Shown piece after piece: positions 1 to 64,000 of a stretch of 64,000 nucleotides of DNA. The translations under genes were made by a program, and so were the position numbers. This stretch comes from Mayamaea pseudoterrestris (taxonomy: Eukaryota). The DNA is taken from the NCBI GenBank assembly GCA_027923505.1, contig BROI01000026.1, positions 1 to 64,000 on the forward strand, written 5' to 3'. Below the pieces are notes generated by a model that made no database searches, was not told the origin of the DNA, and worked only from the letters and a program-made list of their open reading frames with translations. How positions within the stretch are numbered: the first letter of the stretch is position 1; every line of letters starts with the position of its first letter.

Positions 1-3000
1 GCTACAGGATCATCCACCTTGCCTGCTAAGCCATCCAATCTTTTTCCTATGATGTTGATTGACATATTGAGCCATAGCTATGGTGACTATCACCCCAATA
101 TTCACCAGCCTCGCTGCCATGGTGAGACTCAGCACATCCAATAACTTGTTGGATCTGCCAGCGGTGCACCTTGGCTGGTAAACAGACTGCCAGAATAACC
201 TGCAGACCCAAGAATATTGAAACCAAAGTACATATGATACAATTGGACCAATAGTCATCTCAATTGTGGGGTGGAACGCAGCATTGTGCCATGAGACTCC
301 GCACATTCAACAAGTTGTTGAATGTGCTAGCAGTGCACCATGCTTTGGCTACAGGATCATCCGCCTTGCCTGCTAAGCCATCCAACCCCTTCTTATGATG
401 TTGCTTGACATATTGAGCCATAGCTATGGTGACTATCACCCCAATATTCACCAGCCTGGCTGCCATGGTGAGACTCGGCACATCCAATAACTTGTTGGAT
501 CTGCCAGCAGTGCACCTCAACTGGTACACAGACTGCCAGAATAACCTGCAGACCCAAGAATATTGAAACCAAAGTACATATGATACAATTGGACCAATAG
601 TCATCTCAATTGTGGGGTGGAACGCAGCATTGTGCCATGAGACTCCGCACATTCAACAAGTTGTTGAATGTGCTAGCAGTGCACCATGCTTTGGCTACAG
701 GATCATCCGCCTTGCCTGCTAAGCCATCCAACCCCTTTCCTATGATGTTGGTTGACATATTGAGCCATAGCTAGGGTGACTATCACCCCAATATTCACCA
801 GCCTGGCTGCCATGGTGAGACTCGGCACATCCAATAACTTGTTGGATCTGCCAGCGGTGCACCTCGGCTGGTACACAGACTGCCAGAATGGCCTGCAGAC
901 CCAAGAATATCTAGCAGTGCACCATGCTTTGGCTACAGGATCATCCGCCTTGCCTGCTAAGCCATCCAACCCCTTCTTATGATGTTGCTTGACATATTGA
1001 GCCATAGCTATGGTGACTATCACCCCAATATTCACCAGCCTGGCTGCCATGGTGAGACTCGGCACATCCAATAACTTGTTGGATCTGCCAGCAGTGCACC
1101 TCAACTGGTACACAGACTGCCAGAATAACCTGCAGACCCAAGAATATTGAAACCAAAGTACATATGATACAATTGGACCAATAGTCATCTCAATTGTGGG
1201 GTGGAACGCAGCATTGTGCCATGAGACTCCGCACATTCAACAAGTTGTTGAATGTGCTAGCAGTGCACCATGCTTTGGCTACAGGATCATCCGCCTTGCC
1301 TGCTAAGCCATCCAACCCCTTTCCTATGATGTTGGTTGACATATTGAGCCATAGCTAGGGTGACTATCACCCCAATATTCACCAGCCTGGCTGCCATGGT
1401 GAGACTCGGCACATCCAATAACTTGTTGGATCTGCCAGCGGTGCACCTCGGCTGGTACACAGACTGCCAGAATGGCCTGCAGACCCAAGAATATTGAAAC
1501 CAAAGTACATATGATACAATTGGACCAATAGTCATCTCAATTGTGGGGTGGAACGCAGCATTGTGCCATGAGACTCCGCACATTCAACAAGTTGTTGAAT
1601 GTGCTAGCAGTGCACCATGCTTTGGCTACAGGATCATCCGCCTTGCCTGCTAAGCCATCCAACCCCTTTCCTATGATGTTGATTGACATTTTGAGCCATA
1701 GCTAGGGTGACTATCACCCCAATATTCACCAGCCTGGCTGCCATGGTGAGACTCGGCACATCCAATAACTTGTTGGATCTGCCAGCAGTGCCCTCGGCTG
1801 GTACACAGACCACCAGAATGGCCTGCAGACCCAAGAATATTGAAACCAAAGTACATATGATACAATTGGACCATTAGTCATTTCAATTGTGGGGTGGAAC
1901 GCAGCATTGTGCCATGAGACTCCGCACATTCAACAAGTTGTTGAATGTGCTAGCAGTGCACCATGCTTTGGCTACAGGATCATCCGCCTTGCCTGCTAAG
2001 CCAACCAGTCTGTTTCCTTTGATGTTGGTTGACATGTTGAGCCAATGCTGGGGTGACTTAACCAGCCTGGCTGCCATGGTGAGACTCGACACATCCAATA
2101 ACTTGTTGGATCTGCCAGTGGTGCACCTCAGCTGGTACACAGACTGCCAGAATGGCCTGCAGACCCAAGAATATTGAAACCAAAGTACATATGATACAAT
2201 TGGACCAATAGTCATCTCAATTGTGGGGTGGAACGCAGCATTGTGCCATGAGACTCCGCACATTCAACAAGTTGTTGAATGTGCTAGCAGTGCACCATGC
2301 TTTGGCTACAGGATCATCCGCTTTGCCTGCTAAGCCATCCAACCTCTTTCCTATGATGTTGCTTGACATTTTGAGCCATAGCTAGGGTGACTATCACCCC
2401 AATATTCACCAGCCTGGCTGCCATGGTGAGACTTGGCACATCCAATAACTTGTTGGATCTGCCAGCGGTGCACCTCAGCTGGTACACAGACTGCCAGAAT
2501 GGCCTGCAGACCCAAGAATATTGAAACCAAAGTACATATGATACAATTGGACCAATAGTCATCTCAATTGTGGGGTGGAACGCAGCATTGTGCCATGAGA
2601 CTCCGCACATTCAACAAGTTGTTGAATGTGCTAGCAGTGCACCATGCTTTGGCTACAGGATCATCCGCCTTGCCTGCTAAGCCATCCAACCCCTTTCCTA
2701 TGATGTTGGTTGAACCAGCCTGGCTGCCATGGTGAGACTCGACACATCCAATAACTTGTTGGATCTGCCAGTGGTGCACCTCAGCTGGTACACAGACTGC
2801 CAGAATGGCCTGCAGACCCAAGAATATTGAAACCAAAGTACATATGATACAATTGGACCAATAGTCATCTCAATTGTGGGGTGGAACGCAGCATTGTGCC
2901 ATGAGACTCCGCACATTCAACAAGTTGTTGAATGTGCTAGCAGTGCACCATGCTTTGGCTACAGGATCATCCGCTTTGCCTGCTAAGCCATCCAACCTCT

Positions 3001-6000
3001 TTCCTATGATGTTGCTTGACATTTTGAGCCATAGCTAGGGTGACTATCACCCCAATATTCACCAGCCTGGCTGCCATGGTGAGACTTGGCACATCCAATA
3101 ACTTGTTGGATCTGCCAGCGGTGCACCTCAGCTGGTACACAGACTGCCAGAATGGCCTGCAGACCCAAGAATATTGAAACCAAAGTACATATGATACAAT
3201 TGGACCAATAGTCATCTCAATTGTGGGGTGGAACGCAGCATTGTGCCATGAGACTCCGCACATTCAACAAGTTGTTGAATGTGCTAGCAGTGCACCATGC
3301 TTTGGCTACAGGATCATCCGCCTTGCCTGCTAAGCCATCCAACCCCTTTCCTATGATGTTGGTTGACATCTTGAGCCAATGCTGGGCTGACTATCACCCC
3401 AACATCCAAAAGCCTGGCTACCATGGTGAGACTCGGCACATTAAATAACTTGTTGGATCTGCCAGTAGTGCACCTCAACTGGTACACAGACCGCCAGAAT
3501 GGCCTGCAGACCCAAGAATATTGAAACCAAAGTACATATGATACAATTGGACCAATAGTCATCTCAATTGTGGGGTGGAACGCAGCATTGTGCCATGTGA
3601 CTCCGCACATTCAACAAGTTGTTGAATGTGCTAGCAGTGCATCATGCTTTGGCTACAGGATCATCCGCCTTGCCTGCTAAGCCATCCATCCCCTTTCCTT
3701 TGATGTTAATTGACATTTTGAGCCAATGCTGGGGTGACTATCACCCCAATATTCACCAGCCTGGCTGCCATGGTGAGACTCGGCTATTCCAATAATTTGT
3801 TGGATCTGCCAGTGGTGCACCTCGGCTGGTACACAGACGGCCAAAATGGCCTGCAGACCCAAGAATATTGAAACCAAAGTACATATGATACAATTGGACC
3901 AATAGTCATCTCAATTGTGGTGTGGAACGCAGCATTGTGCCATGAGACTCCGCACATTCAACAAGTTGTTGAATGTGCTAGCAGTGCACCATGCTTTGGC
4001 TACAGGATCATCCGCCTTGCCTGCTAAGCCATCCAACCCCTTTCCTATGATGTTGGTTGACATTTTGAGCCAATGCTGGGGTGACTATCACCCCAATATT
4101 CACCAGCCTGGCTGCCATGGTGAGACTCGGCACATCCAATAACTTGTTGGATCTGCCAGCGGTGCACCTCAGCTGGTACACAGACTGCCAGAATGGCCTG
4201 CAGACCCAAGAATATTGAAACCAAAGTACATATGATACAATTGGACCAATAGTCATCTCAATTGTGGTGTGGAACGCAGCATTGTGCCATGAGACTCCGC
4301 ACATTCAACAAGTTGTTGAATGTGCTAGCAGTGCACCATGCTTTGGCTACAGGATCATCCGCCTTGCCTGCTAAGCCATCCAACCCCTTTCCTATGATGT
4401 TGGTTGACATATTGAGCCATAGCTATGGTGACTATCACCCCAATATTCACCAGCCTGGCTGCCATGGTGAGACTCGGCACATCCAATAACTTGTTGGATC
4501 TGCCAGCGGTGCACCTCGGCTGGTACACAGACCGCCAGAATGGCCTGCAGACCCAAGAATATTGAAACCAAAGTACATATGATACAATTGGACCAATAGT
4601 CATCTCAATTGTGGGGTGGAACGCAGCATTGTGCCATGAGACTCCGCACATTCAACAAGTTGTTGAATGTGCTAGCAGTGCACCATGCTTTGGCTACAGG
4701 ATCATCCGCCTTGCCTGCTAAGCCATCGAGCCTGTTTCCTGTGATGTTAATTGACAATTTGAGCTAAGGCTAGGGTGACTATCACCCCAACATTTACCAG
4801 CCTGGCTGCCATGGTGAGACTCAGCACATCCAATAACTTGTTGACTGCCACACCCAAATCACCAAACCAAAGACAATGATACAATTGGACCAATAGCATG
4901 GTGACTATCACCCCAACAATTATATGGCTACAATACCGCCTTGCCTGCAAGCCTTCCTATGATGTTGTTTGACATATTGAGCCATAGCTAGGGTGACTAT
5001 CACCCCAATATTCACCAGCCTGGCTGCCATGGTGAGACTCGGCACATCCAATAACTTGTTGGATCTGCCAGCGGTGCACCTTGGCTGGTACACAGACTGC
5101 CAGAATGGCCTGCAGACCCAAGAATATTAAAACCAAAATACATATGATACAATTGGACCAATAGTCATCTCAATTGTGGGGTGGAACGCAGCATTGTGCC
5201 ATGAGACTCCGCACATTCAACAAGTTGTTGAATGTGCTAGCAGTGCATCATGCTTTGGCTACAGGATCATCCGCCTTGCCTGCTAAGCCATCCAGCCTGT
5301 TTCCTTTGATGTTAATTGACATTGGATCTGCCAGCGGTGCACCTTGGCTGGTACACAGACTGCCAGAATGGCCTGCAGACCCAAGAATATTAAAACCAAA
5401 ATACATATGATACAATTGGACCAATAGTCATCTCAATTGTGGGGTGGAACGCAGCATTGTGCCATGAGACTCCGCACATTCAACAAGTTGTTGAATGTGC
5501 TAGCAGTGCATCATGCTTTGGCTACAGGATCATCCGCCTTGCCTGCTAAGCCATCCAGCCTGTTTCCTTTGATGTTAATTGACATTTTGAGCCATAGCTA
5601 GGGTGACTATCACCCCAATATTCACCAGCCTGGCTGCCATGGTGAGACTCGGCACATCCAATAACTTGTTGGATCTGCCAGTGGTGCACCTAGGCTGGTA
5701 CACAGACCACCAGAATGGCCTGCAGACCCAAGAATATTGAAACCAAAGTACATATGATACAATTGGACCAATAGTCTTGTCAATTGTGGTGTGGAACGCA
5801 GCATTGTGCCATGTGACTCCGCACATTCAACAAGTTGTTGAATGTGCTAGCAGTGCATCATGCTTTGGCTACAGGATCATCCGCCTTGCCTGCAAAGCCA
5901 TCTAACCTGTTTCCTATGATGTTGGTTGACATTTTGAGCCAATGCTGGGGTGACTATCACCCCATTATCCACCAGCCTGTCTGCCATGGTGAGACTCGGC

Positions 6001-8860
6001 AGATCCAATAACTTGGTGGATCTGCCAGCAGTGCACCTCAGCTGGTATACAGACTGCCAGAATGGCCTGCAGACCCAAGAATATTGAAACCAAAGTACAT
6101 ATGATACAATTGGACCAATAGTCATCTCAATTGTGGTGTGGAACGCAGCATTGTGCCATGAGACTCCGCACATTCAACAAGTTGTTGAATGTGCTAGCAG
6201 TGCATCATGCTTTGGCTACAGGATCATCCGCCTTGCCTGCTAAGCCATCCAACCCCTTTCCTATGATGTTGGTTGACATTTTGAGCCAATGCTGGGGTGA
6301 CTATCACCCCAATATTCACCAGCCTGGCTGCCATGGTGAGACTCGGCACATCCAATAACTTGTTGGATCTGCCAGCAGTGCACCTCAGCTGGTACACAGA
6401 CTGCCAGAATGGCCTGCAGACCCAAGAATATTGTAACCAAAGTACATATGATACAATTGGACCAATAGTCATCTCAATTGTGGTGTGGAACGCAGCATTG
6501 TGCCATGAGACTCCGCACATTCAACAAGTTGTTGAATGTGCTAGCAGTGCACCATGCTTTGGCTACAGGATCATCCGCCTTGCCTGCTAAGCCATCCAGC
6601 CTGTTTCCTTTGATGTTGGTTGACATTTGGAGCCAAGGCAGGGGTGACTATCACCCCATAATCCACCAGCCTGGCTGCCATGGTGAGACTCGGCACATCC
6701 AATAACTTGTTGGATCTGCCAGCGGTGCACATCGGCTGGCACACAGACCACCAGAATGGCCTGCAGACCCAAGAATATTGAAACCAAAGTACATATGATA
6801 CAATTGGACCAATAGTCATGTCAATTCTGGTGTGGATCGCAGCATTGTGCCATGAGACTCCGCACATTCAACAAGTTGTTGAATGTGCTAGCAGTGCACC
6901 ATGCTTTGGCTACAGGATCATCCGCCTTGCCTGCTAAGCCATCCAACCCCTTTCCTATGATGTTGGTTGACATATTGAGCCATAGCTAGGGTGACTATCA
7001 CCCCAATATTCACCAGCCTGGCTGCCATGGTGAGACTCGGCACATCCAATAACTTGTTGGATCTGCCAGCGGTGCACCTCGGCTGGTACACAGACCGCCA
7101 GAATGGCCTGCAGACCCAAGAATATTGAAACCAAAGTACATATGATACAATTGGACCAATAGTCATGTCAATTGTGGTGTGGAACATTGCATTGTGCCAT
7201 GAGACTCCACACATTCAACAAGTTGTTGAATGTGCTAGCAGTGCATCATGCTTTGGCTACAGGATCATCCGCCTTGCCTGCTAAGCAATCCAGCCTGTTT
7301 CCTATGATGTTGGTTGACATATTGAGCCATAGCTAGGGTGACTATCACCCCAATATTCACCAGCCTGGCTGCCATGGTGAGACTCGGCACATCCAATAAC
7401 TTGTTGGATCTGCCAGCGGTGCACCTCGGCTGGTACACAGACTGCCAGAATGGCCTGCAGACCCAAGAATATTGAAACCAAAGTACATATGATACATTTG
7501 GACCAATAGTCATCTCAATTGTGGGGCGGAACATTGCATTGTGCCATGAGACTCCGCACATTCAACAAGTTGTTGAATGTGCTAGCAGTGCACCATGCTT
7601 TGGCTACAGGATCATCCGCCTTGCCTGCTAAGCCATCCAACCCCTTTCCTATGATGTTGGTTGACATATTGAGCCATAGCTAGGGTGACTATCACCCCAA
7701 TATTCACCAGCCTGGCTGCCATGGTGAGACTCGGCACATCCAATAACTTGTTGGATCTGCCAGCGGTGCACCTCAGCTGGTACACAGACTGCCAGAATGG
7801 CCTGCAGACCCAAGAATATTGAAACCAAAGTACATATGATACAATTGGACCAATAGTCATCTCAATTGTGGGGCGGAACATTGCATTGTGCCATGAGACT
7901 CCACATGTTCAACAAGTTGTTGAATGTGCTAGCAGTGCACCATGCTTTGGCTACAGGATCATCCGCCTTGCCTGCTAAGCCATCCAGCCTGTTTGCTTTG
8001 ATGTTGGTTGACATTTTGATCCAAAGTTGGGGTGACTATCACCCCAATATCCAAAAGCCTGTCTGCCATGGTGAGACTCAGCACATCCAATAACTTGTTG
8101 GATCTGCCAGCAGTGCACCTCAACTGGTACACAGACTGCCAGAATAACCTGCAGACCCAAGAATATTGAAACCAAAGTACATTTGATACAATTGGACCAA
8201 TAGTCATCTCAATTGTGGGGTGGAACATTGCCGACTCGCACATTCAACAATTGGATCACCATTGGAATGTGCTAGCTATGCACCATGCTTTGGCTACAGG
8301 ATCATCCGCCTTGCCTGCTAAGCCATCCAACCCCTTCTTATGATGTTGCTTGACATATTGAGCCAAAGTTGGGGGGACTATCAGACCAATATCCAAAAGC
8401 CTGTCTGCCATGGTGAGACTCGGCACATCCAATAACTTGTTGGATCTGCCAGTGGTGCACCTAGGCTGGTACACAGACCACCAGAATGGCCTGCAGACCC
8501 AAGAATATTGAAACCAAAATACATGATACAATTGGACCAATAGTCTTGTCAATTCTGGTGTGGAACGCAGCATTGTGCCATGAGACTCCGCACATTCAAC
8601 AAGTTGTTGAATGTGCTAGCAGTGCATCATGCTTTGGCTACAGGATCATCCGCCTTGCCTGCTAAGCAATCCAGCCTGTTTCCTTCGATGTTGGTTAACA
8701 TTTTGAGCCAATGCTGGGGTGACTATCACCCCAATAAAATCCAGCCTGGCTGCCATGGTGAGACTCGGCAGAACCAATAACTTGTTGGATCTGCCAGCGG
8801 TGCACCTCGGCTGGTATTTATACACAGACTGTCAGAATGGCCTGCAGTCCCAAAATATAA
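1..8860. repeat. Tandem satellite A, 347-bp unit (diverged dimer of ~173-bp halves), ~25-26 units, truncated by the window start
   Basis: GCTACAGGATCATCC recurs every 346-347 bp (1, 348, 694, ...). Several units have internal deletions or rearrangements (near 910, 2055, 2712, 4845-4960, 5320). The ORF track shows the same spurious peptide every 347 bp. Confidence 0.98.
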
Positions 8861-9289
8861 AAAACGTTATAGGCTGCAGTATATAATATAATATGTTGAT
8901 CATCTCACGCAAGCATTATTATTTTCCTTGCCGGCTGTCTTTCCTTTTAGAAACCGCTACGACATGTTAATCGCGCCAGCCGACGTTGGCTGACATCACT
9001 CAACCAAAACGCAACGACGGCTCGGGATGCAGGCTGCTCGACTCACTTTCGTTTCACTTTGATCAACCATATATCACAGAAACAGCAGCAGCAGCCAATA
9101 AAGCAAGAAGTGTCAACGTCTTGACCCTTGACGTGAGAATTGGCCTCGAATCGCGTAATTTTTCGCTTGTCAATCGGCCAGCGACTGCACACAAGGGCTT
9201 GGCTGTTTTCGCCTTGTCACGGACAACGACAAGCCGCACCTTGAAAGCTAATTTACTTGCAAAATTATAATCGTGACGATTGCCATAAC

Positions 9290-12200
9290 ATGAAAGTGTC
9301 TCTTGCTATACTGTTTACGCTGGTGACTGCCTCCTCGGTTGGTTTCAGCAGCAGCAGTCGTCGTCCACTTCAGCAACGACGGAACGACAACCAGAAACCA
9401 TTCTGGAATACACCAATCACAGACTCATCAATATCAGCAAGAATACCAAAGTCAGCATTATATATTGGCATGAGTTATCTTGAGACACTCAAGACGAATG
9501 AAGAAGGCGACAGCAATCAACGCTCCAGCAACAACGACCGCTACAAGGCGCCAAGCGTCGACGTTGGTTCCTCCAACGACTACTTGAGCGCACTGGCAGC
9601 TTCGCAAAAGAGTGCATCATCGTCCAAGCCAAAGACAGTTTCCTCCGGATCACCTGCTGGCGACTACCTTGGTGCCATGTCGTCGCCGAAGACGAATGGG
9701 AGCAATAACGATGGAGGCAGCGGCAGTGGCAGCAAGTTACAGCGCGTGCTTAGTTTCATTGGCAAGACGGGCATTGCGAGCACGGAATCAAATGAAACAC
9801 CAAAGTCGTCGCCTGCCGCGAGGGACGACTACTTTCGATCCATGTCGTCGTCGTCGCAGCAATCAACAACGGCAAGCGAGTCGTCGTCCAACGAGTCTGC
9901 TTCCGCCAACAAAAGGCAGCAGCAGCAACGATCCGATGACCCAGGCAAGTTTAAACGAGTGCTTGGCTATCTTGGCAACAAGATGAAGGCTGCCTATGAC
10001 TATTCCAGTGACGAAGAAGCCGGTGAAAAGGACATGAATGGACTATCGGCAACCTTTCCTTCGACTCGCTCGAGCAGGTCATCCGCGTTGGAACCAAGCA
10101 ACGACAAGACTGACTCGAATTCGCGGTTGTCCTCGTCGGTGCTAACATCACCTTCGACTGACTATGTCACTGCCATGTCGGGGGGATCTTCTTCGGCGGC
10201 AGGGTCCGAAGCAAAACCAGCGCCAGCCGCAGCATCCTACTCTGGCTTTCCCGGTGCGGCTTGGAGCCCTGGTGGAGGTGGTGGTGGCGGCGGCGGTAGC
10301 AATGATGCCAGCAATTCACACTCGTCAAAAAGCAGCGACAACAAGTCAACGGAACCAAAGGCATCATCGTCATACTCTGGCTTTCCTGGTGCGGCCTGGA
10401 GTCCTGGCGCATCAACAACCTCCAATTCAGTATCGTCATCGAGCAGCAGCAGCAAGTCAACTTCGTCAACGGCACCAAAAAAGTCGTCCTACTCTGGCTT
10501 TCCGGGTGCAGCCTGGAATCCTGGTGCAAGTGGCGGCGATGAAACTTCGAGTGAGCAAGCTTCGTCGGGTAGCCAAGGTTACGAGTCAACGTCGTCAGCA
10601 GCAAATGAACCAAAGAAGGCTTCCTACTCTGGCTTTCCAGGATCGGCGTGGAACCCAGGAAGTGGTGGAGATTCATCTGGCTCCAATGGCGTTAACAGCA
10701 ACGGTACGCCCTCCTCGTCGTCAACGAAAGAAGCGGAAAAGGCATCTTATTCTGGCTTTCCAGGATCGGCGTGGAGTCCTGGCGGCGGTGGTGATGCATC
10801 TCATTCTGGGACATCATCGTCCAAAAGTGATAGCAAATACGGTTTAACATTGTCACCGTCAACTGATTCGAAGAAAAATTCATATTCTGGGTTCCCCGGT
10901 GCGGCTTGGAGCCCCAATACCGCCGGTAATGTACCGAGTTCCGCGGACACGTACAAACCGCCAGTCGACCGCAGCAGCTACAATGCAGGGTCGTCCTCAG
11001 CAAGCCACCCGGCTAAGGCATCCTATTCGAAGCCAGGATCCGACTGGAGCCAGAACCAACCAAGCTCCTTTGCACCATCAATGGAGGACAGCCGCAGTAG
11101 CTACAGCTCTACAACCATGCCTTTAAACGATATAAAGCAAACAGCATCGTATTCTGGATTGCCTGGCTCGGATTGGGCGCCGGATGCATCGAACTCTGAG
11201 GCTTCAACAGTTGACAACAGCCGCAATAGCTATAGCACTGCACCCAAATCTACGTCGTCCTACTCTGGATTCCCCGGCTCGGCTTGGAGTCCAGGTTCCT
11301 CAACCTCGTCAACTCCTGCGGTAGACAACAGCCGCAGCGGCTACAGTGCTGAATCCACACAATCACGCGATATAAAAGACACATCATACTCTGGATTTCC
11401 TGGCTCGACTTGGAGCCCAGGTGATTTAGGCTCGTCGAGCACAACAGATCAAGTTTCGGCGAAAGGCAGTTACAATTCAGCAGCAAAGTCATCGGCCAAT
11501 CAATCAAAGTCAGCCTCTTATTCCGGATTTCCTGGCTCAACTTGGAGTCCTGGTAGCAGTTCATCTAGCTCAAATCAAGAATCAGTGCATGACGAAAGCA
11601 AGGAAAAGTTGTCACCGCCATCACAGGCGTCGTATTCGGGTTTTCCTGGCGCCGCTTGGAGTTTTGGCGGTACTATTAATGCAGGTAGTCAAGACGTGCC
11701 GAGCAACAAAATTGGTCAAGAAGGATCATCTACATACTCTGGATTCCCTGGATCTTCTTGGTCTCCTGCTCACGGCAACGGCAGTTCGGGTTCCACACAG
11801 CAATCTTCTGGATCAAAAAAAGCTGCACTGTCGCAACCATCGAAGCCGTCGTATTCTGGCTTTCCTGGGGCTGCTTGGAGTTCTGGGAATGCGTCAAATT
11901 CTAGGAATGACGGTCGCGAACGTCGGAACGATGTTGTTGATCAGTCTTCCGCTCGTATTCCATCGTGGGTTTCAAATGATCGCCAACCCCTGGAGAAAGA
12001 CAGAACAAATCAGAACTTATCAAGTCTTGATACGCAGGGACCGGTATGGAACGCATCTCCGAAAAGTGTACCAAGCCATGGCAAGTTGGCGCATTCTCTA
12101 AACGTTCCAGACACGAAACACTACTTTTCGGGTTTTCTTGAAGAATTATCTGGTGAAGACTCGTCAAGTGAATATGACCAACGAGAAAAGCTGCCATCTG

Positions 12201-13729
12201 CAGAGAAACAATCGTCATCAAATGTTGTTTCTAAAAATACCTCTTTTTCTGGATTCCTTGACGATCTGTCGTCCGATTCCAGGGCTTCGAAATCGCACAA
12301 TTCACGGAGCAGCCATACGAAGGAGAAAGTAGCTAGAGATTCACGGACAGCTTCGTCTGCTACTCAGCCAGAATCATACGTTAGCGGCAACACTTTCGCT
12401 ACAAATCCAGTTGCCACTCCTTCTCCATCTCCTTCGTCAAGCAACTGGTTTACACCGTCGGCAGATTCAGATCCTAACTTATCTATAGAAAGAAGCGTTG
12501 GCATGGCCCCTTTGGTCAGAACTCCTTTGGTCCGTGAAGATCCGTATGTTGACGAGCAACTTGAAACTGCGATTATCGCGCTTCAGCACGAAATTGAACG
12601 ACTTTCAGATCAGCTTGCAGCACAAGGTGACGATATACAATCTCTGTTAATTCTCGGACGTAGTATGCGAGAGCAAGATGAAGATTATCGAGAGCAGGAA
12701 AACATTCGGCAACAAGAGAGGTTTGATGGAATGCACCGAGAGCTTGAAGGTCTTACCGGGCGCCTGGCACTACTGGAAGAAATCCAGCTAGAGTCTGAGC
12801 GCATAAAAGAAAGTATTGAAAATGTTGTCGACGCAAGCGATACGAAGATGCTAAACATGAATATATATGATTCACCGTCACCCAATGACGTACTCTATTT
12901 GAATGTTGGTGGCATGCCACTCGATGTCTTGCGAGGGACGCTGACATTCTTCCCCGACTCAATGCTGGCTCAAGAGTTTAGTGGGGAATGGGACGAAAGA
13001 CTCGTAAAAGACCATGAAGGTCGATTCATGGTCAACGAAGACCCAGAACTATTTGCCGAACTTGTCAACTACTTGCGCGATCAAGGCCGACGAGCAGATG
13101 ATAGGTTTATTGACCCACCAGGATTTAAGAACATCAATCAGCAGCAACGATTTCACCGGCTAGTTGATTCCTATGAATTGACAAAACATATGTATCGTTT
13201 CTCCGTTTGCACTGTCAGAGAAGATCCCCTTCCCGTCTCTTATCCAATATCAAATGCTCTGCTCATACCTGTAACAAACGACGAGGCCGATTTAAAGGAT
13301 TTTGTCTTGCAGCGAGATGGCAAGCATGCACGTAACGTCGATTCATTTGAGGTCGAGCTGGGAAGGGATACGTGTGGAGCCGTTGGGTGGTCAATATATG
13401 ACACGGATCGATTTGATGGATTCTGCTTTGACAACGAAGATCGCGTCGTTTTGGCAATTCTCTACATCTATCGGACTGGTCTGCAAGAGTCAATCTCTTT
13501 CCGTTTGGGAGATGTTACCCAAAGCATACCTACGAACGCGATAATTCGCGACAATGAGCCTGTACGGATCCGATGCGCTAATCGAGGTACCGAGTGGTAT
13601 GTCAACGATGTCCTGGTAGCGACAACGCCAGCAGTTCATCGAGCCTTAAGTTACAAGGTTGATGCAGCACCGTACGTGTCTTGCACCAAAGGGTCGATCT
13701 GCTTTACAGATCTTACGCTGGTTGCCTAG
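9290..13729 (+). CDS. Signal-peptide-bearing (probably plastid-targeted) Ser/Gly-rich repeat protein with 14 SYSGFPGxxWSP-type repeats, a coiled coil and a KCTD-type BTB/POZ domain; ~1479 aa
   Basis: Uninterrupted ORF with ATG at 9290 giving the hydrophobic N-terminus MKVSLAILFTLVTASSVGF. Repeats lie at ~10235-11885. Heptad segment LETAIIALQHEIERLSDQL. BTB signature LNVGG...TLT..PDSMLA..FSG.W.....DHEGRFMVNEDPELF..LVNYLR. Confidence 0.88.
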   Translation: MKVSLAILFTLVTASSVGFSSSSRRPLQQRRNDNQKPFWNTPITDSSISARIPKSALYIGMSYLETLKTNEEGDSNQRSSNNDRYKAPSVDVGSSNDYLSALAASQKSASSSKPKTVSSGSPAGDYLGAMSSPKTNGSNNDGGSGSGSKLQRVLSFIGKTGIASTESNETPKSSPAARDDYFRSMSSSSQQSTTASESSSNESASANKRQQQQRSDDPGKFKRVLGYLGNKMKAAYDYSSDEEAGEKDMNGLSATFPSTRSSRSSALEPSNDKTDSNSRLSSSVLTSPSTDYVTAMSGGSSSAAGSEAKPAPAAASYSGFPGAAWSPGGGGGGGGGSNDASNSHSSKSSDNKSTEPKASSSYSGFPGAAWSPGASTTSNSVSSSSSSSKSTSSTAPKKSSYSGFPGAAWNPGASGGDETSSEQASSGSQGYESTSSAANEPKKASYSGFPGSAWNPGSGGDSSGSNGVNSNGTPSSSSTKEAEKASYSGFPGSAWSPGGGGDASHSGTSSSKSDSKYGLTLSPSTDSKKNSYSGFPGAAWSPNTAGNVPSSADTYKPPVDRSSYNAGSSSASHPAKASYSKPGSDWSQNQPSSFAPSMEDSRSSYSSTTMPLNDIKQTASYSGLPGSDWAPDASNSEASTVDNSRNSYSTAPKSTSSYSGFPGSAWSPGSSTSSTPAVDNSRSGYSAESTQSRDIKDTSYSGFPGSTWSPGDLGSSSTTDQVSAKGSYNSAAKSSANQSKSASYSGFPGSTWSPGSSSSSSNQESVHDESKEKLSPPSQASYSGFPGAAWSFGGTINAGSQDVPSNKIGQEGSSTYSGFPGSSWSPAHGNGSSGSTQQSSGSKKAALSQPSKPSYSGFPGAAWSSGNASNSRNDGRERRNDVVDQSSARIPSWVSNDRQPLEKDRTNQNLSSLDTQGPVWNASPKSVPSHGKLAHSLNVPDTKHYFSGFLEELSGEDSSSEYDQREKLPSAEKQSSSNVVSKNTSFSGFLDDLSSDSRASKSHNSRSSHTKEKVARDSRTASSATQPESYVSGNTFATNPVATPSPSPSSSNWFTPSADSDPNLSIERSVGMAPLVRTPLVREDPYVDEQLETAIIALQHEIERLSDQLAAQGDDIQSLLILGRSMREQDEDYREQENIRQQERFDGMHRELEGLTGRLALLEEIQLESERIKESIENVVDASDTKMLNMNIYDSPSPNDVLYLNVGGMPLDVLRGTLTFFPDSMLAQEFSGEWDERLVKDHEGRFMVNEDPELFAELVNYLRDQGRRADDRFIDPPGFKNINQQQRFHRLVDSYELTKHMYRFSVCTVREDPLPVSYPISNALLIPVTNDEADLKDFVLQRDGKHARNVDSFEVELGRDTCGAVGWSIYDTDRFDGFCFDNEDRVVLAILYIYRTGLQESISFRLGDVTQSIPTNAIIRDNEPVRIRCANRGTEWYVNDVLVATTPAVHRALSYKVDAAPYVSCTKGSICFTDLTLVA

Positions 13730-13788
13730 TCATTTCTTTGTTCAATGCTATGGGTATCAGTATGGCATAATGGCGACCATAATATACA

Positions 13789-14183
13789 CAGGGTGACCAC
13801 AATGTTATCAGGACACATTTTTATTTTGTTAATCTCTCAGAAGTACATTTTAGATACGCATGTGTAATGACCAACTCATAGTGCGTTCAATGGCAATCGA
13901 GAACCAAGGAAACCGGGCCGCTTACACAGTTGATAATTTACTCGTACAAAGGTAAAACAAATTCAAATTTTGGCAAGAACATGCTGTATTGCTCAATCTA
14001 TGTTGACGCTTTGACTCGCTTCATTACCCTTTTGTGGTGGCATCATCATGCCAAACGCGACGGACTTAAAAAATTTCCAAATGCCTAATTGGAGAAATCT
14101 GTTGCTGGCAAATGCTAAACAATTCTCCCAAAAGAACAACCGGCATTAAGAATTGTGAATGTGCCTGGTAAGAACTTTTCACC
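13789..14183. mobile_element. Possible degenerate MITE-like element abutting satellite B
   Basis: 13789-13819 CAGGGTGACCACAATGTTATCAGGACACATT is a loose inverted match to 14158-14183 AATGTGCCTGGTAAGAACTTTTCACC. CAGGGTG resembles Tc1/mariner-type ends. No clear TSD. Confidence 0.22.
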
Positions 14184-17100
14184 AAATCACACCAGAATGG
14201 TGCCACCATCAATATTCAGGCTGCGCCACAAGATGGTATGCTTGGCTGGTGTCTCAGAAGACTGCAATGTAACTGGTGACAACTTGTCACCAGTCTCAGC
14301 CCCCTGATGCCTTGACATTCAAACCCCCCTACAGCAAGCCATGTCTACACCCAAATCACACCAGAATGGTGCCAACAACATTATTTAGACTGCGCTACAA
14401 GATGGTATGCCTGGCTGGTGTCTCAGAAGACTGCAATGATATCGGTGACAACTTGTCACCAATCTCCGCCGCAGATGCCGTGACATTCAAACGCTCCTAC
14501 AGCAAGCCATGTATACACCCATATCATACCAGAATGGTGCCAACAACATTTTTTAGACTGCGCTACAAGATGGTATGCTTGGCTGGTGTCTCAGAAGACT
14601 GCAATGTGATTGGTGACAACTTGTCACCAGTCTCAGCTCGCAGATGCCGTGACATTCAAACGCCCCTACAGCAAGCCCTGTAGGTGCCCAAAATACACCT
14701 GAAATGTGGCAAATTCATTATTCAGGCTGCGCTACAAGATGGTAGGCTTGGCTGGTGTCTCAGGGGATGGCAATGTATCTGGTGACAACTTGTCACCAGT
14801 CTCAGCCCGCAGATGCCGTGACATTCAAACGCCCCTACAGCAAGCCCTGTAGGTGCCCAAAATACACCAGAATGGTGCCAACATCATTATTCAGGCTGCG
14901 CTACAAGATGAAATGCTTGGCTGGTGTCTCAGAAGACTGCAATGATATTGGTGACAACTTGTCACCAGTCTCAGCCCCCAGATGCCGTGACATTCAAACG
15001 CCCTTACAGCAAGCCATGTATACACCCAGATCACACCAGAATGGTGCCAACATCATTATTCAGGCTGCGCTGCAAGATGGTTGGATTGACTGGTGTCTCA
15101 GGGGATGGCAATGTATTTAGTGACAACTTGTCACCAGTCTCAGCCCGCAGATGCCGTGACATTCTAATGCCCCTACAGCAAGCCCTGTAGGTGCCCAAAA
15201 TACACCAGAAATGTGCCGACATCATTATTCAGGCTGCGCAACAAGATGGTAGACTTGGGTGGTGTCTCAGATGACTGCAATGATATTGGTGACAACTTGT
15301 CACCAGTCTCAGCCCCCTGATGCCGTGACATTCAAACGCCCCTACAGCAAGCCATGTCTACACCCAAATCACACCAGAATGGTGCCAACATCATTATATA
15401 GATTGCGCTACAAGATGGTATGCCTGGCTGGTTTCTCAGAAGACTGCAATGTGATTGGTGACAACTTGTCACCAGTCTCAGCTCGCAGATGCCATGACAT
15501 TCAAACGCCCCTACAGCAAGCCCTGTAGGTGCCCAAAATACACCAGAATGGTGCCAACATCATTATTCAGGCTGCGCTACAAGATGGTAGGCTTGGCTGG
15601 TGTCTCAGGGGATGGCAATGTATTTGGTGACAACTTGTCACCAGTCTCAGCCCGCAGATGCCATTACATTCAAACGCCCCTACAGCAAGCCCTGTAGGTG
15701 CCCAAATCACACCAGAATGGTGCCAACATCATTATTCAGGCTGCGCTACAAGATGAAATGCTTGGCTGGTGTCTCAGAAGACTGCAATGATATTGGTGAC
15801 AACTTGTCACCAGTCTCAGCCCCCAGATGCCGTGACATTCAAACGCCCCTACAGCAAGCCCTGTAGGTGCCCAAATCACACCAGAATGGTGCCAACATCA
15901 TTATTTTGACTGCGCTACAAGATGGTATGCCTGGCTGGTTTCTCAGAAGACTGCAATGTGATTGGTGACAACTTGTCACCAGTCTCAGCTCGCAGATGCC
16001 GTGACATTCAAACGCCCCTACAGCAAGCCCTGTAGGTGCCCAAAATACACCAGAATGGTGCCAACATCATTATTCAGGCTGCGTTACAAGATGGTTGGCT
16101 TGGCTGGTGTCTCAGGGGATGGCAATGTATTTGGTGACAACTTGTCACCAGTCTCAGCCCGCAGATGCCGTGACATTCAAACGCCCCTACAGCAAGCCCT
16201 GTAGGTGCCCAAAATACACCAGAAATGTGCCAACATCATTATACAGGCTGCGCTACAAGATGAAATGAATGGCTGGTGTCTCAGATGACTGCAATGATAT
16301 TTGTGACAACTTGTCACCAGTCTCAGCCCCCTGATGCCGTGACATTCAAACGCCCCTACAGCAAGCCATGTATACACCCAAATCACACCAGAATGGTGCC
16401 AACATCATTATTTAGACTGCGCTACAAGATGGTATGCCTGGCTGGTTTCTCAGAAGACTGCAATGTGATTGGTGACAACTTGTCACCAGTCTCAGCTCGC
16501 AGATGCCGTGACATTCAAACGCCCCTACAGCAAGCCCTGTAGGTGCCCAAAATACACCAGAAATGTGGCAAATTCATTATTCAGGCTGCGCTACAAGATG
16601 GTAGGCTTGGCTGGTGTCTCAGGGGATGGCAATGTATCTGGTGACAACTTGTCACCAGTCTCAGGCCGCAGATGCCGTGACATTCAAACGCCCCTACAGC
16701 AAGCCCTGTAGGTGCCCAAAATACACCAGAATGGTGCCAACATCATTATTCAGGCTGCGCTACAAGATGGTAGGCTTGGCTGGTGTCTCAGGGGATGGCA
16801 ATGTATTTGGTGACAACTTGTCACCAGTCTCAGCCCCCAGATGCCGTGACATTCACACGCCCTTACAGCAAGCCATGTATACACCCAGATCACACCAGAA
16901 TGGTGCCAACATCATTATTCAGGCTGCGCTACAAGTTGGTTGGATTGACTGGTGTCTCAGGGGATGGCAATGTATTTAGTGACAACTTGCCACCAGTCTC
17001 AGCCCGCAGATGCCGTGACATTCAAACGCCCCTACAGCAAGCCCTGTAGGTGCCCAAAATACACCAGAATGGTGCCAACATCATTATTCAGGCTGCGCTA

Positions 17101-20100
17101 CAAGATGGTAGGCTTGGCTGGTGTCTCAGGGGATGGCAATGTATTTGGTGACAACTTGTCACCAGTCTCAGCCCGCAGATGCCATGACATTCAAACGCCC
17201 CTACAGCAAGCCATGTATACACCCAAATCACACCAGAATGGTGCCAACATCATTATTCAGGCTGCGCTACAAGATGAAATGCTTGGCTGGTGTCTCAGAA
17301 GACTGCAATGATATTGGTGACAACTTGTCACCAGTCTCAGCCCCCAGATGCCGTGACATTCAAACGCCCCTACAGCAAGCCCTGTAGGTACCCAAATCAC
17401 ACCAGAATGGTGCCAACATCATTATTTAGACTGCGCTACAAGATGGTATGCCTGGCTGGTCTCTCAGAAGACTGCGATGTGATTGGTGACAACTTGTCAC
17501 CAGTCTCAGCTCGCAGATGCTGTGACATTCATATGCCCCTACAGCAAGCCCTGTAGGTGCCCAAAATAAGCCAGAATGGTGCCAGCATCATTATTCAGGC
17601 TGCGTTACAAGATGGTTGGCTTGGCTGGTGTCTCAGGGGATGGCAATGTATTTGGTGACAACTTGTCACCAGTCTCAGCTCGCAGATGCCGTGACATTCA
17701 AACGCCTCTACAGCAAGCTCTGTAGGTGCCCAAAATACACCAGCAATGTGGCAACATCATTATTCAGTATGCGCTACAAGATGGTAGGCTTGGCTGGTGT
17801 CTCAGGGGATGGCAATGTATTTGGTGACAACTTGTCACCAGTCTCAGCCCGCAGATGCCATGACGTTCAAACGCCACTACAGCGAGCCCTGTAGGTGCCC
17901 AAATTACACCAGAATGGTGCCAACATCATAATTCAGGCTGCGCTACAAGATTAAATGCTTGGCTGGTGTCTCAGAAGACTGCAATGTATTTGGTGACAAC
18001 TTGTCACCAGTCTCAGCCCGCAGATGCCATGACATTCAAACGCCCCTACAGCAAGCCCTGTAGGTGCCCAAAATACACCAGAATGGTGCCAACATCATTA
18101 TTCAGGAGGCGCTACAAGATGGTAGGCTTGGCTGGTGTCTCAGGGGATGGCAATGTATTTGGTGACAACTTGTCACCAGTCTCAGCCCGTAGATGCCATG
18201 AATTTCAAACACCCCTACAGCGAGCCCTGTAGGTGCCCAAATCATACCAGAATGGTGCCAATACCATTATATAGACTGCTCTACAAGATGGTATGCCTGG
18301 CTGGTGTCTCGGAAGAGTGCAATGTGATTGGTGACAACTTGTCACCAGTCTCAGCCCGCAGATGCCGTGACATTCAAACGCCCCTACAGCAAGCCCTGTA
18401 GGTGCCCAAAATACACCAGAAATGTGACAACATTATTATTCAGGCTTCGCTACAAGATGGTAGGCTTGGATGGTGTCTCAGGGGATGGCAATGTATTTGG
18501 TGACAACATGTCACCAGTCTCAGCTCGCAGATGCCGTGACATTCAAACGCCCCTACAGCAAGCCCTGTAGGTGCCCAAAATACACCAGAATGGTGCCAAC
18601 ATCATTATTCAGGCTGCGCTACAAGATGGTAGGCTTGGCTGGTGTCTCAGGGGATGGCAATGTATTTGGTGACAACTTGTCACCAGTCTCAGCCCGCAGA
18701 TGCCGTGACATTCAAATGCCCCTACAGCAAGCCCTGTAGGTGCCCAAAATACACCACAATGGTGCCAACATCATTATTCAGGCTGCGCTACAAGATGGAA
18801 GGCTTGGCTGGTGTCTCAGGGGATGGCAATGTATTTGGTGACAACTTGTCACCAGTCTCAGCCCGCAGATGCCATGACATTCAAACGCCCCTACAGCAAG
18901 CCCTGTAGGTGCCCAAATCACACCAGAATGGGGCCAACATCATTATTTAGACTGCGCTACAAGATGGTATGCCTGGCTGGTGTCTCGGAAGAGTGCAATG
19001 TGATTGGTGACAACTTGTCACCAGTCTCAGCCCGCAGATGCTGTGACATTCAAACGCCCCTACAGCAAGCCCTGTAGGTGCCCAAAATACACCAGAATGG
19101 TGCCAACATCATTATTCAGGCTGCGCTACAAGATGGTTGGCTTGGCTGGTGTCTCAGGGGATGGCAATGTATTTGGTGACAACTTGTCACCAGTCTCAGC
19201 TCGCAGATGCCGTGACATTCAAACGCCCCTACAGCAAGCCCTGTAGGTGCCCAAATCACACCAGAATGGTGCCAATACCATTATATAGACTGCTCTACAA
19301 GATGGTAGGCTTGGCTGGTGTCTCAGGGGATGGCAATGTATTTGGTGACAACTTGTCACCAGTCTCAGCCCGCAGATGCCGTGACATTCAAACGCCCCTA
19401 CAGCAAGCCCTGTAGGTGCCCAAAATACACCAGAATGGTGCCGACATCATTATTCAGGCTGCGCTACAATATGAAATGCTTGGCTGGTGTCTCAGAAGAC
19501 TGCAATGATATTGGTGACAACTTGTCACCAGTCTCAGCTCGCAGATGCTGTGACATTCATATGCCCCTACAGCAAGCCCTGTAGGTGCCCAAAATACACC
19601 AGAATGGTGCCAACATCATTATTCAGGCTGCGCTACAAGATGGTAGGCTTGGCTGGTGTCTCAGGGGATGGCAATGTATTTGGTGACAACTTGTCACCAG
19701 TCTCAGCCCGCAGATGCCGTGACATTCAAACGCCCCTACAGCAAGCCCTGTAGGTGCCCAAAATACACCAGAATGGTGCCAACATCATTATTCAGGCTGC
19801 GCTACAAGATGGAGCTTGGCTCAATGGCAATGTATTTGGTGACAACTTGTCACCAGTCTCAGCTCGCAGATGCCGTGACATTCAAACGCCCCTACAGCAA
19901 GCCCTGTAGGTGCCCAAAATACACCAGAATGGTGCCAGCATCATTATTCAGGCTGCGCTACAAGATGGTTGGCTTGGCTGGTGTCTCAGGGGATGGCAAT
20001 GTATTTGGTGACAACTTGTCACCAGTCTCAGCCCGCAGATGCCTTGACATTCAAACGCCCCTACAGCAAGCCCTGTAGGTGCCCAAAATACACCAGAATG

Positions 20101-23100
20101 GTGCCAACATCATTATTCAGGCTGCGCTACAAGATGGTATGCTTGGCTGGTGTCTCAGGGGATGGCAATGTATTTGGTGACAACTTGTCACCAGTCTCAG
20201 CCCGCAGATGCCGTGACATTCAAACGCCCCTACAGCAAGCCCTGTAGGTGCCCAAATCACACCAGAATGGGGCCAACATCATTATTTAGACTGCGCTACA
20301 AGATGGTATGCCTGGCTGTTGTCTCAGGGGATGGCAATGTATTTGGTGACAACTTGTCACCAGTCTCAGCTCGCAGATGCTGTGACATTCATATGCCCCT
20401 ACAGCAAGCCCTGTAGGTGCCCAAAATAAACCAGAATGGTGCCAGCATCATTATTCAGGCTGCGTTACAAGATGGTTGGCTTGGCTGGTAACTCAGGGGA
20501 TGGCAATGTATTTGGTGACAACTTGTCACCAGTCTCAGCTCGCAGATGCCGTGACATTCAAACGCCCCTACAGCAAGCTCTGTAGGTGCCCAAAATACAC
20601 CAGAAATGTGGCAACATCATCATTCAGTATGCGCTACAAGATGGTAGGCTTGGCTGGTGTCTCAGGGGATGGCAATGTATTTGGTGACAACTTGTCACCA
20701 GTCTCAGCCCGCAGATGCCATGACATTCAAACGCCCCTACAGCAAGCCCTGTAGGTGCCCAAAATACACCAGAATGGTGCCAACATCATTATTCAGGCTG
20801 CGCTACAAGATGGTATGCCTGGTTGGTTTCTCAGAAGACTGCAATGTGATTGGTGACAACTTGTCACCAGTCTCAGCTCGCAGATGCCGTGACATTCAAA
20901 CGCCCCTACAGCAAGCCCTGTAGGTGCCCAAAATACACCAGAATGGTGCCAACATCATTATTCAGGCTGCGCTACAAGATGGTAGGCTTGGCTGGTGTCT
21001 CAGGGGATGGCAATGTATTTGGTGACAACTTGTCACCAGTCTCAGCCGCCAGATGCCGTGACATTCAAACGCCCCTACAGCAAGCCCTGTAGGTGCCCAA
21101 AATACACCAGAATGGTGCCAACATCCTTATTCAGGCTGCGCTACGAGATGGTACACTTGGCTGGTGTCTCAGGGGATGGCAATGTATTTGGTGACAACTT
21201 GTCACCAGTCTCAGCCTGCAGATGCCGTGACATTCAAACGCCCCTACAGCAAGCCCTGTAGGTGCCCAAAATACACCAGAATGGTGCCAGCATCATTATT
21301 CAGGCTGAGTTACAAGATGGTTGGCTTGGCTGGTGTCTCAGGGGATGGCAATGTATTTGGTGACAACTTGTCACCAGTCTCAGCCCGCAGATGCCTTGAC
21401 ATTCAAACGCCCCTACAGCAAGCCCTGTAGGTGCCCAAAATACACCAGAATGGTGCCAACATCATTATTCAGGCTGCGCTACAAGATGGTAGGCTTGGCT
21501 GGTGTCTCAGGAGATGGCAATGTATTTGGTGACAACTTGTCACCAGTCTCAGCTCGCAGATGCCGTGACATTCAAACGCCCCTACAGCAAGCCCTGTAGG
21601 TGCCCAAAAAAACACAATAGAAATGTGGCAACATCATTATTTAGGCTGCGCTACAATATGTTAGGCTTGGCTGGTGTCTCAGGGGATGGCAATGTATTTG
21701 GTGACAACTTGTCACCAGTCTCAGCCCGCAGATGCCGTGACATTCAAACGCCCCTACAGCAAGCCCTGTAGGTGCCCAAAATACACCAGAAATGTGCCAA
21801 CATCATCATTCAGGCTGCGCTACAAGATGGTAGGCTTGGCTGGTGTCTCAGGGGATGGCAATGTATTTGGTGACAACTTGTCACCAGTCTCAGCTCGCAG
21901 ATGCCGTGACATTCAAACGCCCCTACAGCAAGCCCTGTTTACACCCAAATCACACCAGAATGGTGCCAACATCATTATTCAGGCTGCGCTACAAGATGGT
22001 ATGCCTGGCTGGTTTCTCAGCAGACTGCAATGTGATTGGTGACAACTTGTCACCTGTCTCAGCCCGCAGATGCCATGACATTCAAACGCCCCTACAGCAA
22101 GTCCTGTAGGTGCCCAAAATACACCAGAATGGTGCCAACATCATTATTCAGGCTGCGCTACAAGATGGTGTGCTTGGCTGGTGTCTCAGGGGATGGCAAT
22201 GTATTTGGTGACAACTTGTCACCAGTCTCAGCCCGCAGATGCCGTGACATTCAAACGCCCCTACAGCAAGCCCTGTATACACCCAAATCACACCAGAATG
22301 GTGCCAACATCATTATTCAGGCTGCGCTACAAGATGGTATGCCTGGCTGGTTTCTCAGCAAACTGCAATGTGATTGGTGACAACTTGTCACCAGTCTCAG
22401 CTCGCAGATGCCGTGACATTCAAACGCCCCTACAGCAAGCCCTATAGGTGCCCAAAATACACCAGAATGGTGCCAACATCATTATTCAGTCTGCGCTTGG
22501 TAGGCTTGGCTGGTGTCTCAGGGGATGGCAATGTAGTTGGTGACAACTTGTCACCAGTCTCAGCCCGCAGATGCCGTGACATTCAAACGCCCCTACAGCA
22601 AGCCCTGTAGGTGCCCAAAATACACCAGAATGGTGCCAACATCATTATTCTGGCTGCGCTACAAGATGGTTGGCTTGGCTGGTGTCGCAGGGGATGGCAA
22701 TGTATTTGGTGACAACTTGTCACCAGTCTCAGCCCGCAGATGCCGTGACATTCAAACGCCCCTACAGCAAGCCCTGTAGGTGCCCAAAATACACCAGAAA
22801 TGTGCCAACATCATCATTCAGGCTGCGCTACAAAATAGTAGGCTTGGCTGGTGTCTCAGGGGATGGCAATGTATTTGGTGACAACTTGTCACCAGTCTCA
22901 GCTCGCAGATGCCGTGACATTCAAACGTCCCTACAGCAAGCCCTGCAGGTGCCCACAATACACCAGAATGGTGCCAACATCATTTTTCAGGCTGCGTTAC
23001 ACTACAAGATGGTAGGGTTGGCTGGTGTCTCAGGGGATGGCAATGTATTTGGTGACAACTTGTCACCAGTCTCAGCTCGCAGATGCCGTGACATTCAAAC

Positions 23101-23245
23101 GCCCCTACAGCAAGCCCTGTTTACACCCAAATCACACCAGAATGGTGCCAACATCATTTTTCAGGCTGCGCTGCAAGATGGTAGGCTTGGCTGGTGTCTC
23201 AGGGGATGGCAATGTATTTGGTGACAACTTGTCACTAGTCTCTCA
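14180..23245. repeat. Tandem satellite B, 169-bp monomer, ~53-54 copies
   Basis: TGGTGACAACTTGTCACCAGTCTCAG recurs every 169 bp. Alternative sub-variants: GGGGATGGCAATGTATT vs GAAGACTGCAATGATAT, and CCTGTAGGTGCCCAAAATA vs CATGTATACACCCAAATCA. Confidence 0.98.
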
Positions 23246-23657
23246 ATTGCCCATGCATAAGCACACAGTATGAGAAACTTCAATCTCACTGGACTTGTGT
23301 AGGGACACAATTGAGACACTACAGCACCACTGTACAAATTTAATAGTAGACGATAACTTTGATGTTTCTTTCTTCTAATAATGGAACGGAAACTTTGTAC
23401 TCTCACTGGACCTGCATAGTTCAGTGACAAGTGTAGTTTATTAACGTCAGGTTACTCAAGCAATACCTTTGCACGAAGTGCCAAGTAACAGCTTTCTGAA
23501 AAAAAAGGTAAATGAGTGCTATGTCAGCTCAAAATAGCCATCCGGTGCGATGGTGAAAGATGAGTGCTAAACCCTTTTAACTCCTGTTGCGACACGCAGG
23601 AGACTTGCGTGACGAGAGCGCAGCTCTTTCTTCCTCACTTTTGAATTCAATTCAACC

Positions 23658-24671
23658 ATGAAGATCCTCGTTGCATCTACTTTTCTACTCGCAAAGATTT
23701 GTTATGTAATATCCTACAATCTCCCATCGAATTTTCCCGTTAGTACGCGACAAGCCCTCATCAAAAAGTCGCAAGAAATTTGCGACACGGCTGGTTACAC
23801 AACCGCTGGTTTCTCGAATCGCAAGGGCCTCGTCTTGACGCCACTATCGCTCAATGAAAGAGACGTGTGCAGCGTATACGCGGCTGATCGACCGTTTCTA
23901 TGGAACAATATTGATGTCATGGGACGCATGGTAGTGTTGGAACTGCCTTCTGGTAGCGACAAACCGGATCTCTGGGTGCATTCGCCAGTTGCTCTGGACG
24001 GACCATTGCAAAAGGCACTCGACTCGATTGGGAATGTCAAGCATATTGTATCACCAAACTATGAGCATGTCAAATATGCGGGACAGTGGAAGCAAGCTTA
24101 TCCAAATGCTGAACTGTGGGGTTGTCCGGGGCTTGCCGCTCGGGAGACGAATGCAGCTTGGAGCGGTGAGATTCCAGACGGCTATCGGCCACCAAAGTTT
24201 GATGGTTCAGCACAAGAGTCATCGGCACTAAACGCCAAACTATGGCGCGCCGATCAGATTGAGTCACTGCATGTTGATGCTGAGATCAATCCTTTTACGC
24301 GCAAGCCCTTTTTCAACGAATGCATATTTTATCACAAGCCCAGCAAGAGTTTGATCACGACGGATTACTTTTGGAACTATCCAGAATCCGTCGTTCCAAA
24401 CTCTCAATTTGGACAAGACGATAGTTGGGAGCTTGCTCCAGTGGTTGATAAGATACCCATTGGCAGCAAACTATGGAAGTTTGGCATGGACAAGGTGTAC
24501 CTGCCCTTCTTTGACAACTTCATGGTGCAGGACAAGACGGCGTATCGAAAGATTGTAAAGCACATGCTGGATGTTTGGGATATCGAAATGATTGTTCCCG
24601 CTCATGGGGATGTGATTCGTGGGAAGGACTTGGTACGAAAGGCACTGACAAAGTTTTACAGCTATGAGTAA
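23658..24671 (+). CDS. DUF4336-family (metallo-beta-lactamase-like fold) protein with N-terminal signal peptide
   Basis: Motifs RMVVLEL, LWVHSPV, VKHIVSPNYEH, PFFNE..FYHKPSKSLITTD and IVPAHG. Confidence 0.8.
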   Translation: MKILVASTFLLAKICYVISYNLPSNFPVSTRQALIKKSQEICDTAGYTTAGFSNRKGLVLTPLSLNERDVCSVYAADRPFLWNNIDVMGRMVVLELPSGSDKPDLWVHSPVALDGPLQKALDSIGNVKHIVSPNYEHVKYAGQWKQAYPNAELWGCPGLAARETNAAWSGEIPDGYRPPKFDGSAQESSALNAKLWRADQIESLHVDAEINPFTRKPFFNECIFYHKPSKSLITTDYFWNYPESVVPNSQFGQDDSWELAPVVDKIPIGSKLWKFGMDKVYLPFFDNFMVQDKTAYRKIVKHMLDVWDIEMIVPAHGDVIRGKDLVRKALTKFYSYE

Positions 24672-24780
24672 GAGACGTTTCTCGAAAACAATTGGCCACA
24701 TAATCTCATAGAACCGGTAGCTACACATGTACTACGTTAATTAAATTTGTGCGCAAGCTATTCTATTAACGTTGCAGTAA

Positions 24781-25626
24781 CTACCAGTCCGCTGTTCCCT
24801 CAAACTGATTTGAATTCTCCGGTGTAATTCCCTTGCTCGCCAGCAGCTTTCCTAGTGGCGATTCAACCTTGATCTTGCCTGACATGAACGGATAGAATTT
24901 ACCCGGTGGTCCAGGATTCTTGGAAAGCTCCTCTTTGACGATGCCTTCAATAACCTCACGGCCGTGCGCAATATTGTACACCTTCTCGGCAACCTTGGCT
25001 GGCACGACAACTACACCATCCTGATCGCCGACAATGGCATCGCCCGGTCGCACCGTGACGCCACTCACATTCACCACTCCATTACACTCCCACGGTTGCA
25101 TGGCGGCTGGTCCTTGACGCGCCGTCGTTCCATGACTAAAGCAAGGAAAGCCGTAGTTGATAATTTCATCCGTATCTCGGACCGATCCATCCGTCACGAG
25201 TCCGCCAATCTTGCGCTGCATGAGTCGCAGAAACTTGATATCGCCACCGACGCTTTCATGCGGCCCCACAGATGCCATGACCAAGACTTCATTGGGTCCG
25301 CATAGTTCAAACGCTTCATACTCTGGCGACTCTCCTCCAGCTGGCTTGTCCTGCGCAATGTCGGGTCGGGCAGGAACAAACTGCAGCGTCACGGCTCGGC
25401 CAACACATCTCATGCTTGGGGCAAGTGGACGGGCATTGTCAATCTGCGCCGCTGGCCATCCCATGACCCAAAGTCCGTCGACGAGGGCTTGCGTGGAAAG
25501 GCTTCCAAGTTTGGAAAGGAGTTCATCGGAAATATGGCCGCCGGATGCTGGGCCTGTTGCAAACGAACGAAGCGCGACGCTGCGAAGCGTAGATGAAGAA
25601 AGTAGGCGGGAAGTGGACGAGAGCAT
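24781..25626 (-). CDS. RraA-like / HMG-CHA aldolase family protein with mitochondrial-type transit peptide
   Basis: GRAVT, GLVTDGSVRD and V.V.GVTVRPGD.IVGD.DGVVVVP are typical of the family. Arg/Ser-rich N-terminus ending LRSFAT. Confidence 0.85.
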   Translation of the reverse strand: MLSSTSRLLSSSTLRSVALRSFATGPASGGHISDELLSKLGSLSTQALVDGLWVMGWPAAQIDNARPLAPSMRCVGRAVTLQFVPARPDIAQDKPAGGESPEYEAFELCGPNEVLVMASVGPHESVGGDIKFLRLMQRKIGGLVTDGSVRDTDEIINYGFPCFSHGTTARQGPAAMQPWECNGVVNVSGVTVRPGDAIVGDQDGVVVVPAKVAEKVYNIAHGREVIEGIVKEELSKNPGPPGKFYPFMSGKIKVESPLGKLLASKGITPENSNQFEGTADW

Positions 25627-25939
25627 GATAGTGATTGATGACTTTCAGTTGTTACTAAAGTGGTATGGAAGGTGATGAGAGCTTGCATGCACGTCAAAGA
25701 ACGGCCGCGTTGAGCCTTGATGATGAGGTTCATTCATGGTGATGAAGCGTTCAACAGGAGAGTGCGATGACGTACGTAAATGATGCTGTCGTATAGCGAA
25801 TCATTAGCGAATCAGATTGTTGTTGATTACCGCACCGACCGAAACGTGACTGACACGAAGCAGCGAGCGAAGGCGATTCTCACAAAACTGCAGGATCCAT
25901 TATACCATTATATCCTTCAAGGCTTTCGTTTACTTTACG

Positions 25940-27664
25940 ATGAGCATCTCTGTCGGTGACTTCGTCGAAATAATGGTGCCTCATGTCGAGGCTGGACACC
26001 GAGGCTACGTGAAAAATCAAAACAACGATGGCAGCCTTCTTCTTCGAACCGATAGTACATTCTTTGGTGGCCACTGCAACGCCATGCTCGGCATAATGAG
26101 ACCCTTGGAACATTTGTTGACTAAAAGCATGTGCACAATGGCAACTGTTCCAGTTTCTTGCATTAGAATTGTGCGGCAACATGAAACTACTGTGGTGACG
26201 AGGATTTGCGACTACATATCGGCCGAGTTCCCTTGCCTTGCCGTCGCATCGTCCTCATTGTCGACAGACATGACGATTCTCCACTCGGAAACTCCACACG
26301 GAAGACTGCGCCGTGTATCCATTCAAGAGCTTCCTGGTTTACATTCGGACGAGTCTGTCTTCGAAAGCTCGGAAATAGAACGGATATTTAGAAGCGTTTA
26401 CGAAGGCAATTTTGTTGTAAATTGGAAACATTCTTTCAAGCCACCGTCGAGTCACAACGAAAGCGATATAGTCCAAGAATGGATGCTTGATGCGGCGAAA
26501 CCAATGTATAGCTTTGAGGTGTTGGTAGCTGGGGCACGTGAGGCAGAGTATACAGTATTGGGCACCGTCACATATACTCCTCCCCAAAGAATCTGCGACG
26601 CTCGTACAAAGAGAGACGGGTTGAGCGCAACGTGGTTATCAACTTTTTCTATATCTCGGAATCAAAACGAATGTCTTACTCTGAGAATCCTTCACTTGCT
26701 TATGCGAATTACAGGCTATGATTTTAGCTACAGCAGTCTAAATGATTTCAAGCTCATCTTTGATCAATTTAAAGCTCGTAACTGGTGGAAGGAAAACTTG
26801 GACATATCCTTGATTTGGTCTGACATCTCAATCCAGCAACCAACTATTCGAAATGACCTCGCTTTTATTAGCTTTACACAGCTGGGAGAAGCACTAGAAG
26901 CTGTGAAGAAGTATACCTTGGCTGCGGACATCTACAGACAGGGTGGAAAAGATTATGCCGACCCCGATTCTGACGATGAATTCTCCGCCTATAACAAAAC
27001 TGGTCTGGCTTAAAAAAGAGGCAGAAAGTTTGACGAAGCGGAGCTGAGTTACTTGGAAGGGCTTCGCATACTTATACGTCGCGATGGAAGGCATGGGCTC
27101 CACCACCACTTTTTCAAAATAATGGCGGTGAATCTGCGAATCATGTACGACGATCGAGCAGACCTTGAAATTTCCGCGTCGCGCCATTCAATATTTTGTG
27201 AATTACCTGCGCTTATGAACACCTTGATGGATATCGCGAACATTCATCCGTTCGACGTACCTGGTTATAGCCAGTCCTGGATAGTCAGATCAAAGTATCA
27301 ATTTCAACGAGCTGCTCAGTTGGCGCTTTTTGAAGCTTATCAAACTACTACCCCAGAATTCTTTCGAGCCAAGGTACTCTCATGGAAGCGAAGTGGCGTG
27401 GAAATTCCATTTGGACCTTTCGGAGACGCTTATAAAACGAAAGACGACGTGAAAAATGAGTCGAAATTTCGAGCGCGCAAAAATATCCTCATGATGGCTA
27501 CACATATGGGATCCGTAAGCTGCGAAAACCCAGATTGCCGCACACTGACGGGCTTTATTGAGCAACTACTGCGCTGCAGTCGGTGCAAATGTGTTTCATA
27601 CTGTTCCAAAGAATGCCAGCTGGCCCATTGGAAGGCTTACCGGCCGACATGCCCCAAACCATAG
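25940..27664 (+). pseudogene. TPR-like + C-terminal MYND zinc-finger gene interrupted by one in-frame TAA (27011-27013)
   Basis: ORFs 25940-27013 and 27053-27664 are in the same frame. Read-through gives TPR-like AYNKTGLA*KRGRKFDEAELSY. The MYND motif CENPDC..CSRCKCVSYCSKECQLAHWKAYRPTC has Y where the second His is expected. Confidence 0.72.
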
Positions 27665-27820
27665 TTTTCATTTTATTAGCGGTCAGATGATGTCTGATGC
27701 CTGATGCTATTTGGCCTGTTTGTCGCTCCAGAAATAAACTATGTTTTCGGTCGCGGATCGATTGAGTCAACCGTGCACGTACGGTATATTAGTGAAAACT
27801 AATAGATTGCATTCCATGTA

Positions 27821-28080
27821 TCTTACAAGCTGTCGCAATTTGACGGTTTCTACCAATCCTGTAGATTTAGCCTGCTACTCTGAGATTTCCAACATTAGCG
27901 CGAGGAGGCATTTCGATAGCTGAGCGCTAAAAGATACAGCGATATATTAATTGAAGCTAATAATCTTACAAGCTGTTGGATTTTGACGGTTCTTACCGGT
28001 AGATGTAGCCTGCTATACCCACGACTTCTGATGTTAGCATTAGGGCGCGTTGAATAGCTAGACACAAAGATACAGCGGTA
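27821..28080. repeat. Degenerate two-copy direct repeat, ~143-bp period
   Basis: TCTTACAAGCTGT...TTTGACGGTT...GTAGAT.TAGCCTGCTA...AAAGATACAGCG occurs starting at 27821 and again at 27964. Confidence 0.7.
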
Positions 28081-28198
28081 ATGAAAAGTTTTTCAATGGC
28101 GCATCTATTTGACCGTTGTCCGGCGCGACCATGATGATCAATTTCGCAAAACTCGCTCGTTCATTCACCAGCTCGCCATTTACTTATGCATTCAAACC

Positions 28199-28900
28199 AT
28201 GTCAGACGAAATCGCTCCTAATATCACTGCTGCTGCTACCGTTACAGCCATCTGTCGCCTTGCGGAAACTGGAGTTGTTCCGGGCGTCTATGTGAAATGG
28301 CCAAATGGCCAGTATCACTTGGTGCGAACGTCCACGGGCCTTGCACCTGCTGCGGCAATTGACGCTTCGAACCTGCCTTCGCTTGATCCTCCTGATTCTC
28401 CGGATGATGTTATTGTAGAGGAGGTTGTTTCTTTTGAAACAGCTCTGCAGCGCCGCTACGCCAAGGCCGAGGAGGAAGGCAATGTGCTTTCATGCCTCGA
28501 CGACAGCAACGATTACGGCAAGAACGCGTCTTTCATTGTTCAGGTAGACGGAAAGGAAATGATTACGATTCTGGACAGCAGCAGCGACGAAGAAGGAGAC
28601 GACGAGAAGAAAAAGAGTTCCTCCAAGCCTGCAGCTGCGTCAACGAAGGGATCGATTTTGGACAAGGACTCCCTTTCAGACCTCTCTTACAATGACGACG
28701 AGGACGGCGACGACAGTGGAGACGACGAGTTTAGCTATTGCAGCAAATGTGATAGTGATTGCGCAGTTAAGGGCGTCCCCAAGCGTGCTGCTGCCCCTGC
28801 GAAGACGAAGACGCCAACAACCAAGTCTGTGCCGCTGTCGGAAATGATGAATGGACTTCAGGTTCGCCGCAGCAGTCGCTTGATTGCCAAGAAGAAGTAG
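28199..28900 (+). CDS. Hypothetical acidic, probably nuclear protein (233 aa)
   Basis: ATG at 28199. Acidic tracts, SIM-like segments (VIVEEV, ITILDSSSDEE) and a basic C-terminus RRSSRLIAKKK. Confidence 0.65.
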   Translation: MSDEIAPNITAAATVTAICRLAETGVVPGVYVKWPNGQYHLVRTSTGLAPAAAIDASNLPSLDPPDSPDDVIVEEVVSFETALQRRYAKAEEEGNVLSCLDDSNDYGKNASFIVQVDGKEMITILDSSSDEEGDDEKKKSSSKPAAASTKGSILDKDSLSDLSYNDDEDGDDSGDDEFSYCSKCDSDCAVKGVPKRAAAPAKTKTPTTKSVPLSEMMNGLQVRRSSRLIAKKK

Positions 28901-29503
28901 AGGCGCAAACATTCACTTGCTGTTTGCGAAAAGTCACTACTTTTCGACTCCATCTAGAACGCTCGCAACGGCTTGTCTCCGTTGCCCAAGTCCAGCTTCA
29001 ATCGTTGCCGATTGAATACCTGACACTGGAGCCCTCGCTCTGTCTCATTCTTCCATGTAAGTAATAATCATACATCAAAAATAATTACTCTTCTCGTAGC
29101 ACTTCTTCGTGTATGCTTGGTTTGCGCATATCATTACACGGCTTTGTTATAGCAACGCCTCCGTCATGGCGAGGCCTCCGTTGACAGCCCGTCTTGCGAC
29201 TCAAGTCGACCCGCTAACTCAAAAATCAACGATTTCACAGGAGCTGCGCTTACTGTTGATGTGTGATGCAAGAAAGTCGTCCACAAACCGTAAATATGGC
29301 GCAACCTTGCTTGTTTGAAACAATCGAAACAAGCAATGCATCGTTGGCAGCAGCCACTCACACTATCAAACACAAGTACGATAGTATCTTTCACATAAAC
29401 GTTTTAATAGTAGTTAGTATTACCAAGGTATAGCAAGTAGACGATTGATAATCGTCTGCATTACTCTAACAAAATGTAGGTGCCCATTGCTTGTTGCGCG
29501 CAT

Positions 29504-30661
29504 TTACAGAAGAGTATTCTTCTTGACGCCAAGACGCGTGCGCAAGTACCAAACGTAAAAGGCCATGGCGCAAAATGCCATTGCGAAAATGACAATAAAG
29601 CTCGTGGCAACGGCACTTGGACGAGACGAGCCAGTGTCAATGATTCCATCCTGGCGAATCACCTTGACTCCCTCCATGTACGTGCAAGCGTTATTGTTTG
29701 GCGTGGTAACCATGCCCGATGGGTATGACGACTCGCACTTGCCGGCTCCGAGGTAAACTTCCTCGCACATTTGACTGACAGCGTCGGCATCGGCTTGGTC
29801 ATTCTCGTTCTGGTTGTCTTGGTTCTGCGTCTCCTTGCACGAAAGGCACTTGGCGTCAATGAGCGAGTCAGACGAGCCGCTGTAGGGAAGCTTGTAGCCA
29901 AACATACTGTAAAAGTCAACATCTTCGGCTTCGACAGAGCATGAATCGTCCGTGAACAAGCCAAGCTTAATGGATCCGCCTTGGCTGGAGCAGTAAGGTC
30001 CGACAAAGTACTGCGCTTGGTCCTCGCCGTTATTGTTATTGTCTCCATTGTCATTGTTTTGCGCCTTGACTTCCTTGCACTCCATGTAGTCTTCAAGCTT
30101 GAACTCATCCTGGTTACCTTGGTCGTCCTCGTAGGGGTTGCGGTCAATGCACTGGGACATGCCGGCATTCTTAAAGCAGTCATACTCGCAGTACTCGGCG
30201 TTAAAGTCATCGCCCTTGTCGTCCGAGTCCTCGCAGTCGCACGTGGCGGCCAAGTAGTTGGCGCACTCCCACTCATCCGAAGTTCTCTTGCCTTCAATGT
30301 AGGACTGCATAAAGGTATCCATATCGATAATGTAGTCTCCGTATCCAGAGCTGCAGCCAGCCGCCTTGTTGGCACTGCAACTATCGGAAGGACACATGCG
30401 GAATCGTACCAATCGCTTGGTGGCAATGCGAACATCCTCCTTGTCATCCGCTTCGTCGTTCCACTGCTTGACGGCAAGGCAGCCTTGGAACTTGACAGAG
30501 TAACCAGTCATCCAGGCGTACTCCGTCTCCCAGTCCACTTCGCCATCAAGGCGGCGAGCCTTGGACACCAAGTGCTTGCCAACGGCCGAGTCGGACGTAA
30601 TGTCGACTGCGGCGCTGGCAATGGAGAAAAGAGCGGAAAGGACACCAAGAGAAAACTTCAT
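29504..30661 (-). CDS. Silicanin (Sin1)-like SDV membrane protein, paralog 1
   Basis: Signal peptide MKFSLGVLSALFSIASA and RRL propeptide motif. Cys-rich acidic N/Q-rich lumenal domain (YSVKFQGC, KRLVRFRMCP, GYGDYIIDM, VGPYC, GLFTDD.C, CEEVY..AGKCE), one C-terminal TM helix and a short basic tail. Confidence 0.8.
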   Translation of the reverse strand: MKFSLGVLSALFSIASAAVDITSDSAVGKHLVSKARRLDGEVDWETEYAWMTGYSVKFQGCLAVKQWNDEADDKEDVRIATKRLVRFRMCPSDSCSANKAAGCSSGYGDYIIDMDTFMQSYIEGKRTSDEWECANYLAATCDCEDSDDKGDDFNAEYCEYDCFKNAGMSQCIDRNPYEDDQGNQDEFKLEDYMECKEVKAQNNDNGDNNNNGEDQAQYFVGPYCSSQGGSIKLGLFTDDSCSVEAEDVDFYSMFGYKLPYSGSSDSLIDAKCLSCKETQNQDNQNENDQADADAVSQMCEEVYLGAGKCESSYPSGMVTTPNNNACTYMEGVKVIRQDGIIDTGSSRPSAVATSFIVIFAMAFCAMAFYVWYLRTRLGVKKNTLL

Positions 30662-31354
30662 TGTAGTAGTATAGTAGGAGAGAGAGGGAGAGTGATGCAA
30701 GCAAACCTCAATGGGAGTCGATTCGATCAATATTCGTCGCTATGGATGATGAGCGAGGACCGGCAGTGGCTGCCTCCATTGGTTTGGCGAACGGCATCGG
30801 TTGGGCGAGCGACCCAGCCGTTGAAACATCCGCCAGTCCTATGTAGACTACGCGGGAGTCATTGGTCAAGCGTAACTACGCGAAGGTTGAAACGCACTCT
30901 GGCTAGGCTGGCGTGCGGTCGGAGGAGTCGGCGACGAACGAGCGAGGTTGGGTTTTGGCGCCAAGACGTTTCGATCTTTCGGTCTTTGTCTTATCGGTTT
31001 TGACGGCAGCTATCCTCGACTTCTGTGCGTTGCGATAATCCATTAGCTGCCGTAGAGTTGCGAATTCATCTACGCTCCAGATGTCATAAACGCAGTCACT
31101 TGTTGTACTAACTTCTAAAAAAACATCAATCCTAGGCCATGTGTATCGTCAGGTTTCTCGGCTATACCAGCCTATTGTTACTCCGCAGTTCGACAGACAC
31201 TCACGTACAAAGATTAGGACAACAGGCTTGTTAGTTAACTCGAACAGAGTGCTTTATTTATATCTTCATTATTATTTCTACTTTGCTACAACGTGGTAAA
31301 TTACACGACATATATAGTTGCTTGTTGCCGGCAAAAAGACAATTCAAAAACGAC

Positions 31355-34300
31355 TCAAGCAGTCTCGCCTTGTCCCTGCAGCGACGCGATAGCCTTTTTG
31401 ATATCCTTGTATCGACGATACTGGTTGGCCACAGGTTGAATATCGGTATAACTCGAGACTTGGCGATTGTGCTCACGGAAAAAGTCCTTCTCGTATGATC
31501 GAAGCATTTGATGCAGCTGACTCTTTTCCGTTTTGAGTGAGGCAAGGTCCTGGCCAGCAGGTGCCGATGCAGGCTGACTACGTGTTGACATTGGCGGCGA
31601 CCCAGCAACAGGCAGCTTGCGACGCGAGCGAGGAGTTGGAACGGGCATGACTCGAGCAGCAGCAGAGTCGTCGCTTCCGCTATTTTCTGATCCAGAGGTT
31701 GGCGATAGGCGTTGGGGCAAAAATGGAGCAGGCGGCGTGGGCGACATTTGCAAAGGAGAAAGTGGCGCGACGATCCCAACATCTCGCGAATGCCTTCCTT
31801 CCGACTCCATCAACGTGATTTTGCTTTTGAGTAAATTATATGCTTCGTAAAGGTGACGAATCGGTTCCTTCTCCGCCTTGACAGGCATACGACCATGCCT
31901 TCTCGCAAAGTTCATGTCGTATTGCTTGAGTTGCTGCTTCAAATCTCGTTTGTGTCCCTGCAGCTCCGGTAGTTCTAAGCCCTCAAAGTCGGGAGTATTG
32001 CTGCTGATGCTTGTCAGCGAGCTAGTCCTTGCCAGTTCGGATGGAGAGGTTGGGCCTGAGGGCGTAGCACTCATCGTTGGCGAGGCATCCCCTCGGTCGC
32101 TCGAACTGCGCCGCCGAACGATCTTGCTGGCCCATGGAAGATTCTGACCAGGTGGAATGTTCGGGTCAGTGACAGGACTTGCTCGCGGTGGTGCGGGAGG
32201 ACTTAGCATGCTTGAACCTTGATCGTCCGCTTGACCAATTTCCACCGGAAGGCTTATCTGACTCATGATAATACTGTCGCTTGCCTTGCGACGACCAGCC
32301 CTGCCCAACACTACTCGGGTCATCCTAGGATCCTTACCGCGTAGCAACATCAACCGCACATAGGCGCCACGAAACAGAGCCTGGACGCGGCAGGCGGCAT
32401 CCGTTCGAATTGCACGCTTCCATTCCTTGTACTGAGCATATGTTGTAGCCATTGGAGCTCGCTCAGAAGCACCCTTAGGTAGCCGACCATGGACATCTTT
32501 GAAGGCATCTTCAAAACGTTGAATCTGCGCTCGAAGGGCACGACATGCCGCCACCGTCCGCTTTCTTTCCGAGTTAGATGACGTCAACAATCGGTTAGAC
32601 GGTTGAATCAAAGTCGTGGTCGCAGCATTCGAAGTTCGATATGCATCCAATCCCACCGGCGACGCTGATGGAGAATTTTGCGTCGATGCAGGCGGAGCTG
32701 GCAGTCCAAGAAAGGATGGTGCGAGGACGGCCTTGCCAAGCTTTGGCGACAGCGGGTTAGTGTTTGTAAAGTCAGTGGCAAGCGTCTTGGTAGGCGACTT
32801 TGGCGTCACTATCGGAGATCTTGGTGGAGTCATTGGCGTCTTTGTTTCATCGTGCGAACTTGCGCGCTGAAGTGGCGGCGGCGAATGTGGCAATCGTTGC
32901 GACGGCGGACTCAGTGATCGGCCGCCTCGATGAGCCGACTCTCGTGGTGATAGTTCAAAAACTGCCTCAGGCGCAATGGTCAACGACTGCTGCGCCAGAT
33001 ATGATAATGGCGGAGGTGGAGTCGATGGTCCGCCAAAACCAAGCGACCTTGGTGGACTGCGAGGAGAGGACGGAATGACCTTCGGACTGTCCAGTGTCGA
33101 AGCGTGCGGCACCACCGATAACCTCTTAGTAGTACTAGTTGCCCGACGGTTGTGCGGCTTTGGTATATCGGAATGGACATTAGTTCTCGACCAGTCCATC
33201 GTCAGAACACTGCCTATGGATGCACGAATTTGACGGTCCACGGCGATCACTTCCCATTCAGCCAGCATTGCTTCCCTTTGTCCGTCGACCTTTCGACTAG
33301 CGGCCGTCACTGTCAGTGAACGACGACGATGTCCTGGCAAACCCAGCGCCAGTCCCTCCGCTGGTTCCGCATTTACCAAGTCGCGCAACTGTTGAGCGGC
33401 CGACTGCAACGTCTTGGCGCGCTTCTTATCCACCAGCAGCAAGCGACCACGCTCGTACCATCCCTTGCTGAAAACGTCAAAGGCTGAATCAAAAATCAGT
33501 TCCGCAGCCGCTAAAATCGCTTCCATGTCATTTTGATGACGAACACAGTACAGCGCAGCGCCTGGTGGACGAATCAACAGTGGAGCCACGCGCTGGACAA
33601 ACCGCCGTTGGTAGCGCACCGTGCCAGCCATACGTCGCAACTTGGCCAAGAGTAAAATGACTTCACCGGATGGCTGCTCTAGCGATGTAATTAACAATGG
33701 TGCCAGTGCCGCCATAATTTCGGAACGAAGTGGACGATGCTTCATGTGGTTCGTCGTGTCGAGCGAGGTTGGATCAATAATGGATTGCGAATCCAACAAT
33801 GCAACTCCGACGGCAACGATTCCTTCGTAACATTTGGACATGCCTTCGACGCTTTCTAGTGGATTCAACACCATACTTTCCAGCAGCAAGGCAGCTGCTG
33901 CCGATGAGGTCATTGCTTCTGGGTACGGTTCGACGCAGGTTGCAACCTTCTTGTCGTCAACAGCAGCAGACGTAAGTGACAATTGCATCATTCCTTGCTC
34001 CAATCCATTGCCATCACTCAAAAGTTGCAAACGCTGCTGCTTGGCTGCAAGTTGCATCCGGCGTAGCATCAAAGTCAGTAGCATTGTTGCCCTTAACTTG
34101 CTTCTTCTATACTCATTCCGCAGGTACGCTCGCGCAATGGCCTTTTCATGCGGACCAACGTCAAAGAAACGCAGCTTGCGTCTATAAAAGGGCAGCTTGC
34201 TACACGCCAATGGCGCTCCTCTCGAATTGTAATTGTTATTAGCATTGTCCGTCATGGAGGTTGACGCTGACAAGTAAAGTGGCTCGAGTGGATAGTAGCG

Positions 34301-35143
34301 ATCCTCAAGAGCGTCCACGTCGAGTGGTTCCACCGAACAAAGCTCAGGCAATGTCAATAGTTCATCCTCATCGCCGCTGCTTGGATCTTCGTCGCTCTCA
34401 TCTTGACTACTTGATATGCTTGCATTTGCAGAGTTGCTGTATAAAATATTAGTCCGTAGCAAAAAGGCTTCCTCTTGAGCGTCATAGTCACTCAACGATT
34501 CGGCACCAACAAGCTTGTCGAGTCCGTAGTAGAATGCATTGTCCACTGCATTATGAAATACATTCTGCTGCGATGACAATTGTCGCTGTCTCGTACTTGC
34601 GGAAAGCTGCTGCGACGGACTGCCCATGTTGCTATTTGCATTCGTAATCAATCGAGGCTTTTGCCGCAGCGCAGCCTGCAGCTCTCGTCGGCTCTTGCCA
34701 GGCGGACAGAGCAATAATTGCGTGCGAGCTCCTAATCTTAGAGCATTCTGCGTGCACATTAGTACAAGACGAGCTGCATGGCAAGGATTTTGATCCTGCT
34801 GCTGCGACTGAGGACTTGCATGATTACTTGCGTTACTTGCGCTGCTGTGAATTGTAGCCTCTGCGTTTGCCGCTCCGTCTTTTATTATGGCATCACTTCC
34901 AACACTCGTTTGTTCGCTACTGACGCTACTGCTTCCATACGCGACGATTGTTCCCTTGCTTCTATTCCGCTGCATTTGCGGCTTGCTGACTCGTCGGTTT
35001 GTATTGCTTGCGGCAGCCGCGTTGGTAGCAGAGGTACTGCCGCTGTTGCTTCCTCCGCTGGTACTCGCTCCGCCACCGGAGGAAGCGTTCGATTGGCTCG
35101 ACATGGGGACGACGCTGTTGCTAGCTTGTCCCAGCACAAGCAT
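31355..35143 (-). CDS. Large protein with an IQ motif and three FAM13A-C-terminal-like helical repeats
   Basis: 1262-aa ORF. Repeats LRAQIQRFEDAFKDVHGRLP...Y..YK, LKQQLKQYDMNFARRHGRMP...Y..Y..LK and LHQMLRSYEKDFFREHNR...Y.RYK. IQ-like VQALFRGAYVR. Pro/Ser-rich linkers. Confidence 0.8.
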   Translation of the reverse strand: MLVLGQASNSVVPMSSQSNASSGGGASTSGGSNSGSTSATNAAAASNTNRRVSKPQMQRNRSKGTIVAYGSSSVSSEQTSVGSDAIIKDGAANAEATIHSSASNASNHASPQSQQQDQNPCHAARLVLMCTQNALRLGARTQLLLCPPGKSRRELQAALRQKPRLITNANSNMGSPSQQLSASTRQRQLSSQQNVFHNAVDNAFYYGLDKLVGAESLSDYDAQEEAFLLRTNILYSNSANASISSSQDESDEDPSSGDEDELLTLPELCSVEPLDVDALEDRYYPLEPLYLSASTSMTDNANNNYNSRGAPLACSKLPFYRRKLRFFDVGPHEKAIARAYLRNEYRRSKLRATMLLTLMLRRMQLAAKQQRLQLLSDGNGLEQGMMQLSLTSAAVDDKKVATCVEPYPEAMTSSAAAALLLESMVLNPLESVEGMSKCYEGIVAVGVALLDSQSIIDPTSLDTTNHMKHRPLRSEIMAALAPLLITSLEQPSGEVILLLAKLRRMAGTVRYQRRFVQRVAPLLIRPPGAALYCVRHQNDMEAILAAAELIFDSAFDVFSKGWYERGRLLLVDKKRAKTLQSAAQQLRDLVNAEPAEGLALGLPGHRRRSLTVTAASRKVDGQREAMLAEWEVIAVDRQIRASIGSVLTMDWSRTNVHSDIPKPHNRRATSTTKRLSVVPHASTLDSPKVIPSSPRSPPRSLGFGGPSTPPPPLSYLAQQSLTIAPEAVFELSPRESAHRGGRSLSPPSQRLPHSPPPLQRASSHDETKTPMTPPRSPIVTPKSPTKTLATDFTNTNPLSPKLGKAVLAPSFLGLPAPPASTQNSPSASPVGLDAYRTSNAATTTLIQPSNRLLTSSNSERKRTVAACRALRAQIQRFEDAFKDVHGRLPKGASERAPMATTYAQYKEWKRAIRTDAACRVQALFRGAYVRLMLLRGKDPRMTRVVLGRAGRRKASDSIIMSQISLPVEIGQADDQGSSMLSPPAPPRASPVTDPNIPPGQNLPWASKIVRRRSSSDRGDASPTMSATPSGPTSPSELARTSSLTSISSNTPDFEGLELPELQGHKRDLKQQLKQYDMNFARRHGRMPVKAEKEPIRHLYEAYNLLKSKITLMESEGRHSRDVGIVAPLSPLQMSPTPPAPFLPQRLSPTSGSENSGSDDSAAARVMPVPTPRSRRKLPVAGSPPMSTRSQPASAPAGQDLASLKTEKSQLHQMLRSYEKDFFREHNRQVSSYTDIQPVANQYRRYKDIKKAIASLQGQGETA

Positions 35144-36216
35144 GGTACGCCCTCAATGGTAGACGGACTGTATAGTGTTGCTGCTGCTGAGTCTGCTGCT
35201 TGCTAGGGAGGTGATGCGCGCGAGGGTGGTGGAAGCGCGGTTCGCCGTTGCGTCGCAAGACTACCCTGCGAGAAAGTACTCTTCAGGCCACACTACGCTG
35301 CTCGCTCAAAAAGGCAATATAAGAAGCTGCGTGGAACCAGTCATTGACTATTGCCTCGTCTCAGACACGCGATTACGTTCATCGCGCCGGCCGCGCCACG
35401 GAATTCCGAACGAACTCCGAAATCAAGCGTCTTCGTCCCGCTGAAAAAATGACCATGGGACAATTTCCTTCATAGCTGGCAGCAGTCATGTCGTCAATGA
35501 AAGTCTTCGGAGAAAACATAAGCTGCAACATACTTTTGCGCTGGGGAAAGGTCGAAGTTTCGATGTTTCGAATATGACTAACTCTCAGCGAAGCTGCCAA
35601 GTACCCGTAGATTGCACGCTACTAATGGCGCGAGGAAACTACCGGTAGGTATGCTATTGCCTACCTACTCCTGTAGTAGCTTTGTATGGCATTGAACGCG
35701 GAAGTTTGTATCCACAGATGATCCCATTGTAACTGTCTGACATTCGCGAGGCGACAAAAATGACTCGAAAACTTTTTTTGCTTTGAATAGCACCTCCTTG
35801 TAGTCTTTTGGAACGAACTACTCTGAAAACCCAACCTTTGTATACACAGTCAGCCGACGCTGTTGCTGTTCTGGCAATTTACTCTTGATCGCAGGCACAA
35901 GAAGGCGATGCGATCAAGAATTGCGACAAGAGGATTCTTGTGCAATGAGCAGTAAATACCAGTATGACTGAACTTTTAGTGCCGCTTTCTTATCGGACCT
36001 ACTTTAGCGTCAATCGACTTACCGGTTTTACTAAACCGCCGCACCGCCGCACGATGAACCAGCGGCTCTCCATGGTCCGTCACGTCCGTGGTGTTTTGCG
36101 ACTTGCCGCTCTCGTGTCCTCGTATTGCAGTGCATCCGTCCAGTGCAGTCAGTCGTCGTAGTCGTTGATACATACAATCACTTTACAATACCTGTCGACT
36201 CTCCATTAGTAGCATC

Positions 36217-36931
36217 ATGACTGTATCAGTAAGTCGTAGTCAAGCTTACTGCAACATGCATGCAAGCAGAGGAATGAAACGGCAGATGAAAGGATGAGCA
36301 CTCGTTCCGACTTGGCTGCCGAGGAATTTCACGGGCCTCTGCCGTAACTTCGTGGCTTACAATAAGTTCTCACCCTCTTTTTCTCTTCTGCTGTGCTCTA
36401 CAGAAAACTCCCCGATATTATCCTGCCGAGGACATTAAACCGGCGAAAAAGACACACTTGGTCAAGCAGAATCCTCCCCGACTTCGCAAGTCCATCACAC
36501 CCGGGACTGTTTTGATCATTCTCGCCGGAAGATTTCGAGGAAAGCGCGTCGTCTTTTTGAAGGCTTTGGAGAGTGGCTTGCTGCTTGTAAGTGGTCCATT
36601 CAAAATCAATGGCGTCCCTCTCCGACGTGTCAATCAAGCCTACGTGATTGCAACCTCAACGACTGTGGACGTGAGTGGAGTGAATGTCAAGCACATTGAC
36701 GATGTTTACTTTGGACGCAGCAAGGATCCATCCAAGGCGGAAGGCGAAGATGTTTTCTTTGAGGGCGATGCACCAAAGGCAGCCATTGTCAGTGACGAGC
36801 GCAAGGAGGACCAAAAGAAGGTTGATGAAGTCTTGCTAAAGGCAGTCGCTGCCGTTCCCATGCTGGAAGGTTACTTGGCGGCGCACTTTACCCTCACATC
36901 GAATGACAAACCACACTTGATGAAGTTTTAA
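36217..36931 (+). CDS. RPL6: 60S ribosomal protein L6 (eL6); exons 36217-36228 and 36404-36931
   Basis: The GT..AG intron 36229-36403 joins MTVS to KTPRYYPAED. LRKSITPGTVLIILAGRFRGKRVVFLK, GPFKINGVPLRRVNQAYVIATST and C-terminal PHLMKF. Confidence 0.97.
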
Positions 36932-37211
36932 ATTAATGCAAGACTATCATATATGAATCAACTTGGTCCTAGGCTTTGCTTGTGTAGCGTATAATATTGG
37001 CAGTGAAGTCAGCTTACGCAGTAATATCCACTATTGCTTTTCCATGCAAGTAAGCAAGCGCTTCTATAGAGCGTTATCCGAGTAAACAACTATCTATGAA
37101 CAGTGAATCAGAGTATGTACAGTACCCGCAGTGGGTAGTTCTATAATGCGTGCAAATCTATGTGTATGTACAAAAACCGGTGGGTTCCTGCTTATGAACA
37201 ACTGCAATCGT

Positions 37212-39155
37212 TCAAGCAAAGATTATCGTTTCATAGGAACCCTTGTGTCGAGGTCGACAGAAGAAATGCTCCATAAACTCCACCATGAGCAGCGAAGACG
37301 GTATCATGAGCAACGCCACTGCGGCCCAACCATAGGCCCACCCTCCACCCTCCGGATTGCCGTGAGACACTACATGGCCAACAATGTGCCACAATATCGA
37401 CGCGACACCGTATGCAAAACCATCCGTGTAGGCAGAAAAGAGTCCCTTATCCCTACCAAAGGTTGCGCCGACGAGGCTTGGAATGTGGTAAAATTGAACG
37501 GCAATTCCAAAGCCAGCCGCAACAACGGCAAGGGTTTGAAAGACTGTCACCATGCCAGGCTCGTTCAACACTCGCCTCACAGCAGGAATCGCCAACAGCG
37601 CCAAGACATAGCAAGCAACAATCGTGACGAGATACAATTTCGACACGAGCCACTTTCGCTGGCGCTCGGTTCGTCGGGCAAACATGCTGCCCGCCACCAC
37701 GAGACCGACCAAGGTTCCTACCGATAGACAAACGGCCAATCCTGAGGCTCGAGATTCCGATAATGTTGCGGTGCTCGTGTCGGCCAAGTAGGTGCCCAAT
37801 ATGCGTTCCGATGATCGTACGACGGATGACCCAGTGTGCGCCAGCGCAACACTCCAAAATGTGCCACTTCGAAGCAGGTGCTTGACCGAAGGCACGACGT
37901 TGCTGCGGACGATGAACCAAAGTAAGCCGATTGCAAGACTGAGGTTCATGGTTGGTTGGTGCGGCATTTGTTGCTGTTGCTTTGCATACGCGTCGCCGAG
38001 GGCCTGCTCTCGCTGACGTTGCCGACCATGATAGTATTCTGGAAACCACTTGGCGAGTAGCTCCGGATCAACAGGATTCTGCGGCTCATCCTGCGCAATT
38101 GGAGAATCTTGAATGTATAGGTAAACGACCGATGTACCTACAGCTGCCATCCAGGCTCCGATCAGTGCCATGACACGCCAATGTAAATTGTAGCTGCGCA
38201 GCAGCATGGAACTGACTGGAATGCCAACGAGCGAACCCAGTCGCGACGCCAAACTCGTCACGTAGATGGCGCCCTCATAGTTGCTGTTGCTACTTGTAGA
38301 CATACCGTGTACATCGTTTCGAAATGATTGATTGCGACGATTCTGATTGTTTCGTTTGCCAGTCTTTCGCATGTAATGCGTCGCCAAAATGATAATGCAG
38401 CAGGGCCACTGCACGCTGCTTGTAAACTCGACTAGAAAGCAAGCAGCCAATGCTTGCGACGGATTCTGTGCGCATGCCAGTCCCAGCAGTGATACTGCGA
38501 GTAGTGCATTGTAAATGAGCGTTGTCTTGCGGGCACCCACCAAGTCACCGACGGGTCCATTCAAAATTTTACCAAAGGCAGTTCCAAGCACGGCAGCCGA
38601 CGCGGCCTGCGGCGCGAAACTAGTTGATTCGGTTGAGAATTGTGACAAGACTGGAACCAAGGCGACGGGAACGACTGAGGCAAGGCTTGATAGAAAGAGT
38701 GCACCAAAGAGTGAAAGGTTGAGTGCGTTCAAGTGTTTTGTCCACGTAATGCTCCCTGTTGATGTAGATGACAAAAGATAGGAATCGATCAGTATTTCAT
38801 CCAAAACATCTTCGTCATCTCCATCGATATCCGCTTGATTGTCGTCGTCTGAGTCGTAGAGAAAGCCAAAGAAAAAGTGCGAGAGGGATCCCTTGTGCGG
38901 CGCAGCATCGTCATCGTCGTCGTTATTGGTTTCGTCAATCTTGATGCGTCGGCGCGCTCCAGCATCCGAGAATGAAATGAGATCCTCGTCATCGACGTCA
39001 TTGCAATCTGCATAGTCTCGTCTCTGCTGTACGTATCGCTGCCGGGCCGCTGATGATTGCATGTTTAGCGAGGATTGCAAGTGATCATTGTCTTCGCCAT
39101 GATGGTCCCCAAACAAGACATTTCTGGGAGACCAGAGTTGCCTCATCCGCTTCAT
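37212..39155 (-). CDS. Major facilitator superfamily transporter
   Basis: About 12 hydrophobic segments in two halves. MFS motif-A-like GKILNGPVGDLVGARK. Acidic N-terminal extension. Confidence 0.85.
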   Translation of the reverse strand: MKRMRQLWSPRNVLFGDHHGEDNDHLQSSLNMQSSAARQRYVQQRRDYADCNDVDDEDLISFSDAGARRRIKIDETNNDDDDDAAPHKGSLSHFFFGFLYDSDDDNQADIDGDDEDVLDEILIDSYLLSSTSTGSITWTKHLNALNLSLFGALFLSSLASVVPVALVPVLSQFSTESTSFAPQAASAAVLGTAFGKILNGPVGDLVGARKTTLIYNALLAVSLLGLACAQNPSQALAACFLVEFTSSVQWPCCIIILATHYMRKTGKRNNQNRRNQSFRNDVHGMSTSSNSNYEGAIYVTSLASRLGSLVGIPVSSMLLRSYNLHWRVMALIGAWMAAVGTSVVYLYIQDSPIAQDEPQNPVDPELLAKWFPEYYHGRQRQREQALGDAYAKQQQQMPHQPTMNLSLAIGLLWFIVRSNVVPSVKHLLRSGTFWSVALAHTGSSVVRSSERILGTYLADTSTATLSESRASGLAVCLSVGTLVGLVVAGSMFARRTERQRKWLVSKLYLVTIVACYVLALLAIPAVRRVLNEPGMVTVFQTLAVVAAGFGIAVQFYHIPSLVGATFGRDKGLFSAYTDGFAYGVASILWHIVGHVVSHGNPEGGGWAYGWAAVALLMIPSSLLMVEFMEHFFCRPRHKGSYETIIFA

Positions 39156-39354
39156 TGATATTTATCGTTACATTCGTTCTCTAGTCTAGTATATTTCATC
39201 TTCCGTTTATATAATCATTGCGTTGTGCAGCTCCTCATACGATGCATACGACGCTTTTGTCATGGTCAAAATCGACGAGGATGTTTCTTTTTCTGTCCGG
39301 TACTCAAGCACCAATGAGACAAGATGTTTCGATGCGGCTCTTTTTGTTCTATCA

Positions 39355-39470
39355 GTCACAGTGCCAAAAACTTTGATTTTCAATGTACTCTCCCGGTCAC
39401 AGTGCCAAAAACTTTGATTTTTTCTTTCGGTCACTGTGCCAAAAACTTTGATTTTCAAAGTTTTTGGCAC
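39355..39470. promoter_or_regulatory. Three direct copies plus one inverted partial copy of GTCAC(A/T)GTGCCAAAAACTTTGATTTT in a divergent intergenic region
   Basis: Copies at 39355, 39396 and 39430. The last forms a perfect 16-bp-arm hairpin GTGCCAAAAACTTTGA-TTT-TCAAAGTTTTTGGCAC. The repeat is seen directly; a regulatory role is inferred. Confidence 0.6.
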
Positions 39471-39879
39471 TACTGTTTAGCCCACACTGCCAGAAACTAT
39501 GATTTATCAAAAACGTCGGAACGGCCGACGCATCGCGTTCATTTTCGTCACCACTCGACAATTCGGACCGCCAAGGCATTGACTTCAGGGAGCAATTGTT
39601 TTCGCCGACCGTATTTGCTTGCGAAAAACAAGTAGTTTATGCAAGGACACGATCTCTCGGAGTGGAAAGGTTGGATAAACAAGCTGAATTGTACCGAACA
39701 GCAAACCGCACCGACACGGGAGTGTCATTGTTGACGCATTTTCCTCGCTTCAAAACTCGAACGAGGATGGCCATGGACTGAAAGAGTCACGATGCGCGCT
39801 TCAAGCGAAGGTTATCGTTTTATAAAACGAAAGGATGCCTTTTGAAGCACCGTCAATACCTTAATTCTAAAGCATATAA

Positions 39880-40614
39880 ATGGGAGCCAGTTGCGGAAAG
39901 TTTGGGCATGGATACATCCATGCGGAGGCAACACTCAGTGACGAAGGAACCGTCCGCGTCTCCAACACGTCAATGAGGAAGCCTACGACTTCATCAATCG
40001 TCGGTGCAGGCCAGTATCTCACGAATGAGAAGGATGAGCATACAACTTTATTGCCACCATCACCAGGATGGATATGGTGGGCGGCCTTGCAAACCAAGGC
40101 TATAAACCCTTGGCTAGTCAAGGCAATGAATTCAACTTCCATGACATCGCCTTTGGTGTGGCTCGGCGACATGGGGCGCAAAAACGCAGAGAAGAATGCC
40201 GACGCAGTTGTATCGCATGTCACGCAATCGAAATCGACAACTGGAACGGCTTCCCGCATTTCGAGAGTGAAGCCTACAAGTTGCAATACAGAACCGGCAG
40301 CATTCAAATCGCCAGTTAATGAGCCATTAGACGTGACTGCTGTCGCCGCAATGTGGACTAGTGGAATTGACGAGTTGGAACTAAATGAGCTTTTTCGGCG
40401 CAAGGACCTTTTGAAGCGTAAGCTGAAAAATTTTGATCGCAGGTTTGCCCAGCAGCGCGGCCGACCAACAGTGCAAGCCGACCGCGAGCCCTTGCGACCA
40501 ATGTACAAGGCGTATCAAGCGCTTCGCGAGCGTATTTATGTATTAGTAGCGAGTGATCCAGCTCGGTGTGGACAAGTTGCGGTCAAAGCGAAGAAGGGAT
40601 CACTCGTGACGTAG
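39880..40614 (+). CDS. Hypothetical protein with one FAM13A-C-terminal-like repeat
   Basis: C-terminal LKRKLKNFDRRFAQQRGRPTVQADREPLRPMYKAYQALR resembles the repeats in 31355-35143. Confidence 0.6.
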   Translation: MGASCGKFGHGYIHAEATLSDEGTVRVSNTSMRKPTTSSIVGAGQYLTNEKDEHTTLLPPSPGWIWWAALQTKAINPWLVKAMNSTSMTSPLVWLGDMGRKNAEKNADAVVSHVTQSKSTTGTASRISRVKPTSCNTEPAAFKSPVNEPLDVTAVAAMWTSGIDELELNELFRRKDLLKRKLKNFDRRFAQQRGRPTVQADREPLRPMYKAYQALRERIYVLVASDPARCGQVAVKAKKGSLVT

Positions 40615-40930
40615 AGTACGACTACGAGATCTGACAGCAAAGCATTAATTAAGCAGCTCAGTATCGAGTCTTTATAATCACAGCGTGCAGCGACTTGAGA
40701 TTGGTTGACTATTGTAAACATTGGATGTAAGCCCACGAAAGCGCCTATGGCATGCATACTCGAGTACAAAAATTGGCGCTCTGAGTTAGAGAAGCAACGA
40801 CAATAAATCCTAGTAAACATATTGCAGTCAAGTAATGATAGTAAATAAAGAATAGTTTAAGTCGTGCTACACAAAATATCGAAGGTGATACTGCGGCCTA
40901 TCGCTGCCGGAATGAATCGTCGTTCCATGC

Positions 40931-42286
40931 TTACGCCAAAGCGCCCGACATGGCAAGGTCAGTCTTGCCTCCCTTGATCAGCTTCGAGTGAAGCATGGCA
41001 GCGTAGATGGAAAGGCCAACAGTTCCAAGAACGAAAAAGACCAAGGCAAACTTTTGTCCGCCAGTAGTTGAGACGCCGCCTCCGACAGAGCTTGATGCAC
41101 CCGAAACGATAATCTCACCCTCCTCGTCATACGTTCCACTCTTGAGCGACTGCATGTAATCGCAGACAACAGTCTCTTGGGACAATTGGTTCTCATAGCC
41201 AGAGTACGATGAGTATCCATTGTCAAATCCGTGAGTCTTTTCGCACTTGGCTGCCTCCTCGTACAAGTTCTCGCAAAGTTCAATGACAGCATCGGCATCG
41301 GCATTGTCATTGGCGGCGCGGTCATCGTCCACTTGCTCCTGGGGCTCGGCGCACGAAATGCAAGTATCTGTGTATGTGTTCTTGAGCAGAGCATGCGAAA
41401 GCTTCATTTGGACGCCATCGCCGTCGACGAGGTAGTCGTCAACCTCCTTGGTAGAGTCAAGCAAGAGGCAGTTCTCGTCCGTGAACACACCAATCTTGAC
41501 CTTGGTACCAGAGCTAGCGCACATTGGTCCAGCGTACAGGCCAGCCTTGCCGTCGTCCTCGGGATCGTAAATCATCTCGCACTCCAAAAACTTGGTAGCG
41601 TCAAGGTATCCGTTGGCTTCCATATTGTTGATCTTTTGGCACTCGTCGTAACAAGTGCTGCAGTCCAAAGTTCCATAGTACTGCTGTTCGCCAAGCTTAC
41701 GGCGGCGGCGTCCACCATCCTGGTTGTCGCCTTCACCGTCCTGCTGGTCCTCCTGTCCATCCTCCTGTTGCTGCTCCTCCTGTTGCTGGTCCTGCTGCTG
41801 CGCATCATCGCCAGCTTCCTGAGCCGCCGCGGCATCATCGCCAGCACACTCCTCGCAAGCCTTGCACATGGCCTCCTGCTGGTTCTGATAGTACTCGACA
41901 GTGGTTTGCAAATACGTATCCAAGTCAATCAAGTACTCGCCGTAATTGTAGTTGCAACTACTGCACGAGTCGGGGCAGAGGCGGAAAATTACGAATCGCT
42001 TCGTTGCCAAAACCGTAGAAGAATCCTCGTCCTGCGCAAGATCATCGTCATAGGCCTTGACAAACTGGCACTTTTCAAACTTGACACTGTACTTGCTAAT
42101 GTCGACTTGGTAGTCATCGTCTCCATTTTGGTCGAGGCGACGGCCTAGTTGCGAGTTTTCAGTGGGTTGGGCACCGCGGACAAGCTTTGACAAGTAGGCA
42201 GACTTGGAGTTGCGTGCCGTTTGGGCGCGCTCGAATGGATTGGCCGATGCCAAGCCGAGCAGGGAGAGTGCTGCAATAACCTTCAT
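40931..42286 (-). CDS. Silicanin-like SDV membrane protein, paralog 2
   Basis: Signal peptide MKVIAALSLLGLASA, RRL motif and a second RRRRKL. YSVKFEKC, KRFVIFRLCP, YGEYLIDL, AGPMC, GVFTDENC, CENLYEEAAKCE. Q/E/D-rich insert and a C-terminal TM helix. Confidence 0.78.
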   Translation of the reverse strand: MKVIAALSLLGLASANPFERAQTARNSKSAYLSKLVRGAQPTENSQLGRRLDQNGDDDYQVDISKYSVKFEKCQFVKAYDDDLAQDEDSSTVLATKRFVIFRLCPDSCSSCNYNYGEYLIDLDTYLQTTVEYYQNQQEAMCKACEECAGDDAAAAQEAGDDAQQQDQQQEEQQQEDGQEDQQDGEGDNQDGGRRRRKLGEQQYYGTLDCSTCYDECQKINNMEANGYLDATKFLECEMIYDPEDDGKAGLYAGPMCASSGTKVKIGVFTDENCLLLDSTKEVDDYLVDGDGVQMKLSHALLKNTYTDTCISCAEPQEQVDDDRAANDNADADAVIELCENLYEEAAKCEKTHGFDNGYSSYSGYENQLSQETVVCDYMQSLKSGTYDEEGEIIVSGASSSVGGGVSTTGGQKFALVFFVLGTVGLSIYAAMLHSKLIKGGKTDLAMSGALA

Positions 42287-43496
42287 TGTAATGAGTAGCA
42301 ATCGAGTACAAATCTGTAAGTGACGAAAAGGAGGAGTAGACTTGAGTGAGAATGGAACAAGCAACGATGAAAGTAGACTGTTTGGATTTTCAACGCTTCA
42401 ATCGCTCGCAAAACGGCTCTGTCACACATGCAAGTCGCTCCATGGATCCTTGAGATGGTCGAGGAAGCGCTCGTCCGGGAGCAAGGGTCGCAACCACTGC
42501 GCAAGCAGCAGAGTCCCTAGCGAACGCAAGCATCTAGTCATGAACGACTCGATACGACAGACATTTTGCATCGGAGTCGCCGCTGGCAGCATGTGATCGA
42601 GGCAAGCAACGGATCGTGCCGAAGCAATGACTCGAGTCGACCTCGCTCGGTCCTAGCTGCATCGTTCGACTAGTAGCTAGTCTCCCTTCGTCTTCTTCTT
42701 GTCTCTACTTCGTCATATAGAAAGCAGTCATGCTGATTTGATATATCTCACCTTCTATTTGCTGTCAGATATGATCCTTGTGCAATGGTAAAGAAGTGGC
42801 GGCGGCAACGAAAGTGTACGGCTGTTGCACGTCGGCAGGGCTTCGCCGATTGGACGCACTTTGGCGGATATACGGTATTCAGTCACCAATATACGTATAC
42901 ACTACACTCGGCTGGCATTGGAGACGTTGGAACTGTCCAACAGGCTTTCACTGTAGCATGCAAACAGCTAAATAAATCAACAATTGTATTACGCGCAGGC
43001 CGGGCTCCCTAGTTACCGTTGCGGAACGACCCATCGCCGACGCCCTACTCTTTGGGTGAGAATCAAAATAGATGCATCGGCTGGCGCGTCGGCGACACAC
43101 TTTCGCTATGTAAATTGGAGAGCGGGGTGAGATTCATCGCTGGCACCGCAAGGAGTGTGGAACACCGCGTGGGGCTGCGGCTTGTTCGAAAATCCACAAT
43201 CGACTTGTTCCTTGGGACAGCTACTTGTAGACTAAGATTCCGCTGGTGTCTCTCTGTGTAAGTCTTGGTCATGGACATGTAGTATTGTTATGTTCCCAAT
43301 CATTGAATGGTTTAGGAACGGACTTTTGTTCGAGGGATGATGGAAGCCGACTGATCGAAAGGGAATGGCTGCACCTCCGTTGGATTTTGGAGTGCAACGC
43401 TTGATAGGCAATAGATGAAGGTTTCTGTCGTGGTTCGACGTAGTCTTCTCTAACATTTTGTTACTTCTCGACTTGATAATTCGCAGTACATCAATC

Positions 43497-44645
43497 ATGA
43501 TGAAGACAATCAGTGCAATCCTTTCGCTCGCAACGCTCGTCAATGGCGATGGCATCATTTCGCAACCCCTCGGCGCTCAGCTCAACATTGGCAACATCCA
43601 GGCCGACTCGGAGCTTGCGCGAAACCTCTTGAGTCAGGCACGTCGAGTGGCTCAAGACGACGGTGGTGATGATGCTTTTGACGCCAACTGGGTAGCGGGG
43701 TATTCGCTCAAGTTTCAAGGCTGTCATCACATTTCACAATGGAACGACAATATCGAAAGCGAGGAGGATGTTCGCATCGCCACCAAGCGACTCGTTCGAT
43801 TTCGTCTCTGTCCGTCCGACAGTTGCAGCAAGACGAGCGGCACTGGATGCGGCGATGGCTACGGTGACTACGTTGTTGACATGAACACGTACTTATCGTA
43901 CTATGTTGCCGCTCGTGCCACATACCAACAATACGAGTGCTCGTACTTGACCAACTACGTTTGCGGCTGCAACGGCGACAATAGCTGCCTCTACAAGTGC
44001 TTTACACAGCACAACATGGCATCCGTCTGTGCTTCTAACAACAACGGAGACACGGATGATGCGACGATTAGCATGGAGGATTACATGACCTGCACGCAGA
44101 GCGCGTTTGCCGACGAGAACGGCAGCTACTTGTACATTGGGCCGTACTGTGCCAGTCAGGGAGGAGAGATTCATCTTGGAGCTTTTACGGACGACGCCTG
44201 CACCAACTTTGCCGACAATAGCGCCATGGGTGCACAGGCCTTCAAAAAGATTGCCGGATACTCGCTCCCATATGCCAGCGCCAATGTCATTGACCTTGAC
44301 TGCATCTCCTGCAAGGAACCGGCTAACAAGAATAACGACGGCAATGATGCCAACGATGCTGACGACGTTGCCGAAGTTTGCGAGGCTGTTTACACTGCCG
44401 CCGGCAAGTGCGAGGCCAACCTTCCATCAGGAACGGTTCAAACCGCCAATAACAATGCATGCAACTACATGGAAGGCATCAAGATTGTTCGCAAGGACGG
44501 TACCATTGTCACTGCCAATAGCAAGGCTGACAAGACGGCGGGGGCGTTCATTGGACTCTTTACATCGGCCTTTATTCTGCTGAGTGCGTACACTTACTAC
44601 TTGAAGCTCCGATTAGACCGAGCATCCATCAACTTGGATGAGTAA
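43497..44645 (+). CDS. Silicanin-like SDV membrane protein, paralog 3 (most Sin1-like by recollection)
   Basis: Signal peptide; RRV in place of RRL. WVAGYSLKFQGCHHISQWND..EDVRIATKRLVRFRLCP, GYGDYVVDM, YIGPYCASQGG, NNNACNYMEGIK. TM helix and tail KLRLDRASINLDE. Confidence 0.82.
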   Translation: MMKTISAILSLATLVNGDGIISQPLGAQLNIGNIQADSELARNLLSQARRVAQDDGGDDAFDANWVAGYSLKFQGCHHISQWNDNIESEEDVRIATKRLVRFRLCPSDSCSKTSGTGCGDGYGDYVVDMNTYLSYYVAARATYQQYECSYLTNYVCGCNGDNSCLYKCFTQHNMASVCASNNNGDTDDATISMEDYMTCTQSAFADENGSYLYIGPYCASQGGEIHLGAFTDDACTNFADNSAMGAQAFKKIAGYSLPYASANVIDLDCISCKEPANKNNDGNDANDADDVAEVCEAVYTAAGKCEANLPSGTVQTANNNACNYMEGIKIVRKDGTIVTANSKADKTAGAFIGLFTSAFILLSAYTYYLKLRLDRASINLDE

Positions 44646-46251
44646 ACAGAAGAGATTGAAAGGAGACAGTGTGCGTGTTTGAGATGAACATTGCGAGTAG
44701 GCAATCTGCTTGCAAGTCAATCTGTACGTCAAACACAAACACATTCATTGCACATTTTTCATCTTGCCGCCTATGTATTTAACATTCTAATAGAAGTTTA
44801 GGAGACATGCTGTTGTAATGTAATTGACTTAAATTCTATTGCGATGCGGTATTCGCAATCATTGGCTCAAGCGAATTGCAGGCGTGCGCTCTCCTCCCAT
44901 TGCAACAGCAGCCCATGCTACTGGTTGTACCTACCCCTGCGTCTGCTGCGAACTTCGCCATCCACTCGAGCGCCGGCTATTAAATATGCGATGGACGCCG
45001 TTGTCTCGGTTTGACGCGCCGCTGCGTCATTTGAGTGCGACAGCTTGTACCAGAGTCCAAACGCACCTAGTCGAGCTAGCTTGATCAGTCTTTTCCCAGG
45101 CTGTTGTAGATATATTGCACAGCTCCATTGCCAAGTAACGCTTGCTTGCTCCTTAAAGATTAACATTTCCAAAACGAACGGACCAGAGACCTATTGTAGC
45201 TCCAAAATGTTATTCACGAAACGGAGAGACCATCACCCGGCTGTGTGCCATGTCCCTGGTGATGCAGATTCACTGGTGCAGCGTATCCTTCAAGAATATA
45301 TGGCATGTCACACCCAGCCAGTAGCGCCGCCTCCTGCTAATCAGCTACACAATATCGTCAATTTACGCGTAGACTTGAGTATTTATAGCAGCCTGAAGGG
45401 ATCGCTCGTCAAACAGCGTCCAGCGTCTTGGTACCAACGAATGACCAAAGATACTGCAAGCCACGTTCGAATGGACGCATCTAATAGCTTTTGATTTGGT
45501 GACTCCTTTGCATATGTCATTCGAGTTACCAAAAAGTTCTTGGCGCGTATGCCGTCGGTTCCTTGTTGCTCCAATGTCCAATGCCTCGTTCTTTCCGAAC
45601 TCTTTTAAAAGCAAACGTGACTCACAAATACGTAGGGCTCGACGAAGAAATGTAGCAGAATCATACAAAATATCCTCGAATTGTCAAGGATTGCGTTAAG
45701 CTTCGCTTTGGATTGGTTTGTAATTGCTGACGAAGGAAGCGTCGCTTCTGCAGAGTGCATCGCCACCATTGCGAATCGCTTGTTGCATTATAAATTCCAC
45801 CTTTTGCTATTGAAAATTCTATATGGTTCTTCATAGCTCTACCAACAGCTTACATGAGTTTCTGGCGCAAGGTCAAAAGGATTCCTCGTCATGATGGTGG
45901 TCGAACGGTAGAAGAAAATTGAACGCGTTGTTGCTGTTGTGTGTCACGCTCTGTCGCTCCAGGTATTTAAAAAGTCGCTCCGGTTTCATGCATTGACGTC
46001 AGCGACTCGCAACGCGTCTGCCTGCGGCCGAAAGACACGAGCCATCATCACAAAGCATCCAAGCAAACGACAATCGTCCTGCTGCATTCTACGCCCAAAC
46101 ATAACATTAGTCGCTCATCAGAGAGACAGTTATACGTCGAAAATAACCATGAATCGAGAAGCGTCAAGCGAAAGACACAGATAGAAGATTGGCAATCGCA
46201 GCAGCAACAGTCGCTCGAGATTCCGAAACAAACGTCACTACGAAATTCATC

Positions 46252-49200
46252 ATGAGGCGCCACATCACACCTTTTACGTTGCTCATCTTGTTGACGCATT
46301 GTTCACTGATCGAGTCGTTTAGTACAGTCTCGTCCTTGTATTTGGATCAAATTGCTGCCATAACACGACGAAGAAATTACGAAGGAGCAACAGCTGCAGC
46401 AGCCGATGCTCGAACGAAACAATCTGAACGAGACGTACGAAACAGCATGGAGGAGACTCAAGCACGATTCGAAACGACAAAGACTGCAACAGATTATGAT
46501 GATGCATCCATGAAGAGACCACCACTGGCTCTATTGTCTACGAAACCACTTGGTCCCCGGCAATACTGGGGTGCAGCAGCACCTCGGCAGTCGACAGCCG
46601 CAACAATGACTACCGACAACGTTGCCGGACGACTGGAAGGCGACCATCCCATGACTCCCCGACGGCAAGAAAAGGAGTTGGCGTCACGATACGATATCTT
46701 CAAGCGGCGCAACGCAATGAAAGCAGCCGGCTATCTTGGTTCCATTTCCAACCATGGGGGCAAGCACTCGCCCAAGGCAATTTATGCGCCAACAATGTTA
46801 GGGAAACGACGCTATCGGATCATTCAATCGAATGGCTTTTTGGATCAACTTGCAGCAACAAACGTAGTGCAGTCGGTGTCAACGAGTGATAACGATGGTG
46901 CAGCAATGGCTGATGTGGAGGCGGAGGCATTGCCACTGCCAGCGACGCGAGTTGCACCCGCAACAATGATTGGCGATGCAGCACCAAACATGCATGTCAG
47001 CGACGAGTTGCATCTGGATATAGACTCAGCAATCAAGTATACACAAGAGGCGCCGTTCAGTGGTACTACAGAGGCAGCTGTTTCGGAACAATGGTCTGCC
47101 GAGACGTTTCCTTGGAACGAGTTTCGAGTCAATCTTCGAGTGCGGCAACCTCCAAGCCAAGCGCCACATGCAACATCAATGGTTGTCAACAAGACGACAG
47201 AAGCAGTCACCTTGCATGATCTCCAGCATTTTCCAACTCGGGTTCGACCATCGCAACGGGTGGTCAGACGAAACATAACTGCGGCGGATGAAAGTGGTGA
47301 AACGGACATTGAGGCAGCAGGAGTAAAACCAGCCAATACCGACTCAGCCGCAACCGTAAAAGCCTTGCCGGAATTTAAAGTCAATGTCCGGACCAGAGCG
47401 TCAACGAGACGAGTCGGAACCACTGACGTGTCCAGTAACAGTGGAGCTGCAATGCTGGCGAGCAAGCAAAACGTGCTGGCCAGAAATGCATCGATGGCTA
47501 TCTTGCCGGCTTTCAAAGTTGGCATCCGCGCCAGACATGTGTATGCGGAACGTGTCAATCAACAGATTATACTTGCTTCAAATGTCACTAACTCTACGGC
47601 GTCGATAACGACGAAACTGATAGAGTTGTCCGCAAGCACGGCCAATATGGCGACGTTCAAAGTCGGTGTCCGCGCCAGAACATCAAAATTGAAGAGTGAC
47701 GAGGCTTTGAATCTTACCGAATCGAATGACGCTGACAGCGCATCAACTCAAAAGACGCGGCAATCAGCGTCTTTGTCGGAGCTCGGCTCATTGTACACGC
47801 TACCTGCATTCAAAGTGGGTCTGCGTGTCAGAGCATCGAAAGCAATCACACATCAATCGAATGCAACGACCGTCTCGCAAGCTCGAGGTAGCACTGTTGA
47901 TGAGAAAGGGCTTTACAACTCATTACGAGAGTTTACGGTCGGAATCAGACAGTTGCGGGTGGTCGACAAGATTGTTCCCGTGGCTCATGATTTGCAGTTG
48001 TCTCATGCTCAAGAAAGTGTCGCGCCATTTAGAGAACGAATCACTAACATTGCTACCGACGCAAACACTCTTGTGAATGTTCCTTCAACTTATATTTCGC
48101 ATGCATCGACGGATGACGACAGAGATGGCAAGGAATCGAATGTTGCAAGCGCAATGCATACCATTCAGCAATCCACGGAAATTGATGACACTCTTGCACA
48201 ATTTGTTGCAAACGCTGCTACGAATCCGTTGCACAATGACCAAACAGTAGATAAACCATTGCCGAACGACTTTGCTTCTCTGAAATTGAGTAGCAATCCT
48301 GTTAAAAGCTTGGAGATGAGGAATGTCGACGTCGCTAATTCGCCAGTGGCGTTTAAGCTTGCTGATGCTGCGTCAGGTTTCGACGTTGGAACGATGCAAC
48401 AAAGGGAGGATGTATCTGACTGTGTTGGTCAACGCGCGACAGACGGCTTAGTTGAGAAAACAATGGACGACGAGGCATTTGGATTGCCCATCCAATCAAT
48501 CTACGACGCAGATAATGACATACGGCAGAGGAATGACGCCGCGAATGGCGTTTATACAGCAAGTCCGAAGATGGCGCATATCACAGCTGAAACACAAGCA
48601 GCCGACACTGCTTTTGATAGCGCATCCAATTCAGATAGTCGTCATCATCAGCTGGCTGAGCATGAGCTCGATAGGCCAACTGGATTTCGTAAGTCAATGG
48701 AAGCACAACCAACAACGTCAGTTGCCATTCCACTTAATTTCAACGTACATGACCATGTTGGATGGAGTTTGCCCGCGCCGCATTTTGATGATCAAGCGAG
48801 CGTACATATTAACGGTTGTCGAGAGGTGATATCTGCAACGCAGAAAATTAAAATCAAACACGAAATTAGTGTTTTCAGTGAGCCGAGAAATGATGATTCA
48901 ATGAAGCCAAAGAATGACGTTTGTTCAATGATGCCATTTAACGAAGCACCGTAACCGTCCTTCCGAACAGCGACAACCAATAAGAACAGACTACTGGACG
49001 AAGAGGGTATAGAGAAAATAAGGGTCATCAATCCGCAGTCGCCAGCAATCCCGGCGACTACGTGTGCCCTTCGCGATTCTTCAGTAAACATACACGATCC
49101 TTTTCCAAGGCGAGCGTATGACGAATGGTCTGACAGTCCAGTCATTCTATCGCGTGCTGATTCTGCATCAAGTTTTTTAGAAACAGTTACCGACGATATT

Positions 49201-50156
49201 TATAACAGTCAAGGTGGAGCAATAAAAAAGGTCGACCGCTTGGTACGTAACTGCTAGATGATAAATAGGAAGAAGATAACAATTTACTTACCTCGTAATA
49301 TTTCACACGACAGATGCAGCTGGAGGAGCGACTACGAAAGCTAGAGCAGCGGGGGTTAGCGGAGTCGTTGATAATACCTCGCGTCTCGTCTCCAAATGGT
49401 ATGCAAATGGCCAGAGGGAGCTTGATTACAGAAAAGATAGCCGGAGCAGCAACACCATCCGTTGCGATTGCTGGTAAGTGTACAAAACTGGAGGTTCATG
49501 GAGGATCCTTGAAGACATGGTCATACGCACATCCTTCTGTCAAGCGCATTCATGTTGTCTTGATGACTGAAGGCCGACCGCTTCATGCAGATGTCGCCTT
49601 GTGGCAGGGACCAAGTAACACGCCATGTAAAATGCGTATCTTTTGCGAAGATGGAGCCGAGCGCCCATTCAGCACCGTAATTGAGACCCCAAACAGTCCA
49701 AACACGATTAGCATTCGCAATTCCGGCAATGTGGAGCTCCCCTTGTCAGCTCAAGTCCTTGCTGAAGACGTAGGTAACCTTTCTTCGCTGCCGTCTTTCC
49801 CAAACTGCGATTTGGAAGTTGATCCAGTAACCATACAAGGTGGAGCGGTCCGCACATATCCTTTTGAAACGATTGTTGAAAGCGTCCAAATTGTTTTACA
49901 GTCCGATGGACGCCCCTTGTACGCCCAGATTGAGATTTTACAAGGACCAAGCAGCAATAAGCAAGTTGTGGATGTTTATACGGAAGATGGAACCACTCGT
50001 CCATTCTTCATGGTGGTAGAGACCCCAGGAAATGGAAATGCGGTTCGTATTGTCAACTCTGGCAGCATCGAATTTCCATTCGTTGCGAGTGTACAACCAT
50101 TTACATTTGGAATACTATCGTCGTCAATTGAACCCGTTATTGGTGGCGACTGGTGA
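46252..50156 (+). CDS. Putative single gene: plastid-type presequence, long low-complexity region with FKVGxRxR repeats and C-terminal PyShell-like double beta domain; one in-frame TAA at 48952-48954; intron 49243-49313
   Basis: ATG 46252 gives MRRHITPFTLLILLTHCSLIES-F. After the TAA the same frame stays open for 96 codons up to the donor GTACGT at 49243. Acceptor CAG at 49311-49313 precedes MQLEERL, matching the intron position before RRLEERL in paralog 60298-61726. Duplicated domain (Q/H)GG..(K/R)T..GRPL.A...QGP..RPF...ETP...E(F/L)P. Confidence 0.7.
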
Positions 50157-50649
50157 AATTTTTTGGTGATTTTAGCTTACATGTTCGCCGATAGCATGGT
50201 CGTCATAATTATTTTGATTGCGAAGCGACGTTGACCAAGGGAAAACTGCAGCTGTCTAAGGTGTTCGGGACGACCGTTCAGATTAGGTCGTGCAGCAACT
50301 GTCATTAAGTTTGCGCATGAGGTTACAGCCTGTAAGGAGAGCCAAGTCGAAAGCCGTAAGCTGTGTCACAGACGAGATGCTCAGGATCCCATGCACCATC
50401 ACTTGCGAGTACTTGAGATCTTTAACATTTCTACGGCTTTGTCGGGGTCACCAACATTGTTGACTCGGCTTTTTCGTGTACGAAGTATGGAAGTACAACT
50501 AGCAATAGAAAAAGCTGTACATAATTGATACAAAAAGAGGATTTGTAAGGATACAACTTAATGCATGTAGAGCCATTTCTTTACGTTTGTAAACACACAA
50601 ACTCCTAAGTCCCATCCACAGAAGCTGGCTCCGAACCAGGCCTAAGACA

Positions 50650-51770
50650 ATACATTGATAGCTGGCAGTTGGCAGGAATTGTTTCATGCTGTTAAAAAAT
50701 GCAATGCAGTCATCACTAGCCAATGCAGTCTCCAATATCTGCCAGTAGGACTGCCAGAATTTTGTGGCCTCAGGCTTCTCCGCAGTAGCTGGCTGCCATG
50801 ACTCACTCCAACAACCAGAAAGGTATACACTGATAGCTGGCAGTTTGCAGGCATTGTTTTATGATGTAGAAAGTGCAATGCATTCATTACAAGCCTATCT
50901 AGTCTCCAAGTTCAAACACAGGGACTGCCTCAATTTGGTGGCCCCAGGCTTGTCCACAGTCGGTGACTGCCATAACCCACTCCAATGACCAGAGAGGTAT
51001 ACATTGACAGCTGGCAGTTGACAGGCATTGTTTCATGATGTAGAAAGTGCAATGCATTCATCACTAGCCCATGCAGTCTCCAAGTTCTGCCAGTGGGACT
51101 GCCAGAATTTGGTGGCCCCAGGCTTGTTTACAGTCAGTGACTGCCACGACCCACTCCAACAGCCCTAGAGGTGTACATTGACAGCTGGCAGTTGACAGGC
51201 ATTGTTTCATGACGAAGAAAGTGCAATGCATTCATCACTAGCCCATGCCGTCTCCAAGTTCTGCCAGTAAGACTGCCAAAATTCTGTGGCCCCAGGCTTG
51301 TCCACAGTTGGTGGCTACCATGACCCTCTCCAACAGCCAGAGACATATACATTGATAGTGGCAGTTGACAGGCATTGTTTCATTATGTAGACAGTGCAAT
51401 GCATTCATCACCAGCCCATGCAGTCTCCAAGTTTACCCACAGGGACTGCCTCAATTTGGTGGCCCCAGTCTTGTTTACAGCTGGTGACAGCCATAACCCA
51501 CTCAAACGGCCAGAGAGGTATAACTTGATAGCTAGCAGCTGACAGGCATTGTTTTATGATGTAGACAGTGCAATGCATTCATCACCAGCCCATGCAGTCT
51601 CCAAGTTTAACCACAGGGACTGCCAGAATTCTGTGGCCCCAGGCTTGTTTACAGTCAGTGACTGCCATAACCCACTCCAATGGCCAGAGAGGTATAACTT
51701 GATAGCTAGCAGTTAACAGGCATTGTTTCATGATGTAGAAAGTGCAATGCATTCATCATTAGCCCATGGG
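50650..51770. repeat. Tandem satellite C, ~174-bp monomer, ~6.5 diverged copies
   Basis: TACATTGA(T/C)AGCTGGCAGTTGACAGGCATTGTTT recurs at ~50650, 50825, 50999, 51173, 51347, 51520 and 51694. Confidence 0.93.
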
Positions 51771-53290
51771 TACCATGCCCTGGCCACCCAACAACCCAAT
51801 GAGTCAGGCAAAACCTGTTCAGGGTATGCCATTGACAGGTGCAGAGTCTCAAAATGGTGCAAAAAGGACTGCCTGGAGGCTGACACCATGGTTACGGCCT
51901 CCACTGTGGGTATGGCCAACACCACAAGTTGTAGTTTCTTACCTGTCAAAAGCCCCATGCCCTGGCCACCCAACAACCCAATGAGTCAGGCAAAACCTGT
52001 CCAGGGTATGCCATTGACAGGTGCAGAGTCTCAAATGGGGCAAAAAGGACTGCCTGGAGGCTGACACCATGGTTACGGCCTCCACTGTGGGTATGGCCAA
52101 CACCACAAGTTTTAGATTCTTACCTATCAAACGCCCCATGCCCTGGCCACCCAAGAACCCAATGAGTCAGGCAAAACCTGTCCAGGGTATGCCATTGGTG
52201 CAGAGTCTCAAATGGTGCAAAAAGGACTGCCTGGAGGCTGACACCATGGTTACGGCCTCCACTGTGGGTATGGCCAACACCACAAATTGTAGATTCTTAC
52301 CTGTCAAACACCCCATGCCCTGGCCACCCAACAACCCAATGAGTCAGGCAAAACCTGTTCAGGGTATGCCATTGACAGGTGCAGAGTCTCAAAATGGTGC
52401 AAAAAACATGGCATCCTCCATGGATAGGCCCGCACCCTTGAGAAACAACCCATACTGCAAGTGCCCCCAGTGGCACAAGTCTCGGTCATGCTTAAGACCA
52501 GTCTGTAGTTGGTGCACGCAGAGCGGCATGTGTGACTGCAAGGAAGAAACGGTAGCCGCCATGAGTGTCACTCCGTGCATTGATCCATCCATGCCAGTTA
52601 ATTCCGGCTTGGCCAAGCATTGGTGCAAGTTTTGAAGTAGCAATCAAATGTGAGGTCCCATGCTGGCCATCTTGTTGTGCGAAAGTAGTGCCAAGCTTTA
52701 GACAGTTCCATGCGACACTTGGCAACACCACAAGTTGTATATTCTGACCTGCCAAACGCCCCATGCCCTGGCCACCCAAATACCCAATGAGTCAGGCAAA
52801 ACATATCCAGGGTATGCCATTGACAGGTGCAGAGTCTCAAATAGTGCATAAAGGACTGCCTGGAGACTGACACCATGGGTACGGCCTCCACTGTGGGTAT
52901 GGCCAACACCACAAGTTGTAGTTTCTTACCTGTCAAACGCCCCATGCCCTGGCCACCCAACAACCCAATGAGTCAGGCAATAACTGTCCAGGGTATGTCA
53001 TTGACAGGTGCAGAGTCTCAAATGGTGCAAAAAGGACTGCCTGGAGGCTGACACCATGGGTAGGGTCTCAACAGTGGGAATGGCCAACACCACACGTTTT
53101 AGATTCTTACCTGTCAAACGCCCCATGCCCTGGCCACCCAAATACCCAATGATTCAGACAAAACATGTCCAGGGTGTGCCATCTACAGGTGCAAAATCTC
53201 AAATGGTGCAAAAAGGACTGCCTGGAGGCTGACACCATGGGTGCGGCCTGCACTGTGGGTATGGCCAACACCGCAAGTGTTAGATTATTA
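51771..53290. repeat. Tandem satellite D, ~181-bp monomer, ~6.5 copies interrupted by a ~320-bp non-repeat insert
   Basis: CCATGCCCTGGCCACCCAA at 51773, 51955, 52136, 52313, 52761, 52942 and 53123. Confidence 0.95.
52401..52724 (-). pseudogene. PRIM2: Decayed fragment of DNA primase large subunit (start of the Fe-S C-terminal domain)
   Basis: The minus strand reads AKCRMELSKA, then after frameshifts LLQNLHQCL...SLQSHMPLCVHQLQTGLKHDRDLCHWGHLQYGLFLKGAGLSMEDAMFF. This matches the primase p58 consensus FPxCMRxL...LRHxGRxQYGLFLKGxGLxxExAxxF. Confidence 0.88.
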
Positions 53291-53611
53291 CATTCATTAT
53301 AAAGTGCGAATTGAGAGCAGAAAGGTCAAAGACACGCGCATTGGAAGTTGAAAGCATCCCCTCATGCTAAGTTGTAGCGGTATGACTTAACTATCTGCTT
53401 CTCGCTGCACACGGACGACTGACAAAGGCGGACAACGACGAAAAATTATTGGTAGTGAATGCTATGTTATATGCTACCTACACAGGTCACATAGTTGCCA
53501 ATAATTATAAGCCATCCTCAGTGTTCATTCCTCACTCTGGGCGTCGTCGCTCGCAGCCCCTCCGGAAGCTACAACCTCCAGCGATTTAATGACGCCTTCC
53601 GCAATTTCCTT

Positions 53612-54700
53612 CTAATCAACGTGGTCAATGGCTGGGACGTGAAACCACAGATTATCAGAAATGTCGCGCGGCGTTTCAACTGTAAACTTAGAATATATCT
53701 TGGCATGTTTTGAAGGTGGACAAAAGGAAGCTGCTCTGATCTGCGGATACACTTGGCTAACCGCCGCGAAATATACCGGCCAGCACTCAACTCCCTCATA
53801 GATATCGCGCTCCTCACAGAGCAGTGCCACATACTGCTTGGCTCCTTGGCGAAATTCTAGCTGCACAGCATGGAAAGCATCAAGATAGTTACCATTATTG
53901 ATAAACTTGCTAAACTTGGTTGCTACAGATGACTTTGTTGGGGCCGTTTTGATTTCGTAGACACTCCCGCACTTATCGCACACCATCTTCTTCCAGTACC
54001 GAAATACAACACCTTTCGAGTATCCGTTCCAGCGCAAGGATTCTGCGCCACAGTGGACACACTTGGCGCCATGGCAAGCCTCTTTGCCTACCAATGCTCT
54101 TGCGACAACGCTCCACGAACCAGTATCTTCATCTACGTACTGGCGTCGAAATACCTCGAACACTGGCTCACGGGACCAGCCAAATCTTTCAAATGGATCG
54201 ACATCTGACATCGTAACCCCCAATTCCTCGTAAACTTCTTTTAAGCTGTATTCCTTGTCGTTGAAGTCATATGCAAATGGCGCTTGTTTATTTGGGAGAC
54301 CTGGATAGTCAGTAGCGAGACGGTCAATAATGACAACAAAGCCATTGCCACATTTCTCTAAACTGGCGTTGAATTCTTGGGCCATGACATGTTGAACGGC
54401 GGCTATTGGATCGGCTGGCAGCAACTCCTTAACGTTGGCTGGCTGCCGCTCAATGTTGCATCCGCGACGAATGCCTCGAACAAATGCCAAATTTGCGTCC
54501 CAAAACTTTTCATGCTTTTCATTAAGGTCGCGGTTGACTCCCCATTCCATCAAGCAGCGCTCCAACTGCTCTTCAATGTCCACGGGGCGAACATTGTGAT
54601 TGTAACCTCGTCCGACATTGGCACCGCCACCGCCGCGGGTGCCATGACCTCGTCCTCGTCCACGACCGGTACTTGTCCCGCGCATGTTTTGAGCAAACAT
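53612..54700 (-). CDS. Hypothetical protein with RGG N-terminus and a DpnI-like zinc-ribbon / PD-(D/E)xK-type region
   Basis: GRGRGRG..RGGGG N-terminus. CVHCG...CDKCGSVYEIK resembles the DpnI pattern CPNCG...C..C..E(F/Y)ELK. The frame continues 28 codons past the TAG to a TGA at 53525-53527. Confidence 0.6.
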   Translation of the reverse strand: MFAQNMRGTSTGRGRGRGHGTRGGGGANVGRGYNHNVRPVDIEEQLERCLMEWGVNRDLNEKHEKFWDANLAFVRGIRRGCNIERQPANVKELLPADPIAAVQHVMAQEFNASLEKCGNGFVVIIDRLATDYPGLPNKQAPFAYDFNDKEYSLKEVYEELGVTMSDVDPFERFGWSREPVFEVFRRQYVDEDTGSWSVVARALVGKEACHGAKCVHCGAESLRWNGYSKGVVFRYWKKMVCDKCGSVYEIKTAPTKSSVATKFSKFINNGNYLDAFHAVQLEFRQGAKQYVALLCEERDIYEGVECWPVYFAAVSQVYPQIRAASFCPPSKHAKIYSKFTVETPRDISDNLWFHVPAIDHVD

Positions 54701-55105
54701 GTTGGAGCTATGATGATATATACTTTAGGCAATTCTGAAACCAAGCTGATGATTTGTCTACATTAGCAAGGTGAGAGGATGTGAGGAAACGTGCGACATT
54801 AGCGCCGGTTTTAATGTAAAAAGACGAACGTCGTCAACGCTCACGCCGTAGACTCACCGAGCTAGGGGCACCGAAAAAAACCAAATCGGTCTCATATTAG
54901 CTACACGCAAAGTCGATTGGCGGTTTGCATGCTATAAAGTTGCGTGATTGACCCAGCGAGTGAAGTAAAGGGTGGCACTGTCATGTTGACGCGATAAGAG
55001 TTCGGGGAGTCTCGCCTAGTATACTGTGCAATCTACTCCAAAAGACGTCCAATGACCCTGCTATCTTTTAACGATCCGCCATAGCTGAGTAACAACACAT
55101 TTGGC

Positions 55106-55782
55106 TTACTTTCCCCCGCCAGTGCGACGCGCTATTCGTGTTCCCTGACAATCAATATGATCCCGATCATCCAAGTGAAGCATCTCGGGCGTCTGATAAT
55201 CAGCGATCTGCTCTCCTTTAAAGAAGAATTGAAGCCTATCTCGCGGGACTTTGGGACATTATACAGTGCATACAACTCAGAAACACGAAGCATTTCTGTA
55301 GTCTTCGTCGCAATTTGTAAATATGTCTTTGGAAAAAGCTGTGAACAACAGAGAACTTTATTTGTAAGTCCGAGTCTTCATCCACTGTTAGCAGCCCTTT
55401 CACCGAAGATTGGTGTCCTTGCCGAGCATACGATGCTGATCGTAATCGGTTTCGTAGCATGGGCCGCAGCCATGGCGGCGCTCGCGACGGACATGGAGGC
55501 AATGGCGGCGTTGGCAGCAGCGATTGCATTTTTGGTTAAATCAGCTGCGGCCATATTTTCCATCGCTTTCTCTTCCTTTACAATACATGGGTTACCCATG
55601 GCACCAGACGGAGCTATCGCCAGTAACCTTGCAATGAGGATTTGGTCCTGTCCGACGGTGATGGTTTGATGTTTGATGTGCGCAATGACATCATGGAGAT
55701 GACTCCATCTGTCGCAGCGGCAGACCGAGTTTCGGTACGACTCGACCGAAGCATCCTTGACCGTCAATTCGCTCATCACCAT
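55106..55782 (-). pseudogene. Frameshifted SUMO/Rad60-like ubiquitin-fold gene (not captured by the ORF track)
   Basis: Manual translation of the minus strand: ITISIV...KTYLQIATKTTEMLRVSELYALYN, then after an 8-nt duplication at ~55245-55257 VPRDRLQFFFKGEQIADYQTPEMLHLDDRDHIDC...RTGGGK*. SUMO-type FxFxGxxIxDxQTPxxLxxxDxDxID and TGG are present. Confidence 0.7.
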
Positions 55783-55831
55783 GGTGATTCTGCTGATTCC
55801 AACACCTGCTAAATCAACCAAATAAGTGACC

Positions 55832-56532
55832 ATGCTCTCTTGTATATTCAATAAAACACTGCAATTACGACCAATATGCGTCAAAGCAGTTGCATCACCT
55901 AGCGCAATTTTCTGGAGCAATCCACTGCTGCTCTTGACGCGAAGCAAGCACTCGTCGACTCAAATCAAGCGCATCTTCAACAAGCATCCCGCGCGCGCTC
56001 GGTTCGAACAACGCGAAGGAATCATTCACAAGGACGAACAGCTGCCAAATTATGCGCCGCAGTTTGCTCCCATCTTTGAGCCGGAGCTACTGTCGAACGG
56101 ATGGTCGGCGCCTCCACCAGCGGACGTTGCGGCACGAACAGCAGAGTATCCATTCAAAGTGATGCGAACCAAGAATAAACCAATGGATGCGGCTGGGTTC
56201 CTGCCCGTTTATGCAAAATTTAGGTGAGTGAATTGTAGGGGAAGCAATGAAGCGTGGCAAGAATGCGTCGGCAAGAGCGCGTTTGCGTCGTAGTCATCGT
56301 TTGCTCACTTTCATGTTCACACTTACCTCTTTCATTCTACAGAAAGGACGGCACCAAGGCAGTGACGCGCATCAAAAAGGTTGCCGGTGATCAGACTGCC
56401 TTTTTGCAGGAGCTCATGGCCACGTTGCAGCTGCCGACGAGTCAAGTGCGCGTGCGAACGGGTGGCACCATTGAAGTGAATGGCAATCGAGTACGAGACG
56501 TCAAAAGGTGGCTAGCTGGGCTTGGATTTTGA
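55832..56532 (+). CDS. MRPL49: Mitochondrial ribosomal protein mL49 (IMG2); exons 55832-56223 and 56343-56532
   Basis: The GT..AG intron 56224-56342 gives PFKVMRT...LPVYAKFRKDGTKAVTRIKKVAGD...IEVNG....VKRWLAGLGF, with the family's typical C-terminal WLxxxGF. Confidence 0.85.
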
Positions 56533-56737
56533 ATAAACGCAAAACTTTGATACATCGGTAAATAAGACGTTTAACGCTGTCTATTAACCTTGTAGCTTCC
56601 GTAGCTCCTTCGCGTGGCTCATGCAATTCGATGGCGCCATTTCCTATGGCACAAGTTGTATTATACAAGGTCTTTCCTCATTCATCATGCAACACGCGAC
56701 TCGTCATGCTCTACTCAATTGATTAAGCCAAATCCTT

Positions 56738-57626
56738 CTACACTAAAGCCGCCGCCAAGTAGACGGCATGCGCCACTCCTCCGCAAAGTGCAACGAGGTT
56801 GGTCAATGACGACAAACCATGAAACTTTCCAAAATTCTTTCGCAAAGCCTTGTATTCGTCAGACGACTCTTTTCCTTGTTCCTCCATGCGATAGCGCTCG
56901 AGCATATTGTTGGTTGCCGTTGGTTCCAGAATGAATTGGTTGAACAGATTCATGGCGAGTGCCACGCCAAGGGCCGTCCGAGATTGCTTGGTCAACGACT
57001 TGATTCCAGGCAGCGTTCCGAGTTGGAGAATCAAGCAGACGGATCCGAGTAAAAAGTATTTTGGGAACTGCAGAATGCGTAGGAGAGAATGCAACCGTGA
57101 GCAGACATGATGGTACATAGTCTCGGCAATCAATGTACATTATATTCAACATGCAGATGACACTACTCACGAGCTTGGCTTGCAGCTTTCCAAACGTCTT
57201 TTTCGGTAGATTCTTGAACATTGTAATTCCAGCAATAAAGGTTGTATACACGACGGACCCAAACCAGGTGCTGAACGAAAGCATGTGAACGAGTGCCAGC
57301 GCCTTGGAGCTGAGCAACTGGCTCTGCGACTGCGCCAATACGGCGGCTCCAACGAGCGCAGCGGCGCGAAAGACTGGAGTATTGAAGAAGCGCTTCTCGG
57401 TCCATGCTTCCGTCTTTGCTGCTGCTGCAGACGATGACGGAGGCTTGGAGTCATCTGGTGACGCACTGGAAAACAGTGGCGAAAATGGTTTGGATTTGGA
57501 CGCAAACGCTCCAACACCATGACGGTTGGTCCGGTGATCGAGAGAGGCAGCAGCGGAAATCGAATAAGCGCTGGCTGTCCCGCTTACAAGAAGCACGAGC
57601 GATAGCAGAAGGAAGATGGCCTTCAT
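56738..57626 (-). CDS. TMEM205-like (DUF4149) membrane protein with N-terminal targeting sequence; intron 57068-57170
   Basis: Splicing gives TFIAGITMFKNLPKKTFGKLQAKLFPKYF. NQFILEP.AT..M and FGKFHGLSSLTNL are TMEM205 signatures. Confidence 0.85.
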
Positions 57627-57952
57627 GTTTGAATGGTAGAGTGGTCACTGAGAAAGAAGCGACAAGCAGAGGCTGGAATGGAATCACATCAATGATCGAT
57701 CGATCCCGATTGTCGCAACGATAACCGGTACGACGTGAGACGGTTTGGCGAATTTGCTACGATAGACAGCCGGTCATGCTTTATATATTAACAGTATAGC
57801 GTCTTTGGAATCAGTGGGAGTAGGCAGAATGAATGCTAACTATAAACATAAAGTTCTAGCGTCGACTCTTTCTCCGGTCGTGATTTCCACCGTGTCGCCC
57901 TTGTCAAAGGCATTCGTTTCGCTCACAACCGTCTCACGCTTTTCCTTGCTAA

Positions 57953-59008
57953 TTACGACTCACCAAACAAGCACTTCTTGGCGTTAAAGACATGCGGAGG
58001 AGGCAAACTGTCCTCCTTGCTCAATTCCTCCGCCGGAACGTCGTTTCGCTCAAAGATACAAATGTGCATTTCGCAGTGCACGCTCTGCAAATACTTGTGC
58101 AGCGTCGGAAAGCACAATTGTTCATACACATTTGGATTACCGCAGTAGTGAATATCTTTGAAAACTTGCGGCATGAAGTGAAGTCGAAACTCTGCTGTAT
58201 CGGCTTGCGGCCGCGGTTCAATGTCTTCCATGACAAGCAAACCACCTGGTGCCATGCGCGGGAACCAGAAGAAGACTGCCTTGACCATGTGATCGGAAAT
58301 GTGCGCGCCATCGTCAACCACCAATTTGAGTGGAGGAGCATTGGGAGATGCGCGCATTTTGCCCCAAACGTCGACAAGTGTATCGTAGTCGGTGGCATCG
58401 CCGCAGTGTAAACGATTCGTATCAATCAACGTTTGATAGTCGGGATGCTTCTTAGCATTATCGTTTGATAATTCATGATTTGGGAGGCAGCCAATCTCTA
58501 GCGAGTGTATTTCCGCCATGGGCATGAACTTTTGATAGAGGTCTCGTCCGCGTCCATACTGAAATCCAATCTCCAGCATTTGAAAGGGTTCCACACTGTC
58601 TCCGGCCAGCAGTGGTCCAACCCTTGCATTGTACATGGTATGATAGTAGTGGTCTATTCCTGTGCGACACTTGGGTGTGGCTGCCTGCGGCGTGCGGCAT
58701 TTACTTGGATCCTTCAAGCAGTTTGCCAAGTGGAGGGGGCCTCGCACCTTGTCCGTGCCAGTGGTGAGGCCAATGGCTTCAAAGTCGTACACTTTCTTTG
58801 GAGGTGCTATAGCAGCCGCAGAGATACTGCTGGTCAAAACCTCTTGATTCATTCTTATTCCAGACGTGGCCAAACCTTCATAGGCCGACTGCAGTTCGAT
58901 GCGCTGCTGGAAGGCGATGATTGCTGCGACGAGCAAGACCGAGAGTACAATCCATCGAAATGTACTGCTGCTGTTGCTGCTTTCGGTTGAGCGCGATATT
59001 CTTGCCAT
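57953..59008 (-). CDS. Type II membrane SAM-dependent (sugar O-)methyltransferase-like protein
   Basis: N-terminal anchor WIVLSVLLVAAIIAF. Motifs GTDK, HYYHTMY, MLEIG, LVVDDGAH and PGGLLVMEDI are typical of MycE/ElmM-like O-methyltransferases. Confidence 0.78.
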   Translation of the reverse strand: MARISRSTESSNSSSTFRWIVLSVLLVAAIIAFQQRIELQSAYEGLATSGIRMNQEVLTSSISAAAIAPPKKVYDFEAIGLTTGTDKVRGPLHLANCLKDPSKCRTPQAATPKCRTGIDHYYHTMYNARVGPLLAGDSVEPFQMLEIGFQYGRGRDLYQKFMPMAEIHSLEIGCLPNHELSNDNAKKHPDYQTLIDTNRLHCGDATDYDTLVDVWGKMRASPNAPPLKLVVDDGAHISDHMVKAVFFWFPRMAPGGLLVMEDIEPRPQADTAEFRLHFMPQVFKDIHYCGNPNVYEQLCFPTLHKYLQSVHCEMHICIFERNDVPAEELSKEDSLPPPHVFNAKKCLFGES

Positions 59009-59382
59009 GGAGCTAACGTCGCTTCGCTTTGAAAAAAGTGATAGATTCAGGAATGTTTTACAAGTTGGAAGTGATGGCAAAAGATCGAATCGAAACGAAA
59101 CGGATCCTGAATCCATTCAATACATTCAAACCCAACGCGAGGCGAGAAAAATGACTGTGACTTTTTGGCGTCGTACCGGTTATGTTACGCTCGTTTCATC
59201 GCCATGGAGAATGAAGACGCCAAATAAATAGAAAAGACAATATGACTGACTGTGAATCAAGTAGTAAATCCATCGCTGACCAAAACTTTGTGACTATCGA
59301 CGTGTGACCCGATTGATTGGAGGTTTTCTTGCTTACTCTCGGCTCTCGACTCGTCCGCAGTCAAAACCGCCGGCTACATTGC

Positions 59383-60180
59383 ATGCCTCGAGAGCAACAA
59401 AACGTTGTCTCATATGACATGGACCAGCTATTACTCAACTATCATGACGCTTGCATCTATGGACGAGACCTTGAGCTATTGCGGGACCCAGCTGGATGGT
59501 TGAATGGCGATGTGATTCACTTTTATGGCAAGCGACTCGAGCAGGATCATTCCAGTATCTTGTTCTTGGACCCAGCCGTCGTTTCCTTCTTCATGCATCA
59601 GCTCGATGACGATCCGGACGACTTTCAGGAGTTTGCGCAAACGACGAAAATGAGTCTACAGAACAAACGGCTTGCCTTTATTCCAGTCAATAATGTACTC
59701 GGGACTCTAAACTGGATGCTGCCTCACCAGGGAACCCATTGGAGCCTGGTACTTTACATTGCTAGTGACTCTGACGGAGCCAAAGATGCTTCATACGGAT
59801 TTTGGCACGTTGACTCGATTCAACATAGTTCCAATCAAGAAGCTGCAGAAAGAGTCGCGCGCAGATGGAGCAGCATCCTTCGAGCGACTGCAAATAATGA
59901 TGACGCGCGGCAACGAGAGCAAGCAACGACTGACACGACAAAACTACATCACGTTGCAAACGTTCCGCAGCAGACAAACGGTCACGACTGCGGCATGCAC
60001 GTCTTGCTGGCGGCGCAAGTCATTTGTGAGTTTGAGAAGCGAGCCGAGAGGTATCGCAGTTCACAGATTGGTCCAGCCATGGAGGCTCATCTTCAATGCG
60101 AGTCGATTCTACAAATGCGACAACGAATCTCTAATGATATACAAGCGCTCATGATGGAAAATGACCAAGTAGGCGAGTAG
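59383..60180 (+). CDS. SENP8: Ulp1/C48 cysteine protease, SENP8/NEDP1 (deneddylase)-like
   Basis: LLNYHDACIY..DL, WLN.DVI.FY, GTHWSL, HVDS and PQQTNGHDCG give the His-Asp-Cys triad. The start could alternatively be at 59419. Confidence 0.82.
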   Translation: MPREQQNVVSYDMDQLLLNYHDACIYGRDLELLRDPAGWLNGDVIHFYGKRLEQDHSSILFLDPAVVSFFMHQLDDDPDDFQEFAQTTKMSLQNKRLAFIPVNNVLGTLNWMLPHQGTHWSLVLYIASDSDGAKDASYGFWHVDSIQHSSNQEAAERVARRWSSILRATANNDDARQREQATTDTTKLHHVANVPQQTNGHDCGMHVLLAAQVICEFEKRAERYRSSQIGPAMEAHLQCESILQMRQRISNDIQALMMENDQVGE

Positions 60181-60297
60181 TATTGTAGCCAATTTACTTC
60201 TATAGCTTTAGCATAACTTGCTGCAGTTCCCTTCATTACAGCAAACAAAACAACTCTTTCTACAGCACTGCTTTCAATCAAAATCCCTCAATTGCGA

Positions 60298-61726
60298 TTA
60301 CCACTGCTTGACAAAGCCATCGTCACCTCCAATCACTGGCTCGGTGGGCGAGTAGCCCGACGCTCCCACCACAAACGGTTCCACCCAAGCCGTCAATGGA
60401 AACTCCACCGTCGCACTGTTCACGACGCGCACAACGTTACCACTGCCAGGCGTCTCAATCACCAAGTAGCATGGTCGGTCCATGCCATCCTCCGTGTACA
60501 CTTCCATGACTTGCTTGTTGTTGTTAGGGCCTTGCAGCAACTCGATGCGAGCATTCAACGGACGACCATCCGTCGTGAGCAAAATCTGAACACTGTCGAC
60601 CGACGGATCAAACGGATACGTCTTGAGCGCTCCACCTTGAATCGTCTGCGGCGGTCCCTGGAGCGGATTGGATCGCGCCGATGGAACGTCCGACTCTTCA
60701 TCCGTCTCCGCCAGTACGTGCGCCGCGAGTGGAAACTCCAACTGGCCCGTGTTGCGAATCTGAATCGTGTTGGGGCTGCGAGGAGTCTCCATGACGGCCG
60801 TGAATGGACGAACGGCGCCATCTTCCACGTAGACGCGCATCTGAAAGTGAGGAAAAAGGAGTGAAGTAGAATGAGAATGCTGAATGAAAATGACCATGCG
60901 CGAGAGAGATGATGCAACCAAAGGTTCATGTGTTTTTGATCGTCACTCTCAACACTTTCATACGCAACTTCCCCAAACTGATCACTCATCGTACCTTGTG
61001 CGGCGTATTATCTGGTCCCTGCCAAAGACTAATATCGGCATCAAGTGGTCGTCCATCCGTTTTCAGGCAAACATGAATGCGCGTAATGGATGGACTCGCA
61101 AAGGACCATGTTTTGAGCGAGCCTCCCTGCACTAGTAGCTTGGGTGACTTTGTCGCAATCATGTTGGAGGGATTCTGTGGCTCGCGCGAGGAACTAACGT
61201 TAATGGCGTTGGAGCCGCGGTCACTGCCGCGACTGCTGCTGCCAGGCAACTGCTGGGTTTTGGGGCTACTGCCCATTTTGGCATTTTCCTGCTCGAGCTG
61301 GTTCAAGCGTTCCTCCAAGCGGCGCTGTGCAAAGGAAATTGTAGAAGTGATGAATAGGAGATGATTGTGAGAAGAGACGTCGAGTATAAGATGAAAGATT
61401 ACAATCAAGCATCGTATCGAAGAATAGATTCGCCAGTCATCCTCAAAAGCTGTCACATCACATTCTATATACAGTAATACACTCACAGTCCTATCTTCAT
61501 CCGCTCGTCTCGCAAAAAAGTCCTTTGGATTCTTTGGCTGCTGCTGGTCGTCACTGTTTTGCTGCGGCGTGTTTCCCAAATCTTCCCCTCCGAGGCTGGA
61601 CAAGTAGGACCGCAGCTGCTGGTGGCAGTGCTTGGTCGGCTGCTGCTGATGCGTAATCATGAATGCGCTTGCTGACGACGATGCCGTCAAAACGCACAAG
61701 AGGGAGAGTTTCGTAAACGTCTTCAT
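60298..61726 (-). CDS. PyShell-like pyrenoid shell protein, 370 aa; exons 61726-61487, 61324-60995 and 60840-60298
   Basis: Signal peptide with ASA-F cleavage motif. Two GT..AG introns keep the frame. Tandem duplicated domain VQGGSLKTWS..GRPLDADI.LWQGPDNTP.KMRVYVEDG..RPF..V.ETP..EFPL / IQGGALKTYPFD..GRPLNARIELLQGPNNNKQV.E.YTEDG..RP...IETPGSGNVVR.VN...EFPL. The family name is recalled, not searched. Confidence 0.78.
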
Positions 61727-61914
61727 CTTGCTATAGCTATTGCGTATAGTGAGGAGAGACTCTGCTTGTGGCTGCACCTCAACTTGATTCGAAAATTTGA
61801 AATTCGTTGGATCGTGTCATGGTGTCGGATCGGGTGGAGGCAGCTGGCGGAAGATTTCGGCGATTTTTGTCGTACCGGTTATACGCAATTAAAGCTGCGT
61901 TGGTGAGGCATAAG

Positions 61915-62071
61915 TACGAAACGAGTGCCAGTGAAAGCTACGTCATATGGCAATATTACGAAACGAGTGCCAGTGAAAACTACGTCATACAGCAATAGTA
62001 CGAAACGGGTGCCAGTGAAAAGTGCGTCATGAGGCAATATAACGAAACGAGTGCCAGTGAAAACTGCGTCA
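61915..62071. repeat. 42-bp minisatellite, ~4 copies, in the divergent intergenic region between the PyShell-like gene and PSMB4
   Basis: ACGAAACG(A/G)GTGCCAGTGAAA at 61916, 61958, 62000 and 62042. Confidence 0.9.
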
Positions 62072-62236
62072 CCTCTAAGTAAGCCTTTTTGATTCGTCAT
62101 GACGCGAGATCTTGCGGCTCGCGAGGATGCGCATGGATGCCATGATCATCCCATTTTGGCCATGAGATTGACGAGCAAGAACAAGTCTTCTTCCTTAGCA
62201 ACTACTTGTATTACTGTTACTCTCTTTGTTACTATC

Positions 62237-63043
62237 ATGGCATCCCTTATCCAAGCAACGACAGCCTCCTCCAGTTTCCACCGCGAGCATACGACTCGCC
62301 CCATGGTGACTGGCACCAGCGTCGTTGGCTTGGTGTACAACGGCGGCGTCTTGCTCGCCGCCGACACGCTGCTGAGCTACGGAAGCATGGCCAAGAGTCA
62401 GAACGCCGAGCGCATCAAGGCCATTGGAAACAGTTTCGTTGTGGGAGCGTCGGGAGAATATTCCGATTACATGAAACTCTTGCGCGTCTTGGAAGACAAG
62501 CACTTGAGTGAGACGCGGACTGGCATCATTGAGGACGGTCAAACCGAAGTCACGGCGGAAAGTACATGGAACTATTTGCGCATGTTATTTTACAGCAAGC
62601 GCAACAAGATGAATCCATACTGGAACGAAGTGCTGGTCGCTGGCTTTGGTAACGTCAAGGATGCTGCTGGCGCGACGACGGGCGGTGACGGCGAAACGTC
62701 CAAACCCTTTTTAGGCATGGTGGACAAGATTGGAACGACGGTATCCGGAAACACGCTGGCGACTGGATTCGGCGCGTGGCTGGCGCTGCCGCTGCTGCGC
62801 GAAAAGTGGAGACCCGACTTGACGGAAGGTGAAGCCCGGGCGCTGCTGGAGGATTGCATGCGCGTCTTGTTTCTGAGAGACTGTCGGGCCAGTCCGCGCA
62901 TTCAGCTGGCCAAGGTGACGCGAGACGTCACCACTGGCAGTGTCGTGACGGCGGTTTCGGATCCGTACATTCTGGAGACGCAGTGGGATTCGGCGGAGTT
63001 TATGCGGCCCGTGGCTGGCTTGGAGGGTGATGGTGGTTGGTAA
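62237..63043 (+). CDS. PSMB4: Proteasome subunit beta type-4 (beta7/PRE4)
   Basis: T..PMVTGTSVVG..Y.GGV.LAADTL.SYGSMA, GASGEYSD, Y.KRNKMNPYWN, ATGFG..LALPLLR and LE.CMRVLF.RD.R. Confidence 0.95.
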   Translation: MASLIQATTASSSFHREHTTRPMVTGTSVVGLVYNGGVLLAADTLLSYGSMAKSQNAERIKAIGNSFVVGASGEYSDYMKLLRVLEDKHLSETRTGIIEDGQTEVTAESTWNYLRMLFYSKRNKMNPYWNEVLVAGFGNVKDAAGATTGGDGETSKPFLGMVDKIGTTVSGNTLATGFGAWLALPLLREKWRPDLTEGEARALLEDCMRVLFLRDCRASPRIQLAKVTRDVTTGSVVTAVSDPYILETQWDSAEFMRPVAGLEGDGGW

Positions 63044-63513
63044 TGGTATATACATGAGTGCGCAAAGCGTGGAAGCATGGGCGATGGCGGTCACGGACTA
63101 TGATAGGGTGGCATGTAAGGAAATGGAAATGAAACCGCTTTTATATGAAGTTATCAGGAGTAATTAGTACTGTATAGGAAAGAGAAGTCCACATCGCTTT
63201 CGTCAAACAAGCAGCAAGAACAAATGAATGCTCTTGCTCACAAGCCATTAAATCATATGCATTGTTACTGTGTACAAGTTTAATATAAGTTTTTGTCGCT
63301 GCCGGACGCCGCAGTATTTCTCATTGGAACCTTGTCGCTAGCTCAAAGTCAACTATCGTTGATCCGTTTCCGTCGAGTGACGTGGATGTCTGCGACGGCG
63401 GTACACTTTCAAGCACAGTCAAATTGCGCACGTCGAAACGCGACGAATGAGCGACCCAAAAATCATGGAGGATCATCATTGGATCAGCAAACAGCAAGCA
63501 AATACAAGCCTTT

Positions 63514-63569
63514 TGTATCACGAGAAACGCATTCAACTGCATGTATCACGAGAAACGCATTCAACTGCA
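63514..63569. repeat. Perfect 28-bp tandem duplication
   Basis: TGTATCACGAGAAACGCATTCAACTGCA x2. Confidence 0.9.
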
Positions 63570-64000
63570 AGTAGACGAGGCAGCCAAGCTACAGAAGGAG
63601 TAACGTGCTCGCTTTCAACGAGTCTTGCATTGGCTACGGTAGATCTGCAGACACCAGCGAGTCAAGCAGCGAGCAGGATTGAAAGGAGGCAGCGAGAACG
63701 GAGCGAGGAAACTGTTTCAACATGCTTCGCTTTAGCCATTGCTTGATTGCAGTGCTTGGTTTGACGACGCTACCATCCATCGAGGCATTCAACTCGTTTC
63801 TGCATCAATTAGCTACCAACGGAAGAGGAGTCTCGTCGTGGAGCGGCCATCATCATCCGCCCAAGACCTTTGGAATCGTTCCAGCAACACGCAGCAAGGA
63901 AACGAAAGCGTCACAGCTGCACGCTCATCGATTCGACTTTACCAATAGTTACCTTTCGTCACTATCAGGCAGTGGCACTGGGTTCACTCGCACCAAGGCC

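Follow-up and report, generated by a model that had tools for sequence, protein, structure and literature searches.

Between two satellite arrays in the 64,000-nucleotide stretch of Mayamaea pseudoterrestris DNA analysed here (the window) lies a 5.3-kb island of unique sequence, and the gene that occupies it poses a twofold question: what kind of protein joins a signal peptide, a long series of aromatic repeats and a folded BTB module in one chain, and where in the diatom cell would such a protein act? The features of the locus, with strand in parentheses, are:

1-8858, 347-bp satellite
9058..9289 (+), probable 5′ UTR
9290..9343 (+), signal peptide, aa 1-18 (h-region aa 3-14)
9344..9469 (+), Phe19 and a basic, Ser-rich, transit-peptide-like stretch, aa 19-60
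9470..10234 (+), N-terminal Ser-rich region with five [DS]Y[LFV]xx[LM] and two basic [KR]VL[SG][FY][IL]G[KN] motifs
10235..11890 (+), 14 repeats S-Y-S-G-F-P-G-x-x-W-[SN]-P-G with Ser/Gly-rich spacers
11891..12541 (+), Ser-rich connector with two [FY]SGFL[ED][ED]LS motifs (aa 946 and 986)
12542..12829 (+), long helix, probable coiled coil, aa 1085-1180
12881..13192 (+), KCTD/T1-type BTB domain, aa ~1198-1301
13193..13729 (+), C-terminal beta-sandwich, aa ~1302-1479, and stop codon
14184-23242, 169-bp satellite

The sequence-only reading had treated 9290..13729 as one gene, and those limits are exact: the reading frame is single and unbroken (+ strand, 1479 aa, no internal stops), an in-frame TGA lies upstream at 9242-9244, and ATG 9290 is the next ATG downstream of it. 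No ATG was seen when 9058-9289 was scanned by eye, and contigs of runs X3 (9077-9813) and X4 (9058-9242) extend into this segment. Across X2-X4, three small sequencing runs that are not on record as RNA, depth is zero over 3000-8669 and coverage spans 8670-13772, a pattern by which the gene is probably transcribed; the satellites have next to no depth in these runs, although in X1 it is they that carry the highest summed depth. The repeat and BTB parts are joined by two contigs of X2 (11772-12761 and 12723-13722) and one of X4 (11822-12657), and none of the joints listed falls inside 9290-13729, so that the continuous frame and the bridging contigs together support a single gene. Its position in an island flanked by satellites might suggest a decaying or non-functional ORF stranded there, but this is very improbable, given a 4.4-kb frame without a stop, contigs from three small runs that cover just the gene, a relative with 63% identity in another organism, and listed coding indels that are all in-frame together with an excess of synonymous differences. 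Among the 40 of 194 differences listed, the three indels within the coding sequence are of 3, 6 and 3 nt and the five outside it of 1, 2, 1, 6 and 1 nt; of the 27 differences listed for the coding sequence, 13 are synonymous.

The N-terminus bears on the destination of the protein. Residues 3-14 are its sole hydrophobic segment (KD(12) = 2.38), and Phe19 follows directly after S-V-G, a cleavage site read by eye that agrees with the -3/-1 small-residue rule; a signal peptide followed by Phe had been proposed from the sequence, and both elements are present. The first 60 residues are strongly basic (pI 11.47, net +6; pI 5.24 for aa 20-1479), giving a pattern of signal peptide, small residues, Phe and then a basic Ser-rich stretch. 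A closely similar presequence (...T-A-S-S-S-A-S-A-F) is found on a PyShell gene in the same window (61726..60298, - strand; identified by Pfam PF25192 on both its ORFs), and the signal peptides of the window's three Cys-rich membrane proteins have no aromatic residue at the place equivalent to Phe19. Because Phe stands at the predicted cleavage site with a basic Ser-rich stretch behind it, the presequence predicts that the complex plastid is most probably the destination after the ER.

The repeat region was described in the sequence-only reading as 14 copies of SYSGFPG(A/S)xW(S/N)PG about 40 aa apart, of which the number and the spacing hold but not the uniformity. The pattern [YF]S(G[FL] or K)PGxxW has 14 matches, with Tyr at positions 317-855 and a spacing of 34-47 aa, and YSGFPG is canonical in 12 of the 14, the two degenerate units being SYSKPGSDW (aa 579) and SYSGLPGSDW (aa 621). 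The form SYSGFPG[AS]xW is found in 11 of 14 and the strict SYSGFPG[AS]xW[SN]PG in only 8 of 14, and several spacers (units 3 and 5-10) contain a second Tyr motif. Composition does not account for these counts: S[YF]..PG occurs 13 times, whereas 200 shuffles gave it 0.04 times on average and never more than once, and W[SNK]P occurs 10 times where shuffling gives 0.29. In the DNA, TRF reports no tandem repeats, the 42-nt motif has a mean identity of 72%, and the third-codon positions of invariant residues are only 51% identical. Since synonymous sites have drifted and TRF is blank, it is the protein sequence of the motif that has been preserved, and recent duplication is not its source; as DNA, the repeats are old. 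The repeat region has a net charge of 0 and a pI of 7.2, with about 5% Lys, and Ser makes up 28% over 600 residues. Wall proteins that are secreted and glycosylated typically have such a Ser content too, an observation that runs against a scaffold within the plastid.

N-terminal to the repeats, [DS]Y[LFV]xx[LM] motifs lie at aa 62, 97, 125, 180 and 291 and [KR]VL[SG][FY][IL]G[KN] motifs at aa 152 and 223. The roughly 1000-residue Ser/Gly-rich chain, which judged by its composition is probably disordered, carries three classes of short linear motif: 14 S-Y-S-G-F-P-G-x-x-W-S-P-G, 7 [DSG][YF][LFV]xx[LM] and 2 basic KRVLGxLGxK. The first 1300 residues contain no Cys. A search among proteins of 813-2589 aa found no relatives of aa 1-900 or of aa 30-250.

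The C-terminal part is folded, and its coiled coil, KCTD-type BTB domain and beta-rich end, all read earlier from the sequence, were each recovered. AF2 predicts one helix of about 96 aa at aa 1085-1180 (model residues 6-101; block pLDDT 83-92) whose best heptad register places L/I/V/M at 48% of a/d positions against 28% overall; Pfam coiled-coil families match it with below-cut-off scores only. Pfam BTB_2 matches aa 1203-1267 with 29.6 bits (cut-off 21.4). By fold the BTB domain resembles KCTD16 in Foldseek (TMt 0.78-0.79, identity 29-31%) and KCTD16/17/7/9/10 in VIA (Z 10.7-11.5; rmsd 2.3-3.0 over 92-101 residues, identity 23-32%), and in VIA the P. falciparum Kelch protein (chain residues 350-443) scores Z 13.0. 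The PDB titles of matched folds include a pentameric KCTD9 BTB and a KCTD16 BTB hexamer, and by analogy the domain may act as an oligomerising hub. KCTDs are small cytosolic proteins that are not known to have a signal peptide or a 1000-residue repeat region. The AF2 strands at the C-terminus are modelled as a SPRY/ConA-like sandwich; it has no Pfam match, and VIA places it near MID1 PRY-SPRY (Z 10.8), TRIM67 (10.5), GH16 (10.8), galectin (10.5) and legume lectin (10.3). The order of long helix and then SPRY-like sandwich recalls the TRIM proteins (Z 10.2-10.8 to MID1, TRIM67, TRIM25, TRIM14 and TRIM10), but the likeness is at the fold level only, as RING, B-box and a Pfam SPRY match are missing and a BTB domain stands between helix and sandwich.

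The three-part module is common to a large diatom family without signal peptides. Searching with it gave 1271 matches at E<=1e-3, and most of the 150 listed are about 330 aa long; the four sequences inspected have a short helix at the start and no signal peptide. Members in Mayamaea pseudoterrestris (GKY91198.1, GKY90340.1 and GKY93385.1, all annotated 'hypothetical protein') are 45-51% identical to our protein in the BTB and 24-33% in the beta domain, and lack the Ser-rich repeat region. The nearest full-length relative is P0152, a protein of 1557 aa from a second organism, which combines a Ser-rich region of aromatic motifs with a coiled coil and a BTB domain (62% identical) and matches 14 of the 16 residues around the basic motif at aa 218-233, but its repeats differ and YSGFPG is absent; its prediction has no signal peptide, and the N-terminus may be incomplete. 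Recurrence of the architecture in P0152 means that it is not an artefact of assembly or gene calling. The nearest relatives of the beta-sandwich are the C-terminal domains of Ser-rich repeat proteins with neither coiled coil nor BTB: Mayamaea pseudoterrestris GKZ01055.1 (P0061; 1971 aa, hypothetical; beta domain 39% identical, E 9e-27) and metagenomic P0041, P0074 and P0075, a subtype in which identity is 36-40% and E 1e-25 to 1e-27. All four have [DS]YLxx[LM]S motifs and longer, basic repeats (K-W-K-P), and GKZ01055.1, with a signal-peptide-like N-terminus followed by A-A-A-A-F, contains 23 YLxxL-type, 16 S[YF]..PG and 8 W[SNK]P motifs as well as S[YF]..PG..W.P.

We suggest, with a probability of roughly two in five, that the protein is a modular, multivalent scaffold oligomerised through a folded hub, which enters the ER and probably then the plastid. 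A cleavable signal peptide would bring it into the ER, and Phe with the basic Ser-rich stretch would carry it on into the complex plastid. There the coiled coil and BTB domain may gather several chains into one particle displaying several times 14 aromatic stickers, which could self-associate, bind a site that recurs on some abundant partner, or both; with the beta-sandwich docking the assembly onto a further partner, the outcome would be a cross-linked network or condensate scaffold. The protein may represent a new type of chloroplast scaffold. We found no described counterpart of the combination of repeats, coiled coil, BTB and beta domain in the literature searched, in keeping with the earlier remark that the architecture was not recognised among described pyrenoid linkers. 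Cytosolic proteins are where BTB, coiled-coil and SPRY-like domains typically occur, which speaks against a plastid location for such a scaffold.

Taken strictly, the idea proposed from the sequence would be a pyrenoid matrix linker in which W-S-P-G repeats would attach to form ID Rubisco in the way that KWSPRGGS of PYCO1 does, with the BTB hub multiplying valency. Homologues of PYCO1 are absent outside P. tricornutum, and T. pseudonana has yielded no linker; because PYCO1 is confined to Phaeodactylum, other diatoms need other linkers and the niche is open. The presequence, like that of the PyShell gene, and the repeat spacing, which falls within the 20-120 residues that FLIPPer takes as its linker criterion, agree with the proposal, and the two PyShell genes in the window, 36 and 47 kb away, lend it weak support. 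PYCO1 (Phatr3_J49957, Phaeodactylum tricornutum; PMC10288592) and our protein are both encoded by diatom nuclear genes and share a plastid-type presequence, a long repeat region of prion-like composition, Trp- and Tyr-centred motifs (two sticker types in PYCO1, the second Tyr motif in our spacers), and W-S-P followed by Gly/Ser; in KWSPRGGS the Trp is indispensable, and the Ser next to it touches the Rubisco small subunit. The PYCO1 passages covered (PMC10288592) give a length of 592 aa with 6 KWSPR and 5 GTGYNP unevenly spaced and mention no folded hub. Our protein has 14 SYSGFPGxxWSPG, neutral repeats, and coiled coil, BTB and beta-sandwich. Only W-S-P is shared with KWSPRGGS: KWSP itself occurs zero times, the core is A-W-S-P-G without the flanking Lys/Arg, and a helical sticker is not obvious in so Gly/Pro-rich a motif. 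The mature protein has a pI of 5.2 and its repeat region is uncharged overall, but known linkers are basic. Moreover, a PDB sequence search, which should include the PYCO1(452-592) chain of 7Y5K, gave no PYCO1 match at E<=10, the repeat is not retained in P0152, and Nam et al. mention neither BTB nor KCTD in the main text of their preprint. What stands of the proposal is a sticker-spacer region with a folded oligomerisation hub, a fair inference from the anatomy; Rubisco or the pyrenoid is only one of several candidate partners, and a pyrenoid linker as such seems a long shot.

Rather unlikely, but to be taken seriously, is a secreted structural protein of the cell wall or frustule, with an ordinary ER signal, glycosylated or phosphorylated Ser spacers, elastomer-like or cross-linking aromatic Gly/Pro motifs, a lectin-type sandwich holding polysaccharide, and BTB and coiled coil bundling the chains. 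The clear signal peptide, the abundant Ser with Gly and Pro, and a beta domain that resembles lectins, CBM66, GH16 and the Emp47 CRD as well as SPRY all suit it, as does an R-x-L (R-P-L) site at aa 25-27, such sites being the propeptide cleavage sites of diatom silica proteins; the S-[YF]-A-P-G-G-G motifs of GKZ01055.1 presumably resemble the resilin repeat. However, Phe behind the signal peptide and the basic stretch suit plastid import, the low Lys content departs from the Lys-rich silaffins and cingulins, Cys is lacking from the first 1300 residues, and secreted proteins are not known to us to contain a BTB or coiled-coil hub. A membrane-tethered cytosolic BTB adaptor appears quite improbable. 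Here the N-terminus would be an uncleaved reverse signal-anchor, an orientation suggested because the positive charges (four Arg) lie on the C-terminal side of the hydrophobic segment, and the protein would face the cytosol on the ER or chloroplast-ER, its module sharing the role of the ~330-aa paralogues, such as that of a substrate adaptor of the Cullin-3 type or of an oligomeric scaffold. That family's lack of signal peptides, a BTB fold match to Cullin-3-bound KCTD7, and the likeness of coiled coil and PRY-SPRY to the C-terminal halves of TRIM proteins favour such an adaptor, but the hydrophobic core of about 12 residues (KD(19) 1.68) is borderline for a membrane span, a small-residue cleavage site exists, and the beta domain groups with the BTB-less repeat proteins and not with the standalone family.

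The 1479-codon frame at 9290..13729 on the forward strand is a single open reading frame, with an in-frame TGA at 9242-9244 after which the next ATG is that at 9290; reading by eye finds no ATG in 9058-9289. The gene lies within a 5.3-kb unique island flanked by two satellite arrays. Antisense and overlapping ORFs (10164 forward, 10167 reverse, 11589 forward and others) were rejected as genes, as in our judgement they seem to be incidental to the Ser/Gly codon repeats. The parts of the encoded protein are listed here with the two arrays, and the order recognized by the sequence-only reading (a signal peptide followed by Phe, 14 repeats, a helix, a KCTD-type BTB domain and a beta-rich C-terminus) is confirmed.

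Parts of the 1479-aa protein, and the satellite arrays flanking its gene
aa 1-18: signal peptide; KD(12) = 2.38, the sole hydrophobic segment of the protein
Phe19 and basic Ser-rich stretch: pI 11.5 over aa 1-60, versus 5.2 for the remainder
aa ~61-310: Ser-rich region; [DS]Y[LFV]xx[LM] motifs, five copies; basic KRVL-G-x-L-G-K motifs, two copies
aa 316-867: 14 aromatic repeats
aa 868-1084: Ser-rich connector with two [FY]SGFL[ED][ED]LS motifs
aa 1085-1180: one long helix
aa ~1198-1301: BTB domain
aa ~1302-1479: beta-sandwich
Window 1-8858: satellite, ~347-bp unit, about 25 copies, 77-95% matches
Window 14184-23242: satellite, 169-bp unit, 53.7 copies, 89% matches

Four public sequencing runs from one study (X1-X4), none of them recorded as RNA, were compared over 3000-20000. 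The depth of X1 is continuous throughout, with summed values of hundreds to about 80,000 on the flanks versus about 25 on the gene; X2, X3 and X4 show no depth in any bin of 3000-8669, cover all bins of 8670-13772, and leave only traces further on. The pattern in X2-X4 is as expected of transcript-derived contigs and, judged from this coverage, the gene is apparently expressed. Two contigs begin at 9058-9077, 5′ of the ATG, and three join the end of the repeat region to the coiled-coil and BTB part (11772-12761 and 12723-13722 in X2, 11822-12657 in X4); of the contig joints listed, none lies within the ORF. The proposal that repeats and BTB domain belong to one gene is thus upheld by an unbroken ORF and by contigs that span both parts. 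Among the 40 of 194 sequence differences listed, the indels are of 3, 6 and 3 nt inside the ORF and of 1, 2, 1, 6 and 1 nt outside, and 13 of the 27 differences within the ORF are synonymous. This pattern points to a coding sequence, and we consider it very improbable indeed that the frame is a dead ORF.

A pattern search recovers 14 repeat units, with their Tyr residues at 317, 362, 401, 446, 487, 532, 579, 621, 658, 700, 744, 782, 816 and 855 and a spacing of 34-47 aa. The number of copies counted previously therefore stands, but the strict consensus given with it is matched by only 8 of the 14. YSGFPG is canonical in 12 units and degenerate in two, W[SN]P occurs in ten, in the context A-W-S-P-G, and S[YF]..PG is observed 13 times versus a mean of 0.04 in shuffles of the protein. 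A second, Tyr-centred motif is present in several of the spacers (units 3 and 5-10). By composition only, S/G/P/Q/E/K/R make up 62% of aa 311-880 and order-promoting residues 13%; Gly and Pro abound in the motif, the net charge of the repeat region is 0, and the ESM Atlas provided no usable match for aa 1-930. Tandem Repeats Finder reported no tandem repeat here at the DNA level. The motif codons are free to vary at synonymous sites (four codons each for Gly and Pro, several for Ser), and third codon positions at the invariant residues are 51% identical. The repeats are old at the DNA level; because the synonymous sites have diverged the motif has been kept by selection on the peptide, and the two results together rule out an artefact of recent tandem duplication.

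At the C-terminal end, Pfam BTB_2 (PF02214) matches aa 1203-1267 with 29.6 bits versus a gathering cut-off of 21.4, and an AF2 model of aa 1080-1479 built from a 55-sequence alignment has a mean pLDDT of 87.9, with block values of 91-98 across most of the BTB domain. Foldseek aligns this part of the model with the KCTD16 BTB (TMt 0.78-0.79, 29-31% identity), and VIA-align gives Z scores of 13.0 to a P. falciparum Kelch protein (chain residues 350-443) and 10.7-11.5 to KCTD16, 17, 7, 9 and 10, such that the modelled aa ~1198-1301 have a BTB fold of the BTB_2/KCTD T1 type. Structure prediction with four copies of the coiled coil plus BTB, in which the alignment was not used, returned a median of 0.23 (runs of 0.19, 0.57 and 0.23) versus a mark of 0.32, a result that counts neither for nor against oligomerisation. 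In VIA-align comparisons the beta-sandwich resembles the PRY-SPRY domains of MID1 (Z 10.8, rmsd 3.3, 139 aligned) and TRIM67 (10.5), but a GH16 enzyme (10.8), a galectin (10.5) and a legume lectin (10.3) score equally, and therefore only the ConA-like/SPRY superfold can be assigned. No Pfam family, SPRY included, matches aa 1302-1479 at E<=1, NCBIfam has no match for P0001, and the ESM Atlas offers for aa 1300-1479 only SPRY/Neuralized leads at 0.84-0.87, below the 0.9 threshold.

Run exhaustively with aa 1080-1479, phmmer returned 1271 proteins at E<=1e-3, of which 289 reach E<=1e-10 and nine E<=1e-30. The best match (P0002, a protein of 391 aa; 63% identical) lies on a 2.3-kb contig and is probably a fragment of an orthologue. 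The second (P0003, 45%) falls in the same 90% cluster as P0152, a 1557-aa protein whose plan is like that of the repeat protein, with a Ser-rich region containing many aromatic motifs followed by a coiled coil and a BTB domain; one N-terminal motif is identical at 14 of 16 positions between the two. The P0152 repeats are nonetheless of different types (D-W-S-R-D, S-W-S-G-S and DYFSxxS), and as predicted it lacks a signal peptide and terminates at the BTB domain. Most of the other matches listed are proteins of ~330 aa composed of a short helix, a BTB domain and the sandwich, several of them 'hypothetical proteins' of the diatom Mayamaea pseudoterrestris; four such sequences inspected have no signal peptide. 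The sandwich without a BTB domain also closes other Ser-rich repeat proteins (P0061, P0041, P0074 and P0075), of which P0061 (Mayamaea, 1971 aa) has a signal-peptide-like N-terminus followed by Phe and contains 23 YLxxL-type, 16 S[YF]..PG and eight W[SNK]P motifs. P0074, a metagenomic protein of 1912 aa, has its beta domain in mid-protein, then three K-K-S-Y-[AS]-P-..-G-Y-L-G-E-L-E repeats and an FAD-binding-like C-terminal region with a faint match to FAD-dependent hydroxylases (E 0.0016).

When BLAST is performed by domain, the sandwich is nearest to the BTB-less proteins (36-40% identity, E 1e-25 to 1e-27, versus 24-33% for the standalone ~330-aa family), and the BTB domain is nearest to P0152, P0003 and P0002 (61-63%), followed by the standalone family (45-51%); the two modules joined in this protein thus exist separately too. 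Its putative sticker looks like a variant of an S-[YF]-..-P-G-..-W-x-P motif also kept in Mayamaea. Even if not pyrenoidal, the protein defines an undescribed modular diatom family of Ser-rich motif arrays joined to a SPRY-like domain, with or without BTB. Homologue searches among proteins of near length using aa 1080-1479, 1-900 and 30-250 returned only the protein itself, which does not establish uniqueness, as low-complexity words filled the candidate lists of two of the three. Neither of two metagenome scans, the first using one protein and the second alignment A1, yielded a confirmed locus.

The repeats had been likened to those of the Phaeodactylum Rubisco linker PYCO1. The PYCO1 sticker KWSPRGGS engages the Rubisco small subunit as a tetrad, the Trp being essential, GTGYNP mediates self-association, and there is in addition a weak large-subunit helix (PMC10288592); the authors of that study detected KWSPR/Q nowhere else in Phaeodactylum and no PYCO1 homologue in other algae. 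The comparison fails at the sticker: KWSP does not occur in the protein, the ten W[SN]P sites share with PYCO1 only W-S-P and the following Gly/Ser, and the flanking Lys and Arg of a KWSPR(GGS) sticker are missing. With aa 301-907 as query, phmmer detected no PYCO1 at E<=10 among the chains of the PDB, which should include that of 7Y5K, given as PYCO1(452-592) in the reference list of the same paper. The 34-47 aa spacing does lie within the 20-120 residues between repeats that FLIPPer takes as a criterion for pyrenoid linkers, alongside a largely disordered chain with repeating structured (helical) elements (PMC11570498).

PYCO1 is the only known diatom Rubisco linker and none has been found in Thalassiosira; as it has no homologues outside Phaeodactylum, other diatoms would need other linkers to build the pyrenoid matrix. 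Neither BTB nor KCTD is mentioned in the main text of Nam et al., a preprint on the pyrenoid of Thalassiosira, and the BTB mentions in PMC5462543 proved to be grant numbers. Searches of the literature found nothing for strings of YL-type motifs, nothing relevant among the titles listed for a diatom BTB domain with signal peptide and repeats, and no described counterpart of the architecture.

Targeting was judged against control proteins inside the window. The bipartite plastid presequences of diatoms reportedly combine a signal peptide with an ASAFAP-type cleavage site, at whose +1 position F, W, Y or L stands ahead of a basic, hydroxylated stretch; by inspection, the N-terminus here has an h-region and S-V-G before Phe19, and the basic Ser-rich stretch behind it fits a transit-peptide-like domain. 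A PyShell gene at 61726-60298 (reverse) is split over two ORFs, both matching PF25192 (6.6e-19 and 3.6e-64, at profile positions 3-55 and 53-209), and so contains an intron or a frame change. Its signal peptide ends A-S-A-F, close to the T-A-S-S-V-G-F of the repeat protein, and 18 residues later there is an S-Y-L-S-S-L of the same motif type as those found in the repeat protein. Three Cys-rich proteins (30661-29504 reverse, 43497-44645 forward and 42286-40931 reverse) have no aromatic residue at the place of Phe19. These three are acidic paralogues without a Pfam match; in each, the N-terminus resembles a signal peptide, the C-terminal end is hydrophobic and an R-R-[LV] site is present. With the PyShell-like presequence and the basic Ser-rich stretch, plastid import becomes the likeliest route, at something near even odds.

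We favor, with a probability of about 0.42, a multivalent scaffold that enters the ER and probably then the plastid and is oligomerised by the predicted hub; a sticker-spacer-plus-hub mechanism would be reasonable. If directed to the plastid, a sticker-spacer protein that relies on a folded oligomerisation hub to multiply its valency would have no precedent in the descriptions of EPYC1, CsLinker, PYCO1 and SUPA1 consulted here. Speaking against plastid import, the extreme Ser content is common in secreted wall proteins and would suit a secreted structural protein. Silaffin/cingulin-like biosilica proteins pair a signal peptide with Ser-rich regions that are high in Lys (KxxK) and take turns with Trp/Tyr-rich ones. 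The repeat protein has a signal peptide, Ser-rich spacers and aromatic motifs, Lys amounts to about 5% of aa 311-930, and the presequence is the PyShell-like one; we regard secretion as unlikely, if still a serious contender. Also speaking against import, BTB, coiled-coil and SPRY-like modules are habitually cytosolic, as they would be in a membrane-anchored cytosolic BTB adaptor, a reading we find decidedly improbable; a BTB domain behind a signal peptide would itself be unusual, pyrenoidal or not.

Beside the favored reading of a plastid scaffold, a pyrenoid linker is a small minority possibility. The broader proposal, that this is the first member of a new type of diatom pyrenoid scaffold with a disordered multivalent arm, a BTB/coiled-coil hub and a SPRY-like docking domain, is likewise a long shot. 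Under it, S[YF]..PG..W.P and [DS]YLxx[LM]S would be stickers for pyrenoid targeting or for binding Rubisco or PyShell, and might play in the red lineage the part that the Rubisco-binding motif plays in Chlamydomonas. Both motifs are common to this and other proteins with a signal peptide followed by Phe, and the [DS]YLxx[LM]S type occurs elsewhere behind the presequence of the 61726 PyShell and in a 900-aa ORF at 46252-48954 (forward).

That ORF (pI 6.4, no Pfam match) opens with a signal peptide and then Phe; it contains a pair of YLxxL-type motifs, and a basic F-[KRT]-V-[GN]-x-R-x-R motif recurs six times in it, about 40-50 aa apart. It lies 360 bp upstream, on the same strand, of a second PyShell gene (49314-50156, forward; PF25192, 3e-78), whose ORF has no signal peptide when read from its first ATG, so that a 5′ exon is probably absent from this reading; the 900-aa ORF may be that exon or a separate plastid repeat protein. 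Elsewhere in the window, a DUF4149 protein at 57626-56859 (reverse; 1.7e-11) has a signal peptide ending A-S-A-Y and is likely plastid-directed.

Follow-up and report, generated by a model that had tools for sequence, protein, structure and literature searches.

Repetitive proteins that connect a shell with its Rubisco cargo are known from bacteria, in which this role is played by CsoS2 and CcmM. For diatoms, the attachment of the protein shell that encloses the CO2-fixing pyrenoid to the Rubisco matrix is treated as an open question in the accessible part of the work by Nam et al. (10.1101/2023.10.26.564148), in connection with Shell4 and DPC3; Shell4, a family member from T. pseudonana, is proposed there to link the shell with the matrix. 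The accessible part of a 2026 review (PMC13655443) also raises open questions on PyShell function. TpPyShell1 of T. pseudonana (also referred to as Shell1; structure 8wqp, Pfam family PF25192) carries 68 disordered N-terminal residues, as given in the accessible part of the preprint by Shimakawa et al.

The locus described here comes from the freshwater diatom Mayamaea pseudoterrestris and occupies positions 46252 to 50156 on the forward strand of the window, the 64,000-nt stretch of contig BROI01000026.1 that was analyzed. It encodes a PyShell domain that is separated from a predicted signal peptide by a tether of ∼880 low-complexity residues, in contrast to the 68 N-terminal residues of TpPyShell1, and it also differs from the latter in the presence of repeated basic motifs and of a candidate stop-bearing intron. 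With moderate confidence, the whole stretch can be regarded as one long-form PyShell gene, in which an in-frame TAA codon lies within an in-frame intron derived from recently coding sequence. The frame that starts with ATG 46252 runs for 900 codons without a stop to the TAA at 48952-48954, goes on for 96 further codons (48955-49242, none of them Met), and stays open until 49257; apart from this TAA, it is uninterrupted over 997 codons. An earlier note on this DNA had reported the continuation up to the GT at 49243 and an in-phase join to the exon that follows, and the reading frame confirms both, as TTG ends at 49242 and ATG begins at 49314, in phase 0.

The gene fusion is not new. It is already part of the public gene model MPSEU_000985900. 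The 1183-aa product of this model, GKZ00330.1, has a PF25192 domain and shows 100% identity to the translated window. The length of this product is obtained from exons 46252-48688, 48971-49242, and 49314-50156, that is, from the build proposed in the earlier note plus a 282-nt intron that the note had missed. In the public model, exon 1 spans 812 codons and one further base, and it covers the predicted signal peptide and the tether as well as a YLDQI motif; codon log-odds in its frame are +0.10 to +0.14 with no stops, whereas the two alternative frames contain 26 and 46. Exon 2 encodes ∼91 residues, again without an in-frame Met and without stops (log-odds, +0.141), and exon 3 encodes 280 aa that comprise a short LEERLRKLEQ stretch and the PyShell domain.

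This domain, previously referred to only as PyShell-like, is a genuine PyShell domain. Exon 3 (P0001) matches the PF25192 (DiatomPyrShell) profile with an E value of 3e-78 and a score of 262.4 bits (cut-off, 27), with residues 58-262 (nt 49485-50099) aligned to profile positions 6-209 of 209, and it matches the solved structure of the T. pseudonana PyShell (chain 8wqp_A) with an E value of 1.2e-73, which also supplies the comparison with TpPyShell1 that had been suggested earlier. Similarly to TpPyShell1, the 205-residue C-terminal domain is matched over its whole length, is preceded by a short helix-like stretch, and consists of two halves that resemble each other, in the manner of the related beta-sheet halves CR1 and CR2: the second half shows 42% identity (E value of 2e-21) to the first half of P0008, a protein discussed below. 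The predicted N-terminal plastid signal, encoded on the first exon, would be a further shared trait. Exon 3 keeps 51 of the 55 columns with a conservation of 85% or more in the family (family median 52, minimum 43) and every one of the 12 invariant columns in alignment A1, and its end branch in the tree is 0.38 long, with a median of 0.4. The shell domain is therefore intact and constrained.

The intron that precedes this exon (49243-49313, 71 nt, GTACGT...CAG, phase 0, with its AG at 49312-49313) contains stops in all three frames (1, 3, and 3). Its place and phase, two codons before LEERL, are identical to those of intron 1 in a short PyShell paralog encoded on the reverse strand of the window (60298-61726), as had been claimed. 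The paralog has 3 exons and encodes 370 aa. Its two introns (162 and 154 nt) are in phase 0; its first exon of 80 codons, located upstream of the 162-nt intron, encodes a signal peptide that ends in SSSASA and is followed by Phe, and its domain is 61% identical to that of exon 3. Given the conserved place and phase of the 71-nt intron, and because exon 2 has neither a Met nor a signal-peptide ATG in front of it, the exon that ends at 49242 must join further upstream. On the forward strand between the TAA and 49314, there are three ATGs, opening peptides of 20, 2, and 28 residues; all of these are out of the PyShell frame, and none looks like a signal peptide. The ORF from 49314 begins with MQLEERLRKLEQRG, which has no hydrophobic stretch, in agreement with the earlier statement that this ORF alone lacks a targeting peptide. 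An independent first exon, which would speak against a single gene, was not encountered in this gap, either as a start or as a targeting exon. It is therefore highly improbable that the locus holds two separate genes, one for the tether, ending at the TAA, and one for the PyShell protein, starting from its own promoter at Met 49314, even though the first codon of exon 3 is indeed ATG. In diatoms, a pyrenoid protein needs a plastid signal for import, so that a PyShell protein without one could not get to the pyrenoid; moreover, the gap offers no signal-peptide start, the AG directly followed by ATG falls at the conserved intron position, and the 96 codons past the TAA are in phase and coding-like.

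A single gene is also indicated by a sister gene. P0008 and P0160 (1040 and 1071 aa, respectively) group with the exon 3 domain in the domain tree (FastTree local support, 88). P0160 comes from another organism, where one ORF of 1071 codons on a contig of 100 kb encodes it; the place of the 49243 intron is simply read through in this ORF, which has the order signal peptide (ending in SSSA before Phe), NYLDKL, a ∼780-residue tether with FKPFVKR and FRPFVKR motifs, and PyShell domain. The proposal that the upstream ∼900-codon frame and the PyShell domain belong to one gene is thus upheld by the conserved intron position, by the gap without another start, and by the sister gene.

The predicted signal peptide of the long gene (46252-46317, forward strand) reads MRRHITPFTLLILLTHCSLIES, with Phe at position +1, which we take to be an ASAFAP-type plastid signal of diatoms. 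It was recognized by eye and from hydropathy, with a 9-residue hydropathy maximum of 2.24, compared to 2.47 for that of the paralog. By the same two means, a bipartite plastid presequence, with an aromatic residue at +1 of the signal peptide, would be available to the PyShell gene only if the exon starting at 46252 is joined to it. Joining could in principle also proceed from a phase-0 donor at 46435 (GTACGA) directly to 49314, so that a shared targeting exon would serve two products, a 341-aa PyShell protein and, with the long frame as an alternative extension, a free repeat protein whose end would be set by the stop of the given allele. This donor is in the right phase and of the same type as in intron 2 of the paralog, a length of 341 aa would differ little from the median of 360 aa for 159 PyShell proteins, and such an arrangement would account for the tolerance of the TAA and of a 5-nt deletion described below. 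However, donors of this kind are expected by chance at an estimated ∼3 per 1024 nt (4 strong ones are found in 3 kb), the one at 46435 is not used in the public model, and there would be no purpose for either the 49243 donor, which is conserved, or the stretch 48971-49242, which is open and coding-like. This arrangement is therefore unlikely.

The in-frame TAA at 48952-48954 lies 16 nt upstream of the acceptor AG (48969-48970) of a candidate intron that the public model removes in frame (48689-48970, forward strand, 282 nt, GTAAGT...CAG, phase 1). GTAAGT 48689 is the top phase-compatible donor of the entire ORF, with a score of 6.0 on an ad hoc scale, on which the runner-up has 4.3, and the acceptor consists of a pyrimidine-rich tract and CAG. 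A second possible donor, GTGAGC at 48878, would produce a 93-nt in-frame intron with the same end at 48970. In the preferred reading of one long-form gene, the TAA would sit in a GT-AG intron that uses either of these donors; its removal is predicted to yield a shell-anchored protein of 1183 aa (donor 48689) or 1246 aa (donor 48878), and its retention a tether of 900 aa that lacks the shell domain. As a control, each of 4188 codons from nine further long ORFs in the window was treated as a stop; signals of equal quality allowed an in-frame bridge at only 30 of them (0.7%) and, elsewhere in the 46252 ORF, at none of the 661 other codons. The splice signals around the TAA are far beyond chance.

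The interior of this candidate intron resembles coding sequence. Its 87 codons before the TAA include no stops and have log-odds of +0.125, and the values on the two sides of the TAA are +0.125 and +0.117, both with no in-frame stops. This combination of log-odds and absence of stops is seen in 71% of 487 coding 88-codon windows but in just 0.08% of 2435 and 0.8% of 3744 noncoding ones. An old constitutive intron would not show a coding-like interior, which counts against the intron reading as such. Because of this interior, 48689-48970 is taken to be a young or alternative intron ("exitron"), most likely one carved from coding sequence, as judged from the sequence. Exitrons and intronization of coding sequence have been described in plants and animals. 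Like them, the candidate intron has canonical GT-AG ends within a coding exon, a length that is a multiple of 3 (282 or 93 nt), and coding potential inside; unlike them, its retained form would end at a stop. Among the explanations that the earlier note had offered for the stop, the evidence thus favors the short-intron switch, and a stop within a coding-like, well-signalled intron could be a diatom case of coding sequence becoming an intron.

Two other explanations of the TAA do not involve splicing at this site. Either it is an assembly or base-calling error, with a sense codon in its true place, or it is read through in translation. A single base change would indeed give a sense codon, and the frame is otherwise uninterrupted over its 997 codons. 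Nevertheless, both variants are very unlikely: the contigs from runs X1 and X2 that cover the site show no full-depth difference between 47988 and 49144 (a weak argument, as it refers to the 40 variants listed out of 263), no read-through context is evident to our knowledge, and TAA is the most efficient stop codon. Less improbable, albeit still unlikely, is that the TAA is a true premature stop in the assembled haplotype, the long-form gene being in decay or polymorphic. The 282-nt intron of the public model may then be a device by which the gene predictor bridged the stop, and this nonsense allele would yield the 900-aa tether or an mRNA subject to degradation, with no shell domain produced. 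Coding-like sequence in one frame on both sides of the TAA is what a recent point mutation predicts, and the repeated motif of the tether is absent from its 3' third. On the other hand, the rarity of comparable splice signals among the control codons, the lack of any sign of relaxed constraint in the shell domain, and the good donor and acceptor retained by the downstream 71-nt intron all argue against a nonsense allele.

Variation in the DNA reads bears on the same question. Runs X1, X2, X4, and X5 are represented by DNA contigs without splice joints. In X1 and X2, roughly half of the depth (66.8 of 141.3 and 18.2 of 40.5, respectively) shows another kind of lesion, a net loss of 5 nt at 48312-48317, which speaks for a nonsense allele. 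This deletion would end the frame after 693 codons. The 48689-48970 intron leaves this deletion in place, and no donor upstream of it that has a good score in the right phase could remove both lesions. Since the deletion is not removed by the intron, at least two haplotypes carry lesions that break the frame downstream of the repeat zone and upstream of the shell exon, as would also be seen in a decaying gene. Among the 40 variants listed out of 263 for X1 and X2, the repeat zone shows indels of +6 and +3 nt, and in exon 3, four of five variants fall at third codon positions, with the sole insertion being 3 nt long. None of these 40 variants lies at 48952-48954, which speaks neither for nor against heterozygosity of the TAA. 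Single-base deletions at 48760 and 48996 in X4 (contig depth, 4) are missing from X2, which comes from the same sample, and were treated as errors.

The tether had been described as repeat-bearing, which holds at the protein level but not at the DNA level. Six motifs of the FKVGxRxR type (F-[KRT]-V-[GN]-[IVL]-R-x-R) occupy the repeat zone at 47122-47955 on the forward strand, starting at residues 291, 375, 421, 469, 520, and 561 (nt 47122, 47374, 47512, 47656, 47809, and 47932), with spacings of 84, 46, 48, 51, and 41 residues; LP or L-x stands before four of them. Tandem Repeats Finder returned no rows for the DNA of this zone. Residues 281-600 have a pI of 10.4 and residues 601-812 a pI of 4.4, and disorder-promoting residues make up 73% of the tether, in a range of 71 to 75%. 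The earlier suggestion of membrane tethering finds no support, as residues 1-903 contain no hydrophobic segment past the signal peptide, the best 19-residue hydropathy value being 1.53 at residue 8. In sequence searches for relatives of the tether, the single match among 7998 candidates was the public model itself, a 181-aa stretch across the TAA (with the stop as X) matched none of 24 candidates, and the ESM Atlas gave no usable match. Comparison with the tether of the sister protein P0008 gave 27.3 bits, within the range for shuffled sequences (median, 24.6; 95th percentile, 32).

Several short, regularly spaced sticker motifs in a low-complexity chain, here six of them 41 to 84 residues apart, are what would be expected of a multivalent linker, and this tether may act as such a linker anchored in the shell. 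The PyShell domain would be part of the shell lattice, and the tether with its six basic FKVGxRxR motifs would form a multivalent arm for binding to a partner in the pyrenoid, be it the Rubisco matrix or a neighbouring shell. As an adaptor between the shell and the Rubisco matrix, a shell subunit equipped with such an arm would be a direct candidate. The role proposed for Shell4 by Nam et al., as described in the accessible part of that work, is the one that the tether might play. The Rubisco linkers EPYC1, CsLinker, and PYCO1, as presented in the accessible part of PMC13655443, share with it the stickers-and-spacers layout, five or six short motifs in a low-complexity chain, and a basic repeat zone. 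As judged by eye, they show no sequence likeness to it, and the KWSPRGGS and GTGYNP motifs, including those published for PYCO1, are absent from GKZ00330.1; in addition, this putative linker, recognized by sequence alone, is covalently joined to a shell domain. The tether and the shell-to-cargo proteins CsoS2 and CcmM can be compared as a working analogy, the latter being bacterial and unrelated in sequence, with CsoS2 a separate polypeptide rather than a fusion to a shell protein. A predicted complex of tether residues 405-535 with two PyShell domains had a score of 0.00, which speaks neither for nor against binding. It is a doubtful proposition that the stop-bearing intron is a regulated switch between a free 900-aa sticker protein and shell-anchored stickers, that FKVGxRxR is a new pyrenoid sticker, and that long PyShells are the missing shell-matrix adaptors of red-plastid algae. 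If such a switch operates, one locus would set the tightness with which the Rubisco matrix is stitched to the shell, or neighbouring sheets to each other.

Described shell proteins had been characterized as mostly small, which agrees with the accessible part of Nam et al.; however, 17 of the best 150 family representatives are at least 600 aa long, so that long PyShell forms are not rare in the databases. On the domain tree, the label "long" requires 16 changes for 20 long sequences, at least 5 of them forced by well-supported branches. Long forms were absent from the literature searched, and as a class they therefore appear unstudied. Searches of the literature with the motif strings and with "MPSEU" gave nothing relevant, and the two files of the supplement of the genome paper (PMC9724779) contained no matches to the locus tags. 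A metagenome scan with the domain detected one locus, which, at 50% identity, was not considered an ortholog.

In other long PyShells, the C-terminal domain likewise stands behind an extension of 600 to 1000 residues, often with short repeated motifs. These extensions are unrelated in sequence, and an in-frame stop is found only in the M. pseudoterrestris gene at 46252-50156. Besides P0160 and P0008, such proteins include P0005 (907 aa), the product of a second Mayamaea gene, and P0006 (an MMETSP transcript) and P0009, both with coiled-coil arms. A motif of the YLDQI type, [YF]L[DGSN][SQGT][LI], occurs in 6 of 84 PyShell N-terminal parts, compared to 1 of 84 shuffled ones, and was rejected as a general PyShell feature; it marks a subset of the family. 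P0090 and P0101, which also belong to the long PyShells, contain 6 and 8 GYLDSL/GYLGSL motifs, respectively.

The gene at positions 46252-50156 of the plus strand opens with a 900-codon frame that runs from an ATG at 46252 to a TAA at 48952-48954. As the earlier note had correctly observed, this frame stays open for 96 further codons (with no Met among them) up to 49242 and then meets a GT donor. A 71-nt intron (GTACGT at 49243, CAG ending at 49313) joins it, codon to codon, to the ATG at 49314 of a 280-aa exon (49314-50156, plus strand) encoding a complete PyShell domain. The domain is genuine: it matches Pfam entry PF25192 in a profile search (E 3e-78, 262 bits, cut-off 27), as well as 8wqp_A, the solved T. 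pseudonana PyShell chain (E 1.2e-73), so the structural counterpart on which the earlier reading depended does exist. It keeps 51 of the 55 family-conserved columns (family median, 52), and its end branch in the domain tree measures 0.38 (median, 0.4). Among the 40 of 263 variants listed for contigs of the sequencing runs X1, X2, X4, and X5, four of the five in exon 3 affect the third base of a codon, and the single insertion there has a length of 3 nt. Judging from its sequence, the shell domain is evidently under constraint.

Regardless of what becomes of the TAA, a fused giant PyShell gene is very probably real, as judged from the constraint on the shell domain, a shared intron position, the lack of an independent start, and the build of a sister gene. 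The short paralog encoded on the minus strand (60298-61726; 3 exons, 370 aa), whose PyShell domain is 61% identical, has an 80-codon first exon with a signal peptide ending in ...SSSASA before F, followed by a 162-nt phase-0 intron that ends two codons ahead of LEERL. The 49243 intron has exactly the same place and phase, which bears out the proposed common intron position and marks 49242 as a coding-exon end in the 46252 frame. PyShell proteins require a plastid signal. The 49314 open reading frame has no targeting sequence of its own, as had been claimed: the 360-nt gap ahead of it contains just three ATGs, with peptides of 20, 2, and 28 residues and no signal-peptide start, and exon 2 lacks a Met. 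The only predicted signal peptide available to the PyShell exon is MRRHITPFTLLILLTHCSLIES, followed by F, at 46252.

The public annotation already contains the fused gene. Used as a protein query, the 900-aa frame had a single match, GKZ00330.1 (MPSEU_000985900, Mayamaea pseudoterrestris, "hypothetical protein"), an 1183-aa protein that is 100% identical to the frame in the window and contains PF25192. Its exons (46252-48688, 48971-49242, and 49314-50156; a scripted join yields 1183 codons) span both the tether, i.e., the ∼880 residues between the signal peptide and the PyShell domain, and the shell domain itself, and the TAA is bypassed by a 282-nt phase 1 intron with GTAAGT at 48689 and a CAG ending at 48970. 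According to the available text of the genome paper (PMC9724779), the Mayamaea gene models were made with funannotate from RNA-seq reads. In a collection of 15 billion sequences, no separate protein corresponded to the 280-aa product or to the 900-aa one.

The most favored single reading, a modestly probable one, is that the TAA is spliced out. Of the phase-compatible donors in the frame, GTAAGT at 48689 is easily the strongest (6.0 on a simple score of our own, with the runner-up at 4.3), and the acceptor, a pyrimidine-rich tract with CAG, lies 16 nt past the TAA; an alternative in-phase donor, GTGAGC at 48878, would shorten the intron to 93 nt and lengthen the product to 1246 aa. When every codon of nine other long open reading frames in the window was treated as a stop, in-frame bridging with equally good signals was available for 30 of 4188 codons (0.7%), rising to 253 (6%) with a laxer donor; none of the 661 other codons of this frame could be bridged by signals as good. 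However, the candidate intron is not intron-like inside, with no in-frame stops in 87 codons (the other frames have 3 and 13) and a codon log-odds of +0.125, next to +0.117 for the 96 codons past the TAA. Both marks were shared by 0.08% (n=2435) and 0.8% (n=3744) of non-coding controls versus 71% (n=487) of coding windows. Given that good splice signals and a coding-like inside both need fitting, the simplest reading would be a young or alternative intron cut from coding sequence (an "exitron"). Its removal would give the shell-anchored protein, and its retention the 900-aa tether.

Of the explanations initially offered for the stop (a nonsense allele, a sequencing error, or a read-through/short-intron switch), the short intron is favored by the donor score and the control frequency; an ordinary nonsense allele that the gene predictor bridged is possible but less likely. 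A net 5-nt deletion at 48312-48317, present at about half depth in X1 (66.8/141.3) and X2 (18.2/40.5), would end the frame after 693 codons, and the donor scan found no good right-phase donor upstream of it. Counting the TAA as well, more than one haplotype has its frame broken somewhere between the repeat zone and the shell exon. Within the repeat zone, in contrast, the indels among the listed variants are +6 and +3 nt.

In a tree of 144 PyShell domains (15 of 159 rows, lacking a near-complete domain, were omitted), the domain of this gene groups with that of P0008, a model of a sister gene from another organism (FastTree local support, 88), within a group of 7 (support, 97) that also includes the paralog and P0005, a second long Mayamaea protein (GKZ01052.1, 907 aa). 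The latter begins like this gene, with a signal peptide and then F (...SEA before FGSYLDQL), and has no FKVG motifs. The fuller sister model, P0160, is a single uninterrupted 1071-codon frame on a 100-kb contig; it has a signal peptide ending in ...SSSA before F, then NYLDKL, a ∼780-residue S/T/A-rich tether containing FKPFVKR and FRPFVKR motifs, and the PyShell domain last. A 30-codon stretch that starts with VS and ends with Q precedes SLLEKRIKELEE and the PyShell domain; from its sequence, it looks like an unspliced phase-0 intron in the position of the 49243 intron.

A family search returned 1066 representatives (E up to 0.001); among the best 150, 17 are at least 600 aa and 8 at least 800 aa long, mostly with a C-terminal domain. 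One of the long forms, P0006, a complete MMETSP transcript, encodes 1228 aa with a coiled-coil arm. The arms of long PyShells are mutually unrelated, and on the tree the 20 long rows require 16 changes of the "long" label, of which well-supported branches force at least 5. Prediction artefacts or tandem domains may account for some long models (e.g., P0003, P0004, and P0020). The accessible portions of two 2023-24 preprints and a 2026 review contained no description of long PyShells; GKZ00330.1 may appear in Table S6 of Nam et al.

The tether has no match in Pfam and no relatives detectable in sequence searches (the single match is its own public model), and it resembles the sister's tether no more than shuffled sequences do. 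The description of it as repeat-bearing holds for the protein, which has six F-[KRT]-V-[GN]-[IVL]-R-x-R copies (residues 291, 375, 421, 469, 520, and 561), mostly with LP-x just before, and fails for the DNA, where no repeat was found; the motif has therefore been retained as the spacers between its copies drifted. With a pI of 10.4, the repeat zone is basic, whereas the following 212 residues are acidic (pI 4.4); 73% of residues are disorder promoting. The sole hydrophobic segment is the predicted signal peptide, which leaves the suggested tethering to membranes unsupported. A second motif, [YF]L[DG][SQ][LI], occurs at tether residues 30, 161, and 196, in the arms of the family members P0090, P0101, and P0007, and right after the signal peptide in this protein (P0002), P0005, and P0160. 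Several long arms carry up to 8 copies (P0090 and P0101 have 6 and 8 GYLDSL/GYLGSL motifs), but only 6 of 84 N-terminal parts from the family contain the motif, so it is not family-wide. The tether could conceivably bind Rubisco or the shell, and a reasoned guess at its function would be that of a shell-anchored multivalent linker. Carboxysome CsoS2/CcmM may be regarded as a functional analogue of such an arm fused to a shell subunit. In its build, the tether resembles the sticker-and-spacer linkers EPYC1, CsLinker, and PYCO1, as presented in the available part of a review (PMC13655443).

The neighboring open reading frames, which have no obvious functional tie to the pyrenoid, match a Ulp1 protease C48 (59317-60180, plus strand, E 3e-11), a proteasome subunit (62093-63040, plus strand, E 2e-27), and an MFS transporter (37215-39161, minus strand, E 8e-18); four further long ones are without a Pfam match. 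Shortly past the 3' end of the gene, 50650-53291 contains three tandem arrays: 6.4 copies of a 174-nt unit (50650-51768), with minus-strand open frames across the array, and 3.5 and 3.1 copies of a 181-nt unit (51773-52405 and 52723-53291). Opposite-strand joins at 50160/50287 and 50185/50299 in X1, X2, and X5 contigs suggest a small inversion or hairpin-flanked segment at 50160-50299, directly past the stop codon, in other haplotypes. Contigs from X1, X2, and X4 share one loose end: upstream of ∼45813 they all depart from the window sequence, a structural difference ∼440 nt ahead of the ATG. In the central PyShell exon (49696-50098), all four runs have contigs that are at least 90% identical there and divergent on both sides, a pattern suggestive of either an allele that has diverged strongly or an additional copy of recent origin. 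Across 46980-47766, over the repeat zone, both X1/X2 contigs differ from the window, one at 39 positions and the other by 70 differences and 9 inserted bases; two haplotypes may be mixed in the assembled segment as a mosaic.
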